Virus record (IMG/VR): IMGVR_UViG_3300027963_005443
Direction: 5' to 3' (one strand)
Length of the DNA stretch: 64,000 nucleotides
Origin: a virus
In this document: in pieces, positions 1 to 64,000 of the stretch
Position numbering within the stretch: position 1 is the first letter of the stretch
How the letters are laid out: every line of letters starts with the position of its first letter
Notes under the pieces: generated by a model
Databases searched by the model: none
Told to the model about the DNA's origin: nothing
The model's input: the letters and a program-made list of their open reading frames with translations, nothing else
Program-made: the position numbers and the translations under genes

Positions 1-31
1 AATCCAATGGATCAGATAAATGTTTTTGCAT
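1..31 (-). CDS. 5' start of a gene running off the left edge (MQKHLSDPLD...)
   Basis: ATG at 31-29 preceded on the minus strand by GGAG (SD-like) and TATATA (57-62); open to the window edge. Confidence 0.4.
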   Translation of the reverse strand, partial: MQKHLSDPLD

Positions 32-78
32 AATTTAACTCCACTTTAAATTAAAGTATATACAAAATTTATTCAAAA

Positions 79-1992
79 TCAAGAGGGCACAACAAATTGA
101 GCACCAGTCGAGTATGCCCCTTGTCCTTCAGAGTTAATTGCTGCAACTCTGAATGTATAAGTTGAACCTAACACTAAGCTTGAAACATTTGTTGCATTCA
201 TCAGACCTCCAGATGCCACTGTTTTATAACTATAATTGATCTGGTCACGAGTATATCTTATAATATAACTATTTATTATTCTGCCTCCGTCTGATAATGG
301 TACGGCCCAGGTTATGCTAACAGATCCGGCACCGTTTGATCTCACATTTAAATTCGTTGGAGTACCAGGTAAGCCTCCTCTTGTTGAGGTTGGTGTTAAT
401 GTTGGAGTCGGCGTAAGTGTTAAAGTTGGGGTTTTAGTAAGCTTAATTGTTTTGGTTAATGTTTGAGTGGGAGTAGAAGTTGAGGTGGGCGTATTAGTTA
501 ACGTGCCGGTATTAGTTGGAGTGGGTGTGCCAGTCCTTGTTGGTGTTTGAGAACTAGTTAGGGTCGGAGTATTGGTTAAAGTTGGGGTTCTGGTCAGGGT
601 GGGGGTTCGAGAATTGGTGGTTAATGTTGGAGTTTGCGTTACACGTGTCGTCCCAGGTACAGGCCAAACTCGCATCGTTCTGGTTAAGGTTGGGGTTTTT
701 GTTAATGTAGGGGTTAATGTTGGAGTTCCAGTTAATGTGGGAGTTATAGTTAAAGTCTGGGTTTTTGTTGGAGTCTGGGTAGGCGTTTTGGTTTGGGTTA
801 GTGTTGGCGTTTTGGTGGGCGTAGGAGTTAAAGTTTTGGTGGGAGTGGGAGTATTTGTTCTAGTGAGTGTTGGTGTGCAAGGATTAACAGATATGGCACT
901 CGGGAATGGAGAGGTTGTCCTGATTATTGAGTTATTTCTATACACTGATGAGAGGACACCCCTCATTATATCCCTTTGGGATTTGGTAAACATAATCATA
1001 CAAGAGTCATCAACATAATCCATATAATTCATGTATAAACTACCACAGCCCTCGACAAGTGGAAAGAGGCCCGTGTAAAGACCATCGGTGGGATCACCAC
1101 CTGGGCTGCTCGGAAAACAGCCACCTTCTATGTTATTGAAATTAGGGAAAGAAGGGCATTCAAATGAATAGCCTTTTTGAGGCGGCAAATCAAATGGACT
1201 TGCGTCACAAACCCATCGAATATGCTTACCTGCCTCGTCTGTAACCTCGTTGTCGTTCCATGTGTGAGCAAGACCCAACCAGTGCCCAATTTCATGGGTC
1301 AATGTTCGACCTAAACCAAAAAATGTTCTTCCTTTTGGGTCAGTTGTTGGGCTATTGCGGCTGCCCACACTGTAGGATATAGCCACGACACCATCATTTC
1401 TTGCATAATTTGAGCCGTAAATTGAGTAATATGGATAATAAGCATACCCTAAAAGATCGTATCCCGTCGATGAATTACCATCAGAATTATAAGAACAAAC
1501 CCATATATTAAGAGGCTTTATGCCATTGGCAAGCGTTAATATTGGATTTATTCCCCCTTGATTAGAAAATTTCATGCTTTCATGAAGGATCCAATCAGTG
1601 CCAGTTCCGCCAGCTGAGAAAAGCTTGGTTGAACTTGCTCTTCTTATTTGATTTATTTCAAATCTTATTCCTGTTCCACTTGGTAAATAAGGAGCAAAAA
1701 CACAAGGCAAATTAACAACGTCTGGGTTGTTTCCAGAATAATCTAAATTTAACTGATTTACCTGTTCATTTAGTTTTGCATCAGTGACATTTGTCCAAGG
1801 TAAATTAGGATTAGATATTACATTAAAAACTATTGGTATGGTGACAACACTATCTGGGCTGAGAGTGACTTCTAATGCATGAATATTAGATGCTTTAAGA
1901 GTTTTTCTGAGAGTGGGATCTCTCCTAATTATTTCGTCTACTCCACATCTCCTGATGTTCTCGGATATATGGACGATTTTTTCGTTTTCCAT
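79..1992 (-). CDS. M43 (pappalysin/ulilysin-like) zinc metalloprotease + Thr/Pro linker + C-terminal FN3
   Basis: RRCG Cys-switch-like prodomain, [11 protein letters not shown] (HExxHxxGxxH), MNYMDY Met-turn, TPT repeats, FN3 motif (W..P.SDGG..I..Y.I.Y...[12 protein letters not shown]); no signal peptide visible. Confidence 0.9.
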
Positions 1993-2078
1993 AAAATATA
2001 TACGTTTTTTGTTGATTTTTTGTTATAAAACAACAAAAGATACGTCACAAGTAATGAGGGATGTGAATATCCAATATA

Positions 2079-3884
2079 TCAAGAGGTAACAAGAAATTGA
2101 AAACCAGTCGACCATCCCCCTTGTCCTTCAGAGTTAATTGCTGCGACCCTGAATGTATATGTTGAACCCACAACTAAGCTTGAAACTGTTGTTGCATTCA
2201 TCATGCCTGTAGATGCCACTGTTTTATAACTATAATTAACTTGGTCACGGGTATATCTGATAATATAACTATTTATTGTTCTGCCGCCGTCTGATAATGG
2301 TACAGCCCAGGCTATACTAACGGACCCAGCACCGTTTGATCTCACAATTAAATTCGTTGGCGTACCAGGCAAACTTCCTTTTGTTGAGGTTGGTGTCAAC
2401 GTTGGAGTCGGAGTAAGTGTTCTTGTAGTTCTAATTGTTCTTGTTAATGTTTGAGTTGGAGTAGGCGTGGATGTTGGAGTAGATGTTAAAGTTGGAGTAG
2501 GAGTTTTTGTGAGCCTGATAGTTTTAGTTAATGTTGGTGTGGGAGTAGGTGTTGATGTTGGAGTAGATGTTAAAGTTGGAGTAGGAGTTTTTGTGAGCCT
2601 GATAGTTTTAGTTAATGTTGGTGTATTAGTTAATGTTGGAGTGGATGTGCGAGTAGGAGTTAATGTTAGAGTGGATGTACGAGTAGGCGTGGGTGTCTTG
2701 GTGGGCCTTATTGTTTTGGTCAGTGTAATAGTAGGTGTACAAGGCACAGATATAGAGCTCGGGAATGGAGAAGTCACACTGATTATGGATGATTTTCTAA
2801 ACCTTGTCGAAAGGAAACCCCTCATTATGTCTCTTTGGGATTTGGTAAACATAATCATACAAGAATCATCTACATAATCCATGTAATTCATGAATAAAGT
2901 ACCGGAACCTTCAACAAGTGGAAATTTACTTACACCAAGACCGTCAGTGGTATCACCGTTTGGAGAGCTTGGAAAACAAGAGCCCTCCACGGGGTGGCCA
3001 GAAAGATTAGGGAAGGAAGGACAACCATATGATGGACCTTTTTTTGGCGGAATATCATCAGGACTCGAATTGCAAAGCCAACTGACATGGTTGCCTTGGG
3101 CGTCCCTAACCTCGTTGTCATTCCATGTGTGGGCAAGACCCAACCAGTGCCCAATTTCATGGGTTAATGTGCGACCCCTACCAAACGTGCTGGAAGTGCT
3201 ATTTGGAAAAAAGGTTGGACTATTATTGCTTCCAACGCAGTATGGCTGGACAACCACGCCATCATTTCTTAAAAAATCCGCTGAACCATCCTGAAAATCG
3301 GGGAAATAACTATATCCTAGTAAATCCGGATCGCTGCTTATTAGTCCATCATTATTAAAAAGACAAACCCATATATTAAGAGGCTTTATATTATTAGGAA
3401 GTATTAATATCGGATTAAGTCCGGCCGGTTCATACTTCATACTTTCTTGAAGAGCCCAATTGCCAAAAAAGTTGCCGCTCGAAAATATAAGTGTATTTGA
3501 GACTTTTCTTCTTATTTGATTTATTTCAAATCTTATTCCTGTTCCACTTGGTAAATAAGGAGCAAAAACACAAGGCAAATTAACAACATCTGGGTTGTTT
3601 CCGGAATAATCTAAATTTAACTGATTTACTTGTTCATTTAGTTTTGCATCAGTGACATTTGTCCAAGCTAAATTAGGATTAGATATTACATTAAAAACTA
3701 TTGGTATGGTAACAACACTATCTGAGCTTATCGGACCCCTAGATCTTAATGCCTCAATTTGGTTTAAATTTGCAATAAGGCGGGGATCATTTTTAGCCAT
3801 ATAGGCGGCTCCGCATTTTCTTTCTTTGGAGATGCGGATTTCTTTTCCATCAAGCATAGCGATAATTTGTTTGTTGTTTTCCAT
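2079..3884 (-). CDS. M43 zinc metalloprotease paralog + Thr/Pro linker + FN3
   Basis: Same motifs ([23 protein letters not shown]3); long near-identical nucleotide stretches shared with 79..1992. Confidence 0.9.
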
Positions 3885-3997
3885 AAAAGTATATATTCTA
3901 ATTTATTGATTTTTAATCAAGTAAACCATACCTATGACCGGGTGGGCCGCTAAATATGACACTCATCGGGCGGCACACAAATGTAATGCAGAATTTA

Positions 3998-4025
3998 TTG
4001 ATTTTTAAATTAACCCATGTATAAT
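3998..4025 (+). promoter_or_regulatory. sigma70-like promoter
   Basis: TTGATT-16 bp-TATAAT, followed by AAGGAG SD and ATG at 4043. Confidence 0.6.
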
Positions 4026-4042
4026 ACGAAAAAGGAGATATT

Positions 4043-4330
4043 ATGAGCAATTTATACAGGGAAACATTAAACAATATAATTGCGGCTGATGATCTGCATT
4101 GGAATGAAATTGAAAAAAAATATACTGCTTTATCTATGGATGAGCTCGATTCGATACTCTCAAATTGTATTGATCAAGGAATAACCGACGAAGACAGCAT
4201 GATAAAAATTGTTGCATGGGCAACAAACGCCAGAGTGGGAGCCTTATTATTAAAAAACTTTTTAGAAAATAAAGTAAAAATAAGTGTCGACAAAGAAGGC
4301 GAAACATATTTTAATAAAAAAAATAATTAA
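4043..4330 (+). CDS. hypothetical protein
   Basis: 95-aa ORF with promoter and strong SD; stop abuts next start. Confidence 0.7.
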   Translation: MSNLYRETLNNIIAADDLHWNEIEKKYTALSMDELDSILSNCIDQGITDEDSMIKIVAWATNARVGALLLKNFLENKVKISVDKEGETYFNKKNN

Positions 4331-5265
4331 TGCATATTTTTATAGAAACAAATTTAGATTGGCAATATCCAGCATTAACGGAAAAACAAGCATTCAACAA
4401 TCACATCTATATCAAAGATGAAGAAAATATATACCTAGCTTTTCCATGGGCAACTCTTATCGATAATTTAACTCATTCAAAAGAAGGAATAAACTTAAAA
4501 AAATATAGAGAACTCATATTTGAAAAAATAAAAAAATTCAAAGGTAAAAAAATTCATACGGTTTGTCAGCATATTAGCTGGAGATATATTGAGAATCTTT
4601 GGAAAGAAATAGGAGTGTCAGATGTTCATCTATCACACTGCGAAAAGAACAATCGATCAGACAAATTTAATTTTCATTCCTGGCCATTGATAGCAGTTAA
4701 TTATGAGAACCTAGACCGGCGGGAAGGATTGATAATAAAAAATAATAAAGATAAAAAATATATAACATCTTTTATAGGATCAAATTCAAAACAATACAGG
4801 TCAGATATTAGATTGAAATTAAAAGAATATTTAGAAGGAGTCGATGGAACTCTTTACGAATTAAAAGAAAGATGGTTTTATCACAAAATAGTATATGGAA
4901 AACAAATCAAAAAAGAAGAGCTAGAAGAATCTTATTTAGAGGAATATAAAAAAAACACAAAAAAATACAACGAGATACTATCGGATACAATATTCTCTTT
5001 GTGTCCAGAGGGTACTGGGCCAAATACTCTAAGATTATGGGAGAGTATGTCTATAGGTTCTATACCAGTTATTTTTTCAGATGAGTGGCAGCCTCCGATT
5101 ATAAAAGAATTTAATTGGGAAGATATTGCAGTATTCATAAAGAGAGAAGAGGCTATCAATACATTGGAAATACTAAAATCTTATAATAATGAAAAAATAG
5201 AATTCATGAAAAATAATTGTTTATTAGCTTATTATAAATTTTCAAAAATGAGGTGTTTTGGATGA
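4330..5265 (+). CDS. exostosin-family (GT47-like) glycosyltransferase
   Basis: C-terminal FSLCPEGTGPNTLRLWESMSIGSIPVIFSD matches the exostosin motif. Confidence 0.8.
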   Translation: MHIFIETNLDWQYPALTEKQAFNNHIYIKDEENIYLAFPWATLIDNLTHSKEGINLKKYRELIFEKIKKFKGKKIHTVCQHISWRYIENLWKEIGVSDVHLSHCEKNNRSDKFNFHSWPLIAVNYENLDRREGLIIKNNKDKKYITSFIGSNSKQYRSDIRLKLKEYLEGVDGTLYELKERWFYHKIVYGKQIKKEELEESYLEEYKKNTKKYNEILSDTIFSLCPEGTGPNTLRLWESMSIGSIPVIFSDEWQPPIIKEFNWEDIAVFIKREEAINTLEILKSYNNEKIEFMKNNCLLAYYKFSKMRCFG

Positions 5266-5924
5266 AATTAGATTTTTACACCTCGTTTAACCCAAGAGAT
5301 GTTGGGCAACAATATAAGAGCTGGCTACTTTTTGCAAATAAAATATATGCAGTACAGGACCCATCAGAAAACATAGAGGTTAACTGTGAAAAGATATATA
5401 ATAAGGCCGCTGATTTTGATGGAAAAAAATTCCAAAGAATTAGAGATTTAATAAGAATAGGACAAAGCCGGTCAGAATATTTTTGCATAATAAACAGCGA
5501 TATAAAGATTCAGCAAAATCAAGAAAATTGGAATAAGATAACAAGCAAGTTAGATGAAAACTCTATAGTTGTCGGACACAAATATGATTACGACGAAGGA
5601 AAAAACCCAGTTCTAAACTGGCATGGTTTAGATTTCTTTATCTTAAATAAAAAGATTGTTTTTGATAATGATAAGTTCTTAATGGGCCAATGTGCATGGG
5701 ATTGGTATCTGTTATATATATCTACCAAACAAAATCTAGATGTGTACTTAATAGATTTTCCATTTTTATTTCATAAAATGCATAGTCCTTACTGGAATAT
5801 TAATAAGAACAATTATTTAACAGCGCAAGATTGGTTTCAAGAAGCAACAGGCATTGACAGAAAAGAAAAATTCATAAAATTCAATTTAAATAGGTATTTA
5901 ATAAACAAATGCAAAAATATATAA
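5262..5924 (+). CDS. hypothetical protein, possible GT-A-like glycosyltransferase
   Basis: Start moved to ATG 5262 (GAGGTG SD, ATGA overlap); IINSDI (NxD-like) and GQCAWDW motifs; in operon with glycosyltransferase. Confidence 0.5.
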   Translation: MKLDFYTSFNPRDVGQQYKSWLLFANKIYAVQDPSENIEVNCEKIYNKAADFDGKKFQRIRDLIRIGQSRSEYFCIINSDIKIQQNQENWNKITSKLDENSIVVGHKYDYDEGKNPVLNWHGLDFFILNKKIVFDNDKFLMGQCAWDWYLLYISTKQNLDVYLIDFPFLFHKMHSPYWNINKNNYLTAQDWFQEATGIDRKEKFIKFNLNRYLINKCKNI

Positions 5925-6769
5925 ACGATTTCGTAGATGCAAGCACATATCTTTCTTCAAAATTCAATAATGAAGAACCATTTGCTGCCGGCAAAATAGG
6001 ATGCAATGAATTAAGATGTGTAAAAAACTATTTTGAATATTATGAAAAGGGGCAAGAGCCGGTCTGGACAGAAGAAGTTGAATATAAGACATATTATCAA
6101 AATGGTATTTTTCCACAAACGACAGAAGCAAAAGTCAGCTTTATAAACGAATTAATTCATTGCATTAAAGATATGGATTGCCTTTCACTTTGGTCTCCAT
6201 ACGACATCGAATACGAAAAAAGATTTATAGAAGAATATTCGCCAAATTCTACTTTAGTGCCACTGAGAAGTTTGGAACCATATTACTCAGGAATTCCTTG
6301 GACACAAAATCTAAAAGATAAAAAAGTTTTGGTTGTAACTAGTTTCCCGGAAACAATCAGAAACCAATATAATAAAAGAGAAGTTCTATGGGAAGATAAA
6401 AGAATTTTGCCTAAATTTGATTTAATCACATTGAGTCATCAGCACTCTCCCGGTGTTGGAGAGCCAAGTAAATATAAAGATTGGTCTGAGATGATAGCAT
6501 ACATGAAAGAGCAAATGAACGCCATAGACTATGATGTGGCATTAATCGGTACCGGTGCCAGCTCACTACCTCTTGTGTCTTTCTCTAAAACTAGTGGAAA
6601 AAAAGCAATTCATCTTGGAGGAGCATTGCAAATACTTTTCGGAATAGCGGGATCTAGGTGGGATAGTAAAATTATTGGACAAGTATTTTACAATAAACAT
6701 TGGGCTCGTGTATTAGAAAAAGAGACCCCAAAAAAATATAAAATGGTCGAGAACGGTGCTTACTGGTGA
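5909..6769 (+). CDS. conserved hypothetical protein of glycan-synthesis loci (possible glycosyltransferase)
   Basis: DYDVALIGTGA...AIHLGGALQILFGI motif, which I recognise from hypothetical proteins next to glycosyltransferases; operonic overlap. Confidence 0.55.
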   Translation: MQKYINDFVDASTYLSSKFNNEEPFAAGKIGCNELRCVKNYFEYYEKGQEPVWTEEVEYKTYYQNGIFPQTTEAKVSFINELIHCIKDMDCLSLWSPYDIEYEKRFIEEYSPNSTLVPLRSLEPYYSGIPWTQNLKDKKVLVVTSFPETIRNQYNKREVLWEDKRILPKFDLITLSHQHSPGVGEPSKYKDWSEMIAYMKEQMNAIDYDVALIGTGASSLPLVSFSKTSGKKAIHLGGALQILFGIAGSRWDSKIIGQVFYNKHWARVLEKETPKKYKMVENGAYW

Positions 6770-7092
6770 TTGAAGACCTCTTTAAGATAATAAGTATTGT
6801 GATATTTTATTATATTCATATAATATTCTAAGTTATTTTTAGGATCGGTAAAACCTTTACCGATAATTAAACCATTTTCTGGGTTCGGCAGAAACCCGCC
6901 GATTTCAAAAAATTTAGAATAGTTATTGACAAGCAATAAACCATACTTATCAATAAGTAAAATATCTCCATTCTTTAAATCAATCTCAGTATAAATTTCA
7001 CAATTAAGAAGATTTGAAATTTGTCTAATATCACCTGACAAGTATATTTCAGATAATTCTTCTTCTCTGCTGCTGATCAAGTATGCTATCAT
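6760..7092 (-). CDS. DUF3846-like small phage protein
   Basis: NGDILLIDKYGLL...NGLIIG resembles the DUF3846 pattern; own sigma70-like promoter. Confidence 0.5.
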   Translation of the reverse strand: MIAYLISSREEELSEIYLSGDIRQISNLLNCEIYTEIDLKNGDILLIDKYGLLLVNNYSKFFEIGGFLPNPENGLIIGKGFTDPKNNLEYYMNIIKYHNTYYLKEVFNHQ

Positions 7093-7101
7093 CTATTAAT
7101 A

Positions 7102-7130
7102 ATTATAGATGATATGGGCAAAAAAATCAA
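7102..7130 (-). promoter_or_regulatory. sigma70-like promoter
   Basis: Minus strand TTGATT-17 bp-TATAAT, 9 nt upstream of ATG 7092. Confidence 0.65.
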
Positions 7131-7134
7131 TAAA

Positions 7135-7163
7135 AACCCTCTCATTTTTTAGACGAGAGGGTT
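7135..7163 (-). terminator. intrinsic terminator
   Basis: AACCCTCTC/GAGAGGGTT 9-bp stem followed by TTTATT on the minus strand, downstream of the long minus-strand operon. Confidence 0.65.
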
Positions 7164-7202
7164 AAATAAAAATAAAATTAAAAGGATATGTCATCCAATA
7201 AA

Positions 7203-7367
7203 TTATTCTTGGTTATTCTTTTCTTCAAGTTTAATTTTTTCTTCTAATAATTTATTGAGTTTTGAAATCTCTTCATACACAAAACTTGGATTATCGCAAA
7301 ATTCAGAACAAATATAACTTCTATGGTCGGCAATTAAGTTTTTGATGTCTTGAATTGTTTTTTGCAT
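7203..7367 (-). CDS. small hypothetical protein (54 aa, MQKTIQDIKNLIADH...)
   Basis: Read manually; ATG 1 nt after the upstream stop; below ORF-track cutoff. Confidence 0.55.
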   Translation of the reverse strand: MQKTIQDIKNLIADHRSYICSEFCDNPSFVYEEISKLNKLLEEKIKLEEKNNQE

Positions 7368-7368
7368 A

Positions 7369-8736
7369 TTAATTTATATTAGTTAAACCAGTAGTTTTCG
7401 TGAATCCAACTTGGTAGTAAGTTTTTCCGCCATACACTAAGATTGTCTGGCTAGATTTAATATTACCCGGATCTGTTGTGACTGCACTGCCAGTGAAGGC
7501 TCCGGTTGTTGATGTCGGTAGTGCTGTATTATAGGTTCCATCCCATGCACGTATATTCATCTCAGAGGCAACTCTATCTATCCTAGAGGCCAGTCCTATG
7601 GTACCATTTCCAGCAAAAACTAAACCTATTATTTTCCTGACCCCGGATATATCTGCAAGTAATGCCGAACCAGAATCTCCCCCTAAGGACGTTCCATTGC
7701 TACCATCTTCATAGCCATATTCTATCAAGTCTCCCCACACAGTAATATCGGCCTCTTCTCCTACGTTCGAGACATTAGACCAACCACCAATTGATCTTAC
7801 ACGAAGTCTACATGTTGCTGTGTCAGCGTATCCCTTCGGACCAGTGGTTCTTCCAGTGCTGTATAATCTTGGATTAGTGTTCAATAAGTTATCTATTTCT
7901 GAAGTTGTAGCAAAATCTAGAAATCCTGCGTAGTCTGTTGTTCCTATCGGCTGCCATACTTTATAAGAAGCAGAAGAAGATATCGCACCAGGATCCATAA
8001 CCATTAAAGCAACATCTGAATAATTGTATGTGGGCGATGGTGCCACAGGTTGATATCTCTTAATAAAAGGACAAACAATTCTCACAGATGAACCAGAGTT
8101 AATTAAGGTTATAGCGCCCGGGTTATGGTTCTTATTGTCCAAAATCCAGTTTCTTGGTTCGAATGTATTATACGCATCTGAGTTCTCAGTAGCCCAATTT
8201 CTGTTTGTGGCAAAATATCTTCTATGACAAACAACGTGACTATTTGTGACACCAACTATCTTGTTGTCAATGTTATCTACACAAAAAAAACCAAGCGTTC
8301 CCAAACTAGCATAATATGAGTTGCCCACATTAGACCACGATGTTGGGTATTGAACTATTTCTTGCCCACCCCTCATAGGCAATAATGCAGACCCACCGTT
8401 TGGCCAAGGAGCCAGTCTTGTTATATCTTGAACAGTTGGACAAGGATTTGTATTTGCATTAGCGGAATTACAATAACAAGAAACAAATTCTGCTCTTTTG
8501 GCCTCCATCACATCAGTGAGATAATATTGATCTCCGGCTTTTATTGTCTTTGGCAGTATCTGATCACTAGGCAGGTCGGTTTCTGGTATCTTAGCATCAA
8601 CATTAAAAACAATACCTATCACATTTGTTTTTAGGCCATTTTTATATTTATATCCCAAAGATACTCCGTGAATATTATCAGGTGTTTCACGATGTAATCT
8701 TTCTATTTCTTTTTTTAATTCTTCTGTTAGTTGCAT
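7369..8736 (-). CDS. Nal1-like trypsin-fold (S1) serine protease
   Basis: Nal1-type N-domain (GVSLGYKYKNG..IVFNV..KIP...ILPKTI...TDVME); triad TNSHV / DVAL / GDSGS. Confidence 0.8.
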   Translation of the reverse strand: MQLTEELKKEIERLHRETPDNIHGVSLGYKYKNGLKTNVIGIVFNVDAKIPETDLPSDQILPKTIKAGDQYYLTDVMEAKRAEFVSCYCNSANANTNPCPTVQDITRLAPWPNGGSALLPMRGGQEIVQYPTSWSNVGNSYYASLGTLGFFCVDNIDNKIVGVTNSHVVCHRRYFATNRNWATENSDAYNTFEPRNWILDNKNHNPGAITLINSGSSVRIVCPFIKRYQPVAPSPTYNYSDVALMVMDPGAISSSASYKVWQPIGTTDYAGFLDFATTSEIDNLLNTNPRLYSTGRTTGPKGYADTATCRLRVRSIGGWSNVSNVGEEADITVWGDLIEYGYEDGSNGTSLGGDSGSALLADISGVRKIIGLVFAGNGTIGLASRIDRVASEMNIRAWDGTYNTALPTSTTGAFTGSAVTTDPGNIKSSQTILVYGGKTYYQVGFTKTTGLTNIN

Positions 8737-8749
8737 AGTTTTACCTCGA

Positions 8750-11700
8750 TTATACGAAAGAAACCCAGAGAACTTTCAAACTTGGATTTGCTGCAGATGG
8801 AGTTTGAGTTCTTGTCAATGTTGGTGTCAAAGTTGGTGTGTTAGTAGATGTTCTTGTTAAAGTTGGTGTGTTAGTAGATGTTCTTGTTAAAGTTGGTGTG
8901 TTAGTAGATGTTCTTGTTAAAGTTGGTGTGTTAGTAGATGTTCTTGTTAAAGTTGGTGTGTTACTAGATGTTCTTGTTAAAGTTGGTGTGTTAGTCGGGT
9001 TATTTGATGTCGTGGTATTTGTTACAGTTGGTGTTAAGGTTGGTGTTAAGGTTGGGGTTGATGTCCCAGTTGGAGTCAAGGTTGGAGTATTTGTGAAAGT
9101 TGAAGTTGGCGTTTGTGTTAAAGCGGGATTTATTAAAGTAGATGTAGATGTCTTTGTGATTGTTGGAGTTGAAGTTAATGTAGAAGTATTGGTTGGGGCT
9201 GGTGCCTGTGTGGGGGTGGGAGTTAAAGTCTTGGTTGGGGTAATAGTCGGGGTTGGAGTAGGAGTGTTTGTTGCTAATAAAGCGCAATTATTCCAATTAA
9301 TTGTAGATGTAATAACAGAGCGAGAGGTGTTATGATCCCATAGAGTGCCTACCTGAATAAGGGCAGCAGTAACTCTAAATCGGTGATCTCCTAGAGCTTT
9401 ACTTATTTGAAAAGTGCGGGATACCCTGGGTATGGTGCCCAGATTGGGGCCACTATAAAGACTTGCAAAAAATGAATCTTTCTCAACCCAATTAGAGCCT
9501 GGGTCTTCGGCATTGTACATTGCTTCTATGACATAAACAGTCATCCAGTTAGGTATATTACACAAATAAGTTGGATATTCCCAAGAAATTGAAGCCAATA
9601 CTGATGAGGAAGTGTCTCCCGGGTTTACACATTCTATGGCTATGTTCTGTGGGATTTCCGGCAGACATAACGGAGAGATTGTTGTTGTCGTTGTTGTTGT
9701 TGGGGAAATAGTAGTAGTTGTCGTAGTAGAAGGAGAGACTGTTGTGGTTGGAATAGAGGTGGTTATTTCATCATATTCACAATCTATACTTAAAAATAAA
9801 CTACTAGGTATATCTTCTATACTATTTATAGAACAATAAGATTGCGGAGCAGGAGTTGTAGTTGTTGGTCTGGTCCAAGGATCCTCTGGTGAGCAGCCTG
9901 AGATTTTTCCATGAAATATTGGAAGATTAATTATTTCTTGTTGCGTGTAATATTCAGCAAATAACTTAATTTTAGAAACTCTATTGCCGATATTTTCAAC
10001 AGCGGTAATATCATCGTCTACAAACAACCATATATTATCATTCAACACTACATTGCCTACCGTGTCTGTAAATTCAAATTGTTTAATTTTATTTAAAAAT
10101 ACAAAAACATTTTTAGTGTTTTTGTTTCTGGTGATGATTAATTGGTTGTAGTCATTAACTTTGAGTTCGGTTTGACCTACATAACCTCCTGGCACATATG
10201 ATATATAAAGATTTGCTCCATTATCATATATATAAATTCCATTATCTGAAGATTTGCCTTTAAAATCTATTAATTTACCAAATGTTGTGTTGTCTGGCTC
10301 TGGTTTGAATACCAACTCGAGGGTGTATTCTTCCATGTTGCAAGAACATGGCATTATAGTTGGTGTTGGAGTTAAGCCAAACGTTCTTGTGAGAGTTGGA
10401 GTTGGATTTGGCCCCGATGACCTAGTTAGGGTTGGGGTATGGGTTTGAGTTTTTGTTAAAGTTGGAGTCGAAGTAAGTGTCGGAGTCGAAGTTGGAGTTT
10501 TTGTCAACCATCTTGTTGTTGACGGAGTCGGAGTTAGAGTTGGCGTTAAAGTTAGAGTAGAAGTAAGAGTTTTTGTTAAGGTTGGAGTTGAAGTAAGAGT
10601 TTTTGTTAAGGTTGGGGTTTTTGTTAAAGTTGGAGTCGAAGTAAGTGTAGGGGTTAAAGTAAGTGTTGGAGTTAAAGTAAGAGTAGAGGTTGAAGTTATA
10701 GTTTGAGTTAAAGTTAAGGTAGGAGTTGAGGTGGGCGTTGGAGTAAGTGTTGGAGTCGAAGTGAGTGTTTGAGTAAGTGTTGGAGTCGAAGTGAGTGTTT
10801 GAGTAAGTGTTGGAGTCGAAGTGAGTGTTTGAGTAAGTGTTGGAGTCGAAGTAAGCGTTCTTGTTAAATTGGGCGTAGAAGTAAGCGTTCTTGTTAAATT
10901 GGGCGTAGAAGTAAGCGTTCTTGTTAAAGTTGGAGTTAAAGTTGGAGTTGAAGTTGGAGTTGAAGTAAGTGTCGGGGTTGAAGTTAGAGTTTGAGTTAAA
11001 GTTAAGGTAGGAGTTGAGGTAGGTGTTGGAGTTGAAGTTAGTGTGGTAGTTGAAGTAAGCGTTGAAGTTGAAGTAAGCGTTGGAGTTGGAGTTAAAGTTG
11101 GAACTAAATTAGAACCACAAACCTCAATATTATCTATTGCAGAAAAACACTCTGCTGTTGGGCTCCCATTGCGAGGATCCCAAACTAATGAATTAGTTGG
11201 CGCTCGGAATACGACTCTTGTTGATGAAGAAGTTGCAGTAAATTGAAATGATTTACGCACCCATCCTAAACTTTCATAAGTATCGCCCGTAACTACATTG
11301 TCTATATTAAAAGTTCTCTTCAACATGCCATTTGGGCCAACCCCCGGAGAAATCACTGCCTCTAAAGATCTGGTTGGGTTTAAATCGTTGTAACCGGGTG
11401 TGCAACCCATATCAAAAGAACATGTATATGTATTCCCTGTAACTGTTGGTATTATTTGATACAAATAAGGCCTATTGGCAGAATACGCAAAACCAACAAA
11501 TCTATTATTTGATAACAAATTACTGCAATAGTTAAAAGAAAACATCTGGGCGTTGTTGTACAAATACCATGGGGGTGCCGCTTGAAATTCTGTTCTATTG
11601 TCATAACCAATATTGTTTACACATCTACCGTCCAAAGATGATGGCAAACTAAAATCTCCATTAACAATTAGATTCACACAAGGAACCAAGGTTTGAGTTG

Positions 11701-13021
11701 GAGTTTTTGTTAAAGTTGGAGTCAGGGTAAGTGTTTTTGTTAAAGTTGGCGTTAGGGTAAGTGCTCTAGTTAAACCTGGGGTTTCTGTTAAAGTTGGAGT
11801 AGGCTCAATAGTTGTTGTGGTGGTACTTGTTGTGGTAGTACTTGTTGTGGTAGTACACTCTGAATCTAATACGGTTATGATATCATTTACAAAACACTGA
11901 CTTAATACAACCTCACCTTCTGGACTTGTAATTCTGAACCAAGTTATTCCATCATGACAGCCGGTATGACGACAGTTGCCAGGACCAGTGGTTGTGGTTG
12001 TAGTTGTAGTTGTAGTCGTAGTTGTGGTTGTGGGTTCAATTGTAGTAGTGCAGACATTATCAGGTCCTGGGTCACAATTTATCCTAGAGTCATCACAGGA
12101 TTGATATTCTGAAAAAACTGCAGTACTACTTCCTGCTGGAGAGCAGCAAGGACACTTATAGCAAATCGGGTTACTTGGGTGGCCGGCTATACAAGTCGTT
12201 CGGCACCAACAACAGTCACCTTCCCAGTGACCAGTTCCAAAAAAATCATCATCTATTACAAAATAACAAGGACCTTGAGTTGTAGTAGTTGTTGTTGTAG
12301 TGGTTGTTGTTGTGGTTGTAGTTGTGGTAGAAATAGTGCACGTCGCAACATTCCCTGCAATTGCAGGTGGACCAGAAGACAACATGTCTACTCCCTGAAC
12401 GTCGGTACAACAACAACATTGTAAGAAAAATTCAAAAACTCCATCTTCTGCGACGGTGCCCCCTGGCAGTACTGACGACGAGATCTTATCACCAGTGACC
12501 TGGTTGGATCTACCTACTGGGCAATCATTATTTAAATTTACCTCCATGATCCAGTTATTATTAACATATAAATTAAAACGAGCTCTACTACAGGCATGAC
12601 CTCCAGGACAAGGACCATCAGTATCGCTATACATTGCTTCGACTAAATAACCGCTTAAATCGGGCAAGCCGAAGCACACCGGGGGAGGAGTTGTTGTAGT
12701 GCCAGGAGGAGGAACTACTATGCAAATCTCGTTAGAACAACTTCCAATGGGAGGGCAATCACAGGCGTCGATCTGGCTGCCCGCTCCGTAATGACAACAA
12801 TCCATTTTACCTAATGTATATCCAAAATAACATGAAGTGATGGGGTCTTGAATTCTTGCGTAGGCTTCCGGTCCAGCCAGCCATTCACAACAATTTAACA
12901 ATGGATCTGGGCACCATGCTCCACAATCAACATCTGAGTCACCTAAAGGCAAGGAAGCACAAGGAGATATTGTGGTTGTTACGTCTAACTTTTCTAGTTT
13001 TTTTTCAATTTCTTTTGACAT
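8750..13021 (-). CDS. large Cys/Thr-rich modular protein (GPCPGGH domain, DUF642-like, LamG-like, FN3-like), putative virion surface/fibre protein
   Basis: NLIVNGDF...GWVRKSFQFTATSSSTRVVF (DUF642-like); YTLELVFKP..GKLIDFK...YNQLIITRN (LamG-like); long TPTLT tracts. Confidence 0.75.
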   Translation of the reverse strand: MSKEIEKKLEKLDVTTTISPCASLPLGDSDVDCGAWCPDPLLNCCEWLAGPEAYARIQDPITSCYFGYTLGKMDCCHYGAGSQIDACDCPPIGSCSNEICIVVPPPGTTTTPPPVCFGLPDLSGYLVEAMYSDTDGPCPGGHACSRARFNLYVNNNWIMEVNLNNDCPVGRSNQVTGDKISSSVLPGGTVAEDGVFEFFLQCCCCTDVQGVDMLSSGPPAIAGNVATCTISTTTTTTTTTTTTTTTTTQGPCYFVIDDDFFGTGHWEGDCCWCRTTCIAGHPSNPICYKCPCCSPAGSSTAVFSEYQSCDDSRINCDPGPDNVCTTTIEPTTTTTTTTTTTTTTTGPGNCRHTGCHDGITWFRITSPEGEVVLSQCFVNDIITVLDSECTTTTSTTTTSTTTTTIEPTPTLTETPGLTRALTLTPTLTKTLTLTPTLTKTPTQTLVPCVNLIVNGDFSLPSSLDGRCVNNIGYDNRTEFQAAPPWYLYNNAQMFSFNYCSNLLSNNRFVGFAYSANRPYLYQIIPTVTGNTYTCSFDMGCTPGYNDLNPTRSLEAVISPGVGPNGMLKRTFNIDNVVTGDTYESLGWVRKSFQFTATSSSTRVVFRAPTNSLVWDPRNGSPTAECFSAIDNIEVCGSNLVPTLTPTPTLTSTSTLTSTTTLTSTPTPTSTPTLTLTQTLTSTPTLTSTPTSTPTLTPTLTRTLTSTPNLTRTLTSTPNLTRTLTSTPTLTQTLTSTPTLTQTLTSTPTLTQTLTSTPTLTPTPTSTPTLTLTQTITSTSTLTLTPTLTLTPTLTSTPTLTKTPTLTKTLTSTPTLTKTLTSTLTLTPTLTPTPSTTRWLTKTPTSTPTLTSTPTLTKTQTHTPTLTRSSGPNPTPTLTRTFGLTPTPTIMPCSCNMEEYTLELVFKPEPDNTTFGKLIDFKGKSSDNGIYIYDNGANLYISYVPGGYVGQTELKVNDYNQLIITRNKNTKNVFVFLNKIKQFEFTDTVGNVVLNDNIWLFVDDDITAVENIGNRVSKIKLFAEYYTQQEIINLPIFHGKISGCSPEDPWTRPTTTTPAPQSYCSINSIEDIPSSLFLSIDCEYDEITTSIPTTTVSPSTTTTTTISPTTTTTTTISPLCLPEIPQNIAIECVNPGDTSSSVLASISWEYPTYLCNIPNWMTVYVIEAMYNAEDPGSNWVEKDSFFASLYSGPNLGTIPRVSRTFQISKALGDHRFRVTAALIQVGTLWDHNTSRSVITSTINWNNCALLATNTPTPTPTITPTKTLTPTPTQAPAPTNTSTLTSTPTITKTSTSTLINPALTQTPTSTFTNTPTLTPTGTSTPTLTPTLTPTVTNTTTSNNPTNTPTLTRTSSNTPTLTRTSTNTPTLTRTSTNTPTLTRTSTNTPTLTRTSTNTPTLTPTLTRTQTPSAANPSLKVLWVSFV
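8829..8995. repeat. 30-bp tandem repeat (~5.5 copies) encoding NTPTLTRTST
   Basis: GTTAAAGTTGGTGTGTTAGTAGATGTTCTT repeated head-to-tail with no spacers. Confidence 0.9.
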
Positions 13022-13101
13022 TATTTAATTACTTTTGGTAAAGTTATATATAATTAAACTAGTCGAAATTAATGTCTAATCACAAGATTGTATGTTTAAA
13101 G

Positions 13102-14208
13102 CTAAGGAGGACAATCTCCCAAGGATGCCGCACAATATACTTGACCTGGGCAACAAACCCAAGTAATTTCCGGACAGCAACCACAGTTGCCAGCGCCATC
13201 TGAGCAGCATTTATCTGTCAGGGGGTTGGAACAAGGAAAACCTCCGCAATCTTCAGTGGTACAACCTGAAGAAGAACTACAACAATCCATTTTAAAACAG
13301 ACATTAGTATTTTCAGTAGGACCTGGTATATTAACTGTGGCAAAAACCAAGTTATTTTTACATCTAACATCTTTTGCATAAATGTAAGGCGCTCCAGCGA
13401 TACTGGCTTTGGCTTCACAACAGTTAGTCTGATGGTCTAATGTTAATTTAAAGGTTTTGTCGCCATTGCTAAAAGTTTCTGATATTACAATGTCGGTAAT
13501 CAAAATATTACAACAACTACGATCACAATAACCCTCTAAAATATTAAGATCTGTGTATATTCTATTCTCCGCAGGGGGGTTCTGGTAGCCGTTTAAACCA
13601 CTAACCCAGTTTATTCTTAGAGCATCTACACAAACAAAATTATCGCAAGATTGACCCTTGGATCCACCTAGAAGACAACATCTTAATTTAGATCCCGCTG
13701 ATCCTAACATCATATCTGGATCTACAAGGGTGTAGAGAGTTTTTACTAGTGCTCCATTTGAAACATATTGACCATCTACCACAGAAGCAATCCCGCCAGA
13801 ATATAATTCATATTTTACTTTAATGAAGCCTATGTTTATTGCATCTTTCTCAGTTTTTTTTAAATTGTGACTCCATTGGGCTTTAGGAAGCAATAAAATA
13901 TTGTCGGCAGTTGGGAAATCACTTGTTATACTGTTGGGGCCACTTATACGAACAACAAAAGATTCTTTGCCAACACCTGTGTGGTCTCCAGCATATTCAA
14001 CATAATTGGCTAAATTATCGGTGCAAGCTCCAACCGGACCGATATAATCGGCACAAACTGAATTGATATCACTACTAGGGCAACCGGGTGGATAGAATAC
14101 ATTACTATTATCTGATACATCCGCAACCGTCAGTGTTGTATCTAGATCATTAATTCCGCTGGTGGTCCAATCAATTTCAACTATGATGTGATCAATAATA
14201 TTTGGCAT
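13102..14208 (-). CDS. Cys-rich protein ending in the shared 12-Cys module
   Basis: MPN start; C-terminus CTTEDCGGFPC...WVCCPGQVYCAASLGDCPP. Confidence 0.75.
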   Translation of the reverse strand: MPNIIDHIIVEIDWTTSGINDLDTTLTVADVSDNSNVFYPPGCPSSDINSVCADYIGPVGACTDNLANYVEYAGDHTGVGKESFVVRISGPNSITSDFPTADNILLLPKAQWSHNLKKTEKDAINIGFIKVKYELYSGGIASVVDGQYVSNGALVKTLYTLVDPDMMLGSAGSKLRCCLLGGSKGQSCDNFVCVDALRINWVSGLNGYQNPPAENRIYTDLNILEGYCDRSCCNILITDIVISETFSNGDKTFKLTLDHQTNCCEAKASIAGAPYIYAKDVRCKNNLVFATVNIPGPTENTNVCFKMDCCSSSSGCTTEDCGGFPCSNPLTDKCCSDGAGNCGCCPEITWVCCPGQVYCAASLGDCPP

Positions 14209-14220
14209 ATTTTATATATG

Positions 14221-14245
14221 CCTTATAATCGGGAAAGTTATAAGG
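14221..14245. terminator. hairpin between genes (possible terminator or processing site)
   Basis: CCTTATAA-9 nt-TTATAAGG perfect 8-bp inverted repeat. Confidence 0.4.
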
Positions 14246-14253
14246 ATAAAAAA

Positions 14254-17200
14254 TCAATAACCAAAATATAAATTGCCTAAAACATCAAATTTTAATGCAC
14301 GATAGATACCAAAATTATCATTAATAACAATATTATTAGATAAATATGATGACCAAGAAACTCCGTCCCACTTAGCAACACGAGTATATAAACCTCCAGT
14401 ATTGGTGAAGTTTCCTGTAGCATAAATATTATTATTATATTCTGTGATTTCTAGGACGACGGAATTAAATCCGGCGCCCAAATTACTCCAAGATGTGCCA
14501 TTCCATTTAGCAATTCTATTGGCGATAACTCCTCCTGCTGACGTAAAGATTCCGCCAACATAAACATTATCATCTTTATCTACACACACTGAGTAGGCAG
14601 TGCCATTTAATCCACTTCCTAAATTGCTCCAGGATGTTCCGTTCCATTTAGCGATTCTATTAGAGCTAACACCCCCTATATTTGTAAAATTCCCACAAAC
14701 ATAAATATTATTTTCAGAATCTATAGCTATTGAATTAATGGTTGACGAAGCTGAGACCCCGCCCATTCCTAAATCAGACCAAGATGTTCCATCCCATCTA
14801 GCAATTCCGCTCGCACCTTGGTTTCCTGCTGTTCTAAAATTTCCAACAACATAAACGTTATCATTTTTATCAACAATCATGCATTTAATTGATTTTGTAC
14901 CATTAAGATCACCAGGAATTCCATCCCCAACATTAGTCCAAGAATATCCGTCCCATTTGACTATACAGGTTGAAATCCGTGGTGGTAAGGTCGTAGTCGT
15001 AGTTGTGGTTACTGGTGCAACTGGGGTTATTACACTTATACATCCGGTGCCGTAGGGGGAGCAGTAACGAGCAGTGATATATGATCCCACTCCAACGCTA
15101 TTCACAGCTGCAACTTCAAAAATATATCTGGTACCGTTTTGAAGTGAACTGATGGTCAATGAGCGAGATGAAGGGGGTGCTGCCACATAAGTCCACGTAC
15201 TTTCGGTTTCTACCTTATACCGGATACTATATTCTGTGATGGGCGACCCACCGTTCCACAAAGGGGTATACCAGCCAAGGAGCACATTGCCATTGCCTGG
15301 GGTGCCATCGACATCGTTTTGTTCCATAACTGGGGCCGTGGGTCGAACACAAGGAACGGAGCAATACTCGCCAATAACTGGGCAATCCCAAATTGCATTA
15401 ATTCCATTAGTACTATATATCTCCGAACCACAAGCTCGCATATAACTACTGTAGAACCCAGAATCGCAAATACAACCAGAACTACAGCTACTTGATATCA
15501 ACATAAACTCATTCCTTGGCGGGTCCTGGCATATATATTCGCATGTTCCCGTGCAGGGCCCAGTTGTGGTTGTTGTTGTGGGCTCAGTGGTTGTGGTAGT
15601 TGTGGTTGTGGTAGTGGTAGTTGTGGTAGTTGTGGTAGTTGTGGTAGTGGTAGTTGTGGGTTCAGTTGTGGTTGTAGTGGCAGTATTTGCACAACCAATT
15701 CTATCGCAACCAAGACTAAAGGCCCCACCAACATAAACACTGCCGATAGAGTCAAAACATACCGATTTAACTGAGTTGACACCAAAACCTGCAGCTGGAT
15801 TATTGTCATTGCTATTAAAAAGGCCTAAACCACTCCAAGACAATCCATCCCATTTGGCAAAATTAACTACTTCTCCATAGGGAAGATTCATCGTAAACTT
15901 TCCGACAATATAAAGATTGCCTGATAAATCCACAGTAATATCTTCAATAATAGACCCGGAGACAAAGCTTTCGCCAATATTATTCACAACATTACCATTT
16001 ATTTTTGCCAAATGATCAATAGGAATATTATTGACAATAGTTGGTGTTGGAGTAGGCGTTGGATCTGGTACATATTTAAATCTATCCAAATTAATATCTG
16101 TTAGTTGATATCCTCCTCCCAAATCTAACATGGTTTGATTCACAGCAGATTTTACTTGTGGTATTAATATGCAAAACAAACTTAGTGGCATGCCAATAAA
16201 TATTGGCTCATTATCTATAATCAAAAAATATGGACTTCCAGAATCTAAACTTCTTATTGATTGTCCTATTCTTTCAAAACCTATCTGATTTTGTTCTCCA
16301 GTTCTGGCAGCACCAAAATAAGCAGGATTTGAAACAAATGGATTCATTGCTGACAAAAATATGCTTTTATCTTGATTGGAATGAATTACAAATATTTTAT
16401 TATTTAAAATTGCTTTATTTATTCCGTCCAGGTCTGGGAGCAGCCATGTAAAACTAGTGTCCATTCTATTTCTATAATTATCTGGAAGTACTTTTGCAAA
16501 AGTTATTGTCTCTGGCACATCTGAATCTAAAACTCCTATAGTAAAATCACCTATGCCAACTTCTTTTGTATCAACCAACGTTCTAGTGACAACTACATTA
16601 TCTTTTGTTATAAATCTCATTTCGCTGCCATTGGGCGGATAGTATCGAAAGTGAGCACAAAAAATAACATGTCTTGGGCTGATCAGTGTTCCGTGAGTGT
16701 GATTGCTACTTTGAACTAAAGTATTTGGAGCATAAGGAGGAGATGGTAGTCTTAATGTCTGATGCATATTCCAGGGAGAACAACAAGTTAAATCTATATC
16801 ATACGCCCAACAATTTGGATTTCTTATAAAATTTTTAGTAGCATCACTATCTGTGTATCCTCCATAATTAACATTATTTTGATAAAAATCTAAAAATAAA
16901 TCTAATCCATATAGACCATCATCCTGAACTCCGTCAAAATATCTTGATTTAGAGTCTTTTCCCACCAACATACTTCTAATTTGATTAGTGGCATAATTAT
17001 TGAGTAAAGGCAAATCAGTGGGTGTAAGCGTAGGGGTTGGCGTTGGCGTGGAAGTAGGCGTTAGTGTGGAAGTGGATGTTGGAGTAGAAGTTGGCGTTAA
17101 TGTTAAACTAGCCGAGGGGGTGAGAGTAGGCGTAGGGGTCGGAGTTAATGTAGAAGTGGAAGTGGGAGTAGGGGTGGGTTCTTGATTATGATCAGTAATA

Positions 17201-20200
17201 TTACTAACTTTTCGCAATACTGAGTAGAAAGGACCATGTGATACTATTAAATACCTGCCGTTATAAGGAGTATAAGAAGAAGTAGATCCAGATGGAACGT
17301 CTTTTTCAGCATCTGAAATAAAGATATATGAATTAACATTAAATCCGTATATGCTTAAATTCACAAGATTTATACTTCCGTCCCAAAGACACATGCTGAT
17401 ACCGACCTGATAATCATTGGCGTTCTGAATTTGGCAACTTAAGAAAATATTACCAAAAGTACTTGCTCCTACCGGTTTTGCCTGACATATATTGGATCCA
17501 AACCCTCCTATAAATTCATTTGCAGAAGTGCCGCATTGAGGTGGATCATTAGCACAAATATCATCAGTTATAACTGCTCGGCAATTTACAGAGCCGCTCA
17601 CACAAACAAATGGATCTGGGGCTACGGTTGTGGTGGTTGGAGCAACAGTGGTTGTGGTTGGAGCAACAGTTGTAGTTGTGGTTGGAACAACAGTTGTTGT
17701 GGTGTTTGTGTTATTAGACTTTATACCCAGACTATCCCCAATACCGGCAATTGCGGTGTGCCATGTATCCGAACCTACCTGGGCAATGCTGCCCCAGTAG
17801 GGGGCTGAGGGGTCACCCTTTCCAAGTTGTCCACTCCCGTTATGTCCCCAAGCCCATAGTGTTCCATTAGTTTTTAAGGCAACAGTGTGGGTTGCCCCAG
17901 CACTTATTGATTCCCAATCATTATCAGAACTTATTTGAACAGGAGAAGTTTTATCGACCCAGGTCCCGTCTCCAAGTTGGTGCAATCCATTATATCCCCA
18001 AGCCCATAGTGTTCTATTAGTTTTCAGGGCAATGGTAAAATTTCCTCCAACACTTATTGATTTCCAATCATTGTCGGAGCCTATTAAAGTAGGGATATTT
18101 AATGTTGATCTAGGCGGTCCGACACCAAGTTGACCAAATTCATTATATCCCCAAGCCCATAGTGTTCCATCATTTTTTAGGGCAATGGTAGAAAACTCTC
18201 CCGTACTTATTAATTTCCAATCACTGTCGGAGCCTATTTGGATGGGCGAGAGTTGGTTGGGAGAAGATGCTCCATTCCCGAGCTGACAGAAGCGACTCTC
18301 TCCCCAAGCCCATAGTGTTCCATTGATTTTTAGGGCAAAAGCAGATTCTCCTCCAGCACTTATTGATTCCCAATCATTATCAGAACCTATTTGGACAGGA
18401 GAATTCTTGTTGATCCCGGTTCCGTCTCCAAGCTGACCCTTTAGATTATTTCCCCAGGCCCATAGTGTTCTATCAGTTTTTATTGCAATGGTAAAATTAG
18501 ATCCAACACTTATTGATTCCCAATCACCGTCAGAACCTATTTGGATGGGTGATAATTTATCAACAACTGTTCCATCTCCAAGTTGGCCAAATTCATTATA
18601 TCCCCAAGCCCATAGTGTTCCATTAGTTTTTAGGGCCATGGTGTGTGATGCCGGGTTTGTCCCAGAATTAGCAATTATAGATTTCCAATCATCATCAGAA
18701 CCTATTTGGATGGGTGATGATTTAGCTAAAACTGTTCCGTCTCCAAGTTGTCCCTTCCCGTTATATCCCCAAGCCCATAGTGTTCCGGATACAATCGCAG
18801 GAGCAATTGTTGTTGTTGTTGTTGTTGTTGTAGTGGGGCAACTATATTTTAGTCCATAACTGGTCCAGTCCGATGTGGCTATAGAAGAATAGCCCTCGCC
18901 AATTTTTATTGGCGTCGAGGATTGACGAGATGTCCCTGCTGCTTTGAAGTTGCCTCCCCAAGCATATACGTCTCCGTTTGTTCGCAGAGCCAAAACAAAA
19001 TCCTCGCCAGTGCTAACCTCTAGCCAATCACCTTCAATTATTTGAAAGTCTCCAACAACATCACCTGTGACGTACCAAACATGTAACTCTCCATTATTTT
19101 TAATCGCCGCCAATGACGGGGTGTATTGTTGCTGGGTGTATCCATTCCACCCATGTCCGGGAGCCATTACTTTATAACCCTCTCCCAATTTTGTTTTTAT
19201 AGAAAAATTATAAAACTCATCATAGGCTATCAGATATAAATCACCATTGGATTTTAATGCAATTCCACCTCCATCTCCACTGTTTACCGCAACTATATCT
19301 TCATCTATTTTAGTTGGAATATAATTATTTGGCCCAAACTTTGGGCTGTTTATGGAGTTATACCACCAACTATATAAATCTCCATTGGACTTTATTGCAA
19401 AAACAAATTGTTCGCCAGCTGAAACCTTTTTGTAGCCTTCACCTATTTTGGTTGGAGTGTTATAATCTAGTTTGTTATTGCCAACAACATCTCCCCATGC
19501 ATATAAATCACCATTGCTTTTTATACCAAAAGAAGCATACGATCCCCCACTCACTTCTATATAATCTTCTCCGATTTTAACTGGGTTAAACGAGTCAGTT
19601 CTGGTGTTGTTGCCAATCTCTCCATATAAATTTTTGCCCCAAGAATATAAATCTCCATTAGACTTTATTGCTAAGAAATGACTGTGATTCTCACCACTTG
19701 ATAATTTAGCAAATCCATTTCCAACCAATTTATGACGAACTTGGCCACCGGAAAACCCAGGGGTTTCAAATTGTGTTCCATCACCAATTTGTCCAAACAA
19801 ATTATTTCCCCATGCATATAAATAAATATTACAATCATTGGGATTGACGGTTGTTGTTACGGGAGCTATTATAGAACGAGGAATATCTATAAAAACAGAA
19901 ATAATATTACAATCATCTGTTACTGAATTACAACTACATGAAGAAGGCAAAGACTGAGTTATACAATCCTTTATTTGGGATGCTGCAAAAATTTGTAATT
20001 TTGTATTTTGTCCACTTTTATACCCGCCATAAACAAGGGTATCGTTATATTCATCCCAAAGATCTCTTCCTATTTCATCATAAAGGGTAAGAGTGCCATC
20101 GGAATTCATTTTATAAACATCGCCGCAAATTGTAAAAAGATATATATCTTCGCCTGCTCCACCCAGACCTGTGACTCCGCCATAGCCAGCACGGAAAGAG

Positions 20201-21183
20201 TTGCAACCAATTAATGATGTTGTTATATCATAGTTTTTTTCCAACAAACCAGATTCATAATCATACACTAGTATGTTCCAAGATGGGCTTGTAATCATGC
20301 AACCGCACGAAACTATTAGCTTTCCATTACTTGTAAGGCATATATCAGCAGCACTACTTAAGCTGCAGTTTGTTGGTAGTTCGGCACGCACGGTCACAGA
20401 ACTTGTATTGTTTGTGTCAACTCCAACTATGATTCTGCCACCGCCTTCTGGGTATAGGGGATCCTCTGCTTTGGTTGTAATGATAGTCTCATCTCCATCG
20501 CAACTCATTCCAAAATTAGGCACAGAATCAGATAAAATTAATTGCCTTTTATATGACATTGTGAACGGTTCAAAGGACTCGATATCCCACTCAGTTATTA
20601 TTGAACCATCACAATATCCCCCTATGCCATGTTCAAAATCTGGTGGGTGGACACCATTGACGGGTCCAATCCAAAATTTGTTTTTAGTATGAGCTATATC
20701 GATACAGTTAGGATTTGTTGGAAAATAATCTCCAAGAATAGGGTCTCCCCATACATCGTGACTTATTCTAGTTGATTTTTTAGAAGCTATATCATATTTA
20801 TACAAGGCTAAATTAGGAAGAACCGTCACTCCGTATGGAGCATGAGGACCTATGGCTGCACCCAAATACAACATGCTAGAATCTGCGCATGGGGGTGATG
20901 TTGTAGTGGTTGTAGTGGTTGTGGTTGGTTCGCAGGGATCAATAATTTGAGGGTCACAATTTAGGCGAGAATTTTCACAAGATTCAGAGTTTTGCCAAAC
21001 TGTGACGAGGGTATCAAGGGGAGCGCAACAAGGACACTTATAGCAAGCCCCGTTGTTTGGGTCGCCAACCATGCACCTTGGACGACAGTAACAACAACCG
21101 TCCCCCTCCCAATGACCAATTCCAAAAAAAGGATCATCTATTACAAAATAACAAGGCTCTTGAGTGGTCGTTGTATTTGGCAT
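14254..21183 (-). CDS. 2309-aa modular protein: Cys module, propeller, two 7-repeat RCC1 domains, trypsin-like domain, split WDG-repeat propeller with inserted FN3
   Basis: 7 partly degenerate LY(A/S)WG repeats and 7 TLWAWG.N..GQLGDG repeats; [28 protein letters not shown]; KWDG..WS.LG repeats; FN3 ([14 protein letters not shown]...[11 protein letters not shown]). Confidence 0.85.
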
Positions 21184-21217
21184 ATTTTATATATACTTGC
21201 CAAGATAAAACTAAGGG
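21175..21217 (-). repeat. 43-bp junction repeat, left copy (inverted relative to 27933..27975)
   Basis: CCCTTAGTTTTATCTTGGCAAGTATATATAAAATATGCCAAAT on the minus strand. Confidence 0.9.
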
Positions 21218-22947
21218 CAATCACCCAAGGATGCTGCGCAATATGTTTGATCTGGGCAACAAACCCAAGTAGTTTCTGAGCAACAACCACAGTTACCAGC
21301 ATTGTCTCCGCAGCATTTATCTGAGGGGTTGGGGCAAGGAAAGCCTCCGCAATTTTCAATCGTACAATTGTCAGGCGGGGATGTTGTAGGCGGGGATGTT
21401 GATGTTGTAGGCGGTGATGTAGTAGGCCCGCATTGCGAGGGATCATCACATCGGCCAACTGTGGTCACCGAACCAGCAGAGACACAAGAATTGAATATTT
21501 CAACGTCATTATCAAGAATTTGAACCCATTCAACGGTAGTGTGACATCCAGGAAATTGAGGATCTATATTCGGGCCACCCCAAGATTCACCTTCAACGCA
21601 AACCAATTCAAATGAAATGAGACCGCCTTCACCGATAAGCTCACTTGGAATACTAAATCCTGCTGCCCTATCTCCTCCGTCGATCATATTATCCAGATTA
21701 GCGGTTCCCAATACAGTATCATTAACTTTAACATAAAAAGTAGCTCCATCACATTGATGTCCACCAGGACAAGGACCCTCTGTGTTGCTATACTTAACGT
21801 TCATCGTTAATTCTCCGGGACAGCACGGACCATGTGTGGTTGTTGTGGGTTGAGCCTCGCAACCAGATGATTGGCAAGATGCAAGGCTACTAAAAAATCC
21901 AAGATTTTCACAAGTTTGGGAAACTCCGCCGAATTCAGAACTAGGTTGAACAAAAATTGAATTACACGAAGGGCACTCCCAACATTCAATTGAATTTGGA
22001 GGGGGATTGCAATCTCCATTAAGGTTAGATTCACAATCACTTCTACTAGAATAACCACCAGTCTGACACGATACAGAAAAACACTCTAAATCTGTACATT
22101 GATTAAAAGACCAACATGGAGCAGGCGTTGTGTTGGGTGGAGATGTAGTATTAGGTGGAGATGTAGTGTTGGGTGGAGATGTTGTGTTGGGTGGAGATGT
22201 AGTGTTGGGTGGAGATGTTGTGTTATACGAGCAATACAAAGCCAAATAATCACTATTGGGAAATACTCCCGGCCGAACACATGGATTTTCAATAGATAAT
22301 AATGTGGTCTTTTTTGCTAAATAGCAGGATCCATCTTGTATGCCTATGTAATTTTCTAAATTAAGTTTATAACTACTAGGTAGCGTAAAACAAACATATT
22401 CATTATCAATAAATCTACCTGATTGATTTTCACCATAAAAAACCCAAGTACCTGTGGGGTTATTAATGTCATCAGGACCTATTGCAAAAAATCTTCCTTG
22501 CATAGTGGCGTTAGAATTTAATCCTCTCAAGAAAACAATTCCCGTACTATCCAATCCAGTCTGAATGTTTTGACAACCGGACGGTCTCAAAAAGCAAGGA
22601 GCCGAAGTAGTAGTTGGTGCAGGAGTCGTAATACAATCTTGTATCAAACTAACCAAAGTCCCATCTTTAATCTTATTTTTATAATCTAGTATTATTTGAT
22701 TGAAACAAGAAATATTATTTTTACTTGTTATATGAAGATCATTTTCATCAAATTTAAAATATAATTTATCATAACCTAAATCAGCAATCCAAGTCATAGT
22801 TTTGTCTGTCGGACAGTCATTTTTAACTTTGTTTAAAGCAAAAGTTTTACATGGAATGTCACAGCAGTTCTGCGGAATTTCTGGGCAGCCTGGGCGGATA
22901 GTCGTAGTGGGTGCTGTTGTGGTTGGATCGCTAGTGGTGGTAGGCAT
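21211..22947 (-). CDS. Cys/Thr-rich protein with GPCPGGH domain and C-terminal 12-Cys module
   Basis: NTTSPP x5 repeat; EGPCPGGHQCDGATF...GCHTTVEW; C-terminal WVCCPDQTYCAASLGDCP. Confidence 0.75.
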   Translation of the reverse strand: MPTTTSDPTTTAPTTTIRPGCPEIPQNCCDIPCKTFALNKVKNDCPTDKTMTWIADLGYDKLYFKFDENDLHITSKNNISCFNQIILDYKNKIKDGTLVSLIQDCITTPAPTTTSAPCFLRPSGCQNIQTGLDSTGIVFLRGLNSNATMQGRFFAIGPDDINNPTGTWVFYGENQSGRFIDNEYVCFTLPSSYKLNLENYIGIQDGSCYLAKKTTLLSIENPCVRPGVFPNSDYLALYCSYNTTSPPNTTSPPNTTSPPNTTSPPNTTSPPNTTPAPCWSFNQCTDLECFSVSCQTGGYSSRSDCESNLNGDCNPPPNSIECWECPSCNSIFVQPSSEFGGVSQTCENLGFFSSLASCQSSGCEAQPTTTTHGPCCPGELTMNVKYSNTEGPCPGGHQCDGATFYVKVNDTVLGTANLDNMIDGGDRAAGFSIPSELIGEGGLISFELVCVEGESWGGPNIDPQFPGCHTTVEWVQILDNDVEIFNSCVSAGSVTTVGRCDDPSQCGPTTSPPTTSTSPPTTSPPDNCTIENCGGFPCPNPSDKCCGDNAGNCGCCSETTWVCCPDQTYCAASLGDCP

Positions 22948-22987
22948 GAATTATCTATGAATATAGATTTAGAAAATATCTTTCTTA

Positions 22988-23016
22988 TTGATTAATAGAA
23001 CTGATATATGTATAAT
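22988..23016 (+). promoter_or_regulatory. sigma70-like promoter
   Basis: TTGATT-17 bp-TATAAT, 7 nt before ATG 23024. Confidence 0.65.
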
Positions 23017-23023
23017 CAAATTC

Positions 23024-23434
23024 ATGAATTGGGTCATAAAAGATTTAAAAAATTGCAAAAAAGAGTATAAAACTCTATTATCTTCCACTCCTCTTGGCGA
23101 TGACTATATGAGAGAAGGAGTGATATTAAGCAAAAAAAGAAAAAAAAATAGTTATTTTGCTGTCTGTTTGTATGATAAAAAAAAATTAATTGGATGGTCT
23201 ATGTTGGATTTCTTTTTATCCAAAAATAGCAATTCCGTAAGAACTTATATCTACGTAAAAACAAAATATAGACGTAAAAAATTTGGCACTACGATATTAG
23301 AAAAAGCCAAAAAAACTGCAGAGATAAAATTTGGTAAAAAAATTAAGGTTATACCTCATGACAAAAATAGCCTTAAATTCTTTAAAGCGATAAAGATTAC
23401 TAAAGAGGAAATTGTCAGAGGATATAAATACTAG
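23024..23434 (+). CDS. putative GNAT acetyltransferase
   Basis: YIYVKTKYRRKKFGTTIL resembles GNAT motif A; start moved to ATG 23024 downstream of the promoter. Confidence 0.55.
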   Translation: MNWVIKDLKNCKKEYKTLLSSTPLGDDYMREGVILSKKRKKNSYFAVCLYDKKKLIGWSMLDFFLSKNSNSVRTYIYVKTKYRRKKFGTTILEKAKKTAEIKFGKKIKVIPHDKNSLKFFKAIKITKEEIVRGYKY

Positions 23435-23443
23435 GAGTTCATT

Positions 23444-24478
23444 ATGATTATTTCACAAGATTTTAAATTAGATTTTCAAGACGTATTAATTGTTCCTCAA
23501 AGAACAACTCTTGAAAGTAGAAGCGAAGTTATCGTAGAGAGAAAATTTTATTTTTATAACTCTCCAAGGATTTGGGAGGGAATTCCAATCATGTGTTCAA
23601 ACATGGTTCCTCTTACATCTTTGGCAATGGCAAAAAAACTATCGAACTATAAAATTGTTACCGCACTTCACAAATATTATTCCCACAAAGACTTAAGTAA
23701 AATAATCAATGAAGTTGGAACTGATTACGCTTGGGCAACAATAGGGAAATCAGAAGAAGATATTAAAAAAATAAAAAAGGTTTCTATAGATCTAAATAAA
23801 AATCCAAATATAGTAATAGACGTTCCCAATGGCTATATGGAATCTTTTGTTAAATTTTGCGCACAAGTAAGAGAAGAGTTTCCAGATAGTATAATTTGTG
23901 CCGGGAATGTCACAACACCAGAAATATGTGAAGAGCTTATAATTCACGGGAAAGTTGATATTTGTAAAATCCAAATAGGCCCAGGATCTCAATGCGAAAC
24001 CAGAAAAATGACAGGTGTTGGATATGGAACTTTTTCATGTGTACAAGAATGTTCTCATGCCGCCCATGGTTTAAAATCAAATAAAAGCAGGTTAGGTTTG
24101 GTTATGAGTGATGGTGGTTGCAAAGATGTTGGTGATATATGCAAAGCATTGTGTGGTGGTTCCGATTGGATCATGTTGGGCGGCATGTTCGCAGGCACAG
24201 ATGAATGCGAAGGAGAATGGGAATATGATGCGGAAAAAAATAAATCCGCACTTACATTCTATGGGATGAGCTCCCATTATGCCCAAGAAAAACATGGAGT
24301 TGGCAAAAAAGAATACAGAGCCTCAGAAGGCAAGGTATCTAAAATACCTTGCAAAGGCCCAGTAGCAGATGTTGTTCAAGAAATCTTGGGAGGAATAAGA
24401 TCTTGTGGAGCTTATATTGGAGCCAAAAACCTTAAAGATTATTCAAAGTGTGCAAAATTTGTTAAAATTTTAAAATGA
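23444..24478 (+). CDS. guaC: GMP reductase
   Basis: KLDFQDVLIVPQR, IDVPNGY, GNVTTPE, KIQIGPGSQCETR (catalytic Cys loop), SDGGC, MLGGMFAG, FYGMSS, YRASEGK. Confidence 0.92.
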   Translation: MIISQDFKLDFQDVLIVPQRTTLESRSEVIVERKFYFYNSPRIWEGIPIMCSNMVPLTSLAMAKKLSNYKIVTALHKYYSHKDLSKIINEVGTDYAWATIGKSEEDIKKIKKVSIDLNKNPNIVIDVPNGYMESFVKFCAQVREEFPDSIICAGNVTTPEICEELIIHGKVDICKIQIGPGSQCETRKMTGVGYGTFSCVQECSHAAHGLKSNKSRLGLVMSDGGCKDVGDICKALCGGSDWIMLGGMFAGTDECEGEWEYDAEKNKSALTFYGMSSHYAQEKHGVGKKEYRASEGKVSKIPCKGPVADVVQEILGGIRSCGAYIGAKNLKDYSKCAKFVKILK

Positions 24479-24504
24479 TGAAGAAAATTTTGGCTAAATC
24501 TTTT

Positions 24505-24582
24505 TGCTACTCAAGGAATGGGAGTCGAGCGGGATATTTGACGAGATCGTCAAGAGTTCCGCCCCGCTCCAGCTGAGTGGTC
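24505..24582. ncRNA. candidate structured RNA between convergent guaC and csrA
   Basis: GC-rich nested stems CTACTCA/TGAGTGG, GAGCGGG/CCCGCTC, TTGACG/CGTCAA; no adjacent U-tract. Confidence 0.3.
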
Positions 24583-24637
24583 GGCCTATTAAAAAATCGA
24601 TTCTTTAGACATTGCCCAGATCTATTCCGTGGTTTGC

Positions 24638-24844
24638 TCAATCCACTCGGAGATCATCGCTTAGATCGCTAGATAAATTTTTATTTTCTAATTCAGATCT
24701 GATTACGGTGACTTCTTGAGGAGCATCTATACCTATACGAACTTTATTGCGGTTGTCAATCCTGACAACGGTGATTTTGATATCGTCGGCACCTGGGCTC
24801 TTCAGAACAATTGTCTCATCCTTTTTTCTACTGAGAACTAGCAT
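24638..24844 (-). CDS. csrA: carbon storage regulator CsrA
   Basis: MLVLSRKKDETIVL...ITVVRI...VRIGIDAPQEVTVIRSEL; AAGGA SD. Confidence 0.93.
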   Translation of the reverse strand: MLVLSRKKDETIVLKSPGADDIKITVVRIDNRNKVRIGIDAPQEVTVIRSELENKNLSSDLSDDLRVD

Positions 24845-24941
24845 ATAATTCCTTTCATCTTAATGTGTAATCTTCCACAATCAATATAGTGTGTCTTTCT
24901 CAAAAATTTGACAAAAAACAAAAAATATAGATAATATAATC

Positions 24942-25784
24942 ATGGAAAATATCAAAATCTGGCGACTGCATCCAAGAGGCTGCCGAGTTGAAAAAGCAGA
25001 AAAAACTTGCTTGGGAACTGCTAACTCTGCCGCTGTACGTTGGTGTGGTCCTTACACAAACGCAAATAAATATGGATTTTGGATATATCCTCCAATAGAT
25101 TTCAATTTTATTTATAAAAATGGAAAATTCGAATATGAATACCTAGAAGATTACGGAGATGATGACCACGAAATTATAAAATCACTAATAAAGCCGTGCG
25201 ACAACTCTAAGCCAGATAAATGGCTTCCTGAAGATGGCAGAACCAAATTCACTTGGGGAATGGTCGAGCCAAATGTCATACAAATTTGGACAGGGTTGAT
25301 TTTTCAAACTCCTCCAGGATGGTGCTTACACATCAGAAGTCCTATTAACTTTCAACACACAAAATACCGTGTAATGGAAGCTGTTTTAGAAACTGATTGG
25401 ATGCAATATGACATATGGATAAATTTAGTTTGTAATCAAGATGGAAAATTTGAAATAAATAAAAATATTCCAATTGCTCAATTGTTGCCGGTAAGAAGAG
25501 AAAGTTTTGAAGAGAAATGCGAAATTCAAGAGGAAAATATAAACCGAAATTCAAGAGAAAGTAATAAAGTGTTTGAATATTATCTGCACTATAATAAAAA
25601 AAAGTTCGAAAATGGCGGAAAACAACTTCTAACAGCTGATGGATCTTTGACGAAAGACTCTGGTACTTATCATAAAGAAAAAAATAAAATTTTAGATAAA
25701 GAAATGGAGCCAAAATGCCCTTTTCAACAATCTAAAAATTTTATAGGAAGACTATTATCAAAAAAAATTCCCCCTCCCGGTTAA
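24942..25784 (+). CDS. hypothetical protein, DUF6065-like
   Basis: WCGPYTNANKYGFWIYPP.D...FQTPPGWCLHIRSPIN...AVLETDW...PIAQLLPVRRE pattern. Confidence 0.55.
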   Translation: MENIKIWRLHPRGCRVEKAEKTCLGTANSAAVRWCGPYTNANKYGFWIYPPIDFNFIYKNGKFEYEYLEDYGDDDHEIIKSLIKPCDNSKPDKWLPEDGRTKFTWGMVEPNVIQIWTGLIFQTPPGWCLHIRSPINFQHTKYRVMEAVLETDWMQYDIWINLVCNQDGKFEINKNIPIAQLLPVRRESFEEKCEIQEENINRNSRESNKVFEYYLHYNKKKFENGGKQLLTADGSLTKDSGTYHKEKNKILDKEMEPKCPFQQSKNFIGRLLSKKIPPPG

Positions 25785-25797
25785 GAGAGGGGGAATT
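25766..25797. terminator. bidirectional terminator
   Basis: AATTCCCCCTC/GAGGGGGAATT 11-bp stem between convergent genes. Confidence 0.7.
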
Positions 25798-25805
25798 GTC
25801 ATAAA

Positions 25806-26261
25806 CTAAAATAGCTGCTGGCTGCAGACTGTTATTGCTGGGACATATGCGCCACTAATTCCCGAGCAGAGCGAATTTGTTGCTCTACATGTAGGATGAA
25901 ATAGTCTAGAGCGTGTATATGTGGTTGATGGGTTCGTTGGATCTTTTTTGCTCAAGCATTTAAATTGTGAATATATTTTCACATATTTTAATTCAAGAGC
26001 AGTTTTTTCCATTACTGGTCGGCCGTTGGCGCCGACAATAATTAAACCATTATCATCCATTTTTGGCATATCAACTATCTTTGAGACGTCCATAACTTCA
26101 TATTTAATATTATCTACTTCATTATCGCCTATAAAATATTGTATAGATTTGGCAACCAACTTATTAGAAGCCCAATCCATAGTCATATCTTTTCTGGCTA
26201 CATAGTATGCGTTGTAGCTATATGAGTAATCATAACCAACTATATATAGATTAGAATCCAT
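25806..26261 (-). CDS. hypothetical protein
   Basis: 151-aa ORF with AAGGAGG SD and upstream TATATA. Confidence 0.7.
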   Translation of the reverse strand: MDSNLYIVGYDYSYSYNAYYVARKDMTMDWASNKLVAKSIQYFIGDNEVDNIKYEVMDVSKIVDMPKMDDNGLIIVGANGRPVMEKTALELKYVKIYSQFKCLSKKDPTNPSTTYTRSRLFHPTCRATNSLCSGISGAYVPAITVCSQQLF

Positions 26262-26383
26262 TCATACCTCCTTGTTAAGGTTGGCATCATTGCCAACTAT
26301 TAGTATATATTAAACTTTAATGGTAATTTTCTATTATCTTTACAACTATATATTTTAATTAAACATAAAAAAGAAAAAAATTC

Positions 26384-27931
26384 ATGAGCAATAATACATG
26401 TAATTATCTAACTAAAATTATTAATATTCCCGGAGACTGGCGATCCGTATCTTGTTCTTCCAATGGCACGAAAATAGTGTGTATTAAACGGTATGATGGT
26501 TTATACCGCAGCATAGATTCTGGTAGTACATGGGTGAAAAAAATCAATTCCCCAGGTGATGGATTTTCTCATATTTCTGGCGACGGCCAAATAGGAATTT
26601 TTATATCACGCTACACATACAATGATATATATGTATCTCAGGATAGCGGACACACCTGGGTCAATAAACAACCGGGTCTCCCATTACAGGAATTTACTCC
26701 CACAGAATCTAGAATAATTTGCTCATCATATAGTGGAGATACTATTTTTATAGTGCCTGGTCTTTATGCGAGTTTAACAGGTTATTTTTACAAAAGCACA
26801 GATAAAGGAGATACTTGGACAAAAATTACATCGGGATTAGAGCCCTTTACATCCATATCTTGCTCAAGTGATGGTAATACAGTATTGGCTACAGGAAAAT
26901 CCAATGTTTATATAAGTAACGATTCTGGGCTGTCCTGGAGTGTACGCACGTTACCCGTGGCATTAAACGAGCAAGCGGATTGTGAACAATTATATGCTTG
27001 CTGTATGTCAAGCAATGGCACCTCTATGATGGCTTCAATCAGAGAAAAATTCAATGACACCCCATGTAACAGTCAAACAGTTTATGGGTCATTTATTAGT
27101 AGAAACGGCGGGTCTACCTGGGTCGGAGTGGACATAATAGCATCGCAATTAGCTTGTTCAGATGACTTTAGCACAATTTTAGCCGGAGCGGCTGGTTCGT
27201 ATTCATATAGAGTTAGTAAAGATGGGGGAAATTATTGGGCAAATATAATTGATCAAAATAATCCTGATTCTTTCAGGTATATTAGCGGGGTAGATTTAAA
27301 TAGCACAGGAGATAAGCTTTATATATCAGCTAGTGGCGCCAACTCTGTGTATGATAATGAGTTTATATACTCGGTAAATTGCGAAACTTTGCCTCCTATA
27401 CCAGGCACTACAACTACAGCAGCACCTACTACAGCAGCACCTACTACAGCAGCACCTACTACAGCAGCACCTACTACAGCAGCACCTACTACAGCAGCAC
27501 CTACTACAGCAAAAGAAATATGCTTCAGGGTAATTTGTCCAGATAACGATTGCGTATCAAATGTAGTTTGCATACCGGTAAACACTGCCCCGGAGGCACC
27601 GATTGATCACTCTTGTGATTGCATAGATTGTGGAACATGCCCAGAAGCGCCTCCCTTTGTTACTACAGTAGCACCTACAACTACAGTAGCACCTACAACT
27701 ACAGTAGCACCTACAACTACAGTAGCACCTACAACTACAGTAGCACCTACAACTACAGTAGCACCTACAACATCTCCGCCTGCTGGATGTTGTGAGGGGG
27801 CTTGCAACCCAATGGAGAAATGCTGTTCAGATGGCTTTGGCAACTGCGATTGCTGCCCAGAAATTAACTGGGTTTGCTGTCCAGGAAACTTGAATTGTGC
27901 AGCAACCTTGGCCGATTGCCCTCCTCAGTGA
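26384..27931 (+). CDS. Asp-box (BNR/sialidase-like) propeller protein + TTAAP/TTTVAP tracts + 12-Cys module
   Basis: S.D.G.TW repeats (SIDSGSTW, SQDSGHTW, STDKGDTW, SNDSGLSW); 15-bp and 18-bp tandem repeats; C-terminal WVCCPGNLNCAATLADCPPQ. Confidence 0.8.
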   Translation: MSNNTCNYLTKIINIPGDWRSVSCSSNGTKIVCIKRYDGLYRSIDSGSTWVKKINSPGDGFSHISGDGQIGIFISRYTYNDIYVSQDSGHTWVNKQPGLPLQEFTPTESRIICSSYSGDTIFIVPGLYASLTGYFYKSTDKGDTWTKITSGLEPFTSISCSSDGNTVLATGKSNVYISNDSGLSWSVRTLPVALNEQADCEQLYACCMSSNGTSMMASIREKFNDTPCNSQTVYGSFISRNGGSTWVGVDIIASQLACSDDFSTILAGAAGSYSYRVSKDGGNYWANIIDQNNPDSFRYISGVDLNSTGDKLYISASGANSVYDNEFIYSVNCETLPPIPGTTTTAAPTTAAPTTAAPTTAAPTTAAPTTAAPTTAKEICFRVICPDNDCVSNVVCIPVNTAPEAPIDHSCDCIDCGTCPEAPPFVTTVAPTTTVAPTTTVAPTTTVAPTTTVAPTTTVAPTTSPPAGCCEGACNPMEKCCSDGFGNCDCCPEINWVCCPGNLNCAATLADCPPQ

Positions 27932-27932
27932 T

Positions 27933-27975
27933 CCCTTAGTTTTATCTTGACAAGTATATATAAAATATGCCAAAT
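27933..27975 (+). repeat. 43-bp junction repeat, right copy
   Basis: CCCTTAGTTTTATCTTGACAAGTATATATAAAATATGCCAAAT; 1 mismatch to 21175..21217. Confidence 0.9.
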
Positions 27976-29892
27976 GATGCTAATTTTAAAATATACGGAT
28001 TTTGCAATAAATTAAAGATACACTGCATGGAACTTACAGATGAGGGGTTTATAGCAGGAGGACAAAATGCAATAAAAAGAAAGTATTATTGGAATAGTGA
28101 AAAAGGTTTTGTTTACGGGGATGGAACAAGTGTGCAAAACCCTCCTTGGGCAATAAATAACAATAAAATAAGATTAAATTTTGAAGATGATATAAATTGT
28201 TCCAAATACAATAAGCATAGACAAAAAGCAACATGCAGAATCCACATCAATCCTTTTGAACAAAAAAATATAAACTTATCTTGGATTGGAATGGCGGAAC
28301 AAAACTCTTCAGATAACGAATATATGGAATTAAGGCTAGATGGACAAAAAATTGCTAGTTCTGGTTCTGTTGGGGATGGCAAAGGTTGTTCCTCTATGGT
28401 TTCTGTGGTTTCCAAAGATTCAGAAGGAAACATAATATCACCTTCGGCAGTTTTAACATTAGCAGAAGGTCTGAGTGTAATAGACATACTTTTAGATACA
28501 AAAAACGAATTCTTCCACACAAATTCATATTATGAATTTACAATGGATCCATTTACTTGTATGTGTGATCTAGAAATAGATCAAGTAACACATACGGGAG
28601 AAATGTCAACTGGTGGCGCAGAAAATTTCATAATAGAAATGATCAATAACAAAAATTGCTGCAGCAGAGTTCAGTATAAATTAGATTGCGGAGATTGGAT
28701 TGATTATCCTATCTGCTCGGTCACAGAAACCACAACCACAACCACAATTGGTCCAGCTTGCCCCGGTAATTGTGATAATAACTTAATACTGAACGGGGAT
28801 TTTGAATTAGATGCTCCAAATATGGACCTGGGAACGGCTCAACATTGGGTAGTGGACAATGTGGATGTAACATCCGTAGAGTTATCGGGTCCCAATAAAA
28901 ATGTTTGGATAGATTTAAATGCATGCTCTCCAGGTTCTATGGAACAATCTTTTTCAACTATTATTGGTCAACAATATATATTGTATTTCAATATGGCAGG
29001 AAATAGCGCATGCACCCCCTCTAATCCGTGCGACGAAAGAACAGATAATATAAATAATGTTAAAACTTTCAAGGTTTCTGTTGCTGGCGTGGTTCAAAAC
29101 TATACATTTGATACCAGTAGTACTCCGAATTTAATCCCAGGTAAAATAGCAGATTATTCAGGGATGGGATGGACTTCAGAATCCTTGATATTTACTGCGG
29201 TGGAGTCTACTACAACCTTGAGATTTGAAAGCACCTGCAGCTCTTGCGGATGCTTTGGTGCAGCAATAGATTGCGTAGAAGTTTGTACTATAGCGGCAAC
29301 TACAACATTGGCTCCTTGTGTAAATTTAATTACCAATGGAGACTTTAGTTCGCCATCATCTTTAAATGGTAGATGCACAAACAGTATAGGCGTAGATAAT
29401 AGACAAGACTTAAATGGAATTCTTCAAGTAGCCCCTCCTTGGTATCTTTGGCCGAACGGCGACGTTTTTTCTTTTTATTATTGCAATAATTCATTGCCAA
29501 ACAATAGATTTGTTAGTTTAGGATTATCAGTTAATAGGGCTTATTTATCACAAACTATATCAACAGTTATAGGAGCCACATATACATGCTCCTTTGATAT
29601 GGGGTGCTCACCCGGATACAACGGCTTAAACTTAACATCTAGGTCGTTGGACGTGTTTGTTTCACCAGGAGTTGATCTAAAGAATACTTTTAATATAGAT
29701 AATGTAGTCACAGGCAATACTTACGAAAGTTTAGGATGGATGCGTAAATCATTTCAATTTACTGCGACTTCTTCCTTAACCATGATTACGTTCCGGACAC
29801 CAAATGATTCATTGAATGCTATTCCAAACGGTAATCCTGGGGTCGAGTGTTTGTCTGTGATAGATAACGTGGAGGTTTGCCTAGAAACTTGA
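27967..29892 (+). CDS. protein with two DUF642/choice-of-anchor-C-like carbohydrate-binding domains
   Basis: NLILNGDFE...IDLN..SPGSMEQSFSTIIGQQY.LYFNMAGN...MGW.SESLIFTA...TTLRFES...GAAID.VEV; second copy homologous to the domain in 8750..13021. Confidence 0.8.
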   Translation: MPNDANFKIYGFCNKLKIHCMELTDEGFIAGGQNAIKRKYYWNSEKGFVYGDGTSVQNPPWAINNNKIRLNFEDDINCSKYNKHRQKATCRIHINPFEQKNINLSWIGMAEQNSSDNEYMELRLDGQKIASSGSVGDGKGCSSMVSVVSKDSEGNIISPSAVLTLAEGLSVIDILLDTKNEFFHTNSYYEFTMDPFTCMCDLEIDQVTHTGEMSTGGAENFIIEMINNKNCCSRVQYKLDCGDWIDYPICSVTETTTTTTIGPACPGNCDNNLILNGDFELDAPNMDLGTAQHWVVDNVDVTSVELSGPNKNVWIDLNACSPGSMEQSFSTIIGQQYILYFNMAGNSACTPSNPCDERTDNINNVKTFKVSVAGVVQNYTFDTSSTPNLIPGKIADYSGMGWTSESLIFTAVESTTTLRFESTCSSCGCFGAAIDCVEVCTIAATTTLAPCVNLITNGDFSSPSSLNGRCTNSIGVDNRQDLNGILQVAPPWYLWPNGDVFSFYYCNNSLPNNRFVSLGLSVNRAYLSQTISTVIGATYTCSFDMGCSPGYNGLNLTSRSLDVFVSPGVDLKNTFNIDNVVTGNTYESLGWMRKSFQFTATSSLTMITFRTPNDSLNAIPNGNPGVECLSVIDNVEVCLET

Positions 29893-29905
29893 CTAAAATA
29901 TAAAA

Positions 29906-32900
29906 ATGATAAATAAACACTTCGTAATAAACCAAATAGAATTAGATGATACAAATTTTGATGCACCAATAACAAAATTGGATGTACCAACTACATCACC
30001 ACCAGACACACCAACTACACCACCACCCAGGTGTCCTAGTTTTTGGATAAACTCAGGTGTAAACGCAGAAGTATTTTATAAGAAAAACTCCGGTCCTTGT
30101 CCTGGCGGGCATCGTTGCGACAGAGCTGTTTTCGATTTATATGTAAATGATTCATTGGTAAAAGAAAACATAAATTTAAATAATTTATCAGATGGAGGAG
30201 ATCGAACAAGCGGAGTCTTTTCAATTCCCACAGATATACTTTATTGGGATATCAATTGCGAATGCAGCTTCTATTTTAACCTAAAATGTAAGTTATCTTG
30301 TGATTGCCATAAAGGCTTGGCTTGGATTATAATTAAAAATTCAAGCGGTAAAGTTTTATATGATAACTGTATACCAAATGATGAGTATGTATTTATAGGG
30401 ACTTCTTGTAAATCTAATCAAAAATTGCCAGATATTAGTTGCTACAAATGTTCAGATTGCGAATTATTCCAAACACCAACTTCAAATATCGAAGATACTT
30501 GCGAATCTTTGGGTTACTTCTCAAACTTTACTGATTGTAATAATGTTTGCACTACAACTACAACCACAACTACAACCACCACGGCGGAACCGCCTTGGTC
30601 GCCCAGATGCAATAGTTTAATACTAAATGGAGGTTTTGACCAAGTTATTGGAGGTGGGGTTGGCCCCGATGCTACACACTGGTCGCTACAGAATGTATTG
30701 TTTCAATCAATACTTCCTATGCAGCCTGGGGGAATTTTTGTGAATCTAAATGGAGGAGATACTAAAACCGGATGTTCTCCTGGGTACATAGAGCAATCTT
30801 TTTCCACCGTAGTAGGCAATCAATATACATTGTATTTCAATATGTCTGCCGCCATAAATACATCTAATTTTCCTACAAATGAATATAAAGGACTCACGGT
30901 TACTGTGGCCGGGGTTACCGAACCTTACGAGTTTGACACCAACTTGCAACAAACGCCTACCTATCAGGGAATGGGATGGGTTTCAAAATCTTTAATATTT
31001 ACTGCAGTGGATGCTACTACGACCTTAAGATTTGAAAGCACATATAACGGCTGCTGGGGACCTGCGATAGATCGTGTTGAAGTTTGCGAGAATACAACAA
31101 CTACAACTACTACAACTACTACAACTACTACAACTACTACAACTACTACAACTACTACAACTACTACAACTACAACTACAACCACTACAACCACTACAAC
31201 TACTACAACTACAACTACTACAACTACTACAACTACACCTTCGCCTGGTTTCAGGCTAAAAGATTTTGGAAATAAAAGCCAATTGTTATCTCAAACAGAA
31301 GTAGAAGATGAAATTAAAATGGAGTTTACAAATTTTTATGATATTTACGACAATAAAAGAAGAATTCAGAGAGGGCTGACTCAGCCTAGTTATTGGGCCA
31401 TAAACAGATCTAAAAATTTAGCGGATCCATTAATAGAACTTTCGTCTGGGGCCAATGATACCGACAATAATCTTTATAGAGCAGACAGCATTTATGAAGT
31501 TCAAGGACCGTATATCGGAGATGATGTGAGCGGCCTTATTTATATGGGCGATCGTAGGCCAGGGGATACTGCCTCTCTTAATTTTTCTTCATCAAATAAA
31601 TTTTCTGCTGATCGTGTTCCAAAAATTAATATTGTCGAAAATAGAATAAAAGTGTCTACGGCAAATAATTCAAGAGAATATGAAAGAGATAGTAACATAT
31701 TAGAAATGTCTAATTTAGAAATAGTAGCAGAAAGTAAAAAAATAAAGAAAGTCTTAAATCCATCAAAACTTAATATTGTTACAGCAGGAGATAGTACTTT
31801 AGAAAAAACATCAACAGATTCAGGTTATTATCTGGCTTCGACAATAGACATATATACTATTGATCAAATCAATTTATCGAATCCTCCAAAGTTTTCAATA
31901 AGTGGAGCAGGTGTGTTATATTTCGGTAACTCACAAATAGGTAGCGGTTCATTAAAAATTACAAGTTCGGGCATTAGTAAAGATGTAGATTATGGCCAAC
32001 TGTCAGTTCTGGGATATCCTTCGTGTAGTGTTGCAGTTTACGATGGAGACTTGATAGAATTTAATGCCGAGCATAGTTCATTGTCTACGATAATTTTTAT
32101 GCCTTATTCAACTATGACTTTAGGATTGTATGATAAAAGTATTTCTGGAATAGTGGCGAACAATCCTGGGGTATCGGATTCTGGGGCGAGTTTTTATAAA
32201 TATGAATTAGTGAGCGGGGATGGAAGCAATGATAATTCTAGATTTAGTATAATTAATAATTGGCCCAATGGATTTTTAGTATGGAATGAAGATTCTACTG
32301 GTCTAACCGCTTCGTCTCAATTGTCAGTAAGAATTAGAGCAAAAAATGCAGAATATGGCACTATTATTGCTGAAAATTCAATAACATTTTCTATAATTCC
32401 TGCATCGAATAAAACATTAAGCCTTCCTTCCAATATACATCCTACAATTCAAGATAAATTAATAATATGCAGAGGAGATAGTTTTGTTTTTTATAGCATG
32501 TACGGCGACGGTGCTCGTAATATTTTTGTTCTAAAACCCTTTGGCAAAGGAGTTGATTCAGTTATTGATCCGTATAAACAAGTAAATATTAAAGAAAATC
32601 TTAATATGGTTTATGAATTTAAAATAATAGGAGAAACAGAGTGGAATATTTTTTTAATTAGTTCCCTTCATAGTCAAGGGACGAATTATTATCTCTATCT
32701 TAGCACGGATGATCTATACTTTAGAAGTCCATGGCAGGGTTCCTTTATAATTCCTAGTTGCAAAGATGTTCAATTTAGGTGCTATATTTGTGATGGAAAA
32801 CCTGATTCTTTAGGACCTTTAGGGTCAGGTCCATACATATACTCTGATATTATTAAATTTCCTCCACCCAATAAATTAGACTGTGATGATTCTAGTGTTT

Positions 32901-32938
32901 TTGAACCATCAAATTTTTACGTATCTTTTGACCCTTAA
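29906..32938 (+). CDS. modular protein: GPCPGGH domain, DUF642-like domain, ~48-residue poly-Thr, cadherin-like segment
   Basis: SGPCPGGHRCDRAVF...CHKGLAW; DUF642-like motifs; FYKYELVSGDGSNDNSRFSI (cadherin-like). Confidence 0.75.
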   Translation: MINKHFVINQIELDDTNFDAPITKLDVPTTSPPDTPTTPPPRCPSFWINSGVNAEVFYKKNSGPCPGGHRCDRAVFDLYVNDSLVKENINLNNLSDGGDRTSGVFSIPTDILYWDINCECSFYFNLKCKLSCDCHKGLAWIIIKNSSGKVLYDNCIPNDEYVFIGTSCKSNQKLPDISCYKCSDCELFQTPTSNIEDTCESLGYFSNFTDCNNVCTTTTTTTTTTTAEPPWSPRCNSLILNGGFDQVIGGGVGPDATHWSLQNVLFQSILPMQPGGIFVNLNGGDTKTGCSPGYIEQSFSTVVGNQYTLYFNMSAAINTSNFPTNEYKGLTVTVAGVTEPYEFDTNLQQTPTYQGMGWVSKSLIFTAVDATTTLRFESTYNGCWGPAIDRVEVCENTTTTTTTTTTTTTTTTTTTTTTTTTTTTTTTTTTTTTTTTTTTTTTTTPSPGFRLKDFGNKSQLLSQTEVEDEIKMEFTNFYDIYDNKRRIQRGLTQPSYWAINRSKNLADPLIELSSGANDTDNNLYRADSIYEVQGPYIGDDVSGLIYMGDRRPGDTASLNFSSSNKFSADRVPKINIVENRIKVSTANNSREYERDSNILEMSNLEIVAESKKIKKVLNPSKLNIVTAGDSTLEKTSTDSGYYLASTIDIYTIDQINLSNPPKFSISGAGVLYFGNSQIGSGSLKITSSGISKDVDYGQLSVLGYPSCSVAVYDGDLIEFNAEHSSLSTIIFMPYSTMTLGLYDKSISGIVANNPGVSDSGASFYKYELVSGDGSNDNSRFSIINNWPNGFLVWNEDSTGLTASSQLSVRIRAKNAEYGTIIAENSITFSIIPASNKTLSLPSNIHPTIQDKLIICRGDSFVFYSMYGDGARNIFVLKPFGKGVDSVIDPYKQVNIKENLNMVYEFKIIGETEWNIFLISSLHSQGTNYYLYLSTDDLYFRSPWQGSFIIPSCKDVQFRCYICDGKPDSLGPLGSGPYIYSDIIKFPPPNKLDCDDSSVFEPSNFYVSFDP
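31094..31238. repeat. poly-Thr tract (ACT/ACA/ACC triplets)
   Basis: About 48 consecutive Thr codons, ACTACTACA periodicity. Confidence 0.9.
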
Positions 32939-32952
32939 ACTCTTTGGTGAAT

Positions 32953-34242
32953 ATGTATAATCGAGAAAAACTATTAGAACTATTTGAAAAGCACAATGCT
33001 CATGGAATAGGGCTTGGCAAAAAAACTGTAGATGGGCAAGAAACAGATGAAATCTGTGTGGTATTTTATGTTGATGAAAAAAAGTCAATTTCTAATCTTA
33101 CAGAAAAAGAAATTGTACCAAAAAATATAACTCTTGAAAAAAAACAATATGGCACTGATGTGCTTGAATTAAAAAAACCAGAATTATTAGGGTGTTGCGA
33201 CACAAGATACACACCTGGCATCACAAATAGAAATAGAATAAGGCCAATAAAAGGCGGAATTTCAATAGGAAACATTTATGATTCTAAGTGGTTCACAGGA
33301 ACATTAGGGCTAATATGTATAGATCAAATTGATAATAGTATAGTTGGATTGACCAATGTGCATGTTACAAATGCAAATCAATTAAACAATTTAAATAATT
33401 CAAAATATTACAACACATTTAATAAGCAAATGACCCAGCCCAGTTATCCTGATGCTGTGGTTGCTCTCGGTCCTCCTTATGAATTGCCAATTTCCAATCA
33501 TATAAGTCAGACTTCAATAGGAATAATAAAAAGATTTTGGCCAATAACTACAAAAAATAATAATATTGTTGATTGTTCATTAATTAGCATTTCTCAATCT
33601 AATGGGCTTATAAATAACACATCGTTCGGAATACATGGAATAACGGATAATATAATTCCTTGGGCCACAGAACAAGAAATTGAAAATCTTACATTAGGAA
33701 CTTTGGTTCAAAAAAGTGGCAGATCAACAGGATTAACCGGCACTGGATATAACACTAGTCCTTGTAAAGTTGAAATAACTTCTTTAAATTATTCATTTCC
33801 AATCATATACTCAGAAACAGAAGTTACATTTCAAGACACCATTCAGTTTAGGTATACTGCTGATGGTAACCTATGCAACAGAGATATTGTTAGTCCTATT
33901 GATGGAGGAGACTCTGGATCTATATTAATTGCCAATATTGGAGGAGTGGAAAAAATAATAGGATTGAACTTTGCCGGCAGCACTCAATACGGAATTGCTT
34001 GTAAAATCAATAACGTTAAGGATATACTAAAAGTTAGACAACCAACGGCTTCGGATTTGTCTAATTTGAAATTTTCAAATCCCAATAATTGGAAATATAT
34101 AGCAATTGACAAAGATTTAGAATCCGATGGCCTAGTTAACTATAAAGGAAAAGAATATTGGCAAATAGGAAATATTCCTTACAAAATAGATGTTCCAGAT
34201 GATTTTATAACTACAACTACTACAACTACAATTCAACCTTGA
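32953..34242 (+). CDS. Nal1-like trypsin-fold serine protease (paralog of 7369..8736)
   Basis: HGIGLGKKTVDG..TDEICVVFYVDEKK...IVPKNI...TDVLE; GTLGLIC.D; TNVHV / VDCSL / GDSGS; start moved from TTG 32944 to ATG 32953. Confidence 0.8.
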   Translation: MYNREKLLELFEKHNAHGIGLGKKTVDGQETDEICVVFYVDEKKSISNLTEKEIVPKNITLEKKQYGTDVLELKKPELLGCCDTRYTPGITNRNRIRPIKGGISIGNIYDSKWFTGTLGLICIDQIDNSIVGLTNVHVTNANQLNNLNNSKYYNTFNKQMTQPSYPDAVVALGPPYELPISNHISQTSIGIIKRFWPITTKNNNIVDCSLISISQSNGLINNTSFGIHGITDNIIPWATEQEIENLTLGTLVQKSGRSTGLTGTGYNTSPCKVEITSLNYSFPIIYSETEVTFQDTIQFRYTADGNLCNRDIVSPIDGGDSGSILIANIGGVEKIIGLNFAGSTQYGIACKINNVKDILKVRQPTASDLSNLKFSNPNNWKYIAIDKDLESDGLVNYKGKEYWQIGNIPYKIDVPDDFITTTTTTTIQP

Positions 34243-34372
34243 TACTTATTTGTGGATATTCCACTACCGGTAAAATAATTAGTGTTAGGTGAGTAAAAAG
34301 CCGGGGATGGTCATCCACCACTAGAGGTTGTCGGTGTAGTTGGAATCAACTCGGCCTCAGAGAGTGGGTGTG

Positions 34373-35653
34373 TTAGTGCGAACATCTTAGAATCAATGTA
34401 TCATAAAGCCCTAACGCTCCTTGTGTTAAAGTTTTAGCACAAACAACAGCAATAGTATTTATTGAAGTTAATCCTATATTTGCTACTATGTTAACTTGCT
34501 CACCTATTTGCCAATTTTCTAGATTACTCCCCGGGTATAGCAATGAATTCTGCCCTCTTACCACACGAAAAACTGGGTGCGTTGATAGAGCAAAGGCGGT
34601 CCATGAGCTTCCAGAGCTGACTCCAGTTATTACCCAACTTGTATCACCCACGCCTCCTCCGCCAATAGACCATTCAGAAAAACAACTATTATCGATTGTA
34701 GAACAGTTGTCAATAGTTGTGAGAGTAGGTGTTAGTGTTGGTGTATTAGTTGGGGTTGAAGTAAGTGTTGGGGTTGAAGCCGGAGCATTTTCACATCTCA
34801 AGCTAAACTTTACACCATTGTTTTTAACAAGTCTAATAACTTTTGTTATGTGTCCATCAACAGTATCACAAATAAAACTATAATCTCCATTTGCAGTAAT
34901 CAAATCATCACTTCTTGAACTATTTTCTTTTAAATTATCCTGGAAATCAAACTCTATTGGAAAACAACTTTTAAAAATTGTGGGCGTAAGAGTTGGAGTA
35001 GGCGTTAAAGTTAAAGTAGAAGTTGGTGTTGGGGTAGAAGTTTGGGTGAGAGTGGGAGTTGATGTGGGGGTTGTGGTAGGCGTTAATGTGGCAGTGGTAG
35101 TAGGCGTAAGAGTTTGCGTTAATTCAGGAGTAGTGGTTGGAGTTAAAGTTGCGCCAAAAGTATATGTGAGAGTAGGAGTTAAAGTAGGAGTCTGTGTTGC
35201 ACTGGTGGTTGGTGTCGGGGTAGCTGTGGGCGTGCTAGTCGGTGTTGGGGTTATAGTACTTGTTAATGATAAGGTTGGTGTACTAGTTGGCGTAAAAGTA
35301 GGTGTGGGCGTTGGAATCAAACACGTACCAATAACCTCAAATTCCCATTCTGTGGATGCTCGTAAACTTTTTATAAGTAAAATTCCACTCTCAGGGGCCA
35401 ATAAATCTTTATTGAATAATAAAGTCCCTTCCAGGCCTCCCTGAACAGTACCGTACCCCTTGCTTATAAGTTCTTGATCAAAACTTGGATCGCCAACGAA
35501 ACCAGACGAATACTGATTATTATTCCAAATTATCGTAAATCTTACTGGTGGAACTGGGCCTGTGTCATTATTGGGATTTAATTTATATTTTATCCCGTTC
35601 AGTCCGGTATTTGGCCCAAAATCAATTACATACTTATAATCTAATTTATACAT
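34373..35653 (-). CDS. Thr/Pro-rich protein with N-terminal domain shared with 42697..48201
   Basis: Start moved to ATG 35653; [10 protein letters not shown]...SGFVGD vs PVRFTVEWNG...SGFVGD; TPT tracts. Confidence 0.7.
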
Positions 35654-35670
35654 AAGTTTAAACCTAAAGA

Positions 35671-35680
35671 ATATATATAT
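35671..35680. promoter_or_regulatory. shared (bidirectional) TATATA putative late promoter
   Basis: ATATATATAT between divergent starts at 35653 (-) and 35685 (+). Confidence 0.45.
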
Positions 35681-35684
35681 GTAT

Positions 35685-36275
35685 ATGTTAAACTTCAAAA
35701 AATGGATAGAAAACACAACTTTAGGAACAGAGAACGTAGATGAGTCTCAAATAGACAGAATATACGATAAAGCTAAGGTTTCCGTTAAATTAGTTCAATT
35801 ATATGGAAGAGAAACAAATCAAAAAATATTAAATAATATATCTACTGTTGCAAATCTAGCCTCTGGCGCTTATGGCTTATATAACTCAAAATATAACAAA
35901 AAAGTCATAAATCAAAATGCAATGAATAAAATTAGATTTAAATTTGGAGAAGACATAATAAAAAACAACAAAATAAATAATGTTCCAGAAGCTGTGATAA
36001 GAAAATATATACCCGATATTTCTGATAACGAGGTGCAGCAAAGTGATGTGATATATGTCAATGTCTCAAGGATAATTTCAGAATTTGGCGACACCGGCAG
36101 AGCAGTACTTGAAATAGCATCCACAATAGTGCACGAATCAACGCATGAAAAAGAAAGAGAAGAAAAAGGATACACCAACGAAACTGGGCCTGTTATGGCT
36201 GAAAAAAAGTTTTTAAATTGGTTCAAATCAAATCAAAATAGATTATTAACCCTATTTCCGCAAATCAAATTATGA
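35685..36275 (+). CDS. putative HExxH metallopeptidase with capsid-targeting-like N-terminus
   Basis: MLNFKKWIE start; IVHESTHE...ETGPVMAE. Confidence 0.55.
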
Positions 36276-37819
36276 TCATACCATCTAAAAATAATCTATC
36301 AGTAAAAAAGAATCTAACTAATTTAGGATTTAATCCAAGCTGGAACAATCTTGAATGGCATTCAAGACAAAAAGAAGTTGAAATGTTATTTTCAAAAGAT
36401 GGATATAACAAAAAAATGCCAGCAGTCTACAACAGAGAAGAAAAAGCTGTTCTTTGTGATAAAAAATGGAATTTTAATAGCAATTGCCCCTCACCTTCAA
36501 GTTTTTGGCCAAGTCCAAGAAATTGTTGGAATAATGGAATCGGAAACGCAACCACTGAATTTTGCGTTCCGAAAAAACTAAGCAAAAATTCAGTAAAACA
36601 AGTTAATAAAAAAATACCCTTCTCTAAGGGAGACAGTTTATTTGTTCATCTAAAAAACTATTTTGAATCAAACAATAGATGGGATAAGAGTCAATTTTGT
36701 TTAGGAAGTTTTTGCGTTACTCCAACTCCTACTCCAACAACAACAAAAATAAAACCAACTCATACTCCAACAAGAACTCCGACTCTTACAAGAACATTAA
36801 CAGCTACTCCCACCCCAACATTAACGTCGACATTTGGATTAACTCCTACTCCTACAACAACTTATGGATTAGATCCCACACCTACTTTAACACCTACTTT
36901 AACGTATACATTTGGACTAACTCCCACACCAACCACCACTTTCGGATTAGCTTTAACGCCAACTCCAAGCTACGGATTAAATCTACCCACTCCAACACCA
37001 ACAACAACAAGCATCGAAAATATAGTAGCAAGACTATCCTCGGATGTTTATCTAAATTTAGATTTTGAATCAATTGACTCTAAGTTGGTTACACAGAACG
37101 ATTCAATTGTTAACATAAATGTATCAATAGAAAATATATTATCAAAGGGAATCATAGATGGCCGTGTTAACTGCAATGACAAAGAAGATAATTTCTCAGT
37201 AGAAACGCCCCCGGAAACTACGACCACCACAACCACAGAAGAACCAACCACAACCACAACCACAACCACAGAAGAACCAACCACAACCACAACCACAACT
37301 ACAACCACAACTACAACCACAACACTAGCCCCAACTACATTACAATTAACATCGTATCAAATGTGGATGAACGGATTAGACGTTGAATATACCTCGGGTC
37401 CTATATACAATAAATATGAGTATATGTCACGATATGGCGGCTCATTAAGTTGGAGTATCAGTGATTTAGTAATAAATGGGCAGTCAATAGTCGGCGGAGG
37501 ATCAGAATACAACAGAACAATAAATGCTGCCGGTACGGTCTACAGAGATGACGGCAACGGAGTTGGAATTGCCAACTGCGTTGATATGTTAAATGTAATC
37601 ATGGATGATTTTGAATTAACAACAAGATTTGAAACTTATAGTGGTTCATTAATTCATGCCAATTACTACACAGCTGATAATTTCAGTTTAACAATAACTG
37701 AATCTTATAGTTTGGTTGATTCCAACGATCCTTTAAATCCTAGTGTGTATTCGATCTTGGCAGATGGTAGTGGTATAAAGGATGGGATCGCTGGTGCACC
37801 TGATACAGATTGGCAATAA
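36272..37819 (+). CDS. Thr/Pro-rich hypothetical (putative virion) protein
   Basis: 515-aa ORF, ATGA overlap, TPTPT and poly-Thr/EP tracts. Confidence 0.7.
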
Positions 37820-37823
37820 ATAT

Positions 37824-39116
37824 TTAAATTCCGCCCTCGTATCGATCAACCCAGCCAGCACTCTTAGAATGCATCCATACAACCCATTTTTGTGGCTTGA
37901 CCTCACAATTAAATTCTCTCCACACCTTTAAATAATCTTTATCTTGCTTCATCATGTTTATTTCATTTTCATCGGCATCTCTTCTGTTTATAACAGTTCC
38001 ATCATTCAATTCAAATGAAACTACCCAAAAATCATAGTCATCATGCTTTAATTGATTGTGATAAATATCAATACAGTGCTTGAATATCTTCAAGAAAGAA
38101 TTCTTGTAATCTTCATCATTATCTATTACAGGATTGGGAGGATTTTTTAAATCCAGGGTAAACTGCTGGACTGCTCTCATTTTAAAATTAAGTCCGCTAT
38201 ACCTCTCATACTCTTCCAAAGTTCTTTCTTTGCCAAAGTCATATGGACCGAAATCAATATCTTTTTTTTCTCCATCCATCTCGAATAATTTTCGATTTCT
38301 TCTATGACAGGTATCGTTCTTCTCTACCCAATTCTTATCGTCATCCCACTGTTTTGTTCTTCCTTGACGGGTATATTCATGCCAAGCAATTATCTTGTGA
38401 GGATGAAATAGATCATAACCACAAGTATATGCTCTTACTGCTATGCTAATCTCTTCTCCATGAAAATAATAGTTTGGATCGTGTTGAACTTCTTTAGCAA
38501 AACTGCCTGGGGCAAAACAAAAGTGAGCACTATAAAATCTAGCGGGGATTGGCTCTTTTAGATTTTGCCATCCTTCTATGTGTCCTGGCAAGAAGAATAC
38601 AGCTCCTTCGGGTATAAACCTGTCGAAATTCATTCTCCAAGGCTCTTGAACACGCTCTGCTGGGTCGTTCAATGGATTAAAACTTGGAATATACGAAGTG
38701 ATTAAAGGCTTCTTGTGTCCTTTTTGTTTTAATTGTTCGAGAATGTTTATGCATTCAGTGTCCCAATTTTTAACAAATCTATGGTGGCTATCTATTTGAA
38801 AAGTCCAATCTTCTCCTCCATAGCTCTGTTGGGTTAGGTTTCGTGCCCAACAAACACCACGACTATCTGTGTGTTTAATATCCAATATTATAAATCTTGG
38901 ATCATTTTTATATTCGTCTAAATTATCCCAAACATCTTCTGATGAATGTTGCCATGCGATGCAAATTTTTAAATTCTCAGGATGCTCGGCATTTGCAATC
39001 ATATCTCTGAGAGTGTGAATTAACTGATTATCTCTATATGATGCTATTTGTACATATATAGAGTTTTTCTTAACATCATTTGAATTGCCAATAGTTTTAT
39101 TTTTCTTCTTTTTCAT
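37824..39116 (-). CDS. GT60-like (GlcNAc family, Skp1 Gnt1 / ppGalNAc-T-related) glycosyltransferase
   Basis: IYVQIASYRD, SRGVCWARNLTQ..YGGE, FQIDSHHRFVKNWD (DxH), FYSAHFCF, YFHGEEISIAVRAYTCGYD. Confidence 0.8.
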   Translation of the reverse strand: MKKKKNKTIGNSNDVKKNSIYVQIASYRDNQLIHTLRDMIANAEHPENLKICIAWQHSSEDVWDNLDEYKNDPRFIILDIKHTDSRGVCWARNLTQQSYGGEDWTFQIDSHHRFVKNWDTECINILEQLKQKGHKKPLITSYIPSFNPLNDPAERVQEPWRMNFDRFIPEGAVFFLPGHIEGWQNLKEPIPARFYSAHFCFAPGSFAKEVQHDPNYYFHGEEISIAVRAYTCGYDLFHPHKIIAWHEYTRQGRTKQWDDDKNWVEKNDTCHRRNRKLFEMDGEKKDIDFGPYDFGKERTLEEYERYSGLNFKMRAVQQFTLDLKNPPNPVIDNDEDYKNSFLKIFKHCIDIYHNQLKHDDYDFWVVSFELNDGTVINRRDADENEINMMKQDKDYLKVWREFNCEVKPQKWVVWMHSKSAGWVDRYEGGI

Positions 39117-39471
39117 TTTCTATGCCTTTAAATAATGTGTCCACAGCACGATCTTGCTGAAGTAATATTAACTTTGCTTTTAATAGAGTTATTTTTTCAC
39201 GAATAATTTTTCTGTTTGTGATTGCTTCTTTTTCCTTAAGAATCATCTCCCTCTTAAAGCTATTTAAAGCACCAACATAACTGGAGGCTAATTCAGAAAT
39301 ATCTTCTCCAGAAACTTCAATCTGTCTGCTTAATTGACTTTCGAGAACTTCTGCAACTTCTCTCATTCTGGCATACTCAAGATCATCTGGGGACCTTGTT
39401 TTTTCGTATATCTCGAGAGAATCGAGAAGGATATCGATTTCTTGATCTGTGAAACTTTTTGTATTAATCAT
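39097..39471 (-). CDS. hypothetical helical protein
   Basis: 124-aa ORF overlapping neighbours. Confidence 0.65.
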   Translation of the reverse strand: MINTKSFTDQEIDILLDSLEIYEKTRSPDDLEYARMREVAEVLESQLSRQIEVSGEDISELASSYVGALNSFKREMILKEKEAITNRKIIREKITLLKAKLILLQQDRAVDTLFKGIENEKEEK

Positions 39472-39644
39472 TTTTTAAATTCTATTGCCAAGGGTTCTTT
39501 TGCCCCAGGCTCAACTGTTCTTTTAATTTGTATGAGTAAAAAGGCATCAGAAAAATCTTTATTTTCTTCTTTTTCTATTAATTTTTGAATTTTTGCACAA
39601 ATTTCTTGACATTGAATCTGTTTTTTTAAGTTAATAGCAATCAT
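39468..39644 (-). CDS. small hypothetical protein (58 aa, MIAINLKKQIQC...)
   Basis: Read manually; ATG immediately after the macrodomain stop, ATGA overlap with the next gene. Confidence 0.5.
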   Translation of the reverse strand: MIAINLKKQIQCQEICAKIQKLIEKEENKDFSDAFLLIQIKRTVEPGAKEPLAIEFKK

Positions 39645-40166
39645 TTAACTTCTCTTAGGAACGTGAATTCTTACTTCGTAACCGCCCCAAATATCAGTAA
39701 TCAAATCATTGATGAAATTCCAATTTCCCCCAGCAGAACCGGCGCCAAATTTAGGAGCATGAATTTCCAGTTTATTAGAATCAACGGAGTTGTAATTATT
39801 TTTAATAAAGGCCCCCAACAAGGACATACACTTAACTAAACTCAAGTAATTAAGTGGTCTTGTGTTTTTCTTTGATGGTAAACCATTTTGAGCAATCATG
39901 TTTACAAAAATAAGATTTCTTTTTTTATTGTCTCCATCAATTTTAATTACTTGATTTTCACCAAGTTTATAAACACCCATTAATTCATAATTTGCTTTAA
40001 CTATTGGATAATTTCTGGCTACTGCTGTGGCGAACCCAGAGTCAAAACTACCAATATTATTAACAATGTGGGGAACAATAATATCTGTTGATGTGTTATT
40101 GTTTATAAATTCAAAAATATCATCATAAACTATGTAGGGAGAATTTGGGCGAACATTTGTTTTCAT
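39645..40166 (-). CDS. macrodomain (ADP-ribose processing) protein
   Basis: IIVPHIVNNIGSFDSGFATAV...FVNMIAQ...IHAPKFGAGSAGGNWNFI. Confidence 0.8.
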   Translation of the reverse strand: MKTNVRPNSPYIVYDDIFEFINNNTSTDIIVPHIVNNIGSFDSGFATAVARNYPIVKANYELMGVYKLGENQVIKIDGDNKKRNLIFVNMIAQNGLPSKKNTRPLNYLSLVKCMSLLGAFIKNNYNSVDSNKLEIHAPKFGAGSAGGNWNFINDLITDIWGGYEVRIHVPKRS

Positions 40167-40193
40167 GTTTTTTTTCCTATATTGGATGCTTAG

Positions 40194-40222
40194 ATAATAT
40201 GTTATTTCACAAACAAAATCAA
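40194..40222 (-). promoter_or_regulatory. sigma70-like promoter
   Basis: TTGATT-17 bp-TATTAT on the minus strand. Confidence 0.55.
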
Positions 40223-40289
40223 TAGTATCTTTAAAATATTGATTTAAACAAACTATTATAAGTATAAATCAAGCACAAATACACGAAAA

Positions 40290-42686
40290 ATGTCTTCTTT
40301 AATAAATAATAAAAAAAGTTTTAAAATAAAAACTAACGATAACTCTTGGAGATCATTAGGATCTCTGCATATAGACAATAATTCTTTTTTATATTTAAAA
40401 TTTAAAATATTAGGTAAATACGACTATAATCAATATAAAATTTATGAAGAAAATATAGTAATAAATTTATTCGAAGGCAATTTAAACGTTATCGATAGAC
40501 AAGTTGCGGCAAATTCTGGGTCTGTTGATGCGGAAGTTTCAATATTTCCAGATTTTGGCCCACTAAGAACATATAGAGGGGCAAATTATCAATCATCCAC
40601 CATAGGAGCATCTACAAGATACACAGACTATCCAAATGCATCTTTTAGCTATCTTGGATTCAGACTAGCGTCATTAACAAATCCATATGGACATATTTAT
40701 ACTGGAAATCCGACAGATTTTTCTGCTTATGTTTTGGTGGGAGACAGTAAAAATGAACCTAATAAATATGGAAAAAGCGCAACAGTAAATGGATTGGGAG
40801 GAGTATCCTATGATTACTATATTCGTAGATGTCCAATAACAAACAATGAATATGCTGAATTCTTAAATTCAGTAACAACTGGATTTGTTGATCCATATGG
40901 TCTTTTCGACAATAGAATGAGCACAGATCCTTCGGGAGGAATATTAAAATCAGGAAGTGATTTTGTTGCAAAAACTGGGATGGGGACCAAGCCAGTTAAT
41001 TTCGTAAATTGGTTCAGTTGTGCACGTTTCTGTAATTGGATGCATAGCAATAAATCGGCAGTTGGTACTGAGAGCGGAGCCTATAAATTAAATGGCGCAA
41101 CCAGCGGAATATTTAAAGCCAATCCAGAAAGCAAATATAGACTTCCAACTGAAGATGAGTGGTATAAAGCAGCATATTATGATGGATCTTTATTATATTA
41201 TAATTACTCTACCCAAAGCAACACAATACCAGATCCAGTTTTGGCGAGCAATAATGGGAATGCAATATCCACGGGTAATTCAGCTAATTATAATAACAAA
41301 GCACTTTATGATGGATTTCCAATACCAACAGGAATAGGACGCTCCAAAGTAACAACAGTGGCAACTAACGGAGATCCTAGTTATTATGGAACTACTGACC
41401 AGGATGGAAACGTATCTGAATGGACTGATGCATTAGACAACAGAATGACAATATCTGTGAAGGGTGAATCAGGTTCAAACATATTGTGGAAAGGTGAAAT
41501 TGAAGTACTTGATATATTATCCAAGGAAGGTGGCGGGATGGGACAACCTAAAGTTCCGCCAACGCCCACACTTACCGCTACAATATCAACACCAACACCT
41601 ACTAAGACACCAGTAACACCAACACCTACTAAGACACCAGTAACACCAACACCTACAATAACACCTACGCTGACGAGGACGCCCACAGGCACAGCTGTCG
41701 CAACTCAGACCCCAACATTAACCCACACAAAGAGTACTCCGACAATAACAGCGACAAGAACACAAGCAGCCACAAGAACTCCTACTCGTACACCAACATT
41801 AACCTCAACACCAACATTAACCGGCACGCCCACACTGACACCCACATTAACTTCTACAAAAACATTAACTCCAACATTAACACTAACTCCAACAAAGACA
41901 AGCACGCCAACATTAACAAGAAGTAATGGAGGTGGCCCATTGCCAACTCAAACAATGACAGCCACATTGACGCAAACATTAAACGATGGATCAATAATTT
42001 GCGGAGACACAGACAGTGGAGGAGGACCCGTAACAACCACTACTACAACAGTTGGACCAACTACAACCGCTGGGCCAACCACAACCACAACCACAACTAC
42101 CGTTGCTCCGTGCCCCGGTGATAGTATAAATTATATTCTAGGTTTATGCCTAGGGCCTATTTCGGGTGGCATCTGCAGTCAACAAAGTAGCGGGAACTTA
42201 AGCGTTAAATATATACAAAATGATGTACTTAATCCTAACTACGGACTTTTAGACACAACAAGTTGCAACCAAGTTACAGTACATTATTTAGCAAGTTCTA
42301 GGGCAGACTCAATAAGTAACTATTCAATTGGAGAAGTAAGAGCCACCAGAGTAACACCTTCTGGGTTGGGGGCCAGTCAAACTATATTCACATTTGATTA
42401 TGCGACATCAACACAAACTCCCGCTGGGGCTGGGCCATTCCTGCCTACTGCAAACGGATATGATTGGGAGCCCACTATAAACTCTGCAGTATTATTAAAT
42501 GCATTCGGAATAACAAGTTCCGGAGAATACATATTCCTCGTAGAGTATAGGGCATATAATTGCAATGGAACTTCTGATTGGCGAAGAATAGGTGATATTG
42601 ATGAAAGCGGTCCATTATGTAACGAGGTTCCCGGGGCAGGTGGAATTTACAAAGTTTGCGGAACAATAACAGTAACTGTACCCTAA
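40290..42686 (+). CDS. protein with circularly permuted FGE-sulfatase (SUMF1/EgtB/PvdO, CLec-fold) domain, TPT linker and C-terminal domain
   Basis: RG.N...GFRLAS precedes VLVGD..N...YDYYIRRCPITNNEYAEFLNSV...KPVNFVNWFSCARFCNW...LPTEDEWYKAAYY...SYYGTTDQDGNVSEW. Confidence 0.85.
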   Translation: MSSLINNKKSFKIKTNDNSWRSLGSLHIDNNSFLYLKFKILGKYDYNQYKIYEENIVINLFEGNLNVIDRQVAANSGSVDAEVSIFPDFGPLRTYRGANYQSSTIGASTRYTDYPNASFSYLGFRLASLTNPYGHIYTGNPTDFSAYVLVGDSKNEPNKYGKSATVNGLGGVSYDYYIRRCPITNNEYAEFLNSVTTGFVDPYGLFDNRMSTDPSGGILKSGSDFVAKTGMGTKPVNFVNWFSCARFCNWMHSNKSAVGTESGAYKLNGATSGIFKANPESKYRLPTEDEWYKAAYYDGSLLYYNYSTQSNTIPDPVLASNNGNAISTGNSANYNNKALYDGFPIPTGIGRSKVTTVATNGDPSYYGTTDQDGNVSEWTDALDNRMTISVKGESGSNILWKGEIEVLDILSKEGGGMGQPKVPPTPTLTATISTPTPTKTPVTPTPTKTPVTPTPTITPTLTRTPTGTAVATQTPTLTHTKSTPTITATRTQAATRTPTRTPTLTSTPTLTGTPTLTPTLTSTKTLTPTLTLTPTKTSTPTLTRSNGGGPLPTQTMTATLTQTLNDGSIICGDTDSGGGPVTTTTTTVGPTTTAGPTTTTTTTTVAPCPGDSINYILGLCLGPISGGICSQQSSGNLSVKYIQNDVLNPNYGLLDTTSCNQVTVHYLASSRADSISNYSIGEVRATRVTPSGLGASQTIFTFDYATSTQTPAGAGPFLPTANGYDWEPTINSAVLLNAFGITSSGEYIFLVEYRAYNCNGTSDWRRIGDIDESGPLCNEVPGAGGIYKVCGTITVTVP

Positions 42687-42696
42687 ATAAAATATT

Positions 42697-45600
42697 ATGA
42701 GTAATAAAGCTAAACATCAATATACGTTAAATCTTGGAAATTGCACCGGTACATTCATTTTAAATTATGATGCATCAAATCCACCTAACGTAGCATCAGT
42801 TCCTGTAAGATTCACAGTAGAGTGGAACGGAAAAATAACAACCTCTGGTTTTGTGGGAGATCATGCACATGACCTACAATTATCTGCTCTTGGATTCCCT
42901 GCGGTCAACTCATCACCAAGAGACAATCCAGTTGGATCTTTTACGATAAATAAAAATTTGTCTTCACCTCCAACAGCAACACTAACAGTTGATTCACCTT
43001 TGTCTGGGGCTATTTGGACTTTTGGACTTAGTTGCAACTTAACAGTTTGTCCAACAACTACAACGACCACGACTACAACGACCACGACTACAACGACCAC
43101 GACTACAGCAGCACCGGGCACTACAGCAGCACCGGGCACTACAGCAGCACCGGGCACTACAGCAGCACCGGGCACTACAGCAGCACCGGGAACCCCGTGC
43201 GTTAATTGTGGAGGAGCAGGTGCTCATGGTGCCGGTCCTGGGGTCGGAGGAGGTGGGGGTGCGGGTGGTGCGGGAGGTGGTGCGGGAGGTGGTGCAGGTG
43301 CGGGTGCAGGAGGCGGTGGTGCGGGTGCAGGAGGCGGTGGTGCAGGTGCAGGAGGAGGTGGTGGTGCTGCAAGAGGTATTCCTCAATACCACCTTTATTC
43401 TTGGGGCGCAAATAGCTCCAGCCAAATTGGAGATGGAACTCTATCAGATAAATTAACGCCCATAAACATAGGATCCTACTCGGCAAGTAGCTACACAGTT
43501 TCTACTGGATATAGTCATTCCATGATACTTGTAGATAATGAACTATACATGTGGGGAAGCAACGTAAAAGGTCAACTTGGAAATAATACGAATATTGACC
43601 TTTTAACTCCCTCCAGAACCGGATTGATTTTATCCTCTAATTCGGCAACTCCTTGGACAGCAGCTTCAACTTCTGCTCCTATAAAAATTAAATTTGAAAA
43701 CGGAAAGTTTGTCGGTATTAACGGAAAAACATCTAACGATACCGGCGCTAGCTGGGCGAGTAGTTCGGTGACCATGAGCAATACACCAGTGTTTGGAAAT
43801 GGGACCTGGGTTGCGTGGAACTATTATTATAGTAGAGGACTATACTCAGAGACATCAGAGGTCCGTCCGTATACAAGTCCAGATGGAACCAATTGGTCTC
43901 AACAGACCTCCTTGCCATACACAATAGATACCGGATCCTTGTCCATAGGAAAGCCCACTAATAGTCACTACTTACCAGGTGTGCAACCTATATCTTTTGT
44001 CAATGGAAAGTTTTTTGGATTCATTGGAACTAAAGGCAAAGGATCTCCAAAAAATGTAATCCCATTATATTCCACAGACGGCGACACATACGACAGAGGA
44101 ACAACATCTGGGTTGGTCTATGTTGACCAGTGGAACGGAGCAACAGCATATGCAGACCTATGCGAAGTAAGAGGAATAGCCAACAGCCCGCCTTTGCTTG
44201 GCGGCATTGGTGGCCCAACCATGTCAGTAGCAGTTGGTCGTGGATTGAATGGGAATTTAGCTAATTCATCGATAAAAACCAGTAAGTGCATACGCTCAAC
44301 AGATCAAATTAATTGGACCGCAACTACACTGCCTTTTGCAGCAATGTGGAATGGGATAGCTTATGGAAATGGAAGATTTGTGGCGGTTTGTGATGGTGCC
44401 GATGCTGCAACTAGCACAGATGGAATTAATTGGGTGACTATTAAAATGCCATCTACATTAAACTGGACAGACATTGCTTTTGGAAATGGTATTTGGGTAG
44501 CAGTTGGAGGACCGTCTTCTGTGGTGGCTGTTTCTAAGGATGGTGTAAATTGGAGTAAGGTCACTACTCTGCCTGTTTCGGCCACCTGGTCTGGTGTCGC
44601 CTATGGCAACAATAAATTCCTCATAACTAGCACAAAAGGCGTTTCACTAATCGCTGATTCATTCACAGTCAGTTCTAATTTAAGACCGGGCGATTTCAAA
44701 TACGCAACACTTGGAAAAAGACACTCTGTAGGTATAAGTCCGGCAGGATTTATGTATACTTGGGGAGATAATTCATACGGTCAATTGGGAGATGGAACTA
44801 ATGTAGATAAAAAAATACCCACAAAAATAACAAGTGTAAACAATGGATCTAGTATAAAGAGTGCCCCAGCGTGGTCATATGTGGCGGCAAGTAATCATAA
44901 TTTAGCAATAACTAAATCAGGAGCTTTATATGCTTGGGGAAATAATAACAACGGTCAATTAAGCAGTGGGGTGACCGTTACAACCACAACAGGTTCACCA
45001 ATCACAACAACAGTCGCACCGGCTTATTTGTCCGTGCCGTTATTAATAGATTCGGGCAAATGGTATGATGTAGATGTTGGTAATAGCCATTCTATGGGAT
45101 TGAAATGGGATGCAAGCCAAACAAATTTAGAACTATACACATGGGGATCTAATCAATACGGACAATTAGGAGATGGAACAAACAACTCTAGTTCGGATCT
45201 TTTAAGGGTTCCCGATCCCCCGGGCTCTACTTGGGCAGCAATAGCCTGCGGTACAAATCACTCAATGGCATTAGATGCCAACGGACAGTTATACACATGG
45301 GGAAGGAATAATCATGGCCAATTAGGAGATGGAACAATTATTGATAAAAATTCTCCGGTATCACCAGCAAGCTCTATAATATTTAATTTAATAGATGGTG
45401 GCGGAGATAAGTCAATAGCGGCAGATGAATTTAAAAATCTATATTCTTGGGGAGAAAATTCTTCAGGAGAATTAGGCTATAACACATTGGTTGACAATAA
45501 AAATATAGTAAAAAATACTTATCTGGAGAATATTTTAGAAGTATCAATAGGAGATCATCATTCAATTGCACTATCTATAGATCCGCCAAAAGTTATAAAT

Positions 45601-48201
45601 AACAGCATATGGGCAAATGCATCGTCTTCTGCTCCTGTGCGGGTTGCATTTGAGGATGGACAATTTACGGGCAACGACATCAGAATGTCTTATGATGGAG
45701 GATTTAATTGGCAAACAACTGATATAGATTTTAGCTATGCACATAATTTCACTACACCGGTATTTGGAGGAGGAACTTGGGTAACATGGAAACATTTTTA
45801 TGTCAGTGGATCCACAATATATAATAACGCAGTACTAACTTCAGAAATCTCAGAAATCAGGCCCTACACAAGTCCGGATGGCATTAATTGGTCGCAACAA
45901 ACTACCCTATCTTATAAACTAAATAATGGTTATCCATCGATCTCAACACCATCTAATTCTCACTCTGCGGCCGGTGTTCAAACAATGTCGTTTATCAATG
46001 GAAAGTTTTTTGGTTTTATCGGGACTAGGGGTAAGGGGTCTCCAAAAAATGTAAAAGTATCATATTCCACAAATGGAGATACGTGGACACAAGGATCTGT
46101 AACAGGTTTAAACTATGTTGATCAGTGGAATGGAGCAACAGCATATGCAGATCTATGTGAAATCAGAGGTATAGCTAATAGCCCAACCATGTCAGTAGCA
46201 GTTGGCCGTGGATTAAGTGGAAATTTAACAACATCTCCAATCACAACCAATAAGTGCATACGCTCAACAGATCAAATTAATTGGGCCGCAACTACGTTGC
46301 CTTTTGCAGCGGTGTGGAATGGAGTAGCTTATGGCGATGGAAGATTTGTTGCTGTGTGTGATGGATCAAGAGCCGCTACCAGCACAGATGGAATTAATTG
46401 GACTTCTATTAATATGCCATCAACTTTAAATTGGACTAGTGTTGCATATGGAAATGGGAAATGGATCGCAGTTGGAGGACCATCTTCGGTGGCCGCTACA
46501 TCGACAAATGGAATAAATTGGACAAAAATTACATTGCCAATATCTGCTGTTTGGTCTAGTGTGGCGTATGGAAATGGAGATTTCCTTATAACTAGTACTA
46601 CCGGAACATCTTTGAGAGGATTGACTAGCCCCACAACAACAATTTCCCCTGCATCGAGAGCGGGAATAGCTCCTCGTGTTCCTACTGGACCACTACCTTG
46701 TTGTCCCTCCGGTGCTCCGAATACTTCCGGAGAGACTCATTTACACAATATTGGAAAAAGTTGGGCCTCGCCGCTCTCTCCTGTAGTATGGGACGACAAT
46801 GTGGTTGGACCCTACTGGATGATTGAGTGGTATGAGGTTGACAGTAACGATGGGGTGCACGCCTGGATTTCTAAAAGAGAGGCCGTGTGTCTATTTCCGG
46901 GGACAAACAGAATAGATGGTGTAGTAAGAGTAGGATCGCCTAAAGGATGCACGTTAAGTGCAACTGTAAACAAAACATGGAAACCAGATATAAGTTGCAA
47001 CCCACTTTGCACAGAAACCGAAACGGGCATGGGTCTTAAGGCAAACTTCAATTATAATGTCATTAAAAATCTTAAAGGATTTGGAGGAATGCATTGGGTA
47101 AACACACAATATGTAGCAAGTCTAAATAATATTAGTTTCCCAACCAATGGGATTATAGGACCGCTCGGCGCAGGAGCTAGTGTTTGTGGATCAAGCTGCG
47201 CCTACAGAGTATATGATAATAATTACATGGGTGCGCTTGATGGTTTTACCTTGGGATTAATGAACAACCAACCAGGATCAATGACTGCAGAAGCTAGTAA
47301 TGTAATTGGTAACCTTGCCTGTTTACAGACTAGGCTAAGCGGAAAAACATGTGGAGGCCAACCAAAAATAAATTTTCATCTAAGCAAAGAAGATAAAAAA
47401 TATAGAGAATCTTTATATCCGGTAGCAGCTACAAACAACCGTGATGATGATCCACCTTGCTGCTCTGCTGATGATATGGTGCGTGGGTCAGAGGAATGCG
47501 GTGGAGGGGAAGGGCCCACATTAGACCCGCCAACTGAGTGTCCGGATACACCTTGTGCTTGCCATTACACAACAGACGGCAATCCCGACTGCACTATGTT
47601 GGCTCCAGGGGATCTATCTACATGTAGTTTAATTTATAATGGAATTCTCACCTGTGATTGCTCTGGGAGCTGTAACCCAGATGATCCACCTCCTACATAT
47701 AGTTGGTGGAGGTGCACAGGCGATGGGAATTGCTGTCAGGCTGGGGTCGATGATGGATGTGAACCATGCGACAACAACGATGAAGATTGCTATGGCGGAT
47801 ATGGGGCAAATTCTTCATGCAATAATAATTGCAATAATGAAACCACTCCCCCGCCGCCGACTGATGGTTGGTGGAGATGCACAGGCGATGGAAGTTGCTG
47901 CCATGCCGGGGTCGACAACGGCTGCGCTGCTTGTAATGATCAAGATTTGGATTGCTATAGCGGAAATTCAGCGCAGAGTGATTGCAGCAGAAATTGCGAT
48001 CAACCAACAACTACACCATCTCCACCACCTCCGCCTGATAATTGTACTGTTGAAAATTGTGGAGGGAATCCTTGCTCCAGCCCCTCAGATAAATGCTGCG
48101 GAGACAATGCTGGTAACTGTAGTTGTTGCTCAGAAATTACTTGGGTTTGTTGCCCAGATCAAATATATTGCGCAGCATCACTAGGAGATTGTCCTCCTTA
48201 G
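42697..48201 (+). CDS. 1834-aa modular protein: N-domain, Gly tract, 7 RCC1 repeats interrupted by a propeller, duplicated propeller, Cys-rich tail ending in the 12-Cys module
   Basis: 7 LY.WG.N..GQLG repeats; W....LP....W.GIAYGNGRFVAV repeats in two copies; C-terminal WVCCPDQIYCAASLGDCPP. Confidence 0.85.
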   Translation: MSNKAKHQYTLNLGNCTGTFILNYDASNPPNVASVPVRFTVEWNGKITTSGFVGDHAHDLQLSALGFPAVNSSPRDNPVGSFTINKNLSSPPTATLTVDSPLSGAIWTFGLSCNLTVCPTTTTTTTTTTTTTTTTTTAAPGTTAAPGTTAAPGTTAAPGTTAAPGTPCVNCGGAGAHGAGPGVGGGGGAGGAGGGAGGGAGAGAGGGGAGAGGGGAGAGGGGGAARGIPQYHLYSWGANSSSQIGDGTLSDKLTPINIGSYSASSYTVSTGYSHSMILVDNELYMWGSNVKGQLGNNTNIDLLTPSRTGLILSSNSATPWTAASTSAPIKIKFENGKFVGINGKTSNDTGASWASSSVTMSNTPVFGNGTWVAWNYYYSRGLYSETSEVRPYTSPDGTNWSQQTSLPYTIDTGSLSIGKPTNSHYLPGVQPISFVNGKFFGFIGTKGKGSPKNVIPLYSTDGDTYDRGTTSGLVYVDQWNGATAYADLCEVRGIANSPPLLGGIGGPTMSVAVGRGLNGNLANSSIKTSKCIRSTDQINWTATTLPFAAMWNGIAYGNGRFVAVCDGADAATSTDGINWVTIKMPSTLNWTDIAFGNGIWVAVGGPSSVVAVSKDGVNWSKVTTLPVSATWSGVAYGNNKFLITSTKGVSLIADSFTVSSNLRPGDFKYATLGKRHSVGISPAGFMYTWGDNSYGQLGDGTNVDKKIPTKITSVNNGSSIKSAPAWSYVAASNHNLAITKSGALYAWGNNNNGQLSSGVTVTTTTGSPITTTVAPAYLSVPLLIDSGKWYDVDVGNSHSMGLKWDASQTNLELYTWGSNQYGQLGDGTNNSSSDLLRVPDPPGSTWAAIACGTNHSMALDANGQLYTWGRNNHGQLGDGTIIDKNSPVSPASSIIFNLIDGGGDKSIAADEFKNLYSWGENSSGELGYNTLVDNKNIVKNTYLENILEVSIGDHHSIALSIDPPKVINNSIWANASSSAPVRVAFEDGQFTGNDIRMSYDGGFNWQTTDIDFSYAHNFTTPVFGGGTWVTWKHFYVSGSTIYNNAVLTSEISEIRPYTSPDGINWSQQTTLSYKLNNGYPSISTPSNSHSAAGVQTMSFINGKFFGFIGTRGKGSPKNVKVSYSTNGDTWTQGSVTGLNYVDQWNGATAYADLCEIRGIANSPTMSVAVGRGLSGNLTTSPITTNKCIRSTDQINWAATTLPFAAVWNGVAYGDGRFVAVCDGSRAATSTDGINWTSINMPSTLNWTSVAYGNGKWIAVGGPSSVAATSTNGINWTKITLPISAVWSSVAYGNGDFLITSTTGTSLRGLTSPTTTISPASRAGIAPRVPTGPLPCCPSGAPNTSGETHLHNIGKSWASPLSPVVWDDNVVGPYWMIEWYEVDSNDGVHAWISKREAVCLFPGTNRIDGVVRVGSPKGCTLSATVNKTWKPDISCNPLCTETETGMGLKANFNYNVIKNLKGFGGMHWVNTQYVASLNNISFPTNGIIGPLGAGASVCGSSCAYRVYDNNYMGALDGFTLGLMNNQPGSMTAEASNVIGNLACLQTRLSGKTCGGQPKINFHLSKEDKKYRESLYPVAATNNRDDDPPCCSADDMVRGSEECGGGEGPTLDPPTECPDTPCACHYTTDGNPDCTMLAPGDLSTCSLIYNGILTCDCSGSCNPDDPPPTYSWWRCTGDGNCCQAGVDDGCEPCDNNDEDCYGGYGANSSCNNNCNNETTPPPPTDGWWRCTGDGSCCHAGVDNGCAACNDQDLDCYSGNSAQSDCSRNCDQPTTTPSPPPPPDNCTVENCGGNPCSSPSDKCCGDNAGNCSCCSEITWVCCPDQIYCAASLGDCPP

Positions 48202-48231
48202 TTTTATCTTGGCGAGATCTTTTAAAAATGC

Positions 48232-49158
48232 TTATTGATCATTAATCTTTTTATTTATTTTTAAATCATAAACACAAGCACAAGTGGTCTTTCTACAAAT
48301 CAAACCACTCTGCAGCAACTTTATTCTTAAATTTTTATTATGAGATAAGTTCCCAAAAATTTTCTCTCTGCATTGTGCGCCTGTGACCTCTCCATCCCAT
48401 TTGATAGCCAAACTACTCATTCCGGCATCACAGATATAACCAGATAAATGATTAAGTTTATTTGATATAATTTTTTGACCATCAAAACGCTCTTTTTCTC
48501 CATTGGAATAAGAAACGATAATATCTGTAGATACTTCTTTGGTGGTATTTCTCGTTAAAAAATCTAGCTGTTCTTGAGAATAGTCGACATAGTAAATTGA
48601 TCTGGAGCTGGAGTGTTTGTCGAGTATACCTTTATATACAACTCTTATATTTTGCGACTCAAAATATTCAGCAGCCTCGATCGCTCTACTCCAGTAATCT
48701 TTATCCATCAATATATTTAAAAAAAATTTATGATTATTATTTTTAAATATATTGATAACCTCTGTGACGTGTCTATAATTTCCGTATCTTGGGTGAAAAC
48801 TTAGACATAAAGTATCGATATTAGAAAAATTTTTATTCCAAAAATCTAATTTTGCACTACCATTTGTAATTATTGAATTTTCAAAATTATTCTCTTTAAA
48901 AAATTTTAATAAATTTTCTATTTTTGGATATATGCTAGGTTCACCGCCAGTAAAACTAACCTCTCGTCTAGGATAATTAAATATCTGTGGATTATCGCTA
49001 AAGAGATTAGAAAAAAAATTTATATAATCTTCATCTGATATTTTTTGTTGAGAGCCATCTTTTAGTCTTGATGGGCAATATGAGCAATTATAATTACATA
49101 AATTAAAAACAATTAAATTTATTGTAAATGAATTATTCTCTATACTGGTTATTCTCAT
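48232..49158 (-). CDS. radical SAM protein with C-terminal Cys cluster
   Basis: CNYNCSYC (CxxxCxxC), SFTGGEP, ITNGS; C-terminal CDAG...DGEV..AQC...C...C.CVYD. Confidence 0.88.
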   Translation of the reverse strand: MRITSIENNSFTINLIVFNLCNYNCSYCPSRLKDGSQQKISDEDYINFFSNLFSDNPQIFNYPRREVSFTGGEPSIYPKIENLLKFFKENNFENSIITNGSAKLDFWNKNFSNIDTLCLSFHPRYGNYRHVTEVINIFKNNNHKFFLNILMDKDYWSRAIEAAEYFESQNIRVVYKGILDKHSSSRSIYYVDYSQEQLDFLTRNTTKEVSTDIIVSYSNGEKERFDGQKIISNKLNHLSGYICDAGMSSLAIKWDGEVTGAQCREKIFGNLSHNKNLRIKLLQSGLICRKTTCACVYDLKINKKINDQ

Positions 49159-49159
49159 T

Positions 49160-49783
49160 TCAAATAATAGAAATTTTTCTATCAGCCAATCTAGCAGGGA
49201 TATAGTAATTTATTTTACCATAATTTTCTTTGTAATTCTTTTTAAACCAAGCCTCAACTCCATTAGTGCTGGTTTTTAATTTTTTGTTCCATATCTTTTT
49301 ATCTAAAAGATCATTATAAATTTTACTATTGAAGTAGCCCCACTGTTCTTCTTCAGGGAACCATTCTCTTTCGGCTTCATCTATAAGATCTAGTATCTTG
49401 TCTGTGCTTGTGATACTAACATGACTATACTCTTTTTGCTCATTCATTGAAGCTACAAAATAGAGTTTATTCTTTTTTGCTTTCAACGACTTATAATCTC
49501 TTCCTATCGTTGATTCTTCGTATCCTCGAAATGGCTGGAATCTACAAATTGGAATATCTTGCCACTTATCTTTTCTAAGTTTGAATTGAATTGGCACGTC
49601 CGTATCTTCTTCGTAATTTATAATATAGTCAGTGCCGTCTATATCTACCTGCTTAACTGTTTCTCGTGGATTAGAGACTAAATTTCTCTCTAATAATACC
49701 TGTATGATACCTCTGGTTTCTATCCTTGAATTATTTTCTCGATCATTGAAGTGCATGTTATGAAATGACATTAAATTCTCCAT
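49160..49783 (-). CDS. hypothetical protein (possible PD-(D/E)xK-like fold)
   Basis: 207-aa ORF with consensus promoter; DIDGTDYII...PIQFKLR. Confidence 0.6.
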   Translation of the reverse strand: MENLMSFHNMHFNDRENNSRIETRGIIQVLLERNLVSNPRETVKQVDIDGTDYIINYEEDTDVPIQFKLRKDKWQDIPICRFQPFRGYEESTIGRDYKSLKAKKNKLYFVASMNEQKEYSHVSITSTDKILDLIDEAEREWFPEEEQWGYFNSKIYNDLLDKKIWNKKLKTSTNGVEAWFKKNYKENYGKINYYIPARLADRKISII

Positions 49784-49791
49784 TTCAAAAC

Positions 49792-49819
49792 ATTATAATC
49801 ATTTTTATATTACTGTCAA
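49792..49819 (-). promoter_or_regulatory. sigma70 consensus promoter
   Basis: TTGACA-16 bp-TATAAT, 8 nt upstream of ATG 49783. Confidence 0.7.
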
Positions 49820-49820
49820 T

Positions 49821-49976
49821 TCATTTCTGCATTTGTTCTTCAAAAGTATATCTTATTCTATCGCTTCTTCCTTTTTCATAACCTTCGATAAATGCACGTT
49901 TTATAATTGGGTCGTTAATTAAAACCTTTTCTTCTTCCATCCATCTTTCATATTCTATTTCCGCAATTGTTTTCAT
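49821..49976 (-). CDS. small hypothetical protein (51 aa, MKTIAEIEYERW...)
   Basis: Read manually; RAFIEGYEKG motif typical of small phage ORFs. Confidence 0.5.
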   Translation of the reverse strand: MKTIAEIEYERWMEEEKVLINDPIIKRAFIEGYEKGRSDRIRYTFEEQMQK

Positions 49977-50061
49977 AAAATTAATATAGAAATTTACCCT
50001 TGAAAAAAAATCTGAAAACGGGTAAATTTACCCGGAAGAGTAACTTTTTTAGAAAAAACAA

Positions 50062-51051
50062 ATGATTGAATACGTCGATGTTATAGTGGGACTTTGCTGG
50101 GGTGATGAGGGCAAGGGAAAGGTATCCAGTTACCTAAGCAAAGAATATGATATGGTTTGTAGATGGAATGGAGGCCCAAATGCCGGGCATACCGTCTACA
50201 TCAATGACAATAAATATAAAACTCATCTGATACCATCAGGAGTATTTCATAATAAAAAGTCAATTATTGGCCCCAATTGCGTAATCAACACAGAGAAATT
50301 CTTAAAAGAAATAGATTACTTAGAAGAAAATGGGTTCGATACAGGATTTGTGAAGGTACATCCCAATACCCACGTTATTACTGAAAAGCATATAGAATAT
50401 GATTTAAATTTCTTAAAACCAAGATTAGGCACTACTGGTCAGGGCATAGCCCCGTGCTATGCAGATAAAGCAAATAGGATAGGCGTTCTTGCTAAGAAGG
50501 TTTTGGATCCAAAGTATATCTGGGATACAAAGCTAGAAGGTAAAATACTTTGCGAAGGAGCACAAAGTATATGGTTGGATATTAACTACGGTAATTACCC
50601 ATACGTAACCAGCAGCGAAACATTTCCTCATAACAGTTGTAGTCTTGGATTTAGCCCCAAGAAAATAAGAAACATAATTGGTGTTGCCAAAATATATGAT
50701 ACTAAGAGCGGCAAAGATCCAGATTTTCCAGAAATTCTATGGGAAGATCTGGAACTAAATAAAATAATTGAAGCTGGTAAAGAGTTCGGAACAACAACCA
50801 ATAGAAAGAGATTAGTTAATTACCTTAATTTAGACTTACTAATTAAGGCGATTAATCTTTCTGGTACGACTCAGCTTATAATTAATAAGTGTGATATATT
50901 AGAAATGCTTGATATTTATAAACTATTCTATAATAAAGAACTTCATTTTTTCAAAGATTTAAATGAAATGAAATGTCTTATAGAGAATAAGATAAAAGAG
51001 AAAACAGAGAATGTAGAAGTTATTTTTTCCGGAGATACAACAACGATATGA
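50062..51051 (+). CDS. purA: adenylosuccinate synthetase (short form)
   Basis: WGDEGKGKV, GGPNAGHT, GTTGQGIAPCY.DK, EGAQ, YPYVTSS, EFGTTTNRKR, INKCD. Confidence 0.92.
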   Translation: MIEYVDVIVGLCWGDEGKGKVSSYLSKEYDMVCRWNGGPNAGHTVYINDNKYKTHLIPSGVFHNKKSIIGPNCVINTEKFLKEIDYLEENGFDTGFVKVHPNTHVITEKHIEYDLNFLKPRLGTTGQGIAPCYADKANRIGVLAKKVLDPKYIWDTKLEGKILCEGAQSIWLDINYGNYPYVTSSETFPHNSCSLGFSPKKIRNIIGVAKIYDTKSGKDPDFPEILWEDLELNKIIEAGKEFGTTTNRKRLVNYLNLDLLIKAINLSGTTQLIINKCDILEMLDIYKLFYNKELHFFKDLNEMKCLIENKIKEKTENVEVIFSGDTTTI

Positions 51052-51482
51052 ACAAAGAATTAACAGAAAAATTATTCAATGATTTCCCTGAACTTTTCAG
51101 AGGCAAAGATAAACCCAGGCACGAAAGTCTAATGTATTATGGACTTTCACACGATGATGGTTGGTACACAATAGTAAATTCAATGTGTTATGCTATAAAT
51201 AATCATCTTAAAAATCTAAAAAGAATTGGAACTCCTTTAGATTATGAATTTGTACAGATAAAAGAAAAGTTCGGAACTCTCAGGGTCTATGACAATGGGG
51301 GAAACGAACACATAGATGGAATAATAAGTTTGGCAGAAATACTAAGTTCAAAAACATGCGAAGTTTGCGGAACTAATGCAGAACTTAGCGTGAGAGGCCA
51401 TGGAGGAACTTGGTATAAAACCTTATGTCAAAAACATAGAGAAGAATTAGAATATAAGGTTTACAAGGGATTGATGAAGTAG
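51048..51482 (+). CDS. conserved hypothetical phage protein
   Basis: DGWY.I...QIKEKFGTLRVY...S.KTCEVCG...WYKTLC..H pattern common in large phages. Confidence 0.7.
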   Translation: MNKELTEKLFNDFPELFRGKDKPRHESLMYYGLSHDDGWYTIVNSMCYAINNHLKNLKRIGTPLDYEFVQIKEKFGTLRVYDNGGNEHIDGIISLAEILSSKTCEVCGTNAELSVRGHGGTWYKTLCQKHREELEYKVYKGLMK

Positions 51483-51519
51483 ATTCTTGTTGAGTTTTTA
51501 ATACATAACTCATATAAAC

Positions 51520-51882
51520 ATGGAATGGAATAGTGAAAAATTTGATAAACTGACCGAAATAATATACCGAAGCTTTAGTCATAATAAAGTTGATGAGTGG
51601 AAAAAGTTTAAAAAAGAAAATCAAGTAAGGGCTGGGACGCCAAAAGCCATAGAAGTATATGATAATCCAAGATTTGACATACCATTAAGTTTCAATTATA
51701 TCGCCTATTTATTTCCTCATCACGATAAAGAGAATAATGTTGTGATAATAAGAAACCCTTTCTATTGCACAACAACACCTCCGCCCTTTATAAAGTTAAG
51801 CATTATAGCAGATGATTTTGAGTTTTTAGAGATAGATGAAGAAAGGGCAAGAAAATTACTTTTACTTGGGAGTTTTAGATGA
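51520..51882 (+). CDS. hypothetical protein
   Basis: 120-aa ORF in operon. Confidence 0.65.
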   Translation: MEWNSEKFDKLTEIIYRSFSHNKVDEWKKFKKENQVRAGTPKAIEVYDNPRFDIPLSFNYIAYLFPHHDKENNVVIIRNPFYCTTTPPPFIKLSIIADDFEFLEIDEERARKLLLLGSFR

Positions 51883-52043
51883 ATAGAACTAAAGTTTACA
51901 AGATTTACGTCGATAGAGAACCCGTTGATGACATAATTGCTAAAAATTATGAAGAAGCATACTTTGAAGCAAGAAGATTATATCCAACTAATTATCTTAG
52001 AATATTTCAGGACTTCCCCTATGTGAATGCTCCCGCCCCCTAA
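51879..52043 (+). CDS. small hypothetical protein (54 aa) whose last codons lie inside an IS right end
   Basis: ATGA overlap; MNRTKVYKIYVD...FPYVNAPAP*; read manually. Confidence 0.5.
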   Translation: MNRTKVYKIYVDREPVDDIIAKNYEEAYFEARRLYPTNYLRIFQDFPYVNAPAP

Positions 52044-52140
52044 AGAGAGTGGGCTTCTAAGACATTGCTGTCTAAGGAGTTCATTCCAACTCTTAATATG
52101 TTCTTTGCAGCATTAAGGTCTCGCTCAACTAATTGGCGTT
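52023..52140 (-). mobile_element. IS200/IS605-family tnpB 3' end + right end remnant (candidate orphan omegaRNA)
   Basis: Minus strand encodes ERDLNAAKNILRVG (TnpB C-terminal RuvC motif, 52094-52123), AGACA-GCAA-TGTCT hairpin, and GAAGCCCACTCTC-TTTA-GGGGGCGGGAGCATTCAC subterminal palindrome ending in TCAC. Confidence 0.7.
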
Positions 52141-52145
52141 ATCCC

Positions 52146-52334
52146 TTAATTTTGGATCGATTTTAATAACCAATCTTTGAATCCCTCCATGTAACCACCA
52201 CCTCTTTGTTGGCGTTTGCAATAATTTTTTTGACTAAAACCCTTGGGATGATTGCAATTTATGCTTTTTTTGTATTTCAAGCTCCATCTGCTTTTCATAT
52301 TTTTTCTGGGTTTATTATATTCCATAATTATCAA
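52146..52334 (-). CDS. small conserved phage protein
   Basis: RWSLKYKKSINCNHPKGFSQKNYC motif, familiar from T4-like aquatic phages. Confidence 0.7.
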   Translation of the reverse strand: MIIMEYNKPRKNMKSRWSLKYKKSINCNHPKGFSQKNYCKRQQRGGGYMEGFKDWLLKSIQN

Positions 52335-52663
52335 CTTAAATATGTTGTTATTTCTACTTGATCGCCACTTGGCATCCAGTGCCAGCTAAATACTAAGACA
52401 CTATTAGTTGGAGTGTAGATATGTCTTATCGGATCTTCTATCTTTTCAATATTAAATCTTTGAGTATATTCTGGTGTCTTATCATGGACATTAAAACTGG
52501 GACTTCCTTCTATCTGAAACCCTTGATCTCTTAAGATTTCCTGTAAGGCTGTTAGTGCTTGACCGGGCTTATCCCAATAAGTTCTTAAGTTGGAAACACT
52601 CTTTCTTACTTGGTCATTTCTATGTATCTTATATTCTTCGTTTAGGAAATCTTTAAAATTCAT
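52331..52663 (-). CDS. hypothetical protein with capsid-targeting-like N-terminus
   Basis: MNFKDFLNE start, AAGGAG SD, TATATA at 52706. Confidence 0.7.
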   Translation of the reverse strand: MNFKDFLNEEYKIHRNDQVRKSVSNLRTYWDKPGQALTALQEILRDQGFQIEGSPSFNVHDKTPEYTQRFNIEKIEDPIRHIYTPTNSVLVFSWHWMPSGDQVEITTYLS

Positions 52664-52736
52664 TGCTTCTCCTTATGTTTTTATATCCTTATAATCCTTT
52701 ACGTGTATATATGTAAAAAATTTACTATTTTATAGT

Positions 52737-52991
52737 ATGATAAAACCGCTTTTGTTATCAATAACTTTATCTCAAACAACTCCAGTTGAACCTTATCATT
52801 CAAATAATCCCTATTGTGAAGATATATCTTATCAAGAATTCTGTGTACCGATCACGCAAAATAAAAATACATTAGAATATAACGTTTTTAGTCAAGACGA
52901 TATGGTCAAAGAACAAAATCAAAAAATATTAGACAATCTATTTAAGGAGATTATTGAAGATGAAACTATTAATCTACAATCAAGACCTTGA
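52737..52991 (+). CDS. hypothetical protein
   Basis: 84-aa ORF, short hydrophobic N-terminus. Confidence 0.5.
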   Translation: MIKPLLLSITLSQTTPVEPYHSNNPYCEDISYQEFCVPITQNKNTLEYNVFSQDDMVKEQNQKILDNLFKEIIEDETINLQSRP

Positions 52992-53187
52992 ACCAGTAGA
53001 ACAGAAAATAGAAATATATTTAGATCCAGAATTTCAATCTAAATATATTGAGTCATTAAGCATTTTCCCAGATGAAGATTACAGATGGGAATTAAAGATA
53101 TTTGATAGTAATATAATTCTGGATACGAGGGAGAAGAAGAAGGAAATCTTAACTTTGTTGAATCTTCTCAAAATACATATCGGTTAA
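52954..53187 (+). CDS. hypothetical protein
   Basis: 77-aa ORF overlapping the previous one. Confidence 0.5.
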   Translation: MKMKLLIYNQDLEPVEQKIEIYLDPEFQSKYIESLSIFPDEDYRWELKIFDSNIILDTREKKKEILTLLNLLKIHIG

Positions 53188-53263
53188 ATCTAATTAAAAA
53201 AAAGATACATATATAATTTTATATAACTCATAAAGTGGATCAAACAATTAAAAAAGGAAAAAT

Positions 53264-54808
53264 ATGATAAAGCATTATGCGATACTAAAGGGACCGGCAG
53301 AAGATAGTAAAAACATAGTTAGAAACTTATCTAATACTAACACAACTGGGCCCTACCTGCCAATGGATTTGGCTAAAATATACAATTTTCCAGTTGGTTA
53401 TAACGGAAATGGACAAAGCGTAGCATTTATAGAACTGGGGGGAGGTTTTGTTCAAAATGACTTAAATAACTTTTTTGCACCATTTGGAATAACAGCACCT
53501 ACAGTGCAATTTGTATCAGTAGATGGGGCTATCAACTCTCCAACCACTGTGGATAGCGCAGATATAGAGGTGATGTTAGATTTAGCAGTTACTATCGGTG
53601 TGGCCCCAGAAATAACTCCAATAGTTTATATGGCCCCCAATACAGTTCAAGGATTCGCAAATGCCATAAATAGAGCGGTAAACGATGGAGTCAAAATAAT
53701 AAGTATTAGTTGGGGATTAACAGAAAGTCAATGGTACGATTCCGAACTGGCGGTCATGAATAACGCATTCCAAAATGCAGTAAACCAAGGAGTTAGCGTA
53801 TTCACGGCAGCAGGAGATAATGGAGCAAGTGACGGGCTACCGGGACTTAATACAGATTATCCAGCAAGTTCACCATATGTTACGGGTTGCGGAGGAACAA
53901 CATTAAGCTCGGTAGACAACACATCATACTTAAATGAAGTTGTTTGGAGTAATTCAACAAACTCAGCAACAGGAGGGGGAATTAGTAGAAAATTCCAGAT
54001 TCCTCAATATCAAATTGGATTTTTAACAGGAATTAAAAGAGGAGTCCCAGACGTAGCAGGAGTAGCTGATCCCGATACCGGAATAATAGTCCCAGTAGAC
54101 GGAAACAATTATATCGTAGGAGGCACAAGTGCCGTGGCACCATTGTGGGCAGGAGTAACAGCGGTTCTTAATCAAAGATTGGGCAGAAATCTGGGATTCT
54201 TAAACCCAATAATATATCCATTATTTAATAATCATTTAAATGATAGTACAAAACCATTTCATGATATAACAATAGGAAATAATAGCGGATATAGTGCAAA
54301 GGTTGGCTGGGATAATTGCACAGGCTGTGGAAGTCCAAATGTTCAAAGATTATACGAATTGTTATCATTGTCGCCAGCAGACGTGTTAACTAGCACACCT
54401 ACCCCAACTAAAACACTAACACCTACCCCAACTAAAACACTAACACCTACGCCAACTAAAACACTAACACCTACGCCAACTAAAACCAGAACACCTACAC
54501 CAACTAAAACACTAACACCTACACCAACTAAAACACTAACACCTACCCCAACTAAAACACTAACACCTACCCCAACTAAAACACTAACACCTACCCCAAC
54601 TAAAACGGCAACGCCCACATTAACTACTACTCCAACCAAAACTAGCACTCCAACTCCAACAAAAACACTAACACCTACACTAACTCAAACCAGTACACCA
54701 ATGCCAACCAGAACTCGAACACCAACGCTAACCAGAACCCCTACTGCAACCACAATTAGAAGAAGGCCAGTTAATGTGCCAGTAAAACCGCATTTACACC
54801 CATTCTGA
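53264..54808 (+). CDS. S53 (sedolisin/kumamolisin) peptidase lacking prodomain + TPTPTKTL tail
   Basis: FIELGGGF, IEVMLD (E-x3-D), SISWG, AAGDNG, PASSPYV.GCGGT, RGVPDVA..ADP, GGTSAVAPLWAG, GWDNCTGCGSP (Ca site). Confidence 0.92.
   Translation: MIKHYAILKGPAEDSKNIVRNLSNTNTTGPYLPMDLAKIYNFPVGYNGNGQSVAFIELGGGFVQNDLNNFFAPFGITAPTVQFVSVDGAINSPTTVDSADIEVMLDLAVTIGVAPEITPIVYMAPNTVQGFANAINRAVNDGVKIISISWGLTESQWYDSELAVMNNAFQNAVNQGVSVFTAAGDNGASDGLPGLNTDYPASSPYVTGCGGTTLSSVDNTSYLNEVVWSNSTNSATGGGISRKFQIPQYQIGFLTGIKRGVPDVAGVADPDTGIIVPVDGNNYIVGGTSAVAPLWAGVTAVLNQRLGRNLGFLNPIIYPLFNNHLNDSTKPFHDITIGNNSGYSAKVGWDNCTGCGSPNVQRLYELLSLSPADVLTSTPTPTKTLTPTPTKTLTPTPTKTLTPTPTKTRTPTPTKTLTPTPTKTLTPTPTKTLTPTPTKTLTPTPTKTATPTLTTTPTKTSTPTPTKTLTPTLTQTSTPMPTRTRTPTLTRTPTATTIRRRPVNVPVKPHLHPF
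54385..54610. repeat. 24-bp tandem repeat (~9 copies) encoding TPTPTKTL
   Basis: ACACCTAC(C/G/A)CCAACTAAAACACTA units. Confidence 0.9.
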
Positions 54809-54845
54809 TGTGAGTTTTTATTTAATAAGTTCCATATATATCTTT

Positions 54846-55877
54846 ATGCAAACTTTTAAAGAATATATAGAAAAAAGAGAAGAAATAGATGAATCACTCA
54901 TAGGGGCGGCAAAGTTTGTCGGAGGATTCGGAGGAAATCTATTGGGCCAGTCCTCAAGGGGATTATTGAATCTGGGTAAGGGGGCAGCAAAAGTTGGATT
55001 GGGGGCACTTGGTGCTGCGGCTGATGTGGTAAAGGGCACAGCCCAAGCATCGCTTGGAGATACTGAGAGGTCGTCGAGAAGCTTAAGTAGTGCAAAAAAA
55101 AGAATTTCGACTGTTGGATCCGGACTTGTTGATGCCAGTAAGGGAGCGGTGCAATTGGCTGGGGCTGCGACCGGAGTTACTCCCTTTTTAAGAGGAGTCC
55201 AGGCGTCTTCAGAAGAAGGCATTGCTCCTTTATCTAGGGAGAGAAATAGTGCACAAGAATTGCTTGGATTAAACGCAAATCAGGCCCCAAGAGAAAAAGA
55301 AAGAAAAATCAAAAGATCCCAAATACAAAGACCAAAAAAGGAAGATTTATTTGTATTATCTCCCGTAACAGATAGCAAAAATGTTGCACACTACATAAGC
55401 GAAGCCTATAAAGCATCACAAGAAGGTAAAAAAGTGATAACTTATGATGCAAAGGAATTTGTAAGTAATTTACTTATATCTTATAGTAACCACAAGAATA
55501 AAAATCCAAAAATAGATAAAAAACTAAATTATATTCTCAAAAGATATTTTCCTAATTATAAAATCATAAAAATGAAGAGTTTTGAGAGCATGGGAATTCA
55601 AATGAATGCCGACAGCATTCTGAAGATTAAAAACTTTATAAATTCAGTTATAGTTCTGGAAGTGGACAACCCAGAAAAAGTTACCTACTTGCCAGAAGAT
55701 TCAGAAAAATTCAGAAAAGATTTAATTGAAATACATAATAATGTATTAAATACTAAAAATTTTAACAAAAATATTCAAGGTGATATAAAAGATCTAAAGA
55801 AACAAGTATTAAGAATATTAAATCATTATTATCCAGAAAAAGAATTTAAAACAGAAACAAGAAAAGAATCTAATTAA
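54846..55877 (+). CDS. hypothetical protein with capsid-targeting-like N-terminus and Gly/Ala-rich amphipathic region
   Basis: Start moved to ATG 54846 (MQTFKEYIE...EIDE); TATATA 5 nt upstream. Confidence 0.7.
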   Translation: MQTFKEYIEKREEIDESLIGAAKFVGGFGGNLLGQSSRGLLNLGKGAAKVGLGALGAAADVVKGTAQASLGDTERSSRSLSSAKKRISTVGSGLVDASKGAVQLAGAATGVTPFLRGVQASSEEGIAPLSRERNSAQELLGLNANQAPREKERKIKRSQIQRPKKEDLFVLSPVTDSKNVAHYISEAYKASQEGKKVITYDAKEFVSNLLISYSNHKNKNPKIDKKLNYILKRYFPNYKIIKMKSFESMGIQMNADSILKIKNFINSVIVLEVDNPEKVTYLPEDSEKFRKDLIEIHNNVLNTKNFNKNIQGDIKDLKKQVLRILNHYYPEKEFKTETRKESN

Positions 55878-56076
55878 AATCTCTGATTGCTTCTCTGTTC
55901 TTTTCTCCACGGCTGCCTTTTTTTGTTTTTGGCTGCATAACTCCTGCTTTTCCGTGCTGCATTTCACTTGCTGCTTTTTTAGAAGCACGCTGATGAAGCT
56001 CCAAAGAACTCATACGCTCTGGCATCTTCTCTGCGGATCTTTGATTTCTTTTTTCAAGCCAAAGTGAAAATTTCAT
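55870..56076 (-). CDS. small basic protein with capsid-targeting-like N-terminus
   Basis: MKFSLWLE start, GAGG SD, TATATA at 56105. Confidence 0.65.
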   Translation of the reverse strand: MKFSLWLEKRNQRSAEKMPERMSSLELHQRASKKAASEMQHGKAGVMQPKTKKGSRGEKNREAIRDFN

Positions 56077-56114
56077 ATTTTACCTCTCGTATAACTTATA
56101 CATTTATATATGCA

Positions 56115-56780
56115 CTATATATTATATTTGAAGATACTTGACTTGCTTATGGCTTGGGTGAACTTTTTATTTTTCATCTTTTCATAGAAATCTTTAGACA
56201 GATCTTCAATATCATTAGTATCTTTAAATAAGCCTACATTACTGAAGAGATCTCTATGGCAAATAAAACTATAGAGCGGTAAATATTCATTCTCCAAGAT
56301 AACATCAGAGTTCTCGTCTTGGAAATTTAAGAAAAATGAATTATTCTGAATATATGGCGAAACAATCTTTACTCCCCGGGACTTTAATCTCTGCATGGTT
56401 TCACCCAAATTCAAAAGCCAAGATGGACCTAACGGGGTTGTTTCTGGGCTAAGGACAAGAATCCATGGATTACTGGACTTTTTAATAACTAAGTTTATAT
56501 TTTCCCCGAGTGTCTTGGGTTGTGCATTTCTATGAAACTCCATGAAATCAAATTTTTTAAAATTTTCTATAAACCCAAGTTCAAAAGAACTATTGTAAAC
56601 AATATTTAATTTATACTTGTTAATAACAGTTTTAAGAATATTCTCAAACAAAGAAATTAAAGAGTTATAAGATCCATTGAACGGAACAATAATATCCAAC
56701 CTGGCGTCGGAGAATCTAGCTATTTCAAAAGCCTTTGATTTAAATGTTTTTTCTTCCATATAATTCTTCCCATTTTTCAA
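56115..56780 (-). CDS. GT2-like (GT-A fold) protein, probably degenerate
   Basis: LDIIVPFNGSY...LGENINLVIKKSSNPWILVLSPET (DxD position replaced). Confidence 0.55.
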   Translation of the reverse strand: MKNGKNYMEEKTFKSKAFEIARFSDARLDIIVPFNGSYNSLISLFENILKTVINKYKLNIVYNSSFELGFIENFKKFDFMEFHRNAQPKTLGENINLVIKKSSNPWILVLSPETTPLGPSWLLNLGETMQRLKSRGVKIVSPYIQNNSFFLNFQDENSDVILENEYLPLYSFICHRDLFSNVGLFKDTNDIEDLSKDFYEKMKNKKFTQAISKSSIFKYNI

Positions 56781-57285
56781 AACTAAGGAATTCTTTGTCT
56801 TTTTTAGAAATCAATAATTCCTTAGAATCTATTTGCCAATCTATGTCTAAACTATCATCATTGTAGATGATAGAAGATTCTTTTTTAGAATCATAAAAAT
56901 CGTCCTGCATGTATACCACATTGGTATTATCTGTCAACGACAAGAACGCATGACCACAATTCTCAGGAATCAAAATCTGTCTCTTGTTTTCAGAGTTCAA
57001 TATTACTGAGGAGTATTGCTTGTAAGTCTCGGAATCAGGTCTGAGGTCCACGCACACATCCAATATTGAACCAAAAACACATGAGACTAATTTTTTGAAT
57101 GGAGAGACATGTATGCCACGCAAAACATTTTTATGACTAAAAGAATGATTGACTTGTTTTGGAATAAATGTAAAATCACTATATTTAACCTCTTGAAAAA
57201 TTTCTCTAAAAAAGCCTCTTTCATCCTTATATATTTGTGGAGTGATTAGGTAACAATCTTTTATTTTTAATCTTTCAAATAACAT
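56740..57285 (-). CDS. rmlC: dTDP-4-dehydrorhamnose 3,5-epimerase
   Basis: DERGFFRE, QVNHSFS..NVLRGIH, KLVSCVFGSILDVCVDLRPDSETY, LIPENCGHAF; start moved to ATG 57285. Confidence 0.9.
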   Translation of the reverse strand: MLFERLKIKDCYLITPQIYKDERGFFREIFQEVKYSDFTFIPKQVNHSFSHKNVLRGIHVSPFKKLVSCVFGSILDVCVDLRPDSETYKQYSSVILNSENKRQILIPENCGHAFLSLTDNTNVVYMQDDFYDSKKESSIIYNDDSLDIDWQIDSKELLISKKDKEFLSFEKWEELYGRKNI

Positions 57286-57862
57286 GGAAAACACGCCTCT
57301 TGTTTTAATATTGAATAAATCTTTTGTTCCAATAAATGTCACTGACTATAGAAGAGCAATTACTTTGATTTTTTCCGAGCGTGCCAAAATCCTTGATTAC
57401 AAGACATACAACCTATATTCTTGGGAAGAGTGGGGCCAGTTAGATTTAGATTATTATCAAAAAATTAAAACAAGCTCCAGATATTATTATATACCAGAGA
57501 TAATAATGCTGAATCATTATGACAGGTATCAAAAAAGAAGATTTAAAGCTAATAAAAAGAATATATTTAAAAGAGACAAGGGAATATGCCAATATTGTGA
57601 TATTTGTTTAAACTATGCGCAGGCAACAATAGATCACATAAATCCAAAAAGTAAAAATGGAAAATTAAGTTGGGAGAACTGCGTGCTTTCTTGCAGAAAA
57701 TGCAATCATAAAAAAGCAAATTTATCACTCGAACAAGCAAATATGAAGCTGGCGAGATCACCTTCAATACCAAATTTTAATATAATAGATATTAATAGTT
57801 TCTTTTATTTTCAAACAAAAACTCCAGAGAGCTGGAGAGTTTTTCAGGAGCAGAAAAATTGA
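57284..57862 (+). CDS. HNH endonuclease (McrA-like)
   Basis: VLILNKSFVPI; RDKGICQYC; TIDHINPKSKNG..SWENCVLSCRKCNHKK. Confidence 0.9.
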   Translation: MENTPLVLILNKSFVPINVTDYRRAITLIFSERAKILDYKTYNLYSWEEWGQLDLDYYQKIKTSSRYYYIPEIIMLNHYDRYQKRRFKANKKNIFKRDKGICQYCDICLNYAQATIDHINPKSKNGKLSWENCVLSCRKCNHKKANLSLEQANMKLARSPSIPNFNIIDINSFFYFQTKTPESWRVFQEQKN

Positions 57863-57996
57863 AGAAAAAATTCATAACAGTTGCAGCTTTTTCTGTTCTT
57901 GCTTTAAGTGGAGTAATTTCTGGACTATTTAGCTTTTTTACAAATTTAATATTAGGTAGGGTTTATAATAAGAAAAGAAAAAGAAAAACTAAATGA
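57859..57996 (+). CDS. small membrane protein (45 aa, TTG start)
   Basis: Read manually; hydrophobic AAFSVLALSGVISGLFSFFTNLIL followed by basic tail. Confidence 0.4.
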   Translation: MKKKFITVAAFSVLALSGVISGLFSFFTNLILGRVYNKKRKRKTK

Positions 57997-58005
57997 AGCT
58001 AGGCC

Positions 58006-58206
58006 TCATTTAGTTTTAAATAAATCAGTTTTAACCCAGCAAAAATTATCTTCTGACCAAACTATTGGATAATTTTTAGGCATGGATTCTAGTATATCAA
58101 ATAACTCTACTTCTGTTTTTGCGTGTTCAAGGCTTCTATGAAAGATTAAAGGATGTACTTCCTTATACCTTTCTCTTAGTTTTTCTACGATTTTTTGGTC
58201 TAGCAT
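58006..58206 (-). CDS. hypothetical protein
   Basis: 66-aa ORF. Confidence 0.6.
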   Translation of the reverse strand: MLDQKIVEKLRERYKEVHPLIFHRSLEHAKTEVELFDILESMPKNYPIVWSEDNFCWVKTDLFKTK

Positions 58207-58447
58207 TTATTTTATTCCAAACAAACAGAAAGAGTATTCCTCCCAAAACCGAAAAAATCAAGCCCGCTGGGTGATATCTGTGAGTATTGCCCAATGCATA
58301 ACTCAGAAGTCCTCCCGCATATGATCCGACTACTCCTATGAATAAAGTTGGTACCCATCCATTCATTTTTTCATCACCTGGGTGTAGTTTTTTTGAAACA
58401 ACTCCCACAAAAAGACCGAAAAACAACCACATTACAAGATTAATCAT
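58163..58447 (-). CDS. GlsB/YeaQ/YmgE (transglycosylase-associated) membrane protein
   Basis: WLFFGLFVGVVSK.L.PG...TLFIGVVGSYAGG...GLIFSVLGGILFL. Confidence 0.8.
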   Translation of the reverse strand: MINLVMWLFFGLFVGVVSKKLHPGDEKMNGWVPTLFIGVVGSYAGGLLSYALGNTHRYHPAGLIFSVLGGILFLFVWNKINARPKNRRKTKRKV

Positions 58448-58449
58448 AA

Positions 58450-59334
58450 CTATTTCCTTCCTATATTTAGATAATTATCAGGAATATTATCTTTTTTCAA
58501 TTCATTGAAAATATCCCTATAGTATCTATTGTAGGAACTGTCTAAAGATTTCGAATCAAATCCACAAATCTTATCATTTTTACCAAAGAAGTATTCAAGG
58601 AACTTAGATTCACCAAATTCTTTCTTTAACATTAAGCAAAAAACTAAAGAATCCGTGTTAAATTTATCTTTATTTTCTTGATTCATTTTTTGATAGTCTT
58701 TTTCAGTAACCTTGAGGAAATTGGTGCCGGGCTGAGTTTCAGAGACTCTACCAATTATATTTTTAATATTATCCGATGATGTATTTAACTCAGACATGCC
58801 CTTAAAGGCGACGAACGATAAGCTTGGATCCAAATCACGAAGACAAACCTCGGTTACCGCCTCACGGACAGAATTGTCGAATAGATTCATATCCTCTACA
58901 TCCAGCCATATAGCCACCACATCATCTCTAAACTCAATTCTATAAGACTGCAGTCCAAACAACCTTTTTAAAAGCTCTTTGCTCGGAGCCAGCATTATCC
59001 TGCAGTCTTTTGACAATGAAGAATCTTTGAGCCCCCATCTACTCAAGCAATCCTTTTTAATATTCTCTATATTATGAAATAGATTCTCACCTTGTTTTTT
59101 GTCTATGCTTAATATTGTGAAATTATCAGTTTCGTATCTATTCCAAACAAGATCTTTTATTGAATCCTTATCTCCGCCATAATCCCCAAAGGGCTTGAGA
59201 GATTGAGCCGGTTCCGGATCTATTATAGAATAATTAATATCGGCTTGAGTTGTTGATATCAGGATCCGATCCAGTGAGTCTGCAAATGAGACTCCAGAGA
59301 AAACAAATAATAGCAGAATAAATAAATTTTTCAT
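58450..59334 (-). CDS. secreted hypothetical protein
   Basis: Signal peptide MKNLFILLLFVFSGVSFA|DS. Confidence 0.7.
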   Translation of the reverse strand: MKNLFILLLFVFSGVSFADSLDRILISTTQADINYSIIDPEPAQSLKPFGDYGGDKDSIKDLVWNRYETDNFTILSIDKKQGENLFHNIENIKKDCLSRWGLKDSSLSKDCRIMLAPSKELLKRLFGLQSYRIEFRDDVVAIWLDVEDMNLFDNSVREAVTEVCLRDLDPSLSFVAFKGMSELNTSSDNIKNIIGRVSETQPGTNFLKVTEKDYQKMNQENKDKFNTDSLVFCLMLKKEFGESKFLEYFFGKNDKICGFDSKSLDSSYNRYYRDIFNELKKDNIPDNYLNIGRK

Positions 59335-59377
59335 AATTAACCTTTAATAAGTTGTTATTATAATATAGTCTAAAATT

Positions 59378-61309
59378 TTAGACATATACTGTCGTTCGAG
59401 TAACTTTATTCTCTATTTGATTTTTGGAAACAGTAAATTTAATATCTGGGTTCTTAATCCAATAATCGGAAGAAAATAACCCTATATTATCATAAAATAT
59501 AAAATTATCATAATAGGCCTGGTATCCTATGAAGAAATATTTTTTTATTATATTATACTTAAAAGAAAAAGAAAACTCTGAATTGTATTGGCAAATAAAT
59601 TCACTGGGTACAGTTAGATATAATCTAGTATCAAAATCAGTGCCATCTTTAAGAGTTCTAGACACATACATAGAGAATCTCCAATAGTAACTAGAGTCGC
59701 TATAGTTATTGTAGTTGACTATAGAAGAAAGTTGAGACTGAGATTGTGCCAAATAACCTTCTAATGAAATCGGATTCCCGGATGAATCGATTTTTCCAGA
59801 ATTAATCCAATCTTGTTCGATGGTGTCTAGCAAGGACTCATTGAACAACACGTCTCCACTATTTTTAGAATAATTAACACATCCAAAGTCAAAGACAATC
59901 TTCCAATCCTCGTTTAAATATTTATCTTTATAGTGGAATATATTGGTCCATAAATTTTGTTTAGAATCATAAGTGAACCGTATGTTCTCTTGAATTTCCT
60001 GGGAATTTCTATTTAAAACATTATTTAATAAATTGAGATTACTCAAGTTGTTGTTGCAATACAATACTCCAGGCAGTGATGAACAGCCGTAGCATTTAAC
60101 AGAAACATCATTTGGCGGGAAATATAAGTTCTGCAGAAACATTTCTTCATAAGAAGGAATTAAACAAACTAAATCTGTGCAGTATCCTTCTGGTGGGACT
60201 GGCTCTATTTTTACTCTTATTTTAGTCTCAAAAGTTCCCAAGAAATTTCCCTTATGAGAATAATCACTAGAGAATATGATTCTCCCAGTAGGCTTATACG
60301 ACCATTTGTTACTAACCTGTGATTCTGGGGCAAATATTATTGATCCGTCGCCATCATAAAAGAAATTATTGTTATCCGGACCCGACCATCTTACCTTGGA
60401 CTTTCCATTAAAATATATAAATCCTTCAGGAAAATAATCTTTATATATTGGATATTCTGCTTCTCCTCTGAATCTTATGGCCTTTTTTACAGGAGTATAT
60501 TCCCAACTAGAAGAGACTAATCCAGCATAGCCAGAAAATTTTATATACCTACTAATATCGTAAGATTCATTGTATTCATCTTCGCTAAATGAACCATAAT
60601 TTAATTCTGCTACGTATCTGTATGCATTTGTGTAAACTATGGAGTAAGAGCTAAATGATGCGAATCCACTTCCATAATAAGGAATCCTATAGGGCAATTT
60701 TTTACTATCCCCAGAAAAACTTATTTTTCCATTTCCCGTGACAGCAAAACGTTGACCTGTTAAAAGTATTCTTACTTTGTTTTCAGGTTTAGGAAAATAT
60801 TCGTCATAAGATTGTATTGAGGGAGACTGGGTGGTGGTTGCGAGAGAATTTTTCCTAAAACTAACGGTGGTGGCAACCTTGATTCTGACCGACTCGGAGT
60901 ACTCTGTACTCAATGCCACACATTCAGTTATCTTTTTAAAATCAACAACTTCTAATATATTACAGATATCATTGGTGCTAGAATTACTTATAGCTGGGCG
61001 TGACCATTTTTTAACACTACAGAGCTTCCAATTCCAGCCAGTATCATTTAATTCTTGGCAAAGCTCTTCTACGCTATTAGCTAGTATTATTTGAAAATAC
61101 TGGCTCTTGTTTTGACATTCTGAGTTTGGATTTATGGGAGGGCAAACATCGGTATTGTTTGTTGATAAATCTTTACAGCAACCTTTAACCTCATACCAAT
61201 AAGAGGACACAGAGCCAGTGTTCCAAATGAACTTGTGCTCAGTATTTGCAGGATATGCCTGATCCCAGAATATGTTTTTAGATAATTCTACTCTTAAATA
61301 ATCATCCAT
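59378..61309 (-). CDS. hypothetical (putative structural) protein
   Basis: 643-aa ORF rich in Tyr/Ser/Gly beta-type repeats (G.I.F.G.S). Confidence 0.65.
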   Translation of the reverse strand: MDDYLRVELSKNIFWDQAYPANTEHKFIWNTGSVSSYWYEVKGCCKDLSTNNTDVCPPINPNSECQNKSQYFQIILANSVEELCQELNDTGWNWKLCSVKKWSRPAISNSSTNDICNILEVVDFKKITECVALSTEYSESVRIKVATTVSFRKNSLATTTQSPSIQSYDEYFPKPENKVRILLTGQRFAVTGNGKISFSGDSKKLPYRIPYYGSGFASFSSYSIVYTNAYRYVAELNYGSFSEDEYNESYDISRYIKFSGYAGLVSSSWEYTPVKKAIRFRGEAEYPIYKDYFPEGFIYFNGKSKVRWSGPDNNNFFYDGDGSIIFAPESQVSNKWSYKPTGRIIFSSDYSHKGNFLGTFETKIRVKIEPVPPEGYCTDLVCLIPSYEEMFLQNLYFPPNDVSVKCYGCSSLPGVLYCNNNLSNLNLLNNVLNRNSQEIQENIRFTYDSKQNLWTNIFHYKDKYLNEDWKIVFDFGCVNYSKNSGDVLFNESLLDTIEQDWINSGKIDSSGNPISLEGYLAQSQSQLSSIVNYNNYSDSSYYWRFSMYVSRTLKDGTDFDTRLYLTVPSEFICQYNSEFSFSFKYNIIKKYFFIGYQAYYDNFIFYDNIGLFSSDYWIKNPDIKFTVSKNQIENKVTRTTVYV

Positions 61310-61327
61310 AGAACTATCTATTATTCA

Positions 61328-62074
61328 TCATTCACCTATTTTTGCCAAAATTCTGGAAATTACAGGATTCCTGATAATGTCTGAGTTATCGAATCTAAAG
61401 GTTCCCACACTCTCTATTCCGGTTAATTTGTTATACCAATATGGCAATCCAGATTCTCCTTCATAAAGATCCGTTTGTTTATCATCTCCAACCAAAATGG
61501 CCTTGCTATTAAAACCCACTCTAGTGACAAACAGCTTTATTTGGGAATGCGTACAATTCTGGCATTCATCTAATATCATATAGCTATTATGATAATTCAT
61601 ACCTCTCATATAAGCTAATGGCGCTATGATTATTTCATTTTTGCCCACACGATTAACTCCATTGTTTATGAAAGTTTGGAGTTCTTGTTTGCTTATGTAT
61701 TTTGATAATTCATAATAAATTGGTTGTAGATACGGGTCGAGTTTCTGTGAAAAGTCACCAGGCAAGAATCCAAGATTTTCTCCCGCCTCAACAACTGGTC
61801 TTGTTATTATTAAACTTTTATATTCTCCAATTAAAAGTTTCTCTATTCCATAAGCTACCGCTATTAATGTTTTTCCGCATCCTGCAGGGCCGACCCCCAT
61901 GGAAACCGTATTCTCTGATATCGTTCTTATAAACTCGGCCTGATTTTTAGTTTTAGGCTTAAGTTGTTTGGCCTGTTTTATTTCTCTGGGCTGATTTTGC
62001 ATCTGATTTTGTATTGTTCCATTATTTGGGGTTTTTCTATTTTTAGATTTTTTGGATTTTTTAGGTCTACTCAT
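61328..62074 (-). CDS. phoH: PhoH-family ATPase
   Basis: KPKTKNQ, GPAGCGKT (Walker A), ITRPVVEAGENLGFLPG, PLAYMRG, ILDECQN, GDDKQTD, IIRNPVI; AAGGAG SD. Confidence 0.93.
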   Translation of the reverse strand: MSRPKKSKKSKNRKTPNNGTIQNQMQNQPREIKQAKQLKPKTKNQAEFIRTISENTVSMGVGPAGCGKTLIAVAYGIEKLLIGEYKSLIITRPVVEAGENLGFLPGDFSQKLDPYLQPIYYELSKYISKQELQTFINNGVNRVGKNEIIIAPLAYMRGMNYHNSYMILDECQNCTHSQIKLFVTRVGFNSKAILVGDDKQTDLYEGESGLPYWYNKLTGIESVGTFRFDNSDIIRNPVISRILAKIGE

Positions 62075-62113
62075 ATTCTCCTTTAGTTTTTTTATGGTTA
62101 ATCAATCGAATAA

Positions 62114-64000
62114 CTAAGTTTGGTTACAGGTGATTTCATTGCTTAATTCCCAACCGACATACCGACCATCTGCGTTACCGCAACCAGAGTCCATGGATGT
62201 TGAGCAAAAAGTTGCAGAATTATACGGTGAATCATTTACATACAATGCGGGCACATCGCAGATTTTTGTGCTTACGGGATGCGAAGACATATATGTCCCA
62301 AAGCTATCTATAACTACTCCACAATTGCAACCGTAATTAATGTTTTGCCATTCTACCACGAAGTATCCAGTATCGGCAGTGGGACCGGCTGAACAGCTAT
62401 CATTATCTATGAATTTAGCAGTCTTATACCAATTAAGAGATCCATCAAAAGCTTGAAACCCATTTCCTCCACTAGGACAACAACATTTAACTCCATCAAT
62501 TCCGTTTGACACATCAAAATATATTGTTTCAGGAGGACCCATATATTTTATAGACGCCAATGAACAAGGATTGGTAAGACTATCATCGTTATTTAGTTGG
62601 TAGCTTGCAATATTTATTCTGCCATAATTTCCATTATTATTAGCTTGTGATAATACCGTTCTTACTTGATTATTGCTTCTAAATAAATAGTTTGGATTAA
62701 ATCTTTTTATTACCATTTTGCTTAATGGACAAGTGCTGAATGTCTCTGATCCTTGGAAATGAGCTGTAGGATGGCCTATAAATATGCCGCCTATAGTATC
62801 ATTTAAACTCAAATCCACAGTTCCTAAATTATTATTATTAAGATAAAGATCAATATTGTCGTCTTTGGCAGCATTTGAATTACAAATCCATACCACAACC
62901 ACACGACAATAACACTTATATGGAACTGGCGATTTTGTTAGGGTTAAGGTTGCAGTTTTAGTTGGTGTCAGTGTTGGTGTTGATGTCAGTGTTGGAGTAA
63001 GTGTTGGGGTAAGTGTAAGTGTTGGAGTAGGAGTAGGAGGAGGCAAAGCAATACAAACCTCATTTGACATGCAAGGCTTTTTGCAAAATACCCTGAAACA
63101 TATTTCATTTGCTCCAACAGGACCATTGTTGGCTCCTACTTTCATATACTCGCTCAAGGACCCAGTTTCACAGTTTCCGCATCTACCTGGACGGAGGCAT
63201 ACGCACAGTTTATCAACGCTTCTTTGTGCAGAAACATAAGGCAACCCGTCCTGCTCATCGTTGGTACAGACAAAACTCGGCAAGTCATCACTTTGGGTGG
63301 CATACTTCCAGTAGCCAGAATTTAAACCATTACCCTTATAATAAGCAGCTTTGTACCATTCGTCTTCACTTGGTATCCAATACTTGGCATTAGTATTCTT
63401 TTCCACAATTCCACATTTTGGAACTATTCCATTGAGAGTATATGCTCCATCTTCTGTAGAAGAAGAATCAAGCATACCATTGTGAAGCCAATTACAAAAT
63501 CTAGCGCAGTCGTACCAATCCACAAGAACTACAGGTTTATTACACATTCTACTCTTTGTGGAATAAGTGTAATTTGGAGAAGATCCATTTCTCACTATAC
63601 CACAATTTACATTATATATATTATCATCTCCTTTATATAATCCGTAATCATCTTTCTTGGCAATACTATTTAAAAAAGAGCAATACTGTTTGTTGGTGAT
63701 AGAATATTTTCCTATTGAATACTTGTAAGAAACAGAACCAAATCCAGAATTTCCATTATCATCTACGGACATATCAGACCGATTATTCAAATCTTCAATA
63801 TCCATAAAGCGTATTCCGCTAAAAGACTCATCATTTAAAGTACAAAGCCTAAACCCTAATGATTCATGAAAAACATGTGCTCCCACCACTTTTGGATGGT
63901 TAGATGAGAGACCGTCTACATTCATCCAAGAACCACCTCTCCAGACTATGCAGGATTTATCCGAACAACCGGCAACATTATTTTCTGCCCAATCTAAAGT
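62114..64000 (-). CDS. FGE-sulfatase-domain protein (5' truncated by the window edge) + TPT linker + Cys-rich C-domain
   Basis: Frame open from 64000: ...IVWRGGSW...LGFRL then GFGSVSYKYSIGKYSITN...KPVVLVDWYDCARFCNWLHNG...PSEDEWYKAAYY. Confidence 0.8.
   Translation of the reverse strand, partial: TLDWAENNVAGCSDKSCIVWRGGSWMNVDGLSSNHPKVVGAHVFHESLGFRLCTLNDESFSGIRFMDIEDLNNRSDMSVDDNGNSGFGSVSYKYSIGKYSITNKQYCSFLNSIAKKDDYGLYKGDDNIYNVNCGIVRNGSSPNYTYSTKSRMCNKPVVLVDWYDCARFCNWLHNGMLDSSSTEDGAYTLNGIVPKCGIVEKNTNAKYWIPSEDEWYKAAYYKGNGLNSGYWKYATQSDDLPSFVCTNDEQDGLPYVSAQRSVDKLCVCLRPGRCGNCETGSLSEYMKVGANNGPVGANEICFRVFCKKPCMSNEVCIALPPPTPTPTLTLTPTLTPTLTSTPTLTPTKTATLTLTKSPVPYKCYCRVVVVWICNSNAAKDDNIDLYLNNNNLGTVDLSLNDTIGGIFIGHPTAHFQGSETFSTCPLSKMVIKRFNPNYLFRSNNQVRTVLSQANNNGNYGRINIASYQLNNDDSLTNPCSLASIKYMGPPETIYFDVSNGIDGVKCCCPSGGNGFQAFDGSLNWYKTAKFIDNDSCSAGPTADTGYFVVEWQNINYGCNCGVVIDSFGTYMSSHPVSTKICDVPALYVNDSPYNSATFCSTSMDSGCGNADGRYVGWELSNEITCNQT

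Follow-up and report, generated by a model that had tools for sequence, protein, structure and literature searches.

In Dictyostelium and T. cruzi, glycosyltransferases of family GT60 start the mucin-type O-glycosylation of domains rich in Thr/Ser (PMC8724618). These protist enzymes are alpha-GlcNAc-transferases of the Golgi, where they are held as type-II membrane proteins, and their acceptors are dense Thr-rich mucin-like tracts. A soluble, cytoplasmic form of GT60 is represented by Gnt1 of Dictyostelium and Toxoplasma, which acts on the cytoplasmic protein Skp1, modifies a single residue and requires a prolyl 4-hydroxylase. In animals and Toxoplasma, polypeptide GalNAc-transferases of family GT27 (PDB 8v9q, 2ffu, 8uhv) are Golgi-resident, carry a ricin lectin domain and use UDP-GalNAc as the donor. 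Phages, too, are known to glycosylate their own virion proteins: the mycobacteriophages Che8, Corndog and Myrna do so with phage-encoded glycosyltransferases (Freeman 2023, cited in PMC12363180), which, as far as that citing account describes them, work in the host cytoplasm on capsid and tail-tube proteins and not on long Thr/Pro tracts. Virions of the jumbo phage XacN1 have PAS-positive bands of proteins that were not named, and phage glycosyltransferases were proposed as their cause in 2018, in a paper that notes neither the glycosyltransferase family nor a link to Thr/Pro (T/P) tracts (PMC5852040). In view of these examples, the initial annotation of the DNA analyzed here, which proposed a phage-encoded mucin-type O-glycosylation pathway and knew of no characterized phage with one, overstated its novelty: phage-encoded virion glycosylation is already known. 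The mycobacteriophage enzymes belong to another glycosyltransferase family, and their hosts form a different host group from that of the phage studied here.

We analyzed a 64,000-nucleotide stretch (hereafter the window) of an uncultured giant freshwater phage, in which the gene at 37824-39116 on the minus strand encodes a soluble enzyme of the GT60 family. Its open reading frame (ORF) is intact, starts with ATG and encodes 430 amino acids. The product matches the Pfam profile PF11397 'GlcNAc' (CAZy GT60) with an E-value of 6.6e-71 and a score of 240 bits, where the cut-off is 21, in two aligned stretches that run from profile position 2 to 350 of 352, and PHROG 24687 'glycosyltransferase' matches it end to end (E = 3.6e-172). 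The DSH motif, which the initial annotation had described as intact, is formed by D109-S110-H111 and thus has the pattern DxH where GT-A enzymes have DxD; DxH is the metal-binding motif in GT60 (PMC7185993). All of 14 close homologues have DSH unchanged, and its conservation among 55 diverse ones is at least 90%. A Gal/GalNAc-T-like motif (HGEEIS...R...G) occupies residues 219-233, and a WHEY sequence at 245-248 contains the conserved C-terminal His, H246. Across the 55 homologues, down to 34% identity, E221, E222, R228, G233 and H246 are invariant, and these residues would be expected to have catalytic roles. The GT-A catalytic domain spans residues ~19-320, and a beta-rich domain of roughly 100 amino acids (~340-430), also conserved, follows at the C-terminus. 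The enzyme has no transmembrane segment (maximum KD19 of 0.51), as judged by simple hydropathy. It shares PF11397, the DxH motif and the Gal/GalNAc-T-like motif with the protist Golgi enzymes, and like them it has no ricin-type lectin domain, but it differs from them in being soluble and cytoplasmic and in having the conserved beta-rich domain; in being a soluble cytoplasmic GT60 it resembles Gnt1. The gene is widespread: at least 565 IMG/VR contigs carry it, it falls into 4352 clusters when grouped at 50% identity, and four jumbo phages in culture have it. The enzyme is 60-77% identical over hundreds of contigs while its neighboring genes vary. To our knowledge, no GT60 from a bacterium or a phage has been biochemically characterized, and our literature search found no paper on a phage GT60.

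Searches of PDB sequences with the single protein and with 14- and 55-sequence profiles gave no meaningful match, so it is the comparison of folds that links the enzyme to GT27. In the AF2 model, built from the 55-sequence alignment (pLDDT 95.4), the enzyme has a GT-A fold that is closest to the mucin-initiating GT27 GalNAc-transferases. The best Foldseek matches of the model were all ppGalNAc-Ts (E ~3e-10), the closest PDB structures were GalNAc-T1, GalNAc-T2 and GalNAc-T3, and an independent VIA search gave Z-scores of 21.2 for mGalNAc-T1 (over 280 residues) and 20.0 for TgGalNAc-T3, compared to at most 16.9 for other GT-A enzymes. The kinship to mucin-initiating GalNAc-transferases that had been put forward for GT60 is therefore borne out, with GT27 enzymes as the nearest solved structures. 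The phage enzyme shares their catalytic-domain architecture and DxH motif at an identity of only 11-15%, and unlike them it is cytoplasmic, without a lectin domain, and belongs to a family with a GlcNAc rather than a UDP-GalNAc precedent.

The initial annotation counted at least a dozen genes with Thr/Pro or poly-Thr tracts around this enzyme, and we found 13 among the ORFs of at least 100 amino acids, counting as tracts the stretches in which Thr and Pro make up 60% or more of 20 residues. The 13 ORFs jointly occupy 55% of the window and hold 2155 tract residues, 976 of which are Thr, in TPTxT or poly-Thr tracts with a longest poly-Thr run of 48. A DNA pattern for TxTxTxTxTxTxTxT matched 361 times in the window versus 0 times in 100 shuffles. 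All 13 products are candidate acceptors. The nearest, a 515-aa protein with 160 tract residues and a poly-Thr run of 15 (36272..37819, plus strand), is convergent with the GT60 gene and separated from its 3' end by a gap of 4 nt. Elsewhere on the plus strand lie a 798-aa protein with an FGE-sulfatase/C-type-lectin-like domain (40290..42686), a 1834-aa RCC1-repeat protein with an 18-residue poly-Thr run (42697..48201), a 1010-aa DUF642-domain protein that contains the 48-residue run (29906..32938), a 515-aa BNR/sortilin-like protein with TTAAP and TTVAP repeats (26384..27931), and a 514-aa S8 subtilase with TPTPTKTL repeats (53264..54808); TTAAP and TPTPTKTL are the two peptides that had been quoted as acceptors to assay. 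The minus strand encodes a 447-aa T/P-tract protein with 154 tract residues (34373..35716), a 578-aa Cys-rich protein with 46 Cys and NTTSPP repeats (21211..22947), a giant RCC1-repeat/fn3 protein of 2309 aa with six T/P or poly-Thr tracts (14254..21183), a Thr-rich protein of 1423 aa with 24% Thr and 590 tract residues (8750..13021), two M43-like metalloproteases in which a TPT linker and then fn3 follow the protease (2079..3884, 601 aa; 79..1992, 637 aa), and a 603-aa FGE-sulfatase-like protein with a TPTLT tract (62114..63925). By the same simple hydropathy, none of the 13 has a signal-peptide-like N-terminus or a transmembrane segment. Since both the GT60 enzyme and the T/P proteins are without signal peptides and transmembrane segments, they would meet in the cytoplasm. 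The initial annotation hypothesized that glycosylated stalks stiffen and shield fibers of the virus. None of the T/P proteins in the window matches a known structural phage family in Pfam or PHROG; the candidate acceptors may be virion or fiber proteins.

Homologues of the enzyme are encoded by the cultured Xanthomonas phages XacN1 (ORF334) and Xoo-sp13 and the Stenotrophomonas phages CM1 and RAS14, to which it is 46-50% identical over 94-96% of its length (49% for XacN1). As in the window, GT60 is accompanied by TPTxT-tract proteins in the three of these jumbo phages that we checked, with 122 TxTx pattern matches in XacN1, 64 in Xoo-sp13 and 3 in RAS14. All three GT60-positive phages thus have matches, compared to none of eight GT60-negative DNA-polymerase relatives (p = 0.006). 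XacN1 has about 15 TPTxT ORFs, several of which adjoin tail genes. Its GT60 gene is part of a conserved GT60 - carbamoyltransferase - HtrL-like operon near the DNA polymerase, an arrangement of the XacN1 group that is missing from the window. Because XacN1, Xoo-sp13, CM1 and RAS14 are in culture, a connection between GT60 and T/P tracts is directly testable.

The initial annotation had named genomic co-occurrence as a check on which its reading could fail, and the reading withstood it: GT60 and T/P tracts occur together in freshwater jumbo phages and the cultured XacN1 group, and they lie side by side in several bacterial phyla. In viral contigs, Thr-alternating (TxTx) tracts lay within 10 kb of GT60 in 64 of 92 loci versus 0 of 80 random viral loci, a control that is a random 14-mer sample, not matched for habitat or lineage. 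The 92 loci form a single clade (58-75% identity), and the counts are therefore not independent events. Starting from the tracts instead, we found PF11397 in 12 of 47 T/P-tract-bearing viral records versus 1 of 51 random records (p = 6e-4), a set that includes the GT60-positive control contig L247. Near-complete GT60-positive records that were chosen irrespective of tracts had tracts in all three cases, and tracts were present in 2 of 50 random viral records. GT60 was absent from five of seven near-complete T/P-bearing viral records, so T/P tracts can exist without GT60. In most relatives, the gene shares a conserved operon with that of an HtrL_YibB-like protein, frequently close to the DNA polymerase, and is tied to this operon rather than to one particular T/P gene. 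In bacteria, a T/P ORF was found within 10 kb of GT60 in 27 of 80 loci, often directly upstream, and such loci occur in Bacteroidota, Gemmatimonadota, Acidobacteriota, Planctomycetota, Verrucomicrobiota and Proteobacteria. The 21-kb GT60 neighborhood holds between 1.5 and 93% of the genome-wide tract matches in 12 genomes. In Burkholderiales, the T/P protein beside GT60 is the T6SS VgrG spike, which, like the phage T/P proteins, has no signal peptide and is synthesized in the cytoplasm.

The recurrence of the GT60-T/P pairing in other phages and in bacteria suggests that the phage probably decorates proteins of its own with sugar. Specifically, we propose with moderate confidence that the soluble cytoplasmic GT60 most likely adds HexNAc to Thr of the phage's own T/P tracts. 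The enzyme would act as a retaining GT-A glycosyltransferase in the cytoplasm of the infected cell, on the TPTxT and poly-Thr tracts of large multidomain phage proteins while these are being synthesized, and before their assembly or their release at lysis. By family precedent, it would transfer alpha-GlcNAc from host UDP-GlcNAc onto Thr hydroxyls, and the outcome may be extended, protease-resistant and shielded linkers; that glycosylated stalks could stiffen and shield, as the initial annotation put it, is an analogy. If this reading is true, it would account for a very common phage gene, and the Thr/Pro 'linkers' in proteins of phages and of the T6SS would serve as sites of glycosylation and not as passive spacers. 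There would be consequences for the virion stability, protease resistance, adsorption and antibody recognition of phages, and GT60/GT27 mucin-type glycosylation would gain a cytoplasmic branch in prokaryotes and viruses. More tentatively, and with less than even confidence, cytoplasmic GT60s might initiate a prokaryotic and viral mucin-type O-glycosylation of Pro/Thr linkers on proteins that leave the cell independently of Sec. Among the targets would be jumbo-phage proteins that form fibers or bear enzymes, as well as T6SS VgrG spikes. Were this wider proposal true, 'PT linkers' in contractile-injection machinery would be glycosylated bottle-brushes, and the protist Golgi pathway would have descended from a cytoplasmic GT60 system.

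The alternative that survives best, although we consider it unlikely, is that GT60 makes or alters a glycan that is not attached to protein, for instance the host LPS core, a capsule or a phage polysaccharide, and that the T/P tracts are unmodified linkers typical of the lineage; superinfection exclusion is a possible purpose of such host-glycan remodeling. The usual partner of GT60, present in 84 of the 92 viral loci and in XacN1, fits this alternative, as it belongs to the HtrL_YibB family, whose name comes from the LPS-core cluster of E. coli, and is often joined by a GT25 'LPS biosynthesis' glycosyltransferase and a CmcI-like methyltransferase. Glycosyltransferase clusters of jumbo phages have also been read as envelope-polysaccharide modifiers (PMC7824862), and the tracts in phages without GT60 point in the same direction. 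However, the characterized GT60 enzymes all act on polypeptides (PMC7185993, PMC8724618), and the nearest structures are polypeptide GalNAc-transferases, which score well above polysaccharide GT-A enzymes. Moreover, unrelated bacteria repeat the T/P association with directly adjacent T/P proteins, and the window, in which the HtrL_YibB-like partner, GT25 and the methyltransferase are all absent, has kept its GT60.

Somewhat less probable still is that GT60 modifies another, specific protein, be it at a hydroxyproline as in Skp1/Gnt1, on a host protein, or on one capsid or tail protein. Gnt1, the sole characterized cytoplasmic GT60, indeed modifies one hydroxyproline of one protein, and the tracts of the phage are Pro-rich as well. 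The conservation of the enzyme among variable neighbors would be expected for a fixed target, and its extra C-terminal domain could dock a specific partner. Unlike in the Gnt1 system, however, no prolyl 4-hydroxylase (2OG-Fe(II) oxygenase) was found among ORFs of 150 aa or more in the window. PF13640 was present in only 2 of 10 GT60-positive phage records, with a match above the cut-off in one of the two, and was absent from the XacN1 group and from the contigs nearest to the window. On these results, we rejected the hydroxyproline (Skp1-type) route, and a single-target model would in addition leave the repeated adjacency to diverse bacterial T/P proteins unexplained. Finally, glycosylation of hydroxymethylated phage DNA bases as an anti-restriction measure is very improbable and was rejected, even though DNA modification is a common job of phage glycosyltransferases and GT60 lies a few kb from the DNA polymerase and RNase H in XacN1-like phages and many freshwater relatives. 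GT-A DNA glycosyltransferases known so far are of the JGT-like type, which shows R...DDD...EDY/F motifs and has TarP for its best PDB match (bioRxiv 10.1101/2023.12.21.572611), whereas this enzyme has DxH, neither JGT-like motifs nor a GT-B fold, GalNAc-Ts as top matches and TarP at a Z-score of only 15. In addition, neither the window nor the 25 commonest neighbor families yielded a thymidylate-synthase-like hydroxymethylase or a TET/5mYOX enzyme that could form 5hmC or 5hmU.

Other sugar-related genes of the window may bear on how a Thr-linked sugar would be extended. The initial annotation also listed a GT47-like, a GT2-like and an rmlC gene in the window. The first and the last of these identities hold: a GT47/exostosin-like ORF lies at 4330..5265 on the plus strand (PF03016, E = 5.5e-18), and rmlC, for dTDP-4-dehydrorhamnose 3,5-epimerase, at 56740..57342 on the minus strand (PF00908, E = 2e-52). 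The GT2-like gene can correspond only to the 221-aa ORF that overlaps rmlC (56115..56780, minus strand), which gave a sub-threshold match to PF00535 (GT2; E = 0.15). The GT47-like ORF is one of three overlapping ORFs at 4330..6769 on the plus strand, of which the middle one (5253..5924) has no assigned function and the third (5909..6769) is weakly GT-D-like (PF22882, E = 3e-4, below the cut-off); none of the three has a PHROG match. These three are possible glycan-extending enzymes, and 56115..57342 is a possible deoxy-sugar branch. In relatives, none of the GT47-like, GT-D-like, GT2-like and rmlC genes is conserved near GT60, and it is guesswork that GT47-like, GT2-like and rmlC products extend a glycan started by GT60. 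Around the GT60 gene itself, a scan for promoters and terminators gave results no better than those of shuffles. An ORF of 124 aa with no assigned function (39097..39471, minus strand), which does not recur next to GT60 in relatives, overlaps the start of the GT60 gene with its final 20 nt and is therefore probably co-transcribed with it.

The GT60 gene of the window (37824-39116, minus strand) is intact, starts with ATG and encodes a protein of 430 aa that matches Pfam PF11397 'GlcNAc' (CAZy family GT60; E = 6.6e-71, 240 bits against a cut-off of 21) and, over its full length, PHROG 24687. The DSH motif lies at residues 109-111, in agreement with the initial annotation, which had described a GT60-like enzyme with an intact DSH. 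Among 55 homologues with identities down to 34%, D109, S110 and H111 are conserved at 90% or more, and F114, W118, F201, E221, E222, R228, G233 and H246 are invariant. The stretch HGEEISIAVRAYTCGYD is similar to the Gal/GalNAc-T motif of GT27. The protein lacks a hydrophobic segment (19-residue Kyte-Doolittle maximum of 0.51) and is therefore predicted to be soluble. Searches of the PDB by sequence gave no match. The structure model, which was poor when built from 14 close homologues, reached a pLDDT of 95.4 with 55 diverse ones, and its top Foldseek matches in the PDB were exclusively polypeptide GalNAc-transferases (2ffu, E = 2.7e-10). A second, independent all-against-representatives fold search returned mGalNAc-T1 (Z = 21.2 over 280 residues) and Toxoplasma GalNAc-T3 (Z = 20.0), with all other GT-A enzymes at 16.9 or below. 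In the model, a conserved and beta-rich domain spans residues 340-430. In protists, GT60 enzymes initiate mucin-type O-glycans (PMC8724618).

Candidate acceptors are abundant: 13 ORFs, together 55% of the window, contain tracts with at least 60% Thr+Pro (T/P tracts), which bears out the earlier count of at least a dozen such genes. Their tracts comprise 2155 residues, 976 of them Thr, and the longest poly-Thr run, 48 consecutive and uninterrupted Thr, lies within a DUF642-domain protein (29906-32938, plus strand). The DNA pattern for alternating Thr codons (TxTx) occurs 361 times in the window and never in shuffles. The globular parts of these proteins include M43-like metalloproteases with fn3, an S8 subtilase, RCC1 propellers, FGE-sulfatase/lectin-type domains, BNR/sortilin-like repeats and DUF642. 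None of the 13 has a signal-peptide-like N-terminus, and comparison with known structural phage families gave no match for any T/P-tract protein of the window, which leaves 'virion fibres' unsupported as a label for them. Four T/P proteins (8750-13021, 14254-21183, 21211-22947 and 42697-48201) carry 46-61 Cys each and no signal peptide; so many Cys are unusual for proteins synthesised in a reducing cytoplasm, which implies that disulfides would form only after lysis.

The initial annotation had named genomic co-occurrence of GT60 with Thr-rich genes as one of its own tests, and this co-occurrence was found in viral loci, in the cultured clade and in bacteria. A T/P-tract ORF lies within 10 kb on either side in 66 of 92 viral GT60 loci; all 92 belong to a single clade (58-75% identity), and their counts are thus not independent events. 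The TxTx pattern was present in 64 of the 92 and in 0 of 80 random viral loci (1670 kb versus 692 kb of sequence); the controls, here and below, had no habitat matching, and many of the records are fragments. Its base rate was 2 in 50 random viral records and 0 in 8 near-complete ones, and it was present in XacN1 and in all three near-complete GT60-positive records not picked for tracts. Conversely, PF11397 was found in 12 of 47 viral records chosen solely by the TPTxTPTx pattern and in 1 of 51 chosen by a random 14-mer (p = 6e-4); the one positive, L247, lies on the GT60-positive contig of L005, and the other 50 lack the family. In an independent clade, that of cultured phages, TxTx matches numbered 122 in XacN1, 64 in Xoo-sp13 and 3 in RAS14, versus none in eight GT60-negative DNA-polymerase relatives (Rak2-like jumbo phages and T4-like phages, 141-359 kb; p = 0.006 against the three GT60-positive phages). 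GT60 was absent from 5 of 7 near-complete T/P-bearing viral records, and hence the tracts do not require GT60.

The same proximity is seen in bacteria: in 27 of the best 80 GT60 loci, from at least six phyla, a T/P ORF is no more than 10 kb away and in many cases immediately upstream. The T/P protein of the Burkholderiales loci is a T6SS VgrG spike (Phage_GPD and gp5_C with a long (TP)n tail), encoded 1-6 kb from GT60 (Ralstonia, L419:12315-15179; Achromobacter, L424:15052-17523). Across 12 bacterial genomes, picked because the pattern occurs close to GT60, 1.5-93% of all TxTx matches fall within the 21-kb GT60 neighbourhood, which makes up 0.2-0.5% of the genome. A Ralstonia genome has 50 of its 54 matches there, and an Achromobacter genome 46 of 54 (85-93%). 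Small proteins (~241 aa) in which a T/P tract follows a PqqD-like domain are encoded directly upstream of GT60 in Gemmatimonadota (Gemmatimonadaceae, L394:9272-9997 and L387:8510-9235). The best 'bacterial' GT60 matches (L372-L386, 56-61% identity) are mostly on short, low-GC MAG contigs assigned to Saprospiraceae, Cytophagaceae, Arcticibacterium and Melainabacteria; these contigs resemble phage DNA binned in error, although a Bacteroidota host may be what they point to.

We consider it somewhat probable that the GT60 enzyme of the window O-glycosylates Thr in the phage's own T/P tracts. Of the mucin-type system previously proposed, the enzyme, the acceptor-like tracts, their common compartment and their co-occurrence are real; glycosylation itself, a role in the virion, enzymes of extension and a function to stiffen and shield are inferred. 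GT47-like and rmlC genes are present as stated, the GT2-like ORF only weakly so; together with a weakly GT-D-like ORF, these could extend the glycan or have no part in it, and nothing ties them to GT60.

Few of the window's genes recur near GT60 in relatives. The commonest neighbour, downstream on the same strand in 84 of 92 viral loci, is a 557-aa HtrL_YibB-like protein (PF09612, E = 2e-21; for example L097:12891-14564), to which XacN1 ORF330 (L001:17327-18967) is 41% identical; GT25 (30 loci), a CmcI-like methyltransferase (27) and a family-B DNA polymerase (26) follow. These families indicate that GT60 usually sits in an operon for both building and tailoring a glycan. No HtrL homologue was found in the window or on its two nearest contigs (104 and 188 kb), so its lineage retains the initiator alone at the operon site. 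The operon of the XacN1 group also encodes a carbamoyltransferase of 765 aa, placed between GT60 and the HtrL-like gene (L001:13430-15727; L342:10396-12693), which suggests a carbamoylated glycan. The HtrL and GT25 partners, like the published reading of jumbo-phage GT clusters (PMC7824862), make it possible that the enzyme remodels envelope glycans, but this leaves unexplained why GT60 adjoins T/P proteins in bacteria. A Gnt1-like route through hydroxyproline is a further, less probable rival, against which stand the failure to find a prolyl hydroxylase among the window's ORFs of at least 150 aa and the presence of PF13640 in only 2 of 10 GT60-positive phage records. That the enzyme glycosylates DNA is very improbable, as the GT-A enzymes known to act on DNA are of the JGT type, carry different motifs and have their closest structure in TarP (bioRxiv 10.1101/2023.12.21.572611), and no hydroxymethylase or TET-like gene was found in the window or among the 25 commonest neighbour families of GT60.

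No paper that connects GT60 with phages or with T/P tracts came up in our literature search. Glycosylation of Thr by a phage's own GT60 would have a counterpart in mycobacteriophages, whose capsid and tail-tube proteins are glycosylated by the phage's own glycosyltransferases (PMC12363180, citing Freeman 2023). Two bands of XacN1 virions are reported to stain with PAS, with ORF328 and ORF334 proposed as responsible (PMC5852040). ORF334 is the homologue of the window's GT60 gene, and XacN1 has ~15 ORFs with TPTxT, several adjoining tail genes (ORF350, ORF369-372).

The window combines phage hallmarks with auxiliary genes (PhoH, adenylosuccinate synthetase, GMP reductase/IMPDH-type, HNH endonuclease, radical SAM enzyme and rmlC). 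A viral contig with a 99%-identical PhoH measures 104 kb and is rated 21% complete, which puts the genome near 490 kb; contigs of 487 and 490 kb carry GT60 homologues of 74-77% identity. A 173-aa ORF (39645-40166, minus strand) matches PHROG 335 'phosphatase' (E = 2e-12) and recurs near GT60 in 14 related loci. The family as a whole is large: 6601 homologues were counted at E < 1e-5, and grouping at 50% identity gave 4352 clusters. It is found on no fewer than 565 IMG/VR contigs, in 535 bacterial species genomes and in the four cultured jumbo phages XacN1, Xoo-sp13, CM1 and RAS14 (46-50% identity). Four of its members (P0122, P0124, P0128 and P0135) are giant proteins of 1600-2460 aa with three or four GT60 domains apiece.

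Follow-up and report, generated by a model that had tools for sequence, protein, structure and literature searches.

We identified a circularly permuted FGE-sulfatase/C-type-lectin-fold domain in a 798-aa protein of a large uncultured freshwater phage: the RGxxY...GFR piece (aa 89-128), canonically the C-terminal ~40 residues of the fold, stands ahead of aa 147-380, which end in GNVSEW. The gene lies at 40290..42686 on the + strand (798 aa plus stop, from the ORF list) of the 64-kb stretch of phage DNA that we analysed, hereafter the window. Its protein was divided into three regions: a putative nested head (aa 1-411), a Gly/Thr/Pro-rich stalk (aa ~412-575) and an orphan C-terminal domain (aa 576-798). 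Our preferred reading, to which we give a probability of about 0.6, is that the first ~411 residues form a nested two-domain head for host-surface binding, in which the permuted, non-enzymatic FGE domain (aa 89-~392), of tandem-array origin, sits in a loop of a beta-sandwich.

Segment order and fold of the permuted domain

The moved piece, or piece R, is encoded at 40554..40673 (+). It is followed by a connector (aa 129-146; 40674..40727, +) that bridges the old C-terminal end (GFRLAS) and the old N-terminal end (YVLVGD), between the two profile matches given below; equivalent short connectors are present in phage permuted units. Then comes the core, the canonical N-terminal two thirds (V.VGD ... 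FCNW ... PTEDEWYKAAYY ... STQS..P; aa 147-328; 40728..41273, +), which is recognised by PF03781 and corresponds to canonical profile positions 8 to ~185. Piece A-E (NSANY ... GNVSEWTD; aa 329-380; 41274..41429, +; profile positions ~185-231) was delimited by a motif census of the homologues, in which it is contiguous with the core in the window protein and comes first in the common phage permuted form. The first-pass annotation had located both diagnostic segments exactly: LRTYRGANY...LGFRLAS corresponds to aa 92-128 (40563-40673) and GNVSEWTD to aa 373-380 (41406-41429).

In the Pfam search, PF03781 matched aa 175-383 only, that is, profile positions 36-193 of 255 (55.6 bits, E 7.8e-15; curated gathering cut-off 23.3 bits). 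Since this match stops at position 193, the C-terminal third of the profile is absent after GNVSEW; the terminal RGGS...GFR segment, with which a collinear match to the whole profile would end, is found upstream. No Pfam family was assigned to the moved piece alone, to either flank or to the C-terminal domain.

We also used a canonical profile of 274 positions based on 67 canonical-order bacterial units. The native protein gave two matches to it in reversed order: aa 147-395 to positions 8-245 (224.2 bits) and aa 92-127 to positions 237-274 (5.5 bits, E 6e-4 for one sequence). When the protein was rearranged in silico (aa 131-383 followed by aa 86-130), a single end-to-end match was obtained (positions 8-274, 239.3 bits). 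The core alone reached 220.9 bits; shuffling the moved piece in 200 controls gave 222.8±1.5 (maximum 228.7), so that the increase from 220.9 to 239.3 bits on appending the real piece lies about 11 SD above the shuffles; the gain from rearrangement is well beyond chance. These results bear out the proposal that the RG...GFR segment precedes the GNVSEW core, that the rearranged sequence scores as one domain, and that the cut falls in the loop between GNVxEW and RG, at canonical profile positions ~231 and 237. The adjacency of the new termini, also anticipated in the first reading of the sequence, agrees with the canonical units, where GNVxEW and RGG are separated by just a few positions of the profile (~231 vs 237); with so short a cut loop, the two flanks must leave the FGE domain side by side. 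A 1.5-unit family profile aligned exactly with aa 92-392 and not at all within the flanks.

AlphaFold2 (AF2) placed aa 90-130 and 150-380 together in one confident FGE fold (pLDDT 87-97, pTM 0.75). The alignment used for folding was made from trimmed locus segments, after a first full-length MAFFT alignment, in which flanks were mis-aligned to FGE units, had been dropped. The moved piece (pLDDT 87-93) was modelled on par with the core (mostly >90), and its confidence together with the profile scores suggests that it packs in its canonical position. The connector was poorly defined, with residues 135-140 and 142-144 below 50 and an average of 48 for block 131-140. In the structural comparison, the AF2 model matched FGE-fold PDB entries with Z 10.3-12.2, among them TvpA (2y3c, Z 12.2), CarF (12.1), ToxD (12.0), EgtB (11.6), CalU17, PorK, PvdO and human pFGE. 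These matches cover model residues 129-389 and all start at 129-144, as expected of a sequential aligner on a permuted domain. Foldseek with the whole 430-residue model found no PDB match at E <= 0.001, and CarF, EgtB and FGE appeared only weakly; the permutation and the low confidence of the flanks probably account for this.

The Pfam family name and the presence of EgtB, OvoA, PvdO and human pFGE among the best structural matches could point to an enzyme of the FGE/EgtB/PvdO kind, active in formylglycine generation or as a sulfoxide synthase. In human SUMF1/FGE, two catalytic cysteines lie in the segment after RGGS; the corresponding segment here (aa 89-128) has no cysteine at all. A DinB-type iron domain is also missing, the close relatives are repeat proteins of the surface or the virion, and the structurally best-matching protein, TvpA, has no catalytic function (PMC5758913). 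An enzymatic role is therefore extremely improbable.

Orthologues, breakpoints and probable origin of the arrangement

The same order recurs in independent metagenome contigs, namely in orthologues with 96% identity (L012/P0002) and 84% identity (L013), in L015 and in a fragment with ~47% identity (P0122), which excludes an assembly artefact. Synteny is kept in the contigs of P0002 and L013, and the protein start MSSLINNKK is common to L012 and L015. Identity to L013 was 82% in the N-flank, 85% in the moved piece, 90% in the core and 74% in the C-flank; flanks and moved piece are conserved much as the core is. The flank and moved piece of P0122 were about 50% identical to the window protein (52% in the moved piece, with RG and GFR kept), and the moved piece was 100% identical in the 96% orthologue. 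A tblastn and megablast search against the phage collection gave no matches even at E = 1.

This conservation bears on the idea that the protein is a target of a diversity-generating retroelement (DGR) with its variable region shifted to the N-terminal side. The first-pass annotation had described RG...GFR as the usual DGR variable region, which is correct for TvpA-type targets, where the variable region is carried by the C-terminal RG...GFR segment (PMC5758913); the moved piece is the equivalent end. Against a DGR target stand its identity values (100% to the 96% orthologue, 85% to L013), the lack of any template repeat for 40500-40720 across the 64-kb window, where the best chance match is 20 nt, and the lack of a reverse-transcriptase family (Pfam or PHROGs) among the ~30 larger ORFs. 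We consider this explanation highly improbable.

We also sought other permuted homologues. All 84 complete bacterial units (from 80 species-representative genome loci) showed the canonical order, and the breakpoint between GNVxEW and RG was absent from all sampled relatives other than the orthologues, which share the order of the window protein. About a quarter of the top matches were permuted at two other loops; that phage relatives are commonly permuted elsewhere in the fold was absent from the first-pass annotation. On the canonical profile, the family breakpoints fall at ~135-140, ~185 and ~231/237, giving at least three. Two of them occur in one phage genome, as the window gene at 62114-64000(-) encodes the common permuted form. 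Very large insertions are also accommodated at these loops in relatives: in L008, the loop between pieces A-E and R is filled by ~645 residues that comprise Ig-like, poly-Pro and RCC1 domains.

The homologues are mostly tandem arrays, in which an R-core-E stretch runs contiguously across two units. We infer that the arrangement most likely arose by out-of-register slicing of such a tandem FGE-domain array (permutation by duplication), an event that would have taken place within a lineage of permuted, mostly phage-like units. In a FastTree phylogeny of 419 core units, the window protein's clade (support 1.0) falls within a set of permuted units, most of them phage-like; the enclosing clades had moderate supports (0.77-0.86) and the tree was rooted at its midpoint.

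The same arrays would also be the source of a simple leftover slice, in which aa 89-128 are the relic of a lost upstream unit and the downstream unit is a truncated FGE domain without its last strands. The residues after GNVSEW, the first of the C-flank (VKGES; VRGES in L013), are faintly like RGGS, the start of a second R piece. This resemblance is not significant (hhalign P 0.05, +3 bits) and GFR is missing from it, whereas RG and GFR are both retained in the moved piece, which shares 85% of its residues with L013 and 52% with P0122 and was modelled at a pLDDT of about 90. Single permuted units between Thr/Pro linkers in other phages indicate that the fold tolerates rewiring. A relic is thus quite improbable, and slicing that yielded one complete permuted domain is preferred.

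More broadly, one fold permuted at three or more surface loops raises the proposal, to which we give slightly less than even odds, that out-of-register slicing is a recurrent and still active phage route to new display architectures. If true, its products would include a head with the ligand-facing segment first, plugged into the loop of a fibre-tip sandwich, and the family would illustrate the permutation-by-duplication model in an unusually complete natural series and supply a ready-made scaffold on which binders are displayed from a loop.

Predicted flanking sandwich, stalk and putative binding head

The N-flank (aa 1-88; 40290..40553, +) would be the first part of the host beta-sandwich, with six strands predicted by AF2 (8-14, 21-27, 32-44, 48-61, 64-74 and 82-84; pLDDT 37-58). 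The C-flank (aa 381-411; 41430..41522, +) contributes two strands that rejoin it in the model (385-391 and 399-411; pLDDT 52-62). Together, aa 1-88 and 385-411 were all-beta and formed one beta-sandwich, at an overall flank pLDDT of about 50-58 and from an alignment of four or five near-identical sequences. Some 35 beta-sandwich chains in the PDB could be aligned over 80-120 residues, from about model residue 2 to about 416, and all of them ended at 408-417; matches of this span imply that, in this low-confidence model, both flanks form one domain. The best was the Klebsiella phage baseplate chain 9f4a_LA (Z 9.1, 113 residues aligned), followed by the Kp9 tail fibre 7xy1 (Z 8.6) and the end domains of Acinetobacter phage tailspikes (Z 6.4-7.7), although Z 7-9 is near the level that the tool calls common for beta-sandwiches. 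The suggestion, made from the sequence alone, that the flanks are two halves of one beta domain thus stands as to the modelled sandwich and the span of its matches, at a flank pLDDT of only 50-58, and we consider, with low confidence, that the flanks may co-fold. The accompanying likeness to a phage motif LKITVTG...IRWVA was not found: LKITV, ITVTG and IRWVA were all absent from the six-frame ORFs of the window in a regular-expression scan, and no more than a partial string, IRWV, turned up, in an unrelated ORF.

Alternatively, the domain may be permuted and not nested, with aa 1-88 an independent N-terminal domain, aa 381-411 the start of the linker, and no host domain. The low flank pLDDT (50-58) would agree with this, as would a C-flank of about 30 residues that runs straight into the Gly/Pro/Thr linker, sandwich Z scores near background for the aligner, and the finding of no homologues with the flanks joined without the insert. 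However, the sandwich matches reach 408-417 and align 105-120 residues, more than the 88 of the N-flank alone, the junctions must adjoin because the cut loop is short, and the C-flank, with 74% identity in L013, is conserved and was modelled as two long strands. We regard the separate-domain explanation as unlikely and retain the nested head.

In an exhaustive profile search of 1.84 billion representatives with the N-flank, the orthologue fragment P0122 was the sole homologue and no uninterrupted host sandwich was recovered; a pre-existing domain that received the insert is therefore hypothetical. A search of aa 1-88 against a protein atlas gave no usable match, and no paralogue of the flanks or the C-terminal domain was found within the window. 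We also considered the flanks as degenerate remnants of adjacent FGE units. The 1.5-unit profile stops at aa 92 and 392, and hhalign of the flanks against piece A-E, piece R and the full unit gave probabilities <2%; this reading was rejected, as any such remnant is undetectable.

In the nested arrangement, the former last ~40 residues (RG...GFR) would come first and lead through the 18-residue connector to the former N-terminus. The new ends would emerge side by side, so that aa 1-88 and 385-411 could build a small sandwich displaying the lectin-fold domain from a loop. Given the absence of catalytic cysteines and of a DGR repeat, the head, carried on a Thr/Pro stalk, probably serves in binding and not in catalysis, and its ligand on the host surface would probably be a glycan. 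A Gly-rich hinge and Thr/Pro-rich repeat stalk (aa 412-575; 41523..42014, +) follows in the sequence, with the direct DNA repeat families D3, D5 and D8; its pLDDT was <50 from aa 410. The head, its ~160-residue Thr/Pro stalk and a variable C-terminal domain may be part of a virion fibre or decoration protein. The surroundings are those of a phage: there is a match to a minor tail protein phrog, PhoH and giant RCC1 proteins are encoded, and related IMG/VR contigs measure 95-206 kb. A GT60-like enzyme is also encoded nearby.

The cysteine-containing C-terminal domain (aa 576-798; 42015..42683, +) had a homologue in P0002 only when searched, and its AF2 model was unusable (mean pLDDT 40.8). It is 41% identical in L013, where the NGYDWE...LLNAF...FLVE core and the CG.TVT.P end are conserved. 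In tail fibres, a conserved N-terminus with a varying C-terminus usually marks the N-terminus as the virion-attachment end. The conserved N-terminal head and varying C-terminal domain (41% in L013) of the window protein count against the N-terminal head as the host-binding end.

Among the scaffolds with which bacteria and phages bind ligands, the FGE-sulfatase/C-type-lectin fold is a major one, and it is also the main DGR target. In our literature search, we found no published description of permuted FGE domains. Database models assume a single segment order, so that rewired copies are under-annotated; here, Pfam covers 60% of the domain. The window protein represents a second, rarer rewiring of the fold, combined with an apparent insertion into another domain; the common rewired form is encoded by the same phage. 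It may serve as a conserved and datable case of circular permutants and nested domains arising from tandem repeats. One permissive site in the fold is the GNVxEW/RGG loop, which is cut here and filled by 645 residues in a relative. The gene also points to candidate receptor-binding heads of uncultured freshwater phages.

Comparison with known systems

The modelled sandwich had its best structural matches among the distal sandwiches of tail fibres and tailspikes (9f4a_LA of Klebsiella phage KP1, Kp9 gp42 7xy1, 6e1r, 5w5p, 8oq0 and 6c72; Z 6.4-9.1 over 104-121 residues of a low-confidence model). BFVD gave only weak matches, to fibre-like viral proteins. Those distal sandwiches are uninterrupted and C-terminal, whereas that modelled for the window protein is N-terminal and split by a ~300-residue insert, with no sequence similarity between them.

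Surface proteins of Verrucomicrobiota and Planctomycetota are the closest cellular relatives (35-49% identity over aa 147-382). They share with the window protein the motifs V.VGNPGN, NW.HNG, PTEDEWYKAAYY, GNVWEW, RGGS and GFR, but have a signal peptide, one to three FGE-sulfatase domains in canonical order and often a PEP-CTERM end, with no counterpart of the N-flank sandwich, Thr/Pro stalk or C-terminal domain.

TvpA (Treponema denticola variable protein 1, 2y3c) is likewise a non-enzymatic FGE fold (Z 12.2, rmsd 3.5, 189 residues), and its C-terminal RGGSW...GFRLA segment corresponds to aa 89-128. TvpA has the canonical order, with this segment last, is diversified by a DGR and is not nested in a second domain; its sequence similarity to the window protein is not significant (E 0.91).

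The common phage permuted units (L001, L002, L003, L016 and the gene at 62114-64000(-)) are closest to the window clade in the core tree, at moderate support, and share the phage context, the Thr/Pro linkers, a non-enzymatic character and canonical termini joined by a short connector. Their order is NxANY..GNVxEW, RGG..GFR and V.VGD..ATQS..P, with the cut between ATQS..P and NxANY (~185). The window protein is continuous at this point (STQSNTIP to NSANY) and cut ~50 residues later, so that its unit begins with RG...GFR and ends with GNVSEW instead of beginning with NxANY and ending with ATQS..P. The common units stand alone between linkers, whereas in the model the window unit sits inside another domain.

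Permuted order of the FGE unit

The ORF at 40290..42686 (+ strand) encodes a protein of 798 aa. In its translation, LRTYRGANY...LGFRLAS (aa 92-128) lies at 40563-40673 (+) and GNVSEWTD (aa 373-380) at 41406-41429 (+), exactly where the first-pass annotation had placed them. The single FGE-sulfatase domain of this protein (PF03781, 55.6 bits vs a Pfam cut-off of 23.3) was restricted to aa 175-383, corresponding to Pfam profile positions 36-193 of 255, and no Pfam match was obtained for the moved piece (the RG...GFR segment, aa 89-128), the flanks (aa 1-88 and 381-411) or the C-terminal domain (aa 576-798) when each was searched alone.

We used a canonical profile of 274 positions, based on 67 canonical-order units from bacterial proteins, and the native protein had two matches to it, with their order reversed: positions 8-245 were matched by aa 147-395 (224.2 bits) and positions 237-274 by aa 92-127 (5.5 bits). 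After rearrangement in silico (aa 131-383 and then aa 86-130) the sequence scored as one domain, with one end-to-end alignment over positions 8-274 and 239.3 bits, vs 220.9 bits for the core without the moved piece and 222.8±1.5 bits (maximum 228.7) for 200 controls in which the moved piece had been shuffled. A 1.5-unit family profile aligned aa 92-392 as one piece and left the flanks unaligned. The match of TvpA in a phmmer search of the PDB was also reversed (aa 221-378 to chain residues 84-228, aa 89-127 to 251-291), though not significant. The permuted order was kept in orthologues from independent metagenome contigs (L012/P0002, 96%; L013, 84%; L015), and P0122, a ~47%-identical fragment, has it too (RGYRGGNY...LGFRVAS). 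Identity to L013 was 82% in the N-flank, 85% in the moved piece, 90% in the core and 74% in the C-flank. The reversed profile matches and the order conserved in orthologues bear out the initial proposal that RG...GFR precedes the part running from the domain's N-terminus to GNVSEW.

Predicted structure of the head and its flanks

The AlphaFold2 model of aa 1-430, computed with an alignment of 105 rows of trimmed locus segments, had a mean pLDDT of 75.4 and a pTM of 0.75. In particular, pLDDT was 87-97 over aa 90-130 and 150-380, below 50 for connector residues 135-140 and 142-144, 37-58 for aa 1-89 and 52-62 for aa 381-410. The VIA-align matches among 48,161 PDB chains fell into two sets, FGE-fold proteins and beta-sandwiches. 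The former comprised TvpA (Z 12.2), CarF (12.1), ToxD (12.0), CalU17 (11.7), EgtB (11.6), PorK (11.3), PvdO (10.9) and pFGE (10.3), and all of these alignments ran from model residue ~129-144 to ~383-389, as a sequential aligner must begin there on a permuted domain. The beta-sandwich matches aligned 80-120 residues over a model range of ~2 to ~408-417; the best was a Klebsiella phage baseplate chain (9f4a_LA, Z 9.1, 113 residues), followed by the Kp9 tail fibre (7xy1, Z 8.6) and Acinetobacter phage tailspike end domains (Z 6.4-7.7).

Given that the N-flank is just 88 residues long and that all sandwich ranges end in C-flank strand 399-411, the flanks fold as one sandwich in the model. In canonical units the cut loop spans only a few profile positions, which means that the two flanks must emerge from adjacent points of the lectin-fold domain. 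The first-pass idea of a domain displayed from a loop was thus sustained in part: both flanks join in one predicted sandwich, but with low flank confidence and with Z 7-9, near the VIA-align background for common sandwiches, and the model weakly suggests that the FGE/lectin-fold domain may sit in a loop of it.

If the flanks were FGE remnants, this left no detectable signal: the family profile does not extend beyond aa 92-392, and when the flank alignments were compared by hhalign with the A-E piece (NxANY..GNVxEW), the R piece (RG...GFR) and the full unit, the probabilities were <2%. P0122 was the only match of an N-flank profile among 1.84 billion representatives, and the window holds no N-flank paralogue. 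The suggested resemblance of the flanks to an LKITVTG/IRWVA motif fell away, as a regular-expression scan did not find that motif in the window.

Breakpoints across the family

Of the 121 best homologues, 81 have canonical start and end points, and 31 begin late and stop early, which marks them as permuted. The first breakpoint, at profile position ~185, gives the order of the common phage permuted form, NxANY..GNVxEW, RGG..GFR, V.VGD..ATQS..P. Four loci (L001, L002, L003, L016) carry such a unit on its own, delimited by the start of the protein or by long Thr/Pro linkers, and the permutation is therefore one of the folding unit itself. The second lies at ~135-140, just before PTEDEWYKAAYY, in P0006, P0014, P0016, P0019 and L014 (L014:2944-4143), which start at position ~131-140 and end at ~138-148. 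The N-terminal motif MSNIFKINKKDNFFKIK of L014 resembles MSSLINNKKSFKIK of the window protein. The third, ~231|237, is that of the window protein and, across the 121 proteins together with the ORFs from 92 loci, was found only in its own orthologues. All 84 complete units at 80 loci of species-representative bacterial genomes (Verrucomicrobiota, Planctomycetota and others) were canonical, none being permuted.

The cut loops also take insertions. The 1692-aa L008 protein (L008:3535-8613, on a 178-kb IMG/VR contig) carries NxANY..GNVSEW at aa 135-185 and RGAN..GFRIAS plus core at aa ~830-1060; the ~645 residues that separate GNVSEW from RGAN include Ig-like domains, poly-Pro and an RCC1 propeller and occupy the same loop as the cut in the window protein. 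The canonical-order unit of L009 (5599 frame ORF) has a ~100-residue insertion at ~192|195, the loop at which the common phage permuted form is broken.

A second FGE/lectin-fold gene of this common phase was found at 62114-64000 (-), running off the right window edge, so the phage carries two different breakpoints. Its open frame has RGGSW...GFR at aa 3-53 and the core at aa 63-257 (positions 6-192), and then a Cys-rich segment, a Thr/Pro linker and a Cys-rich C-terminal domain.

In a midpoint-rooted FastTree phylogeny (LG+gamma; 419 core segments, 178 columns, after removal of exact duplicates and of units with >60 gaps), permuted units dominated the clades (supports 0.86, 0.78 and 0.77) that enclosed the window clade (support 1.0), which suggests that a second re-phasing happened within a lineage of permuted, mostly phage-like units. 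Such a step would be consistent with an origin of the window arrangement by out-of-register slicing of a tandem array.

Gene surroundings, function and related proteins

The window appears to come from a large uncultured phage. Products of the neighbour genes include a match to the phrog 'minor tail protein', two giant RCC1-repeat proteins, DUF642 proteins, PhoH, a radical-SAM protein, adenylosuccinate synthetase and a GT60-type GlcNAc transferase, and IMG/VR contigs of 95-206 kb carry related genes. Upstream of the FGE gene, 40167-40289 is an AT-rich divergent intergenic region, with no obvious Shine-Dalgarno ahead of the ATG (acgaaaaATG). The next gene (42697-48201, +; PF00415, PF25390) encodes an 1834-aa RCC1-repeat protein with poly-Thr and Gly/Ala runs and a Cys-rich tail, and contains an internal ~2-kb duplication (44213-44512 vs 46181-46480, 82%). 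The pairing of an FGE with an RCC1 gene is kept on the L013 and P0002 contigs, the latter (37.4 kb) with an IS605 OrfB/TnpB-like gene (PF01385, PF07282) downstream of the syntenic block.

Behind the head come a Thr/Pro stalk of ~160 residues and an orphan C-terminal domain, in which the orthologues differ most (41% identity in L013). The GT60-type polypeptide GlcNAc transferase gene (37824-39116, -; PF11397, E 6.5e-71) is located two genes upstream of several long-Thr/Pro-stalk proteins; the stalks could possibly be O-glycosylated by this neighbouring enzyme.

Because the moved piece lacks cysteines, it does not contain the catalytic pair of FGE. TvpA, which matched the model best in structure, is a non-catalytic binding protein with its diversity-generating retroelement variable region in the C-terminal segment (PMC5758913), and no template repeat of 40500-40720 was found in the 64-kb window. 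We therefore read the head as a probable fixed (not hypermutated) ligand-binding module. The window gene thus combines a third breakpoint with an apparent nesting of a known fold, and is a new variant of that fold.
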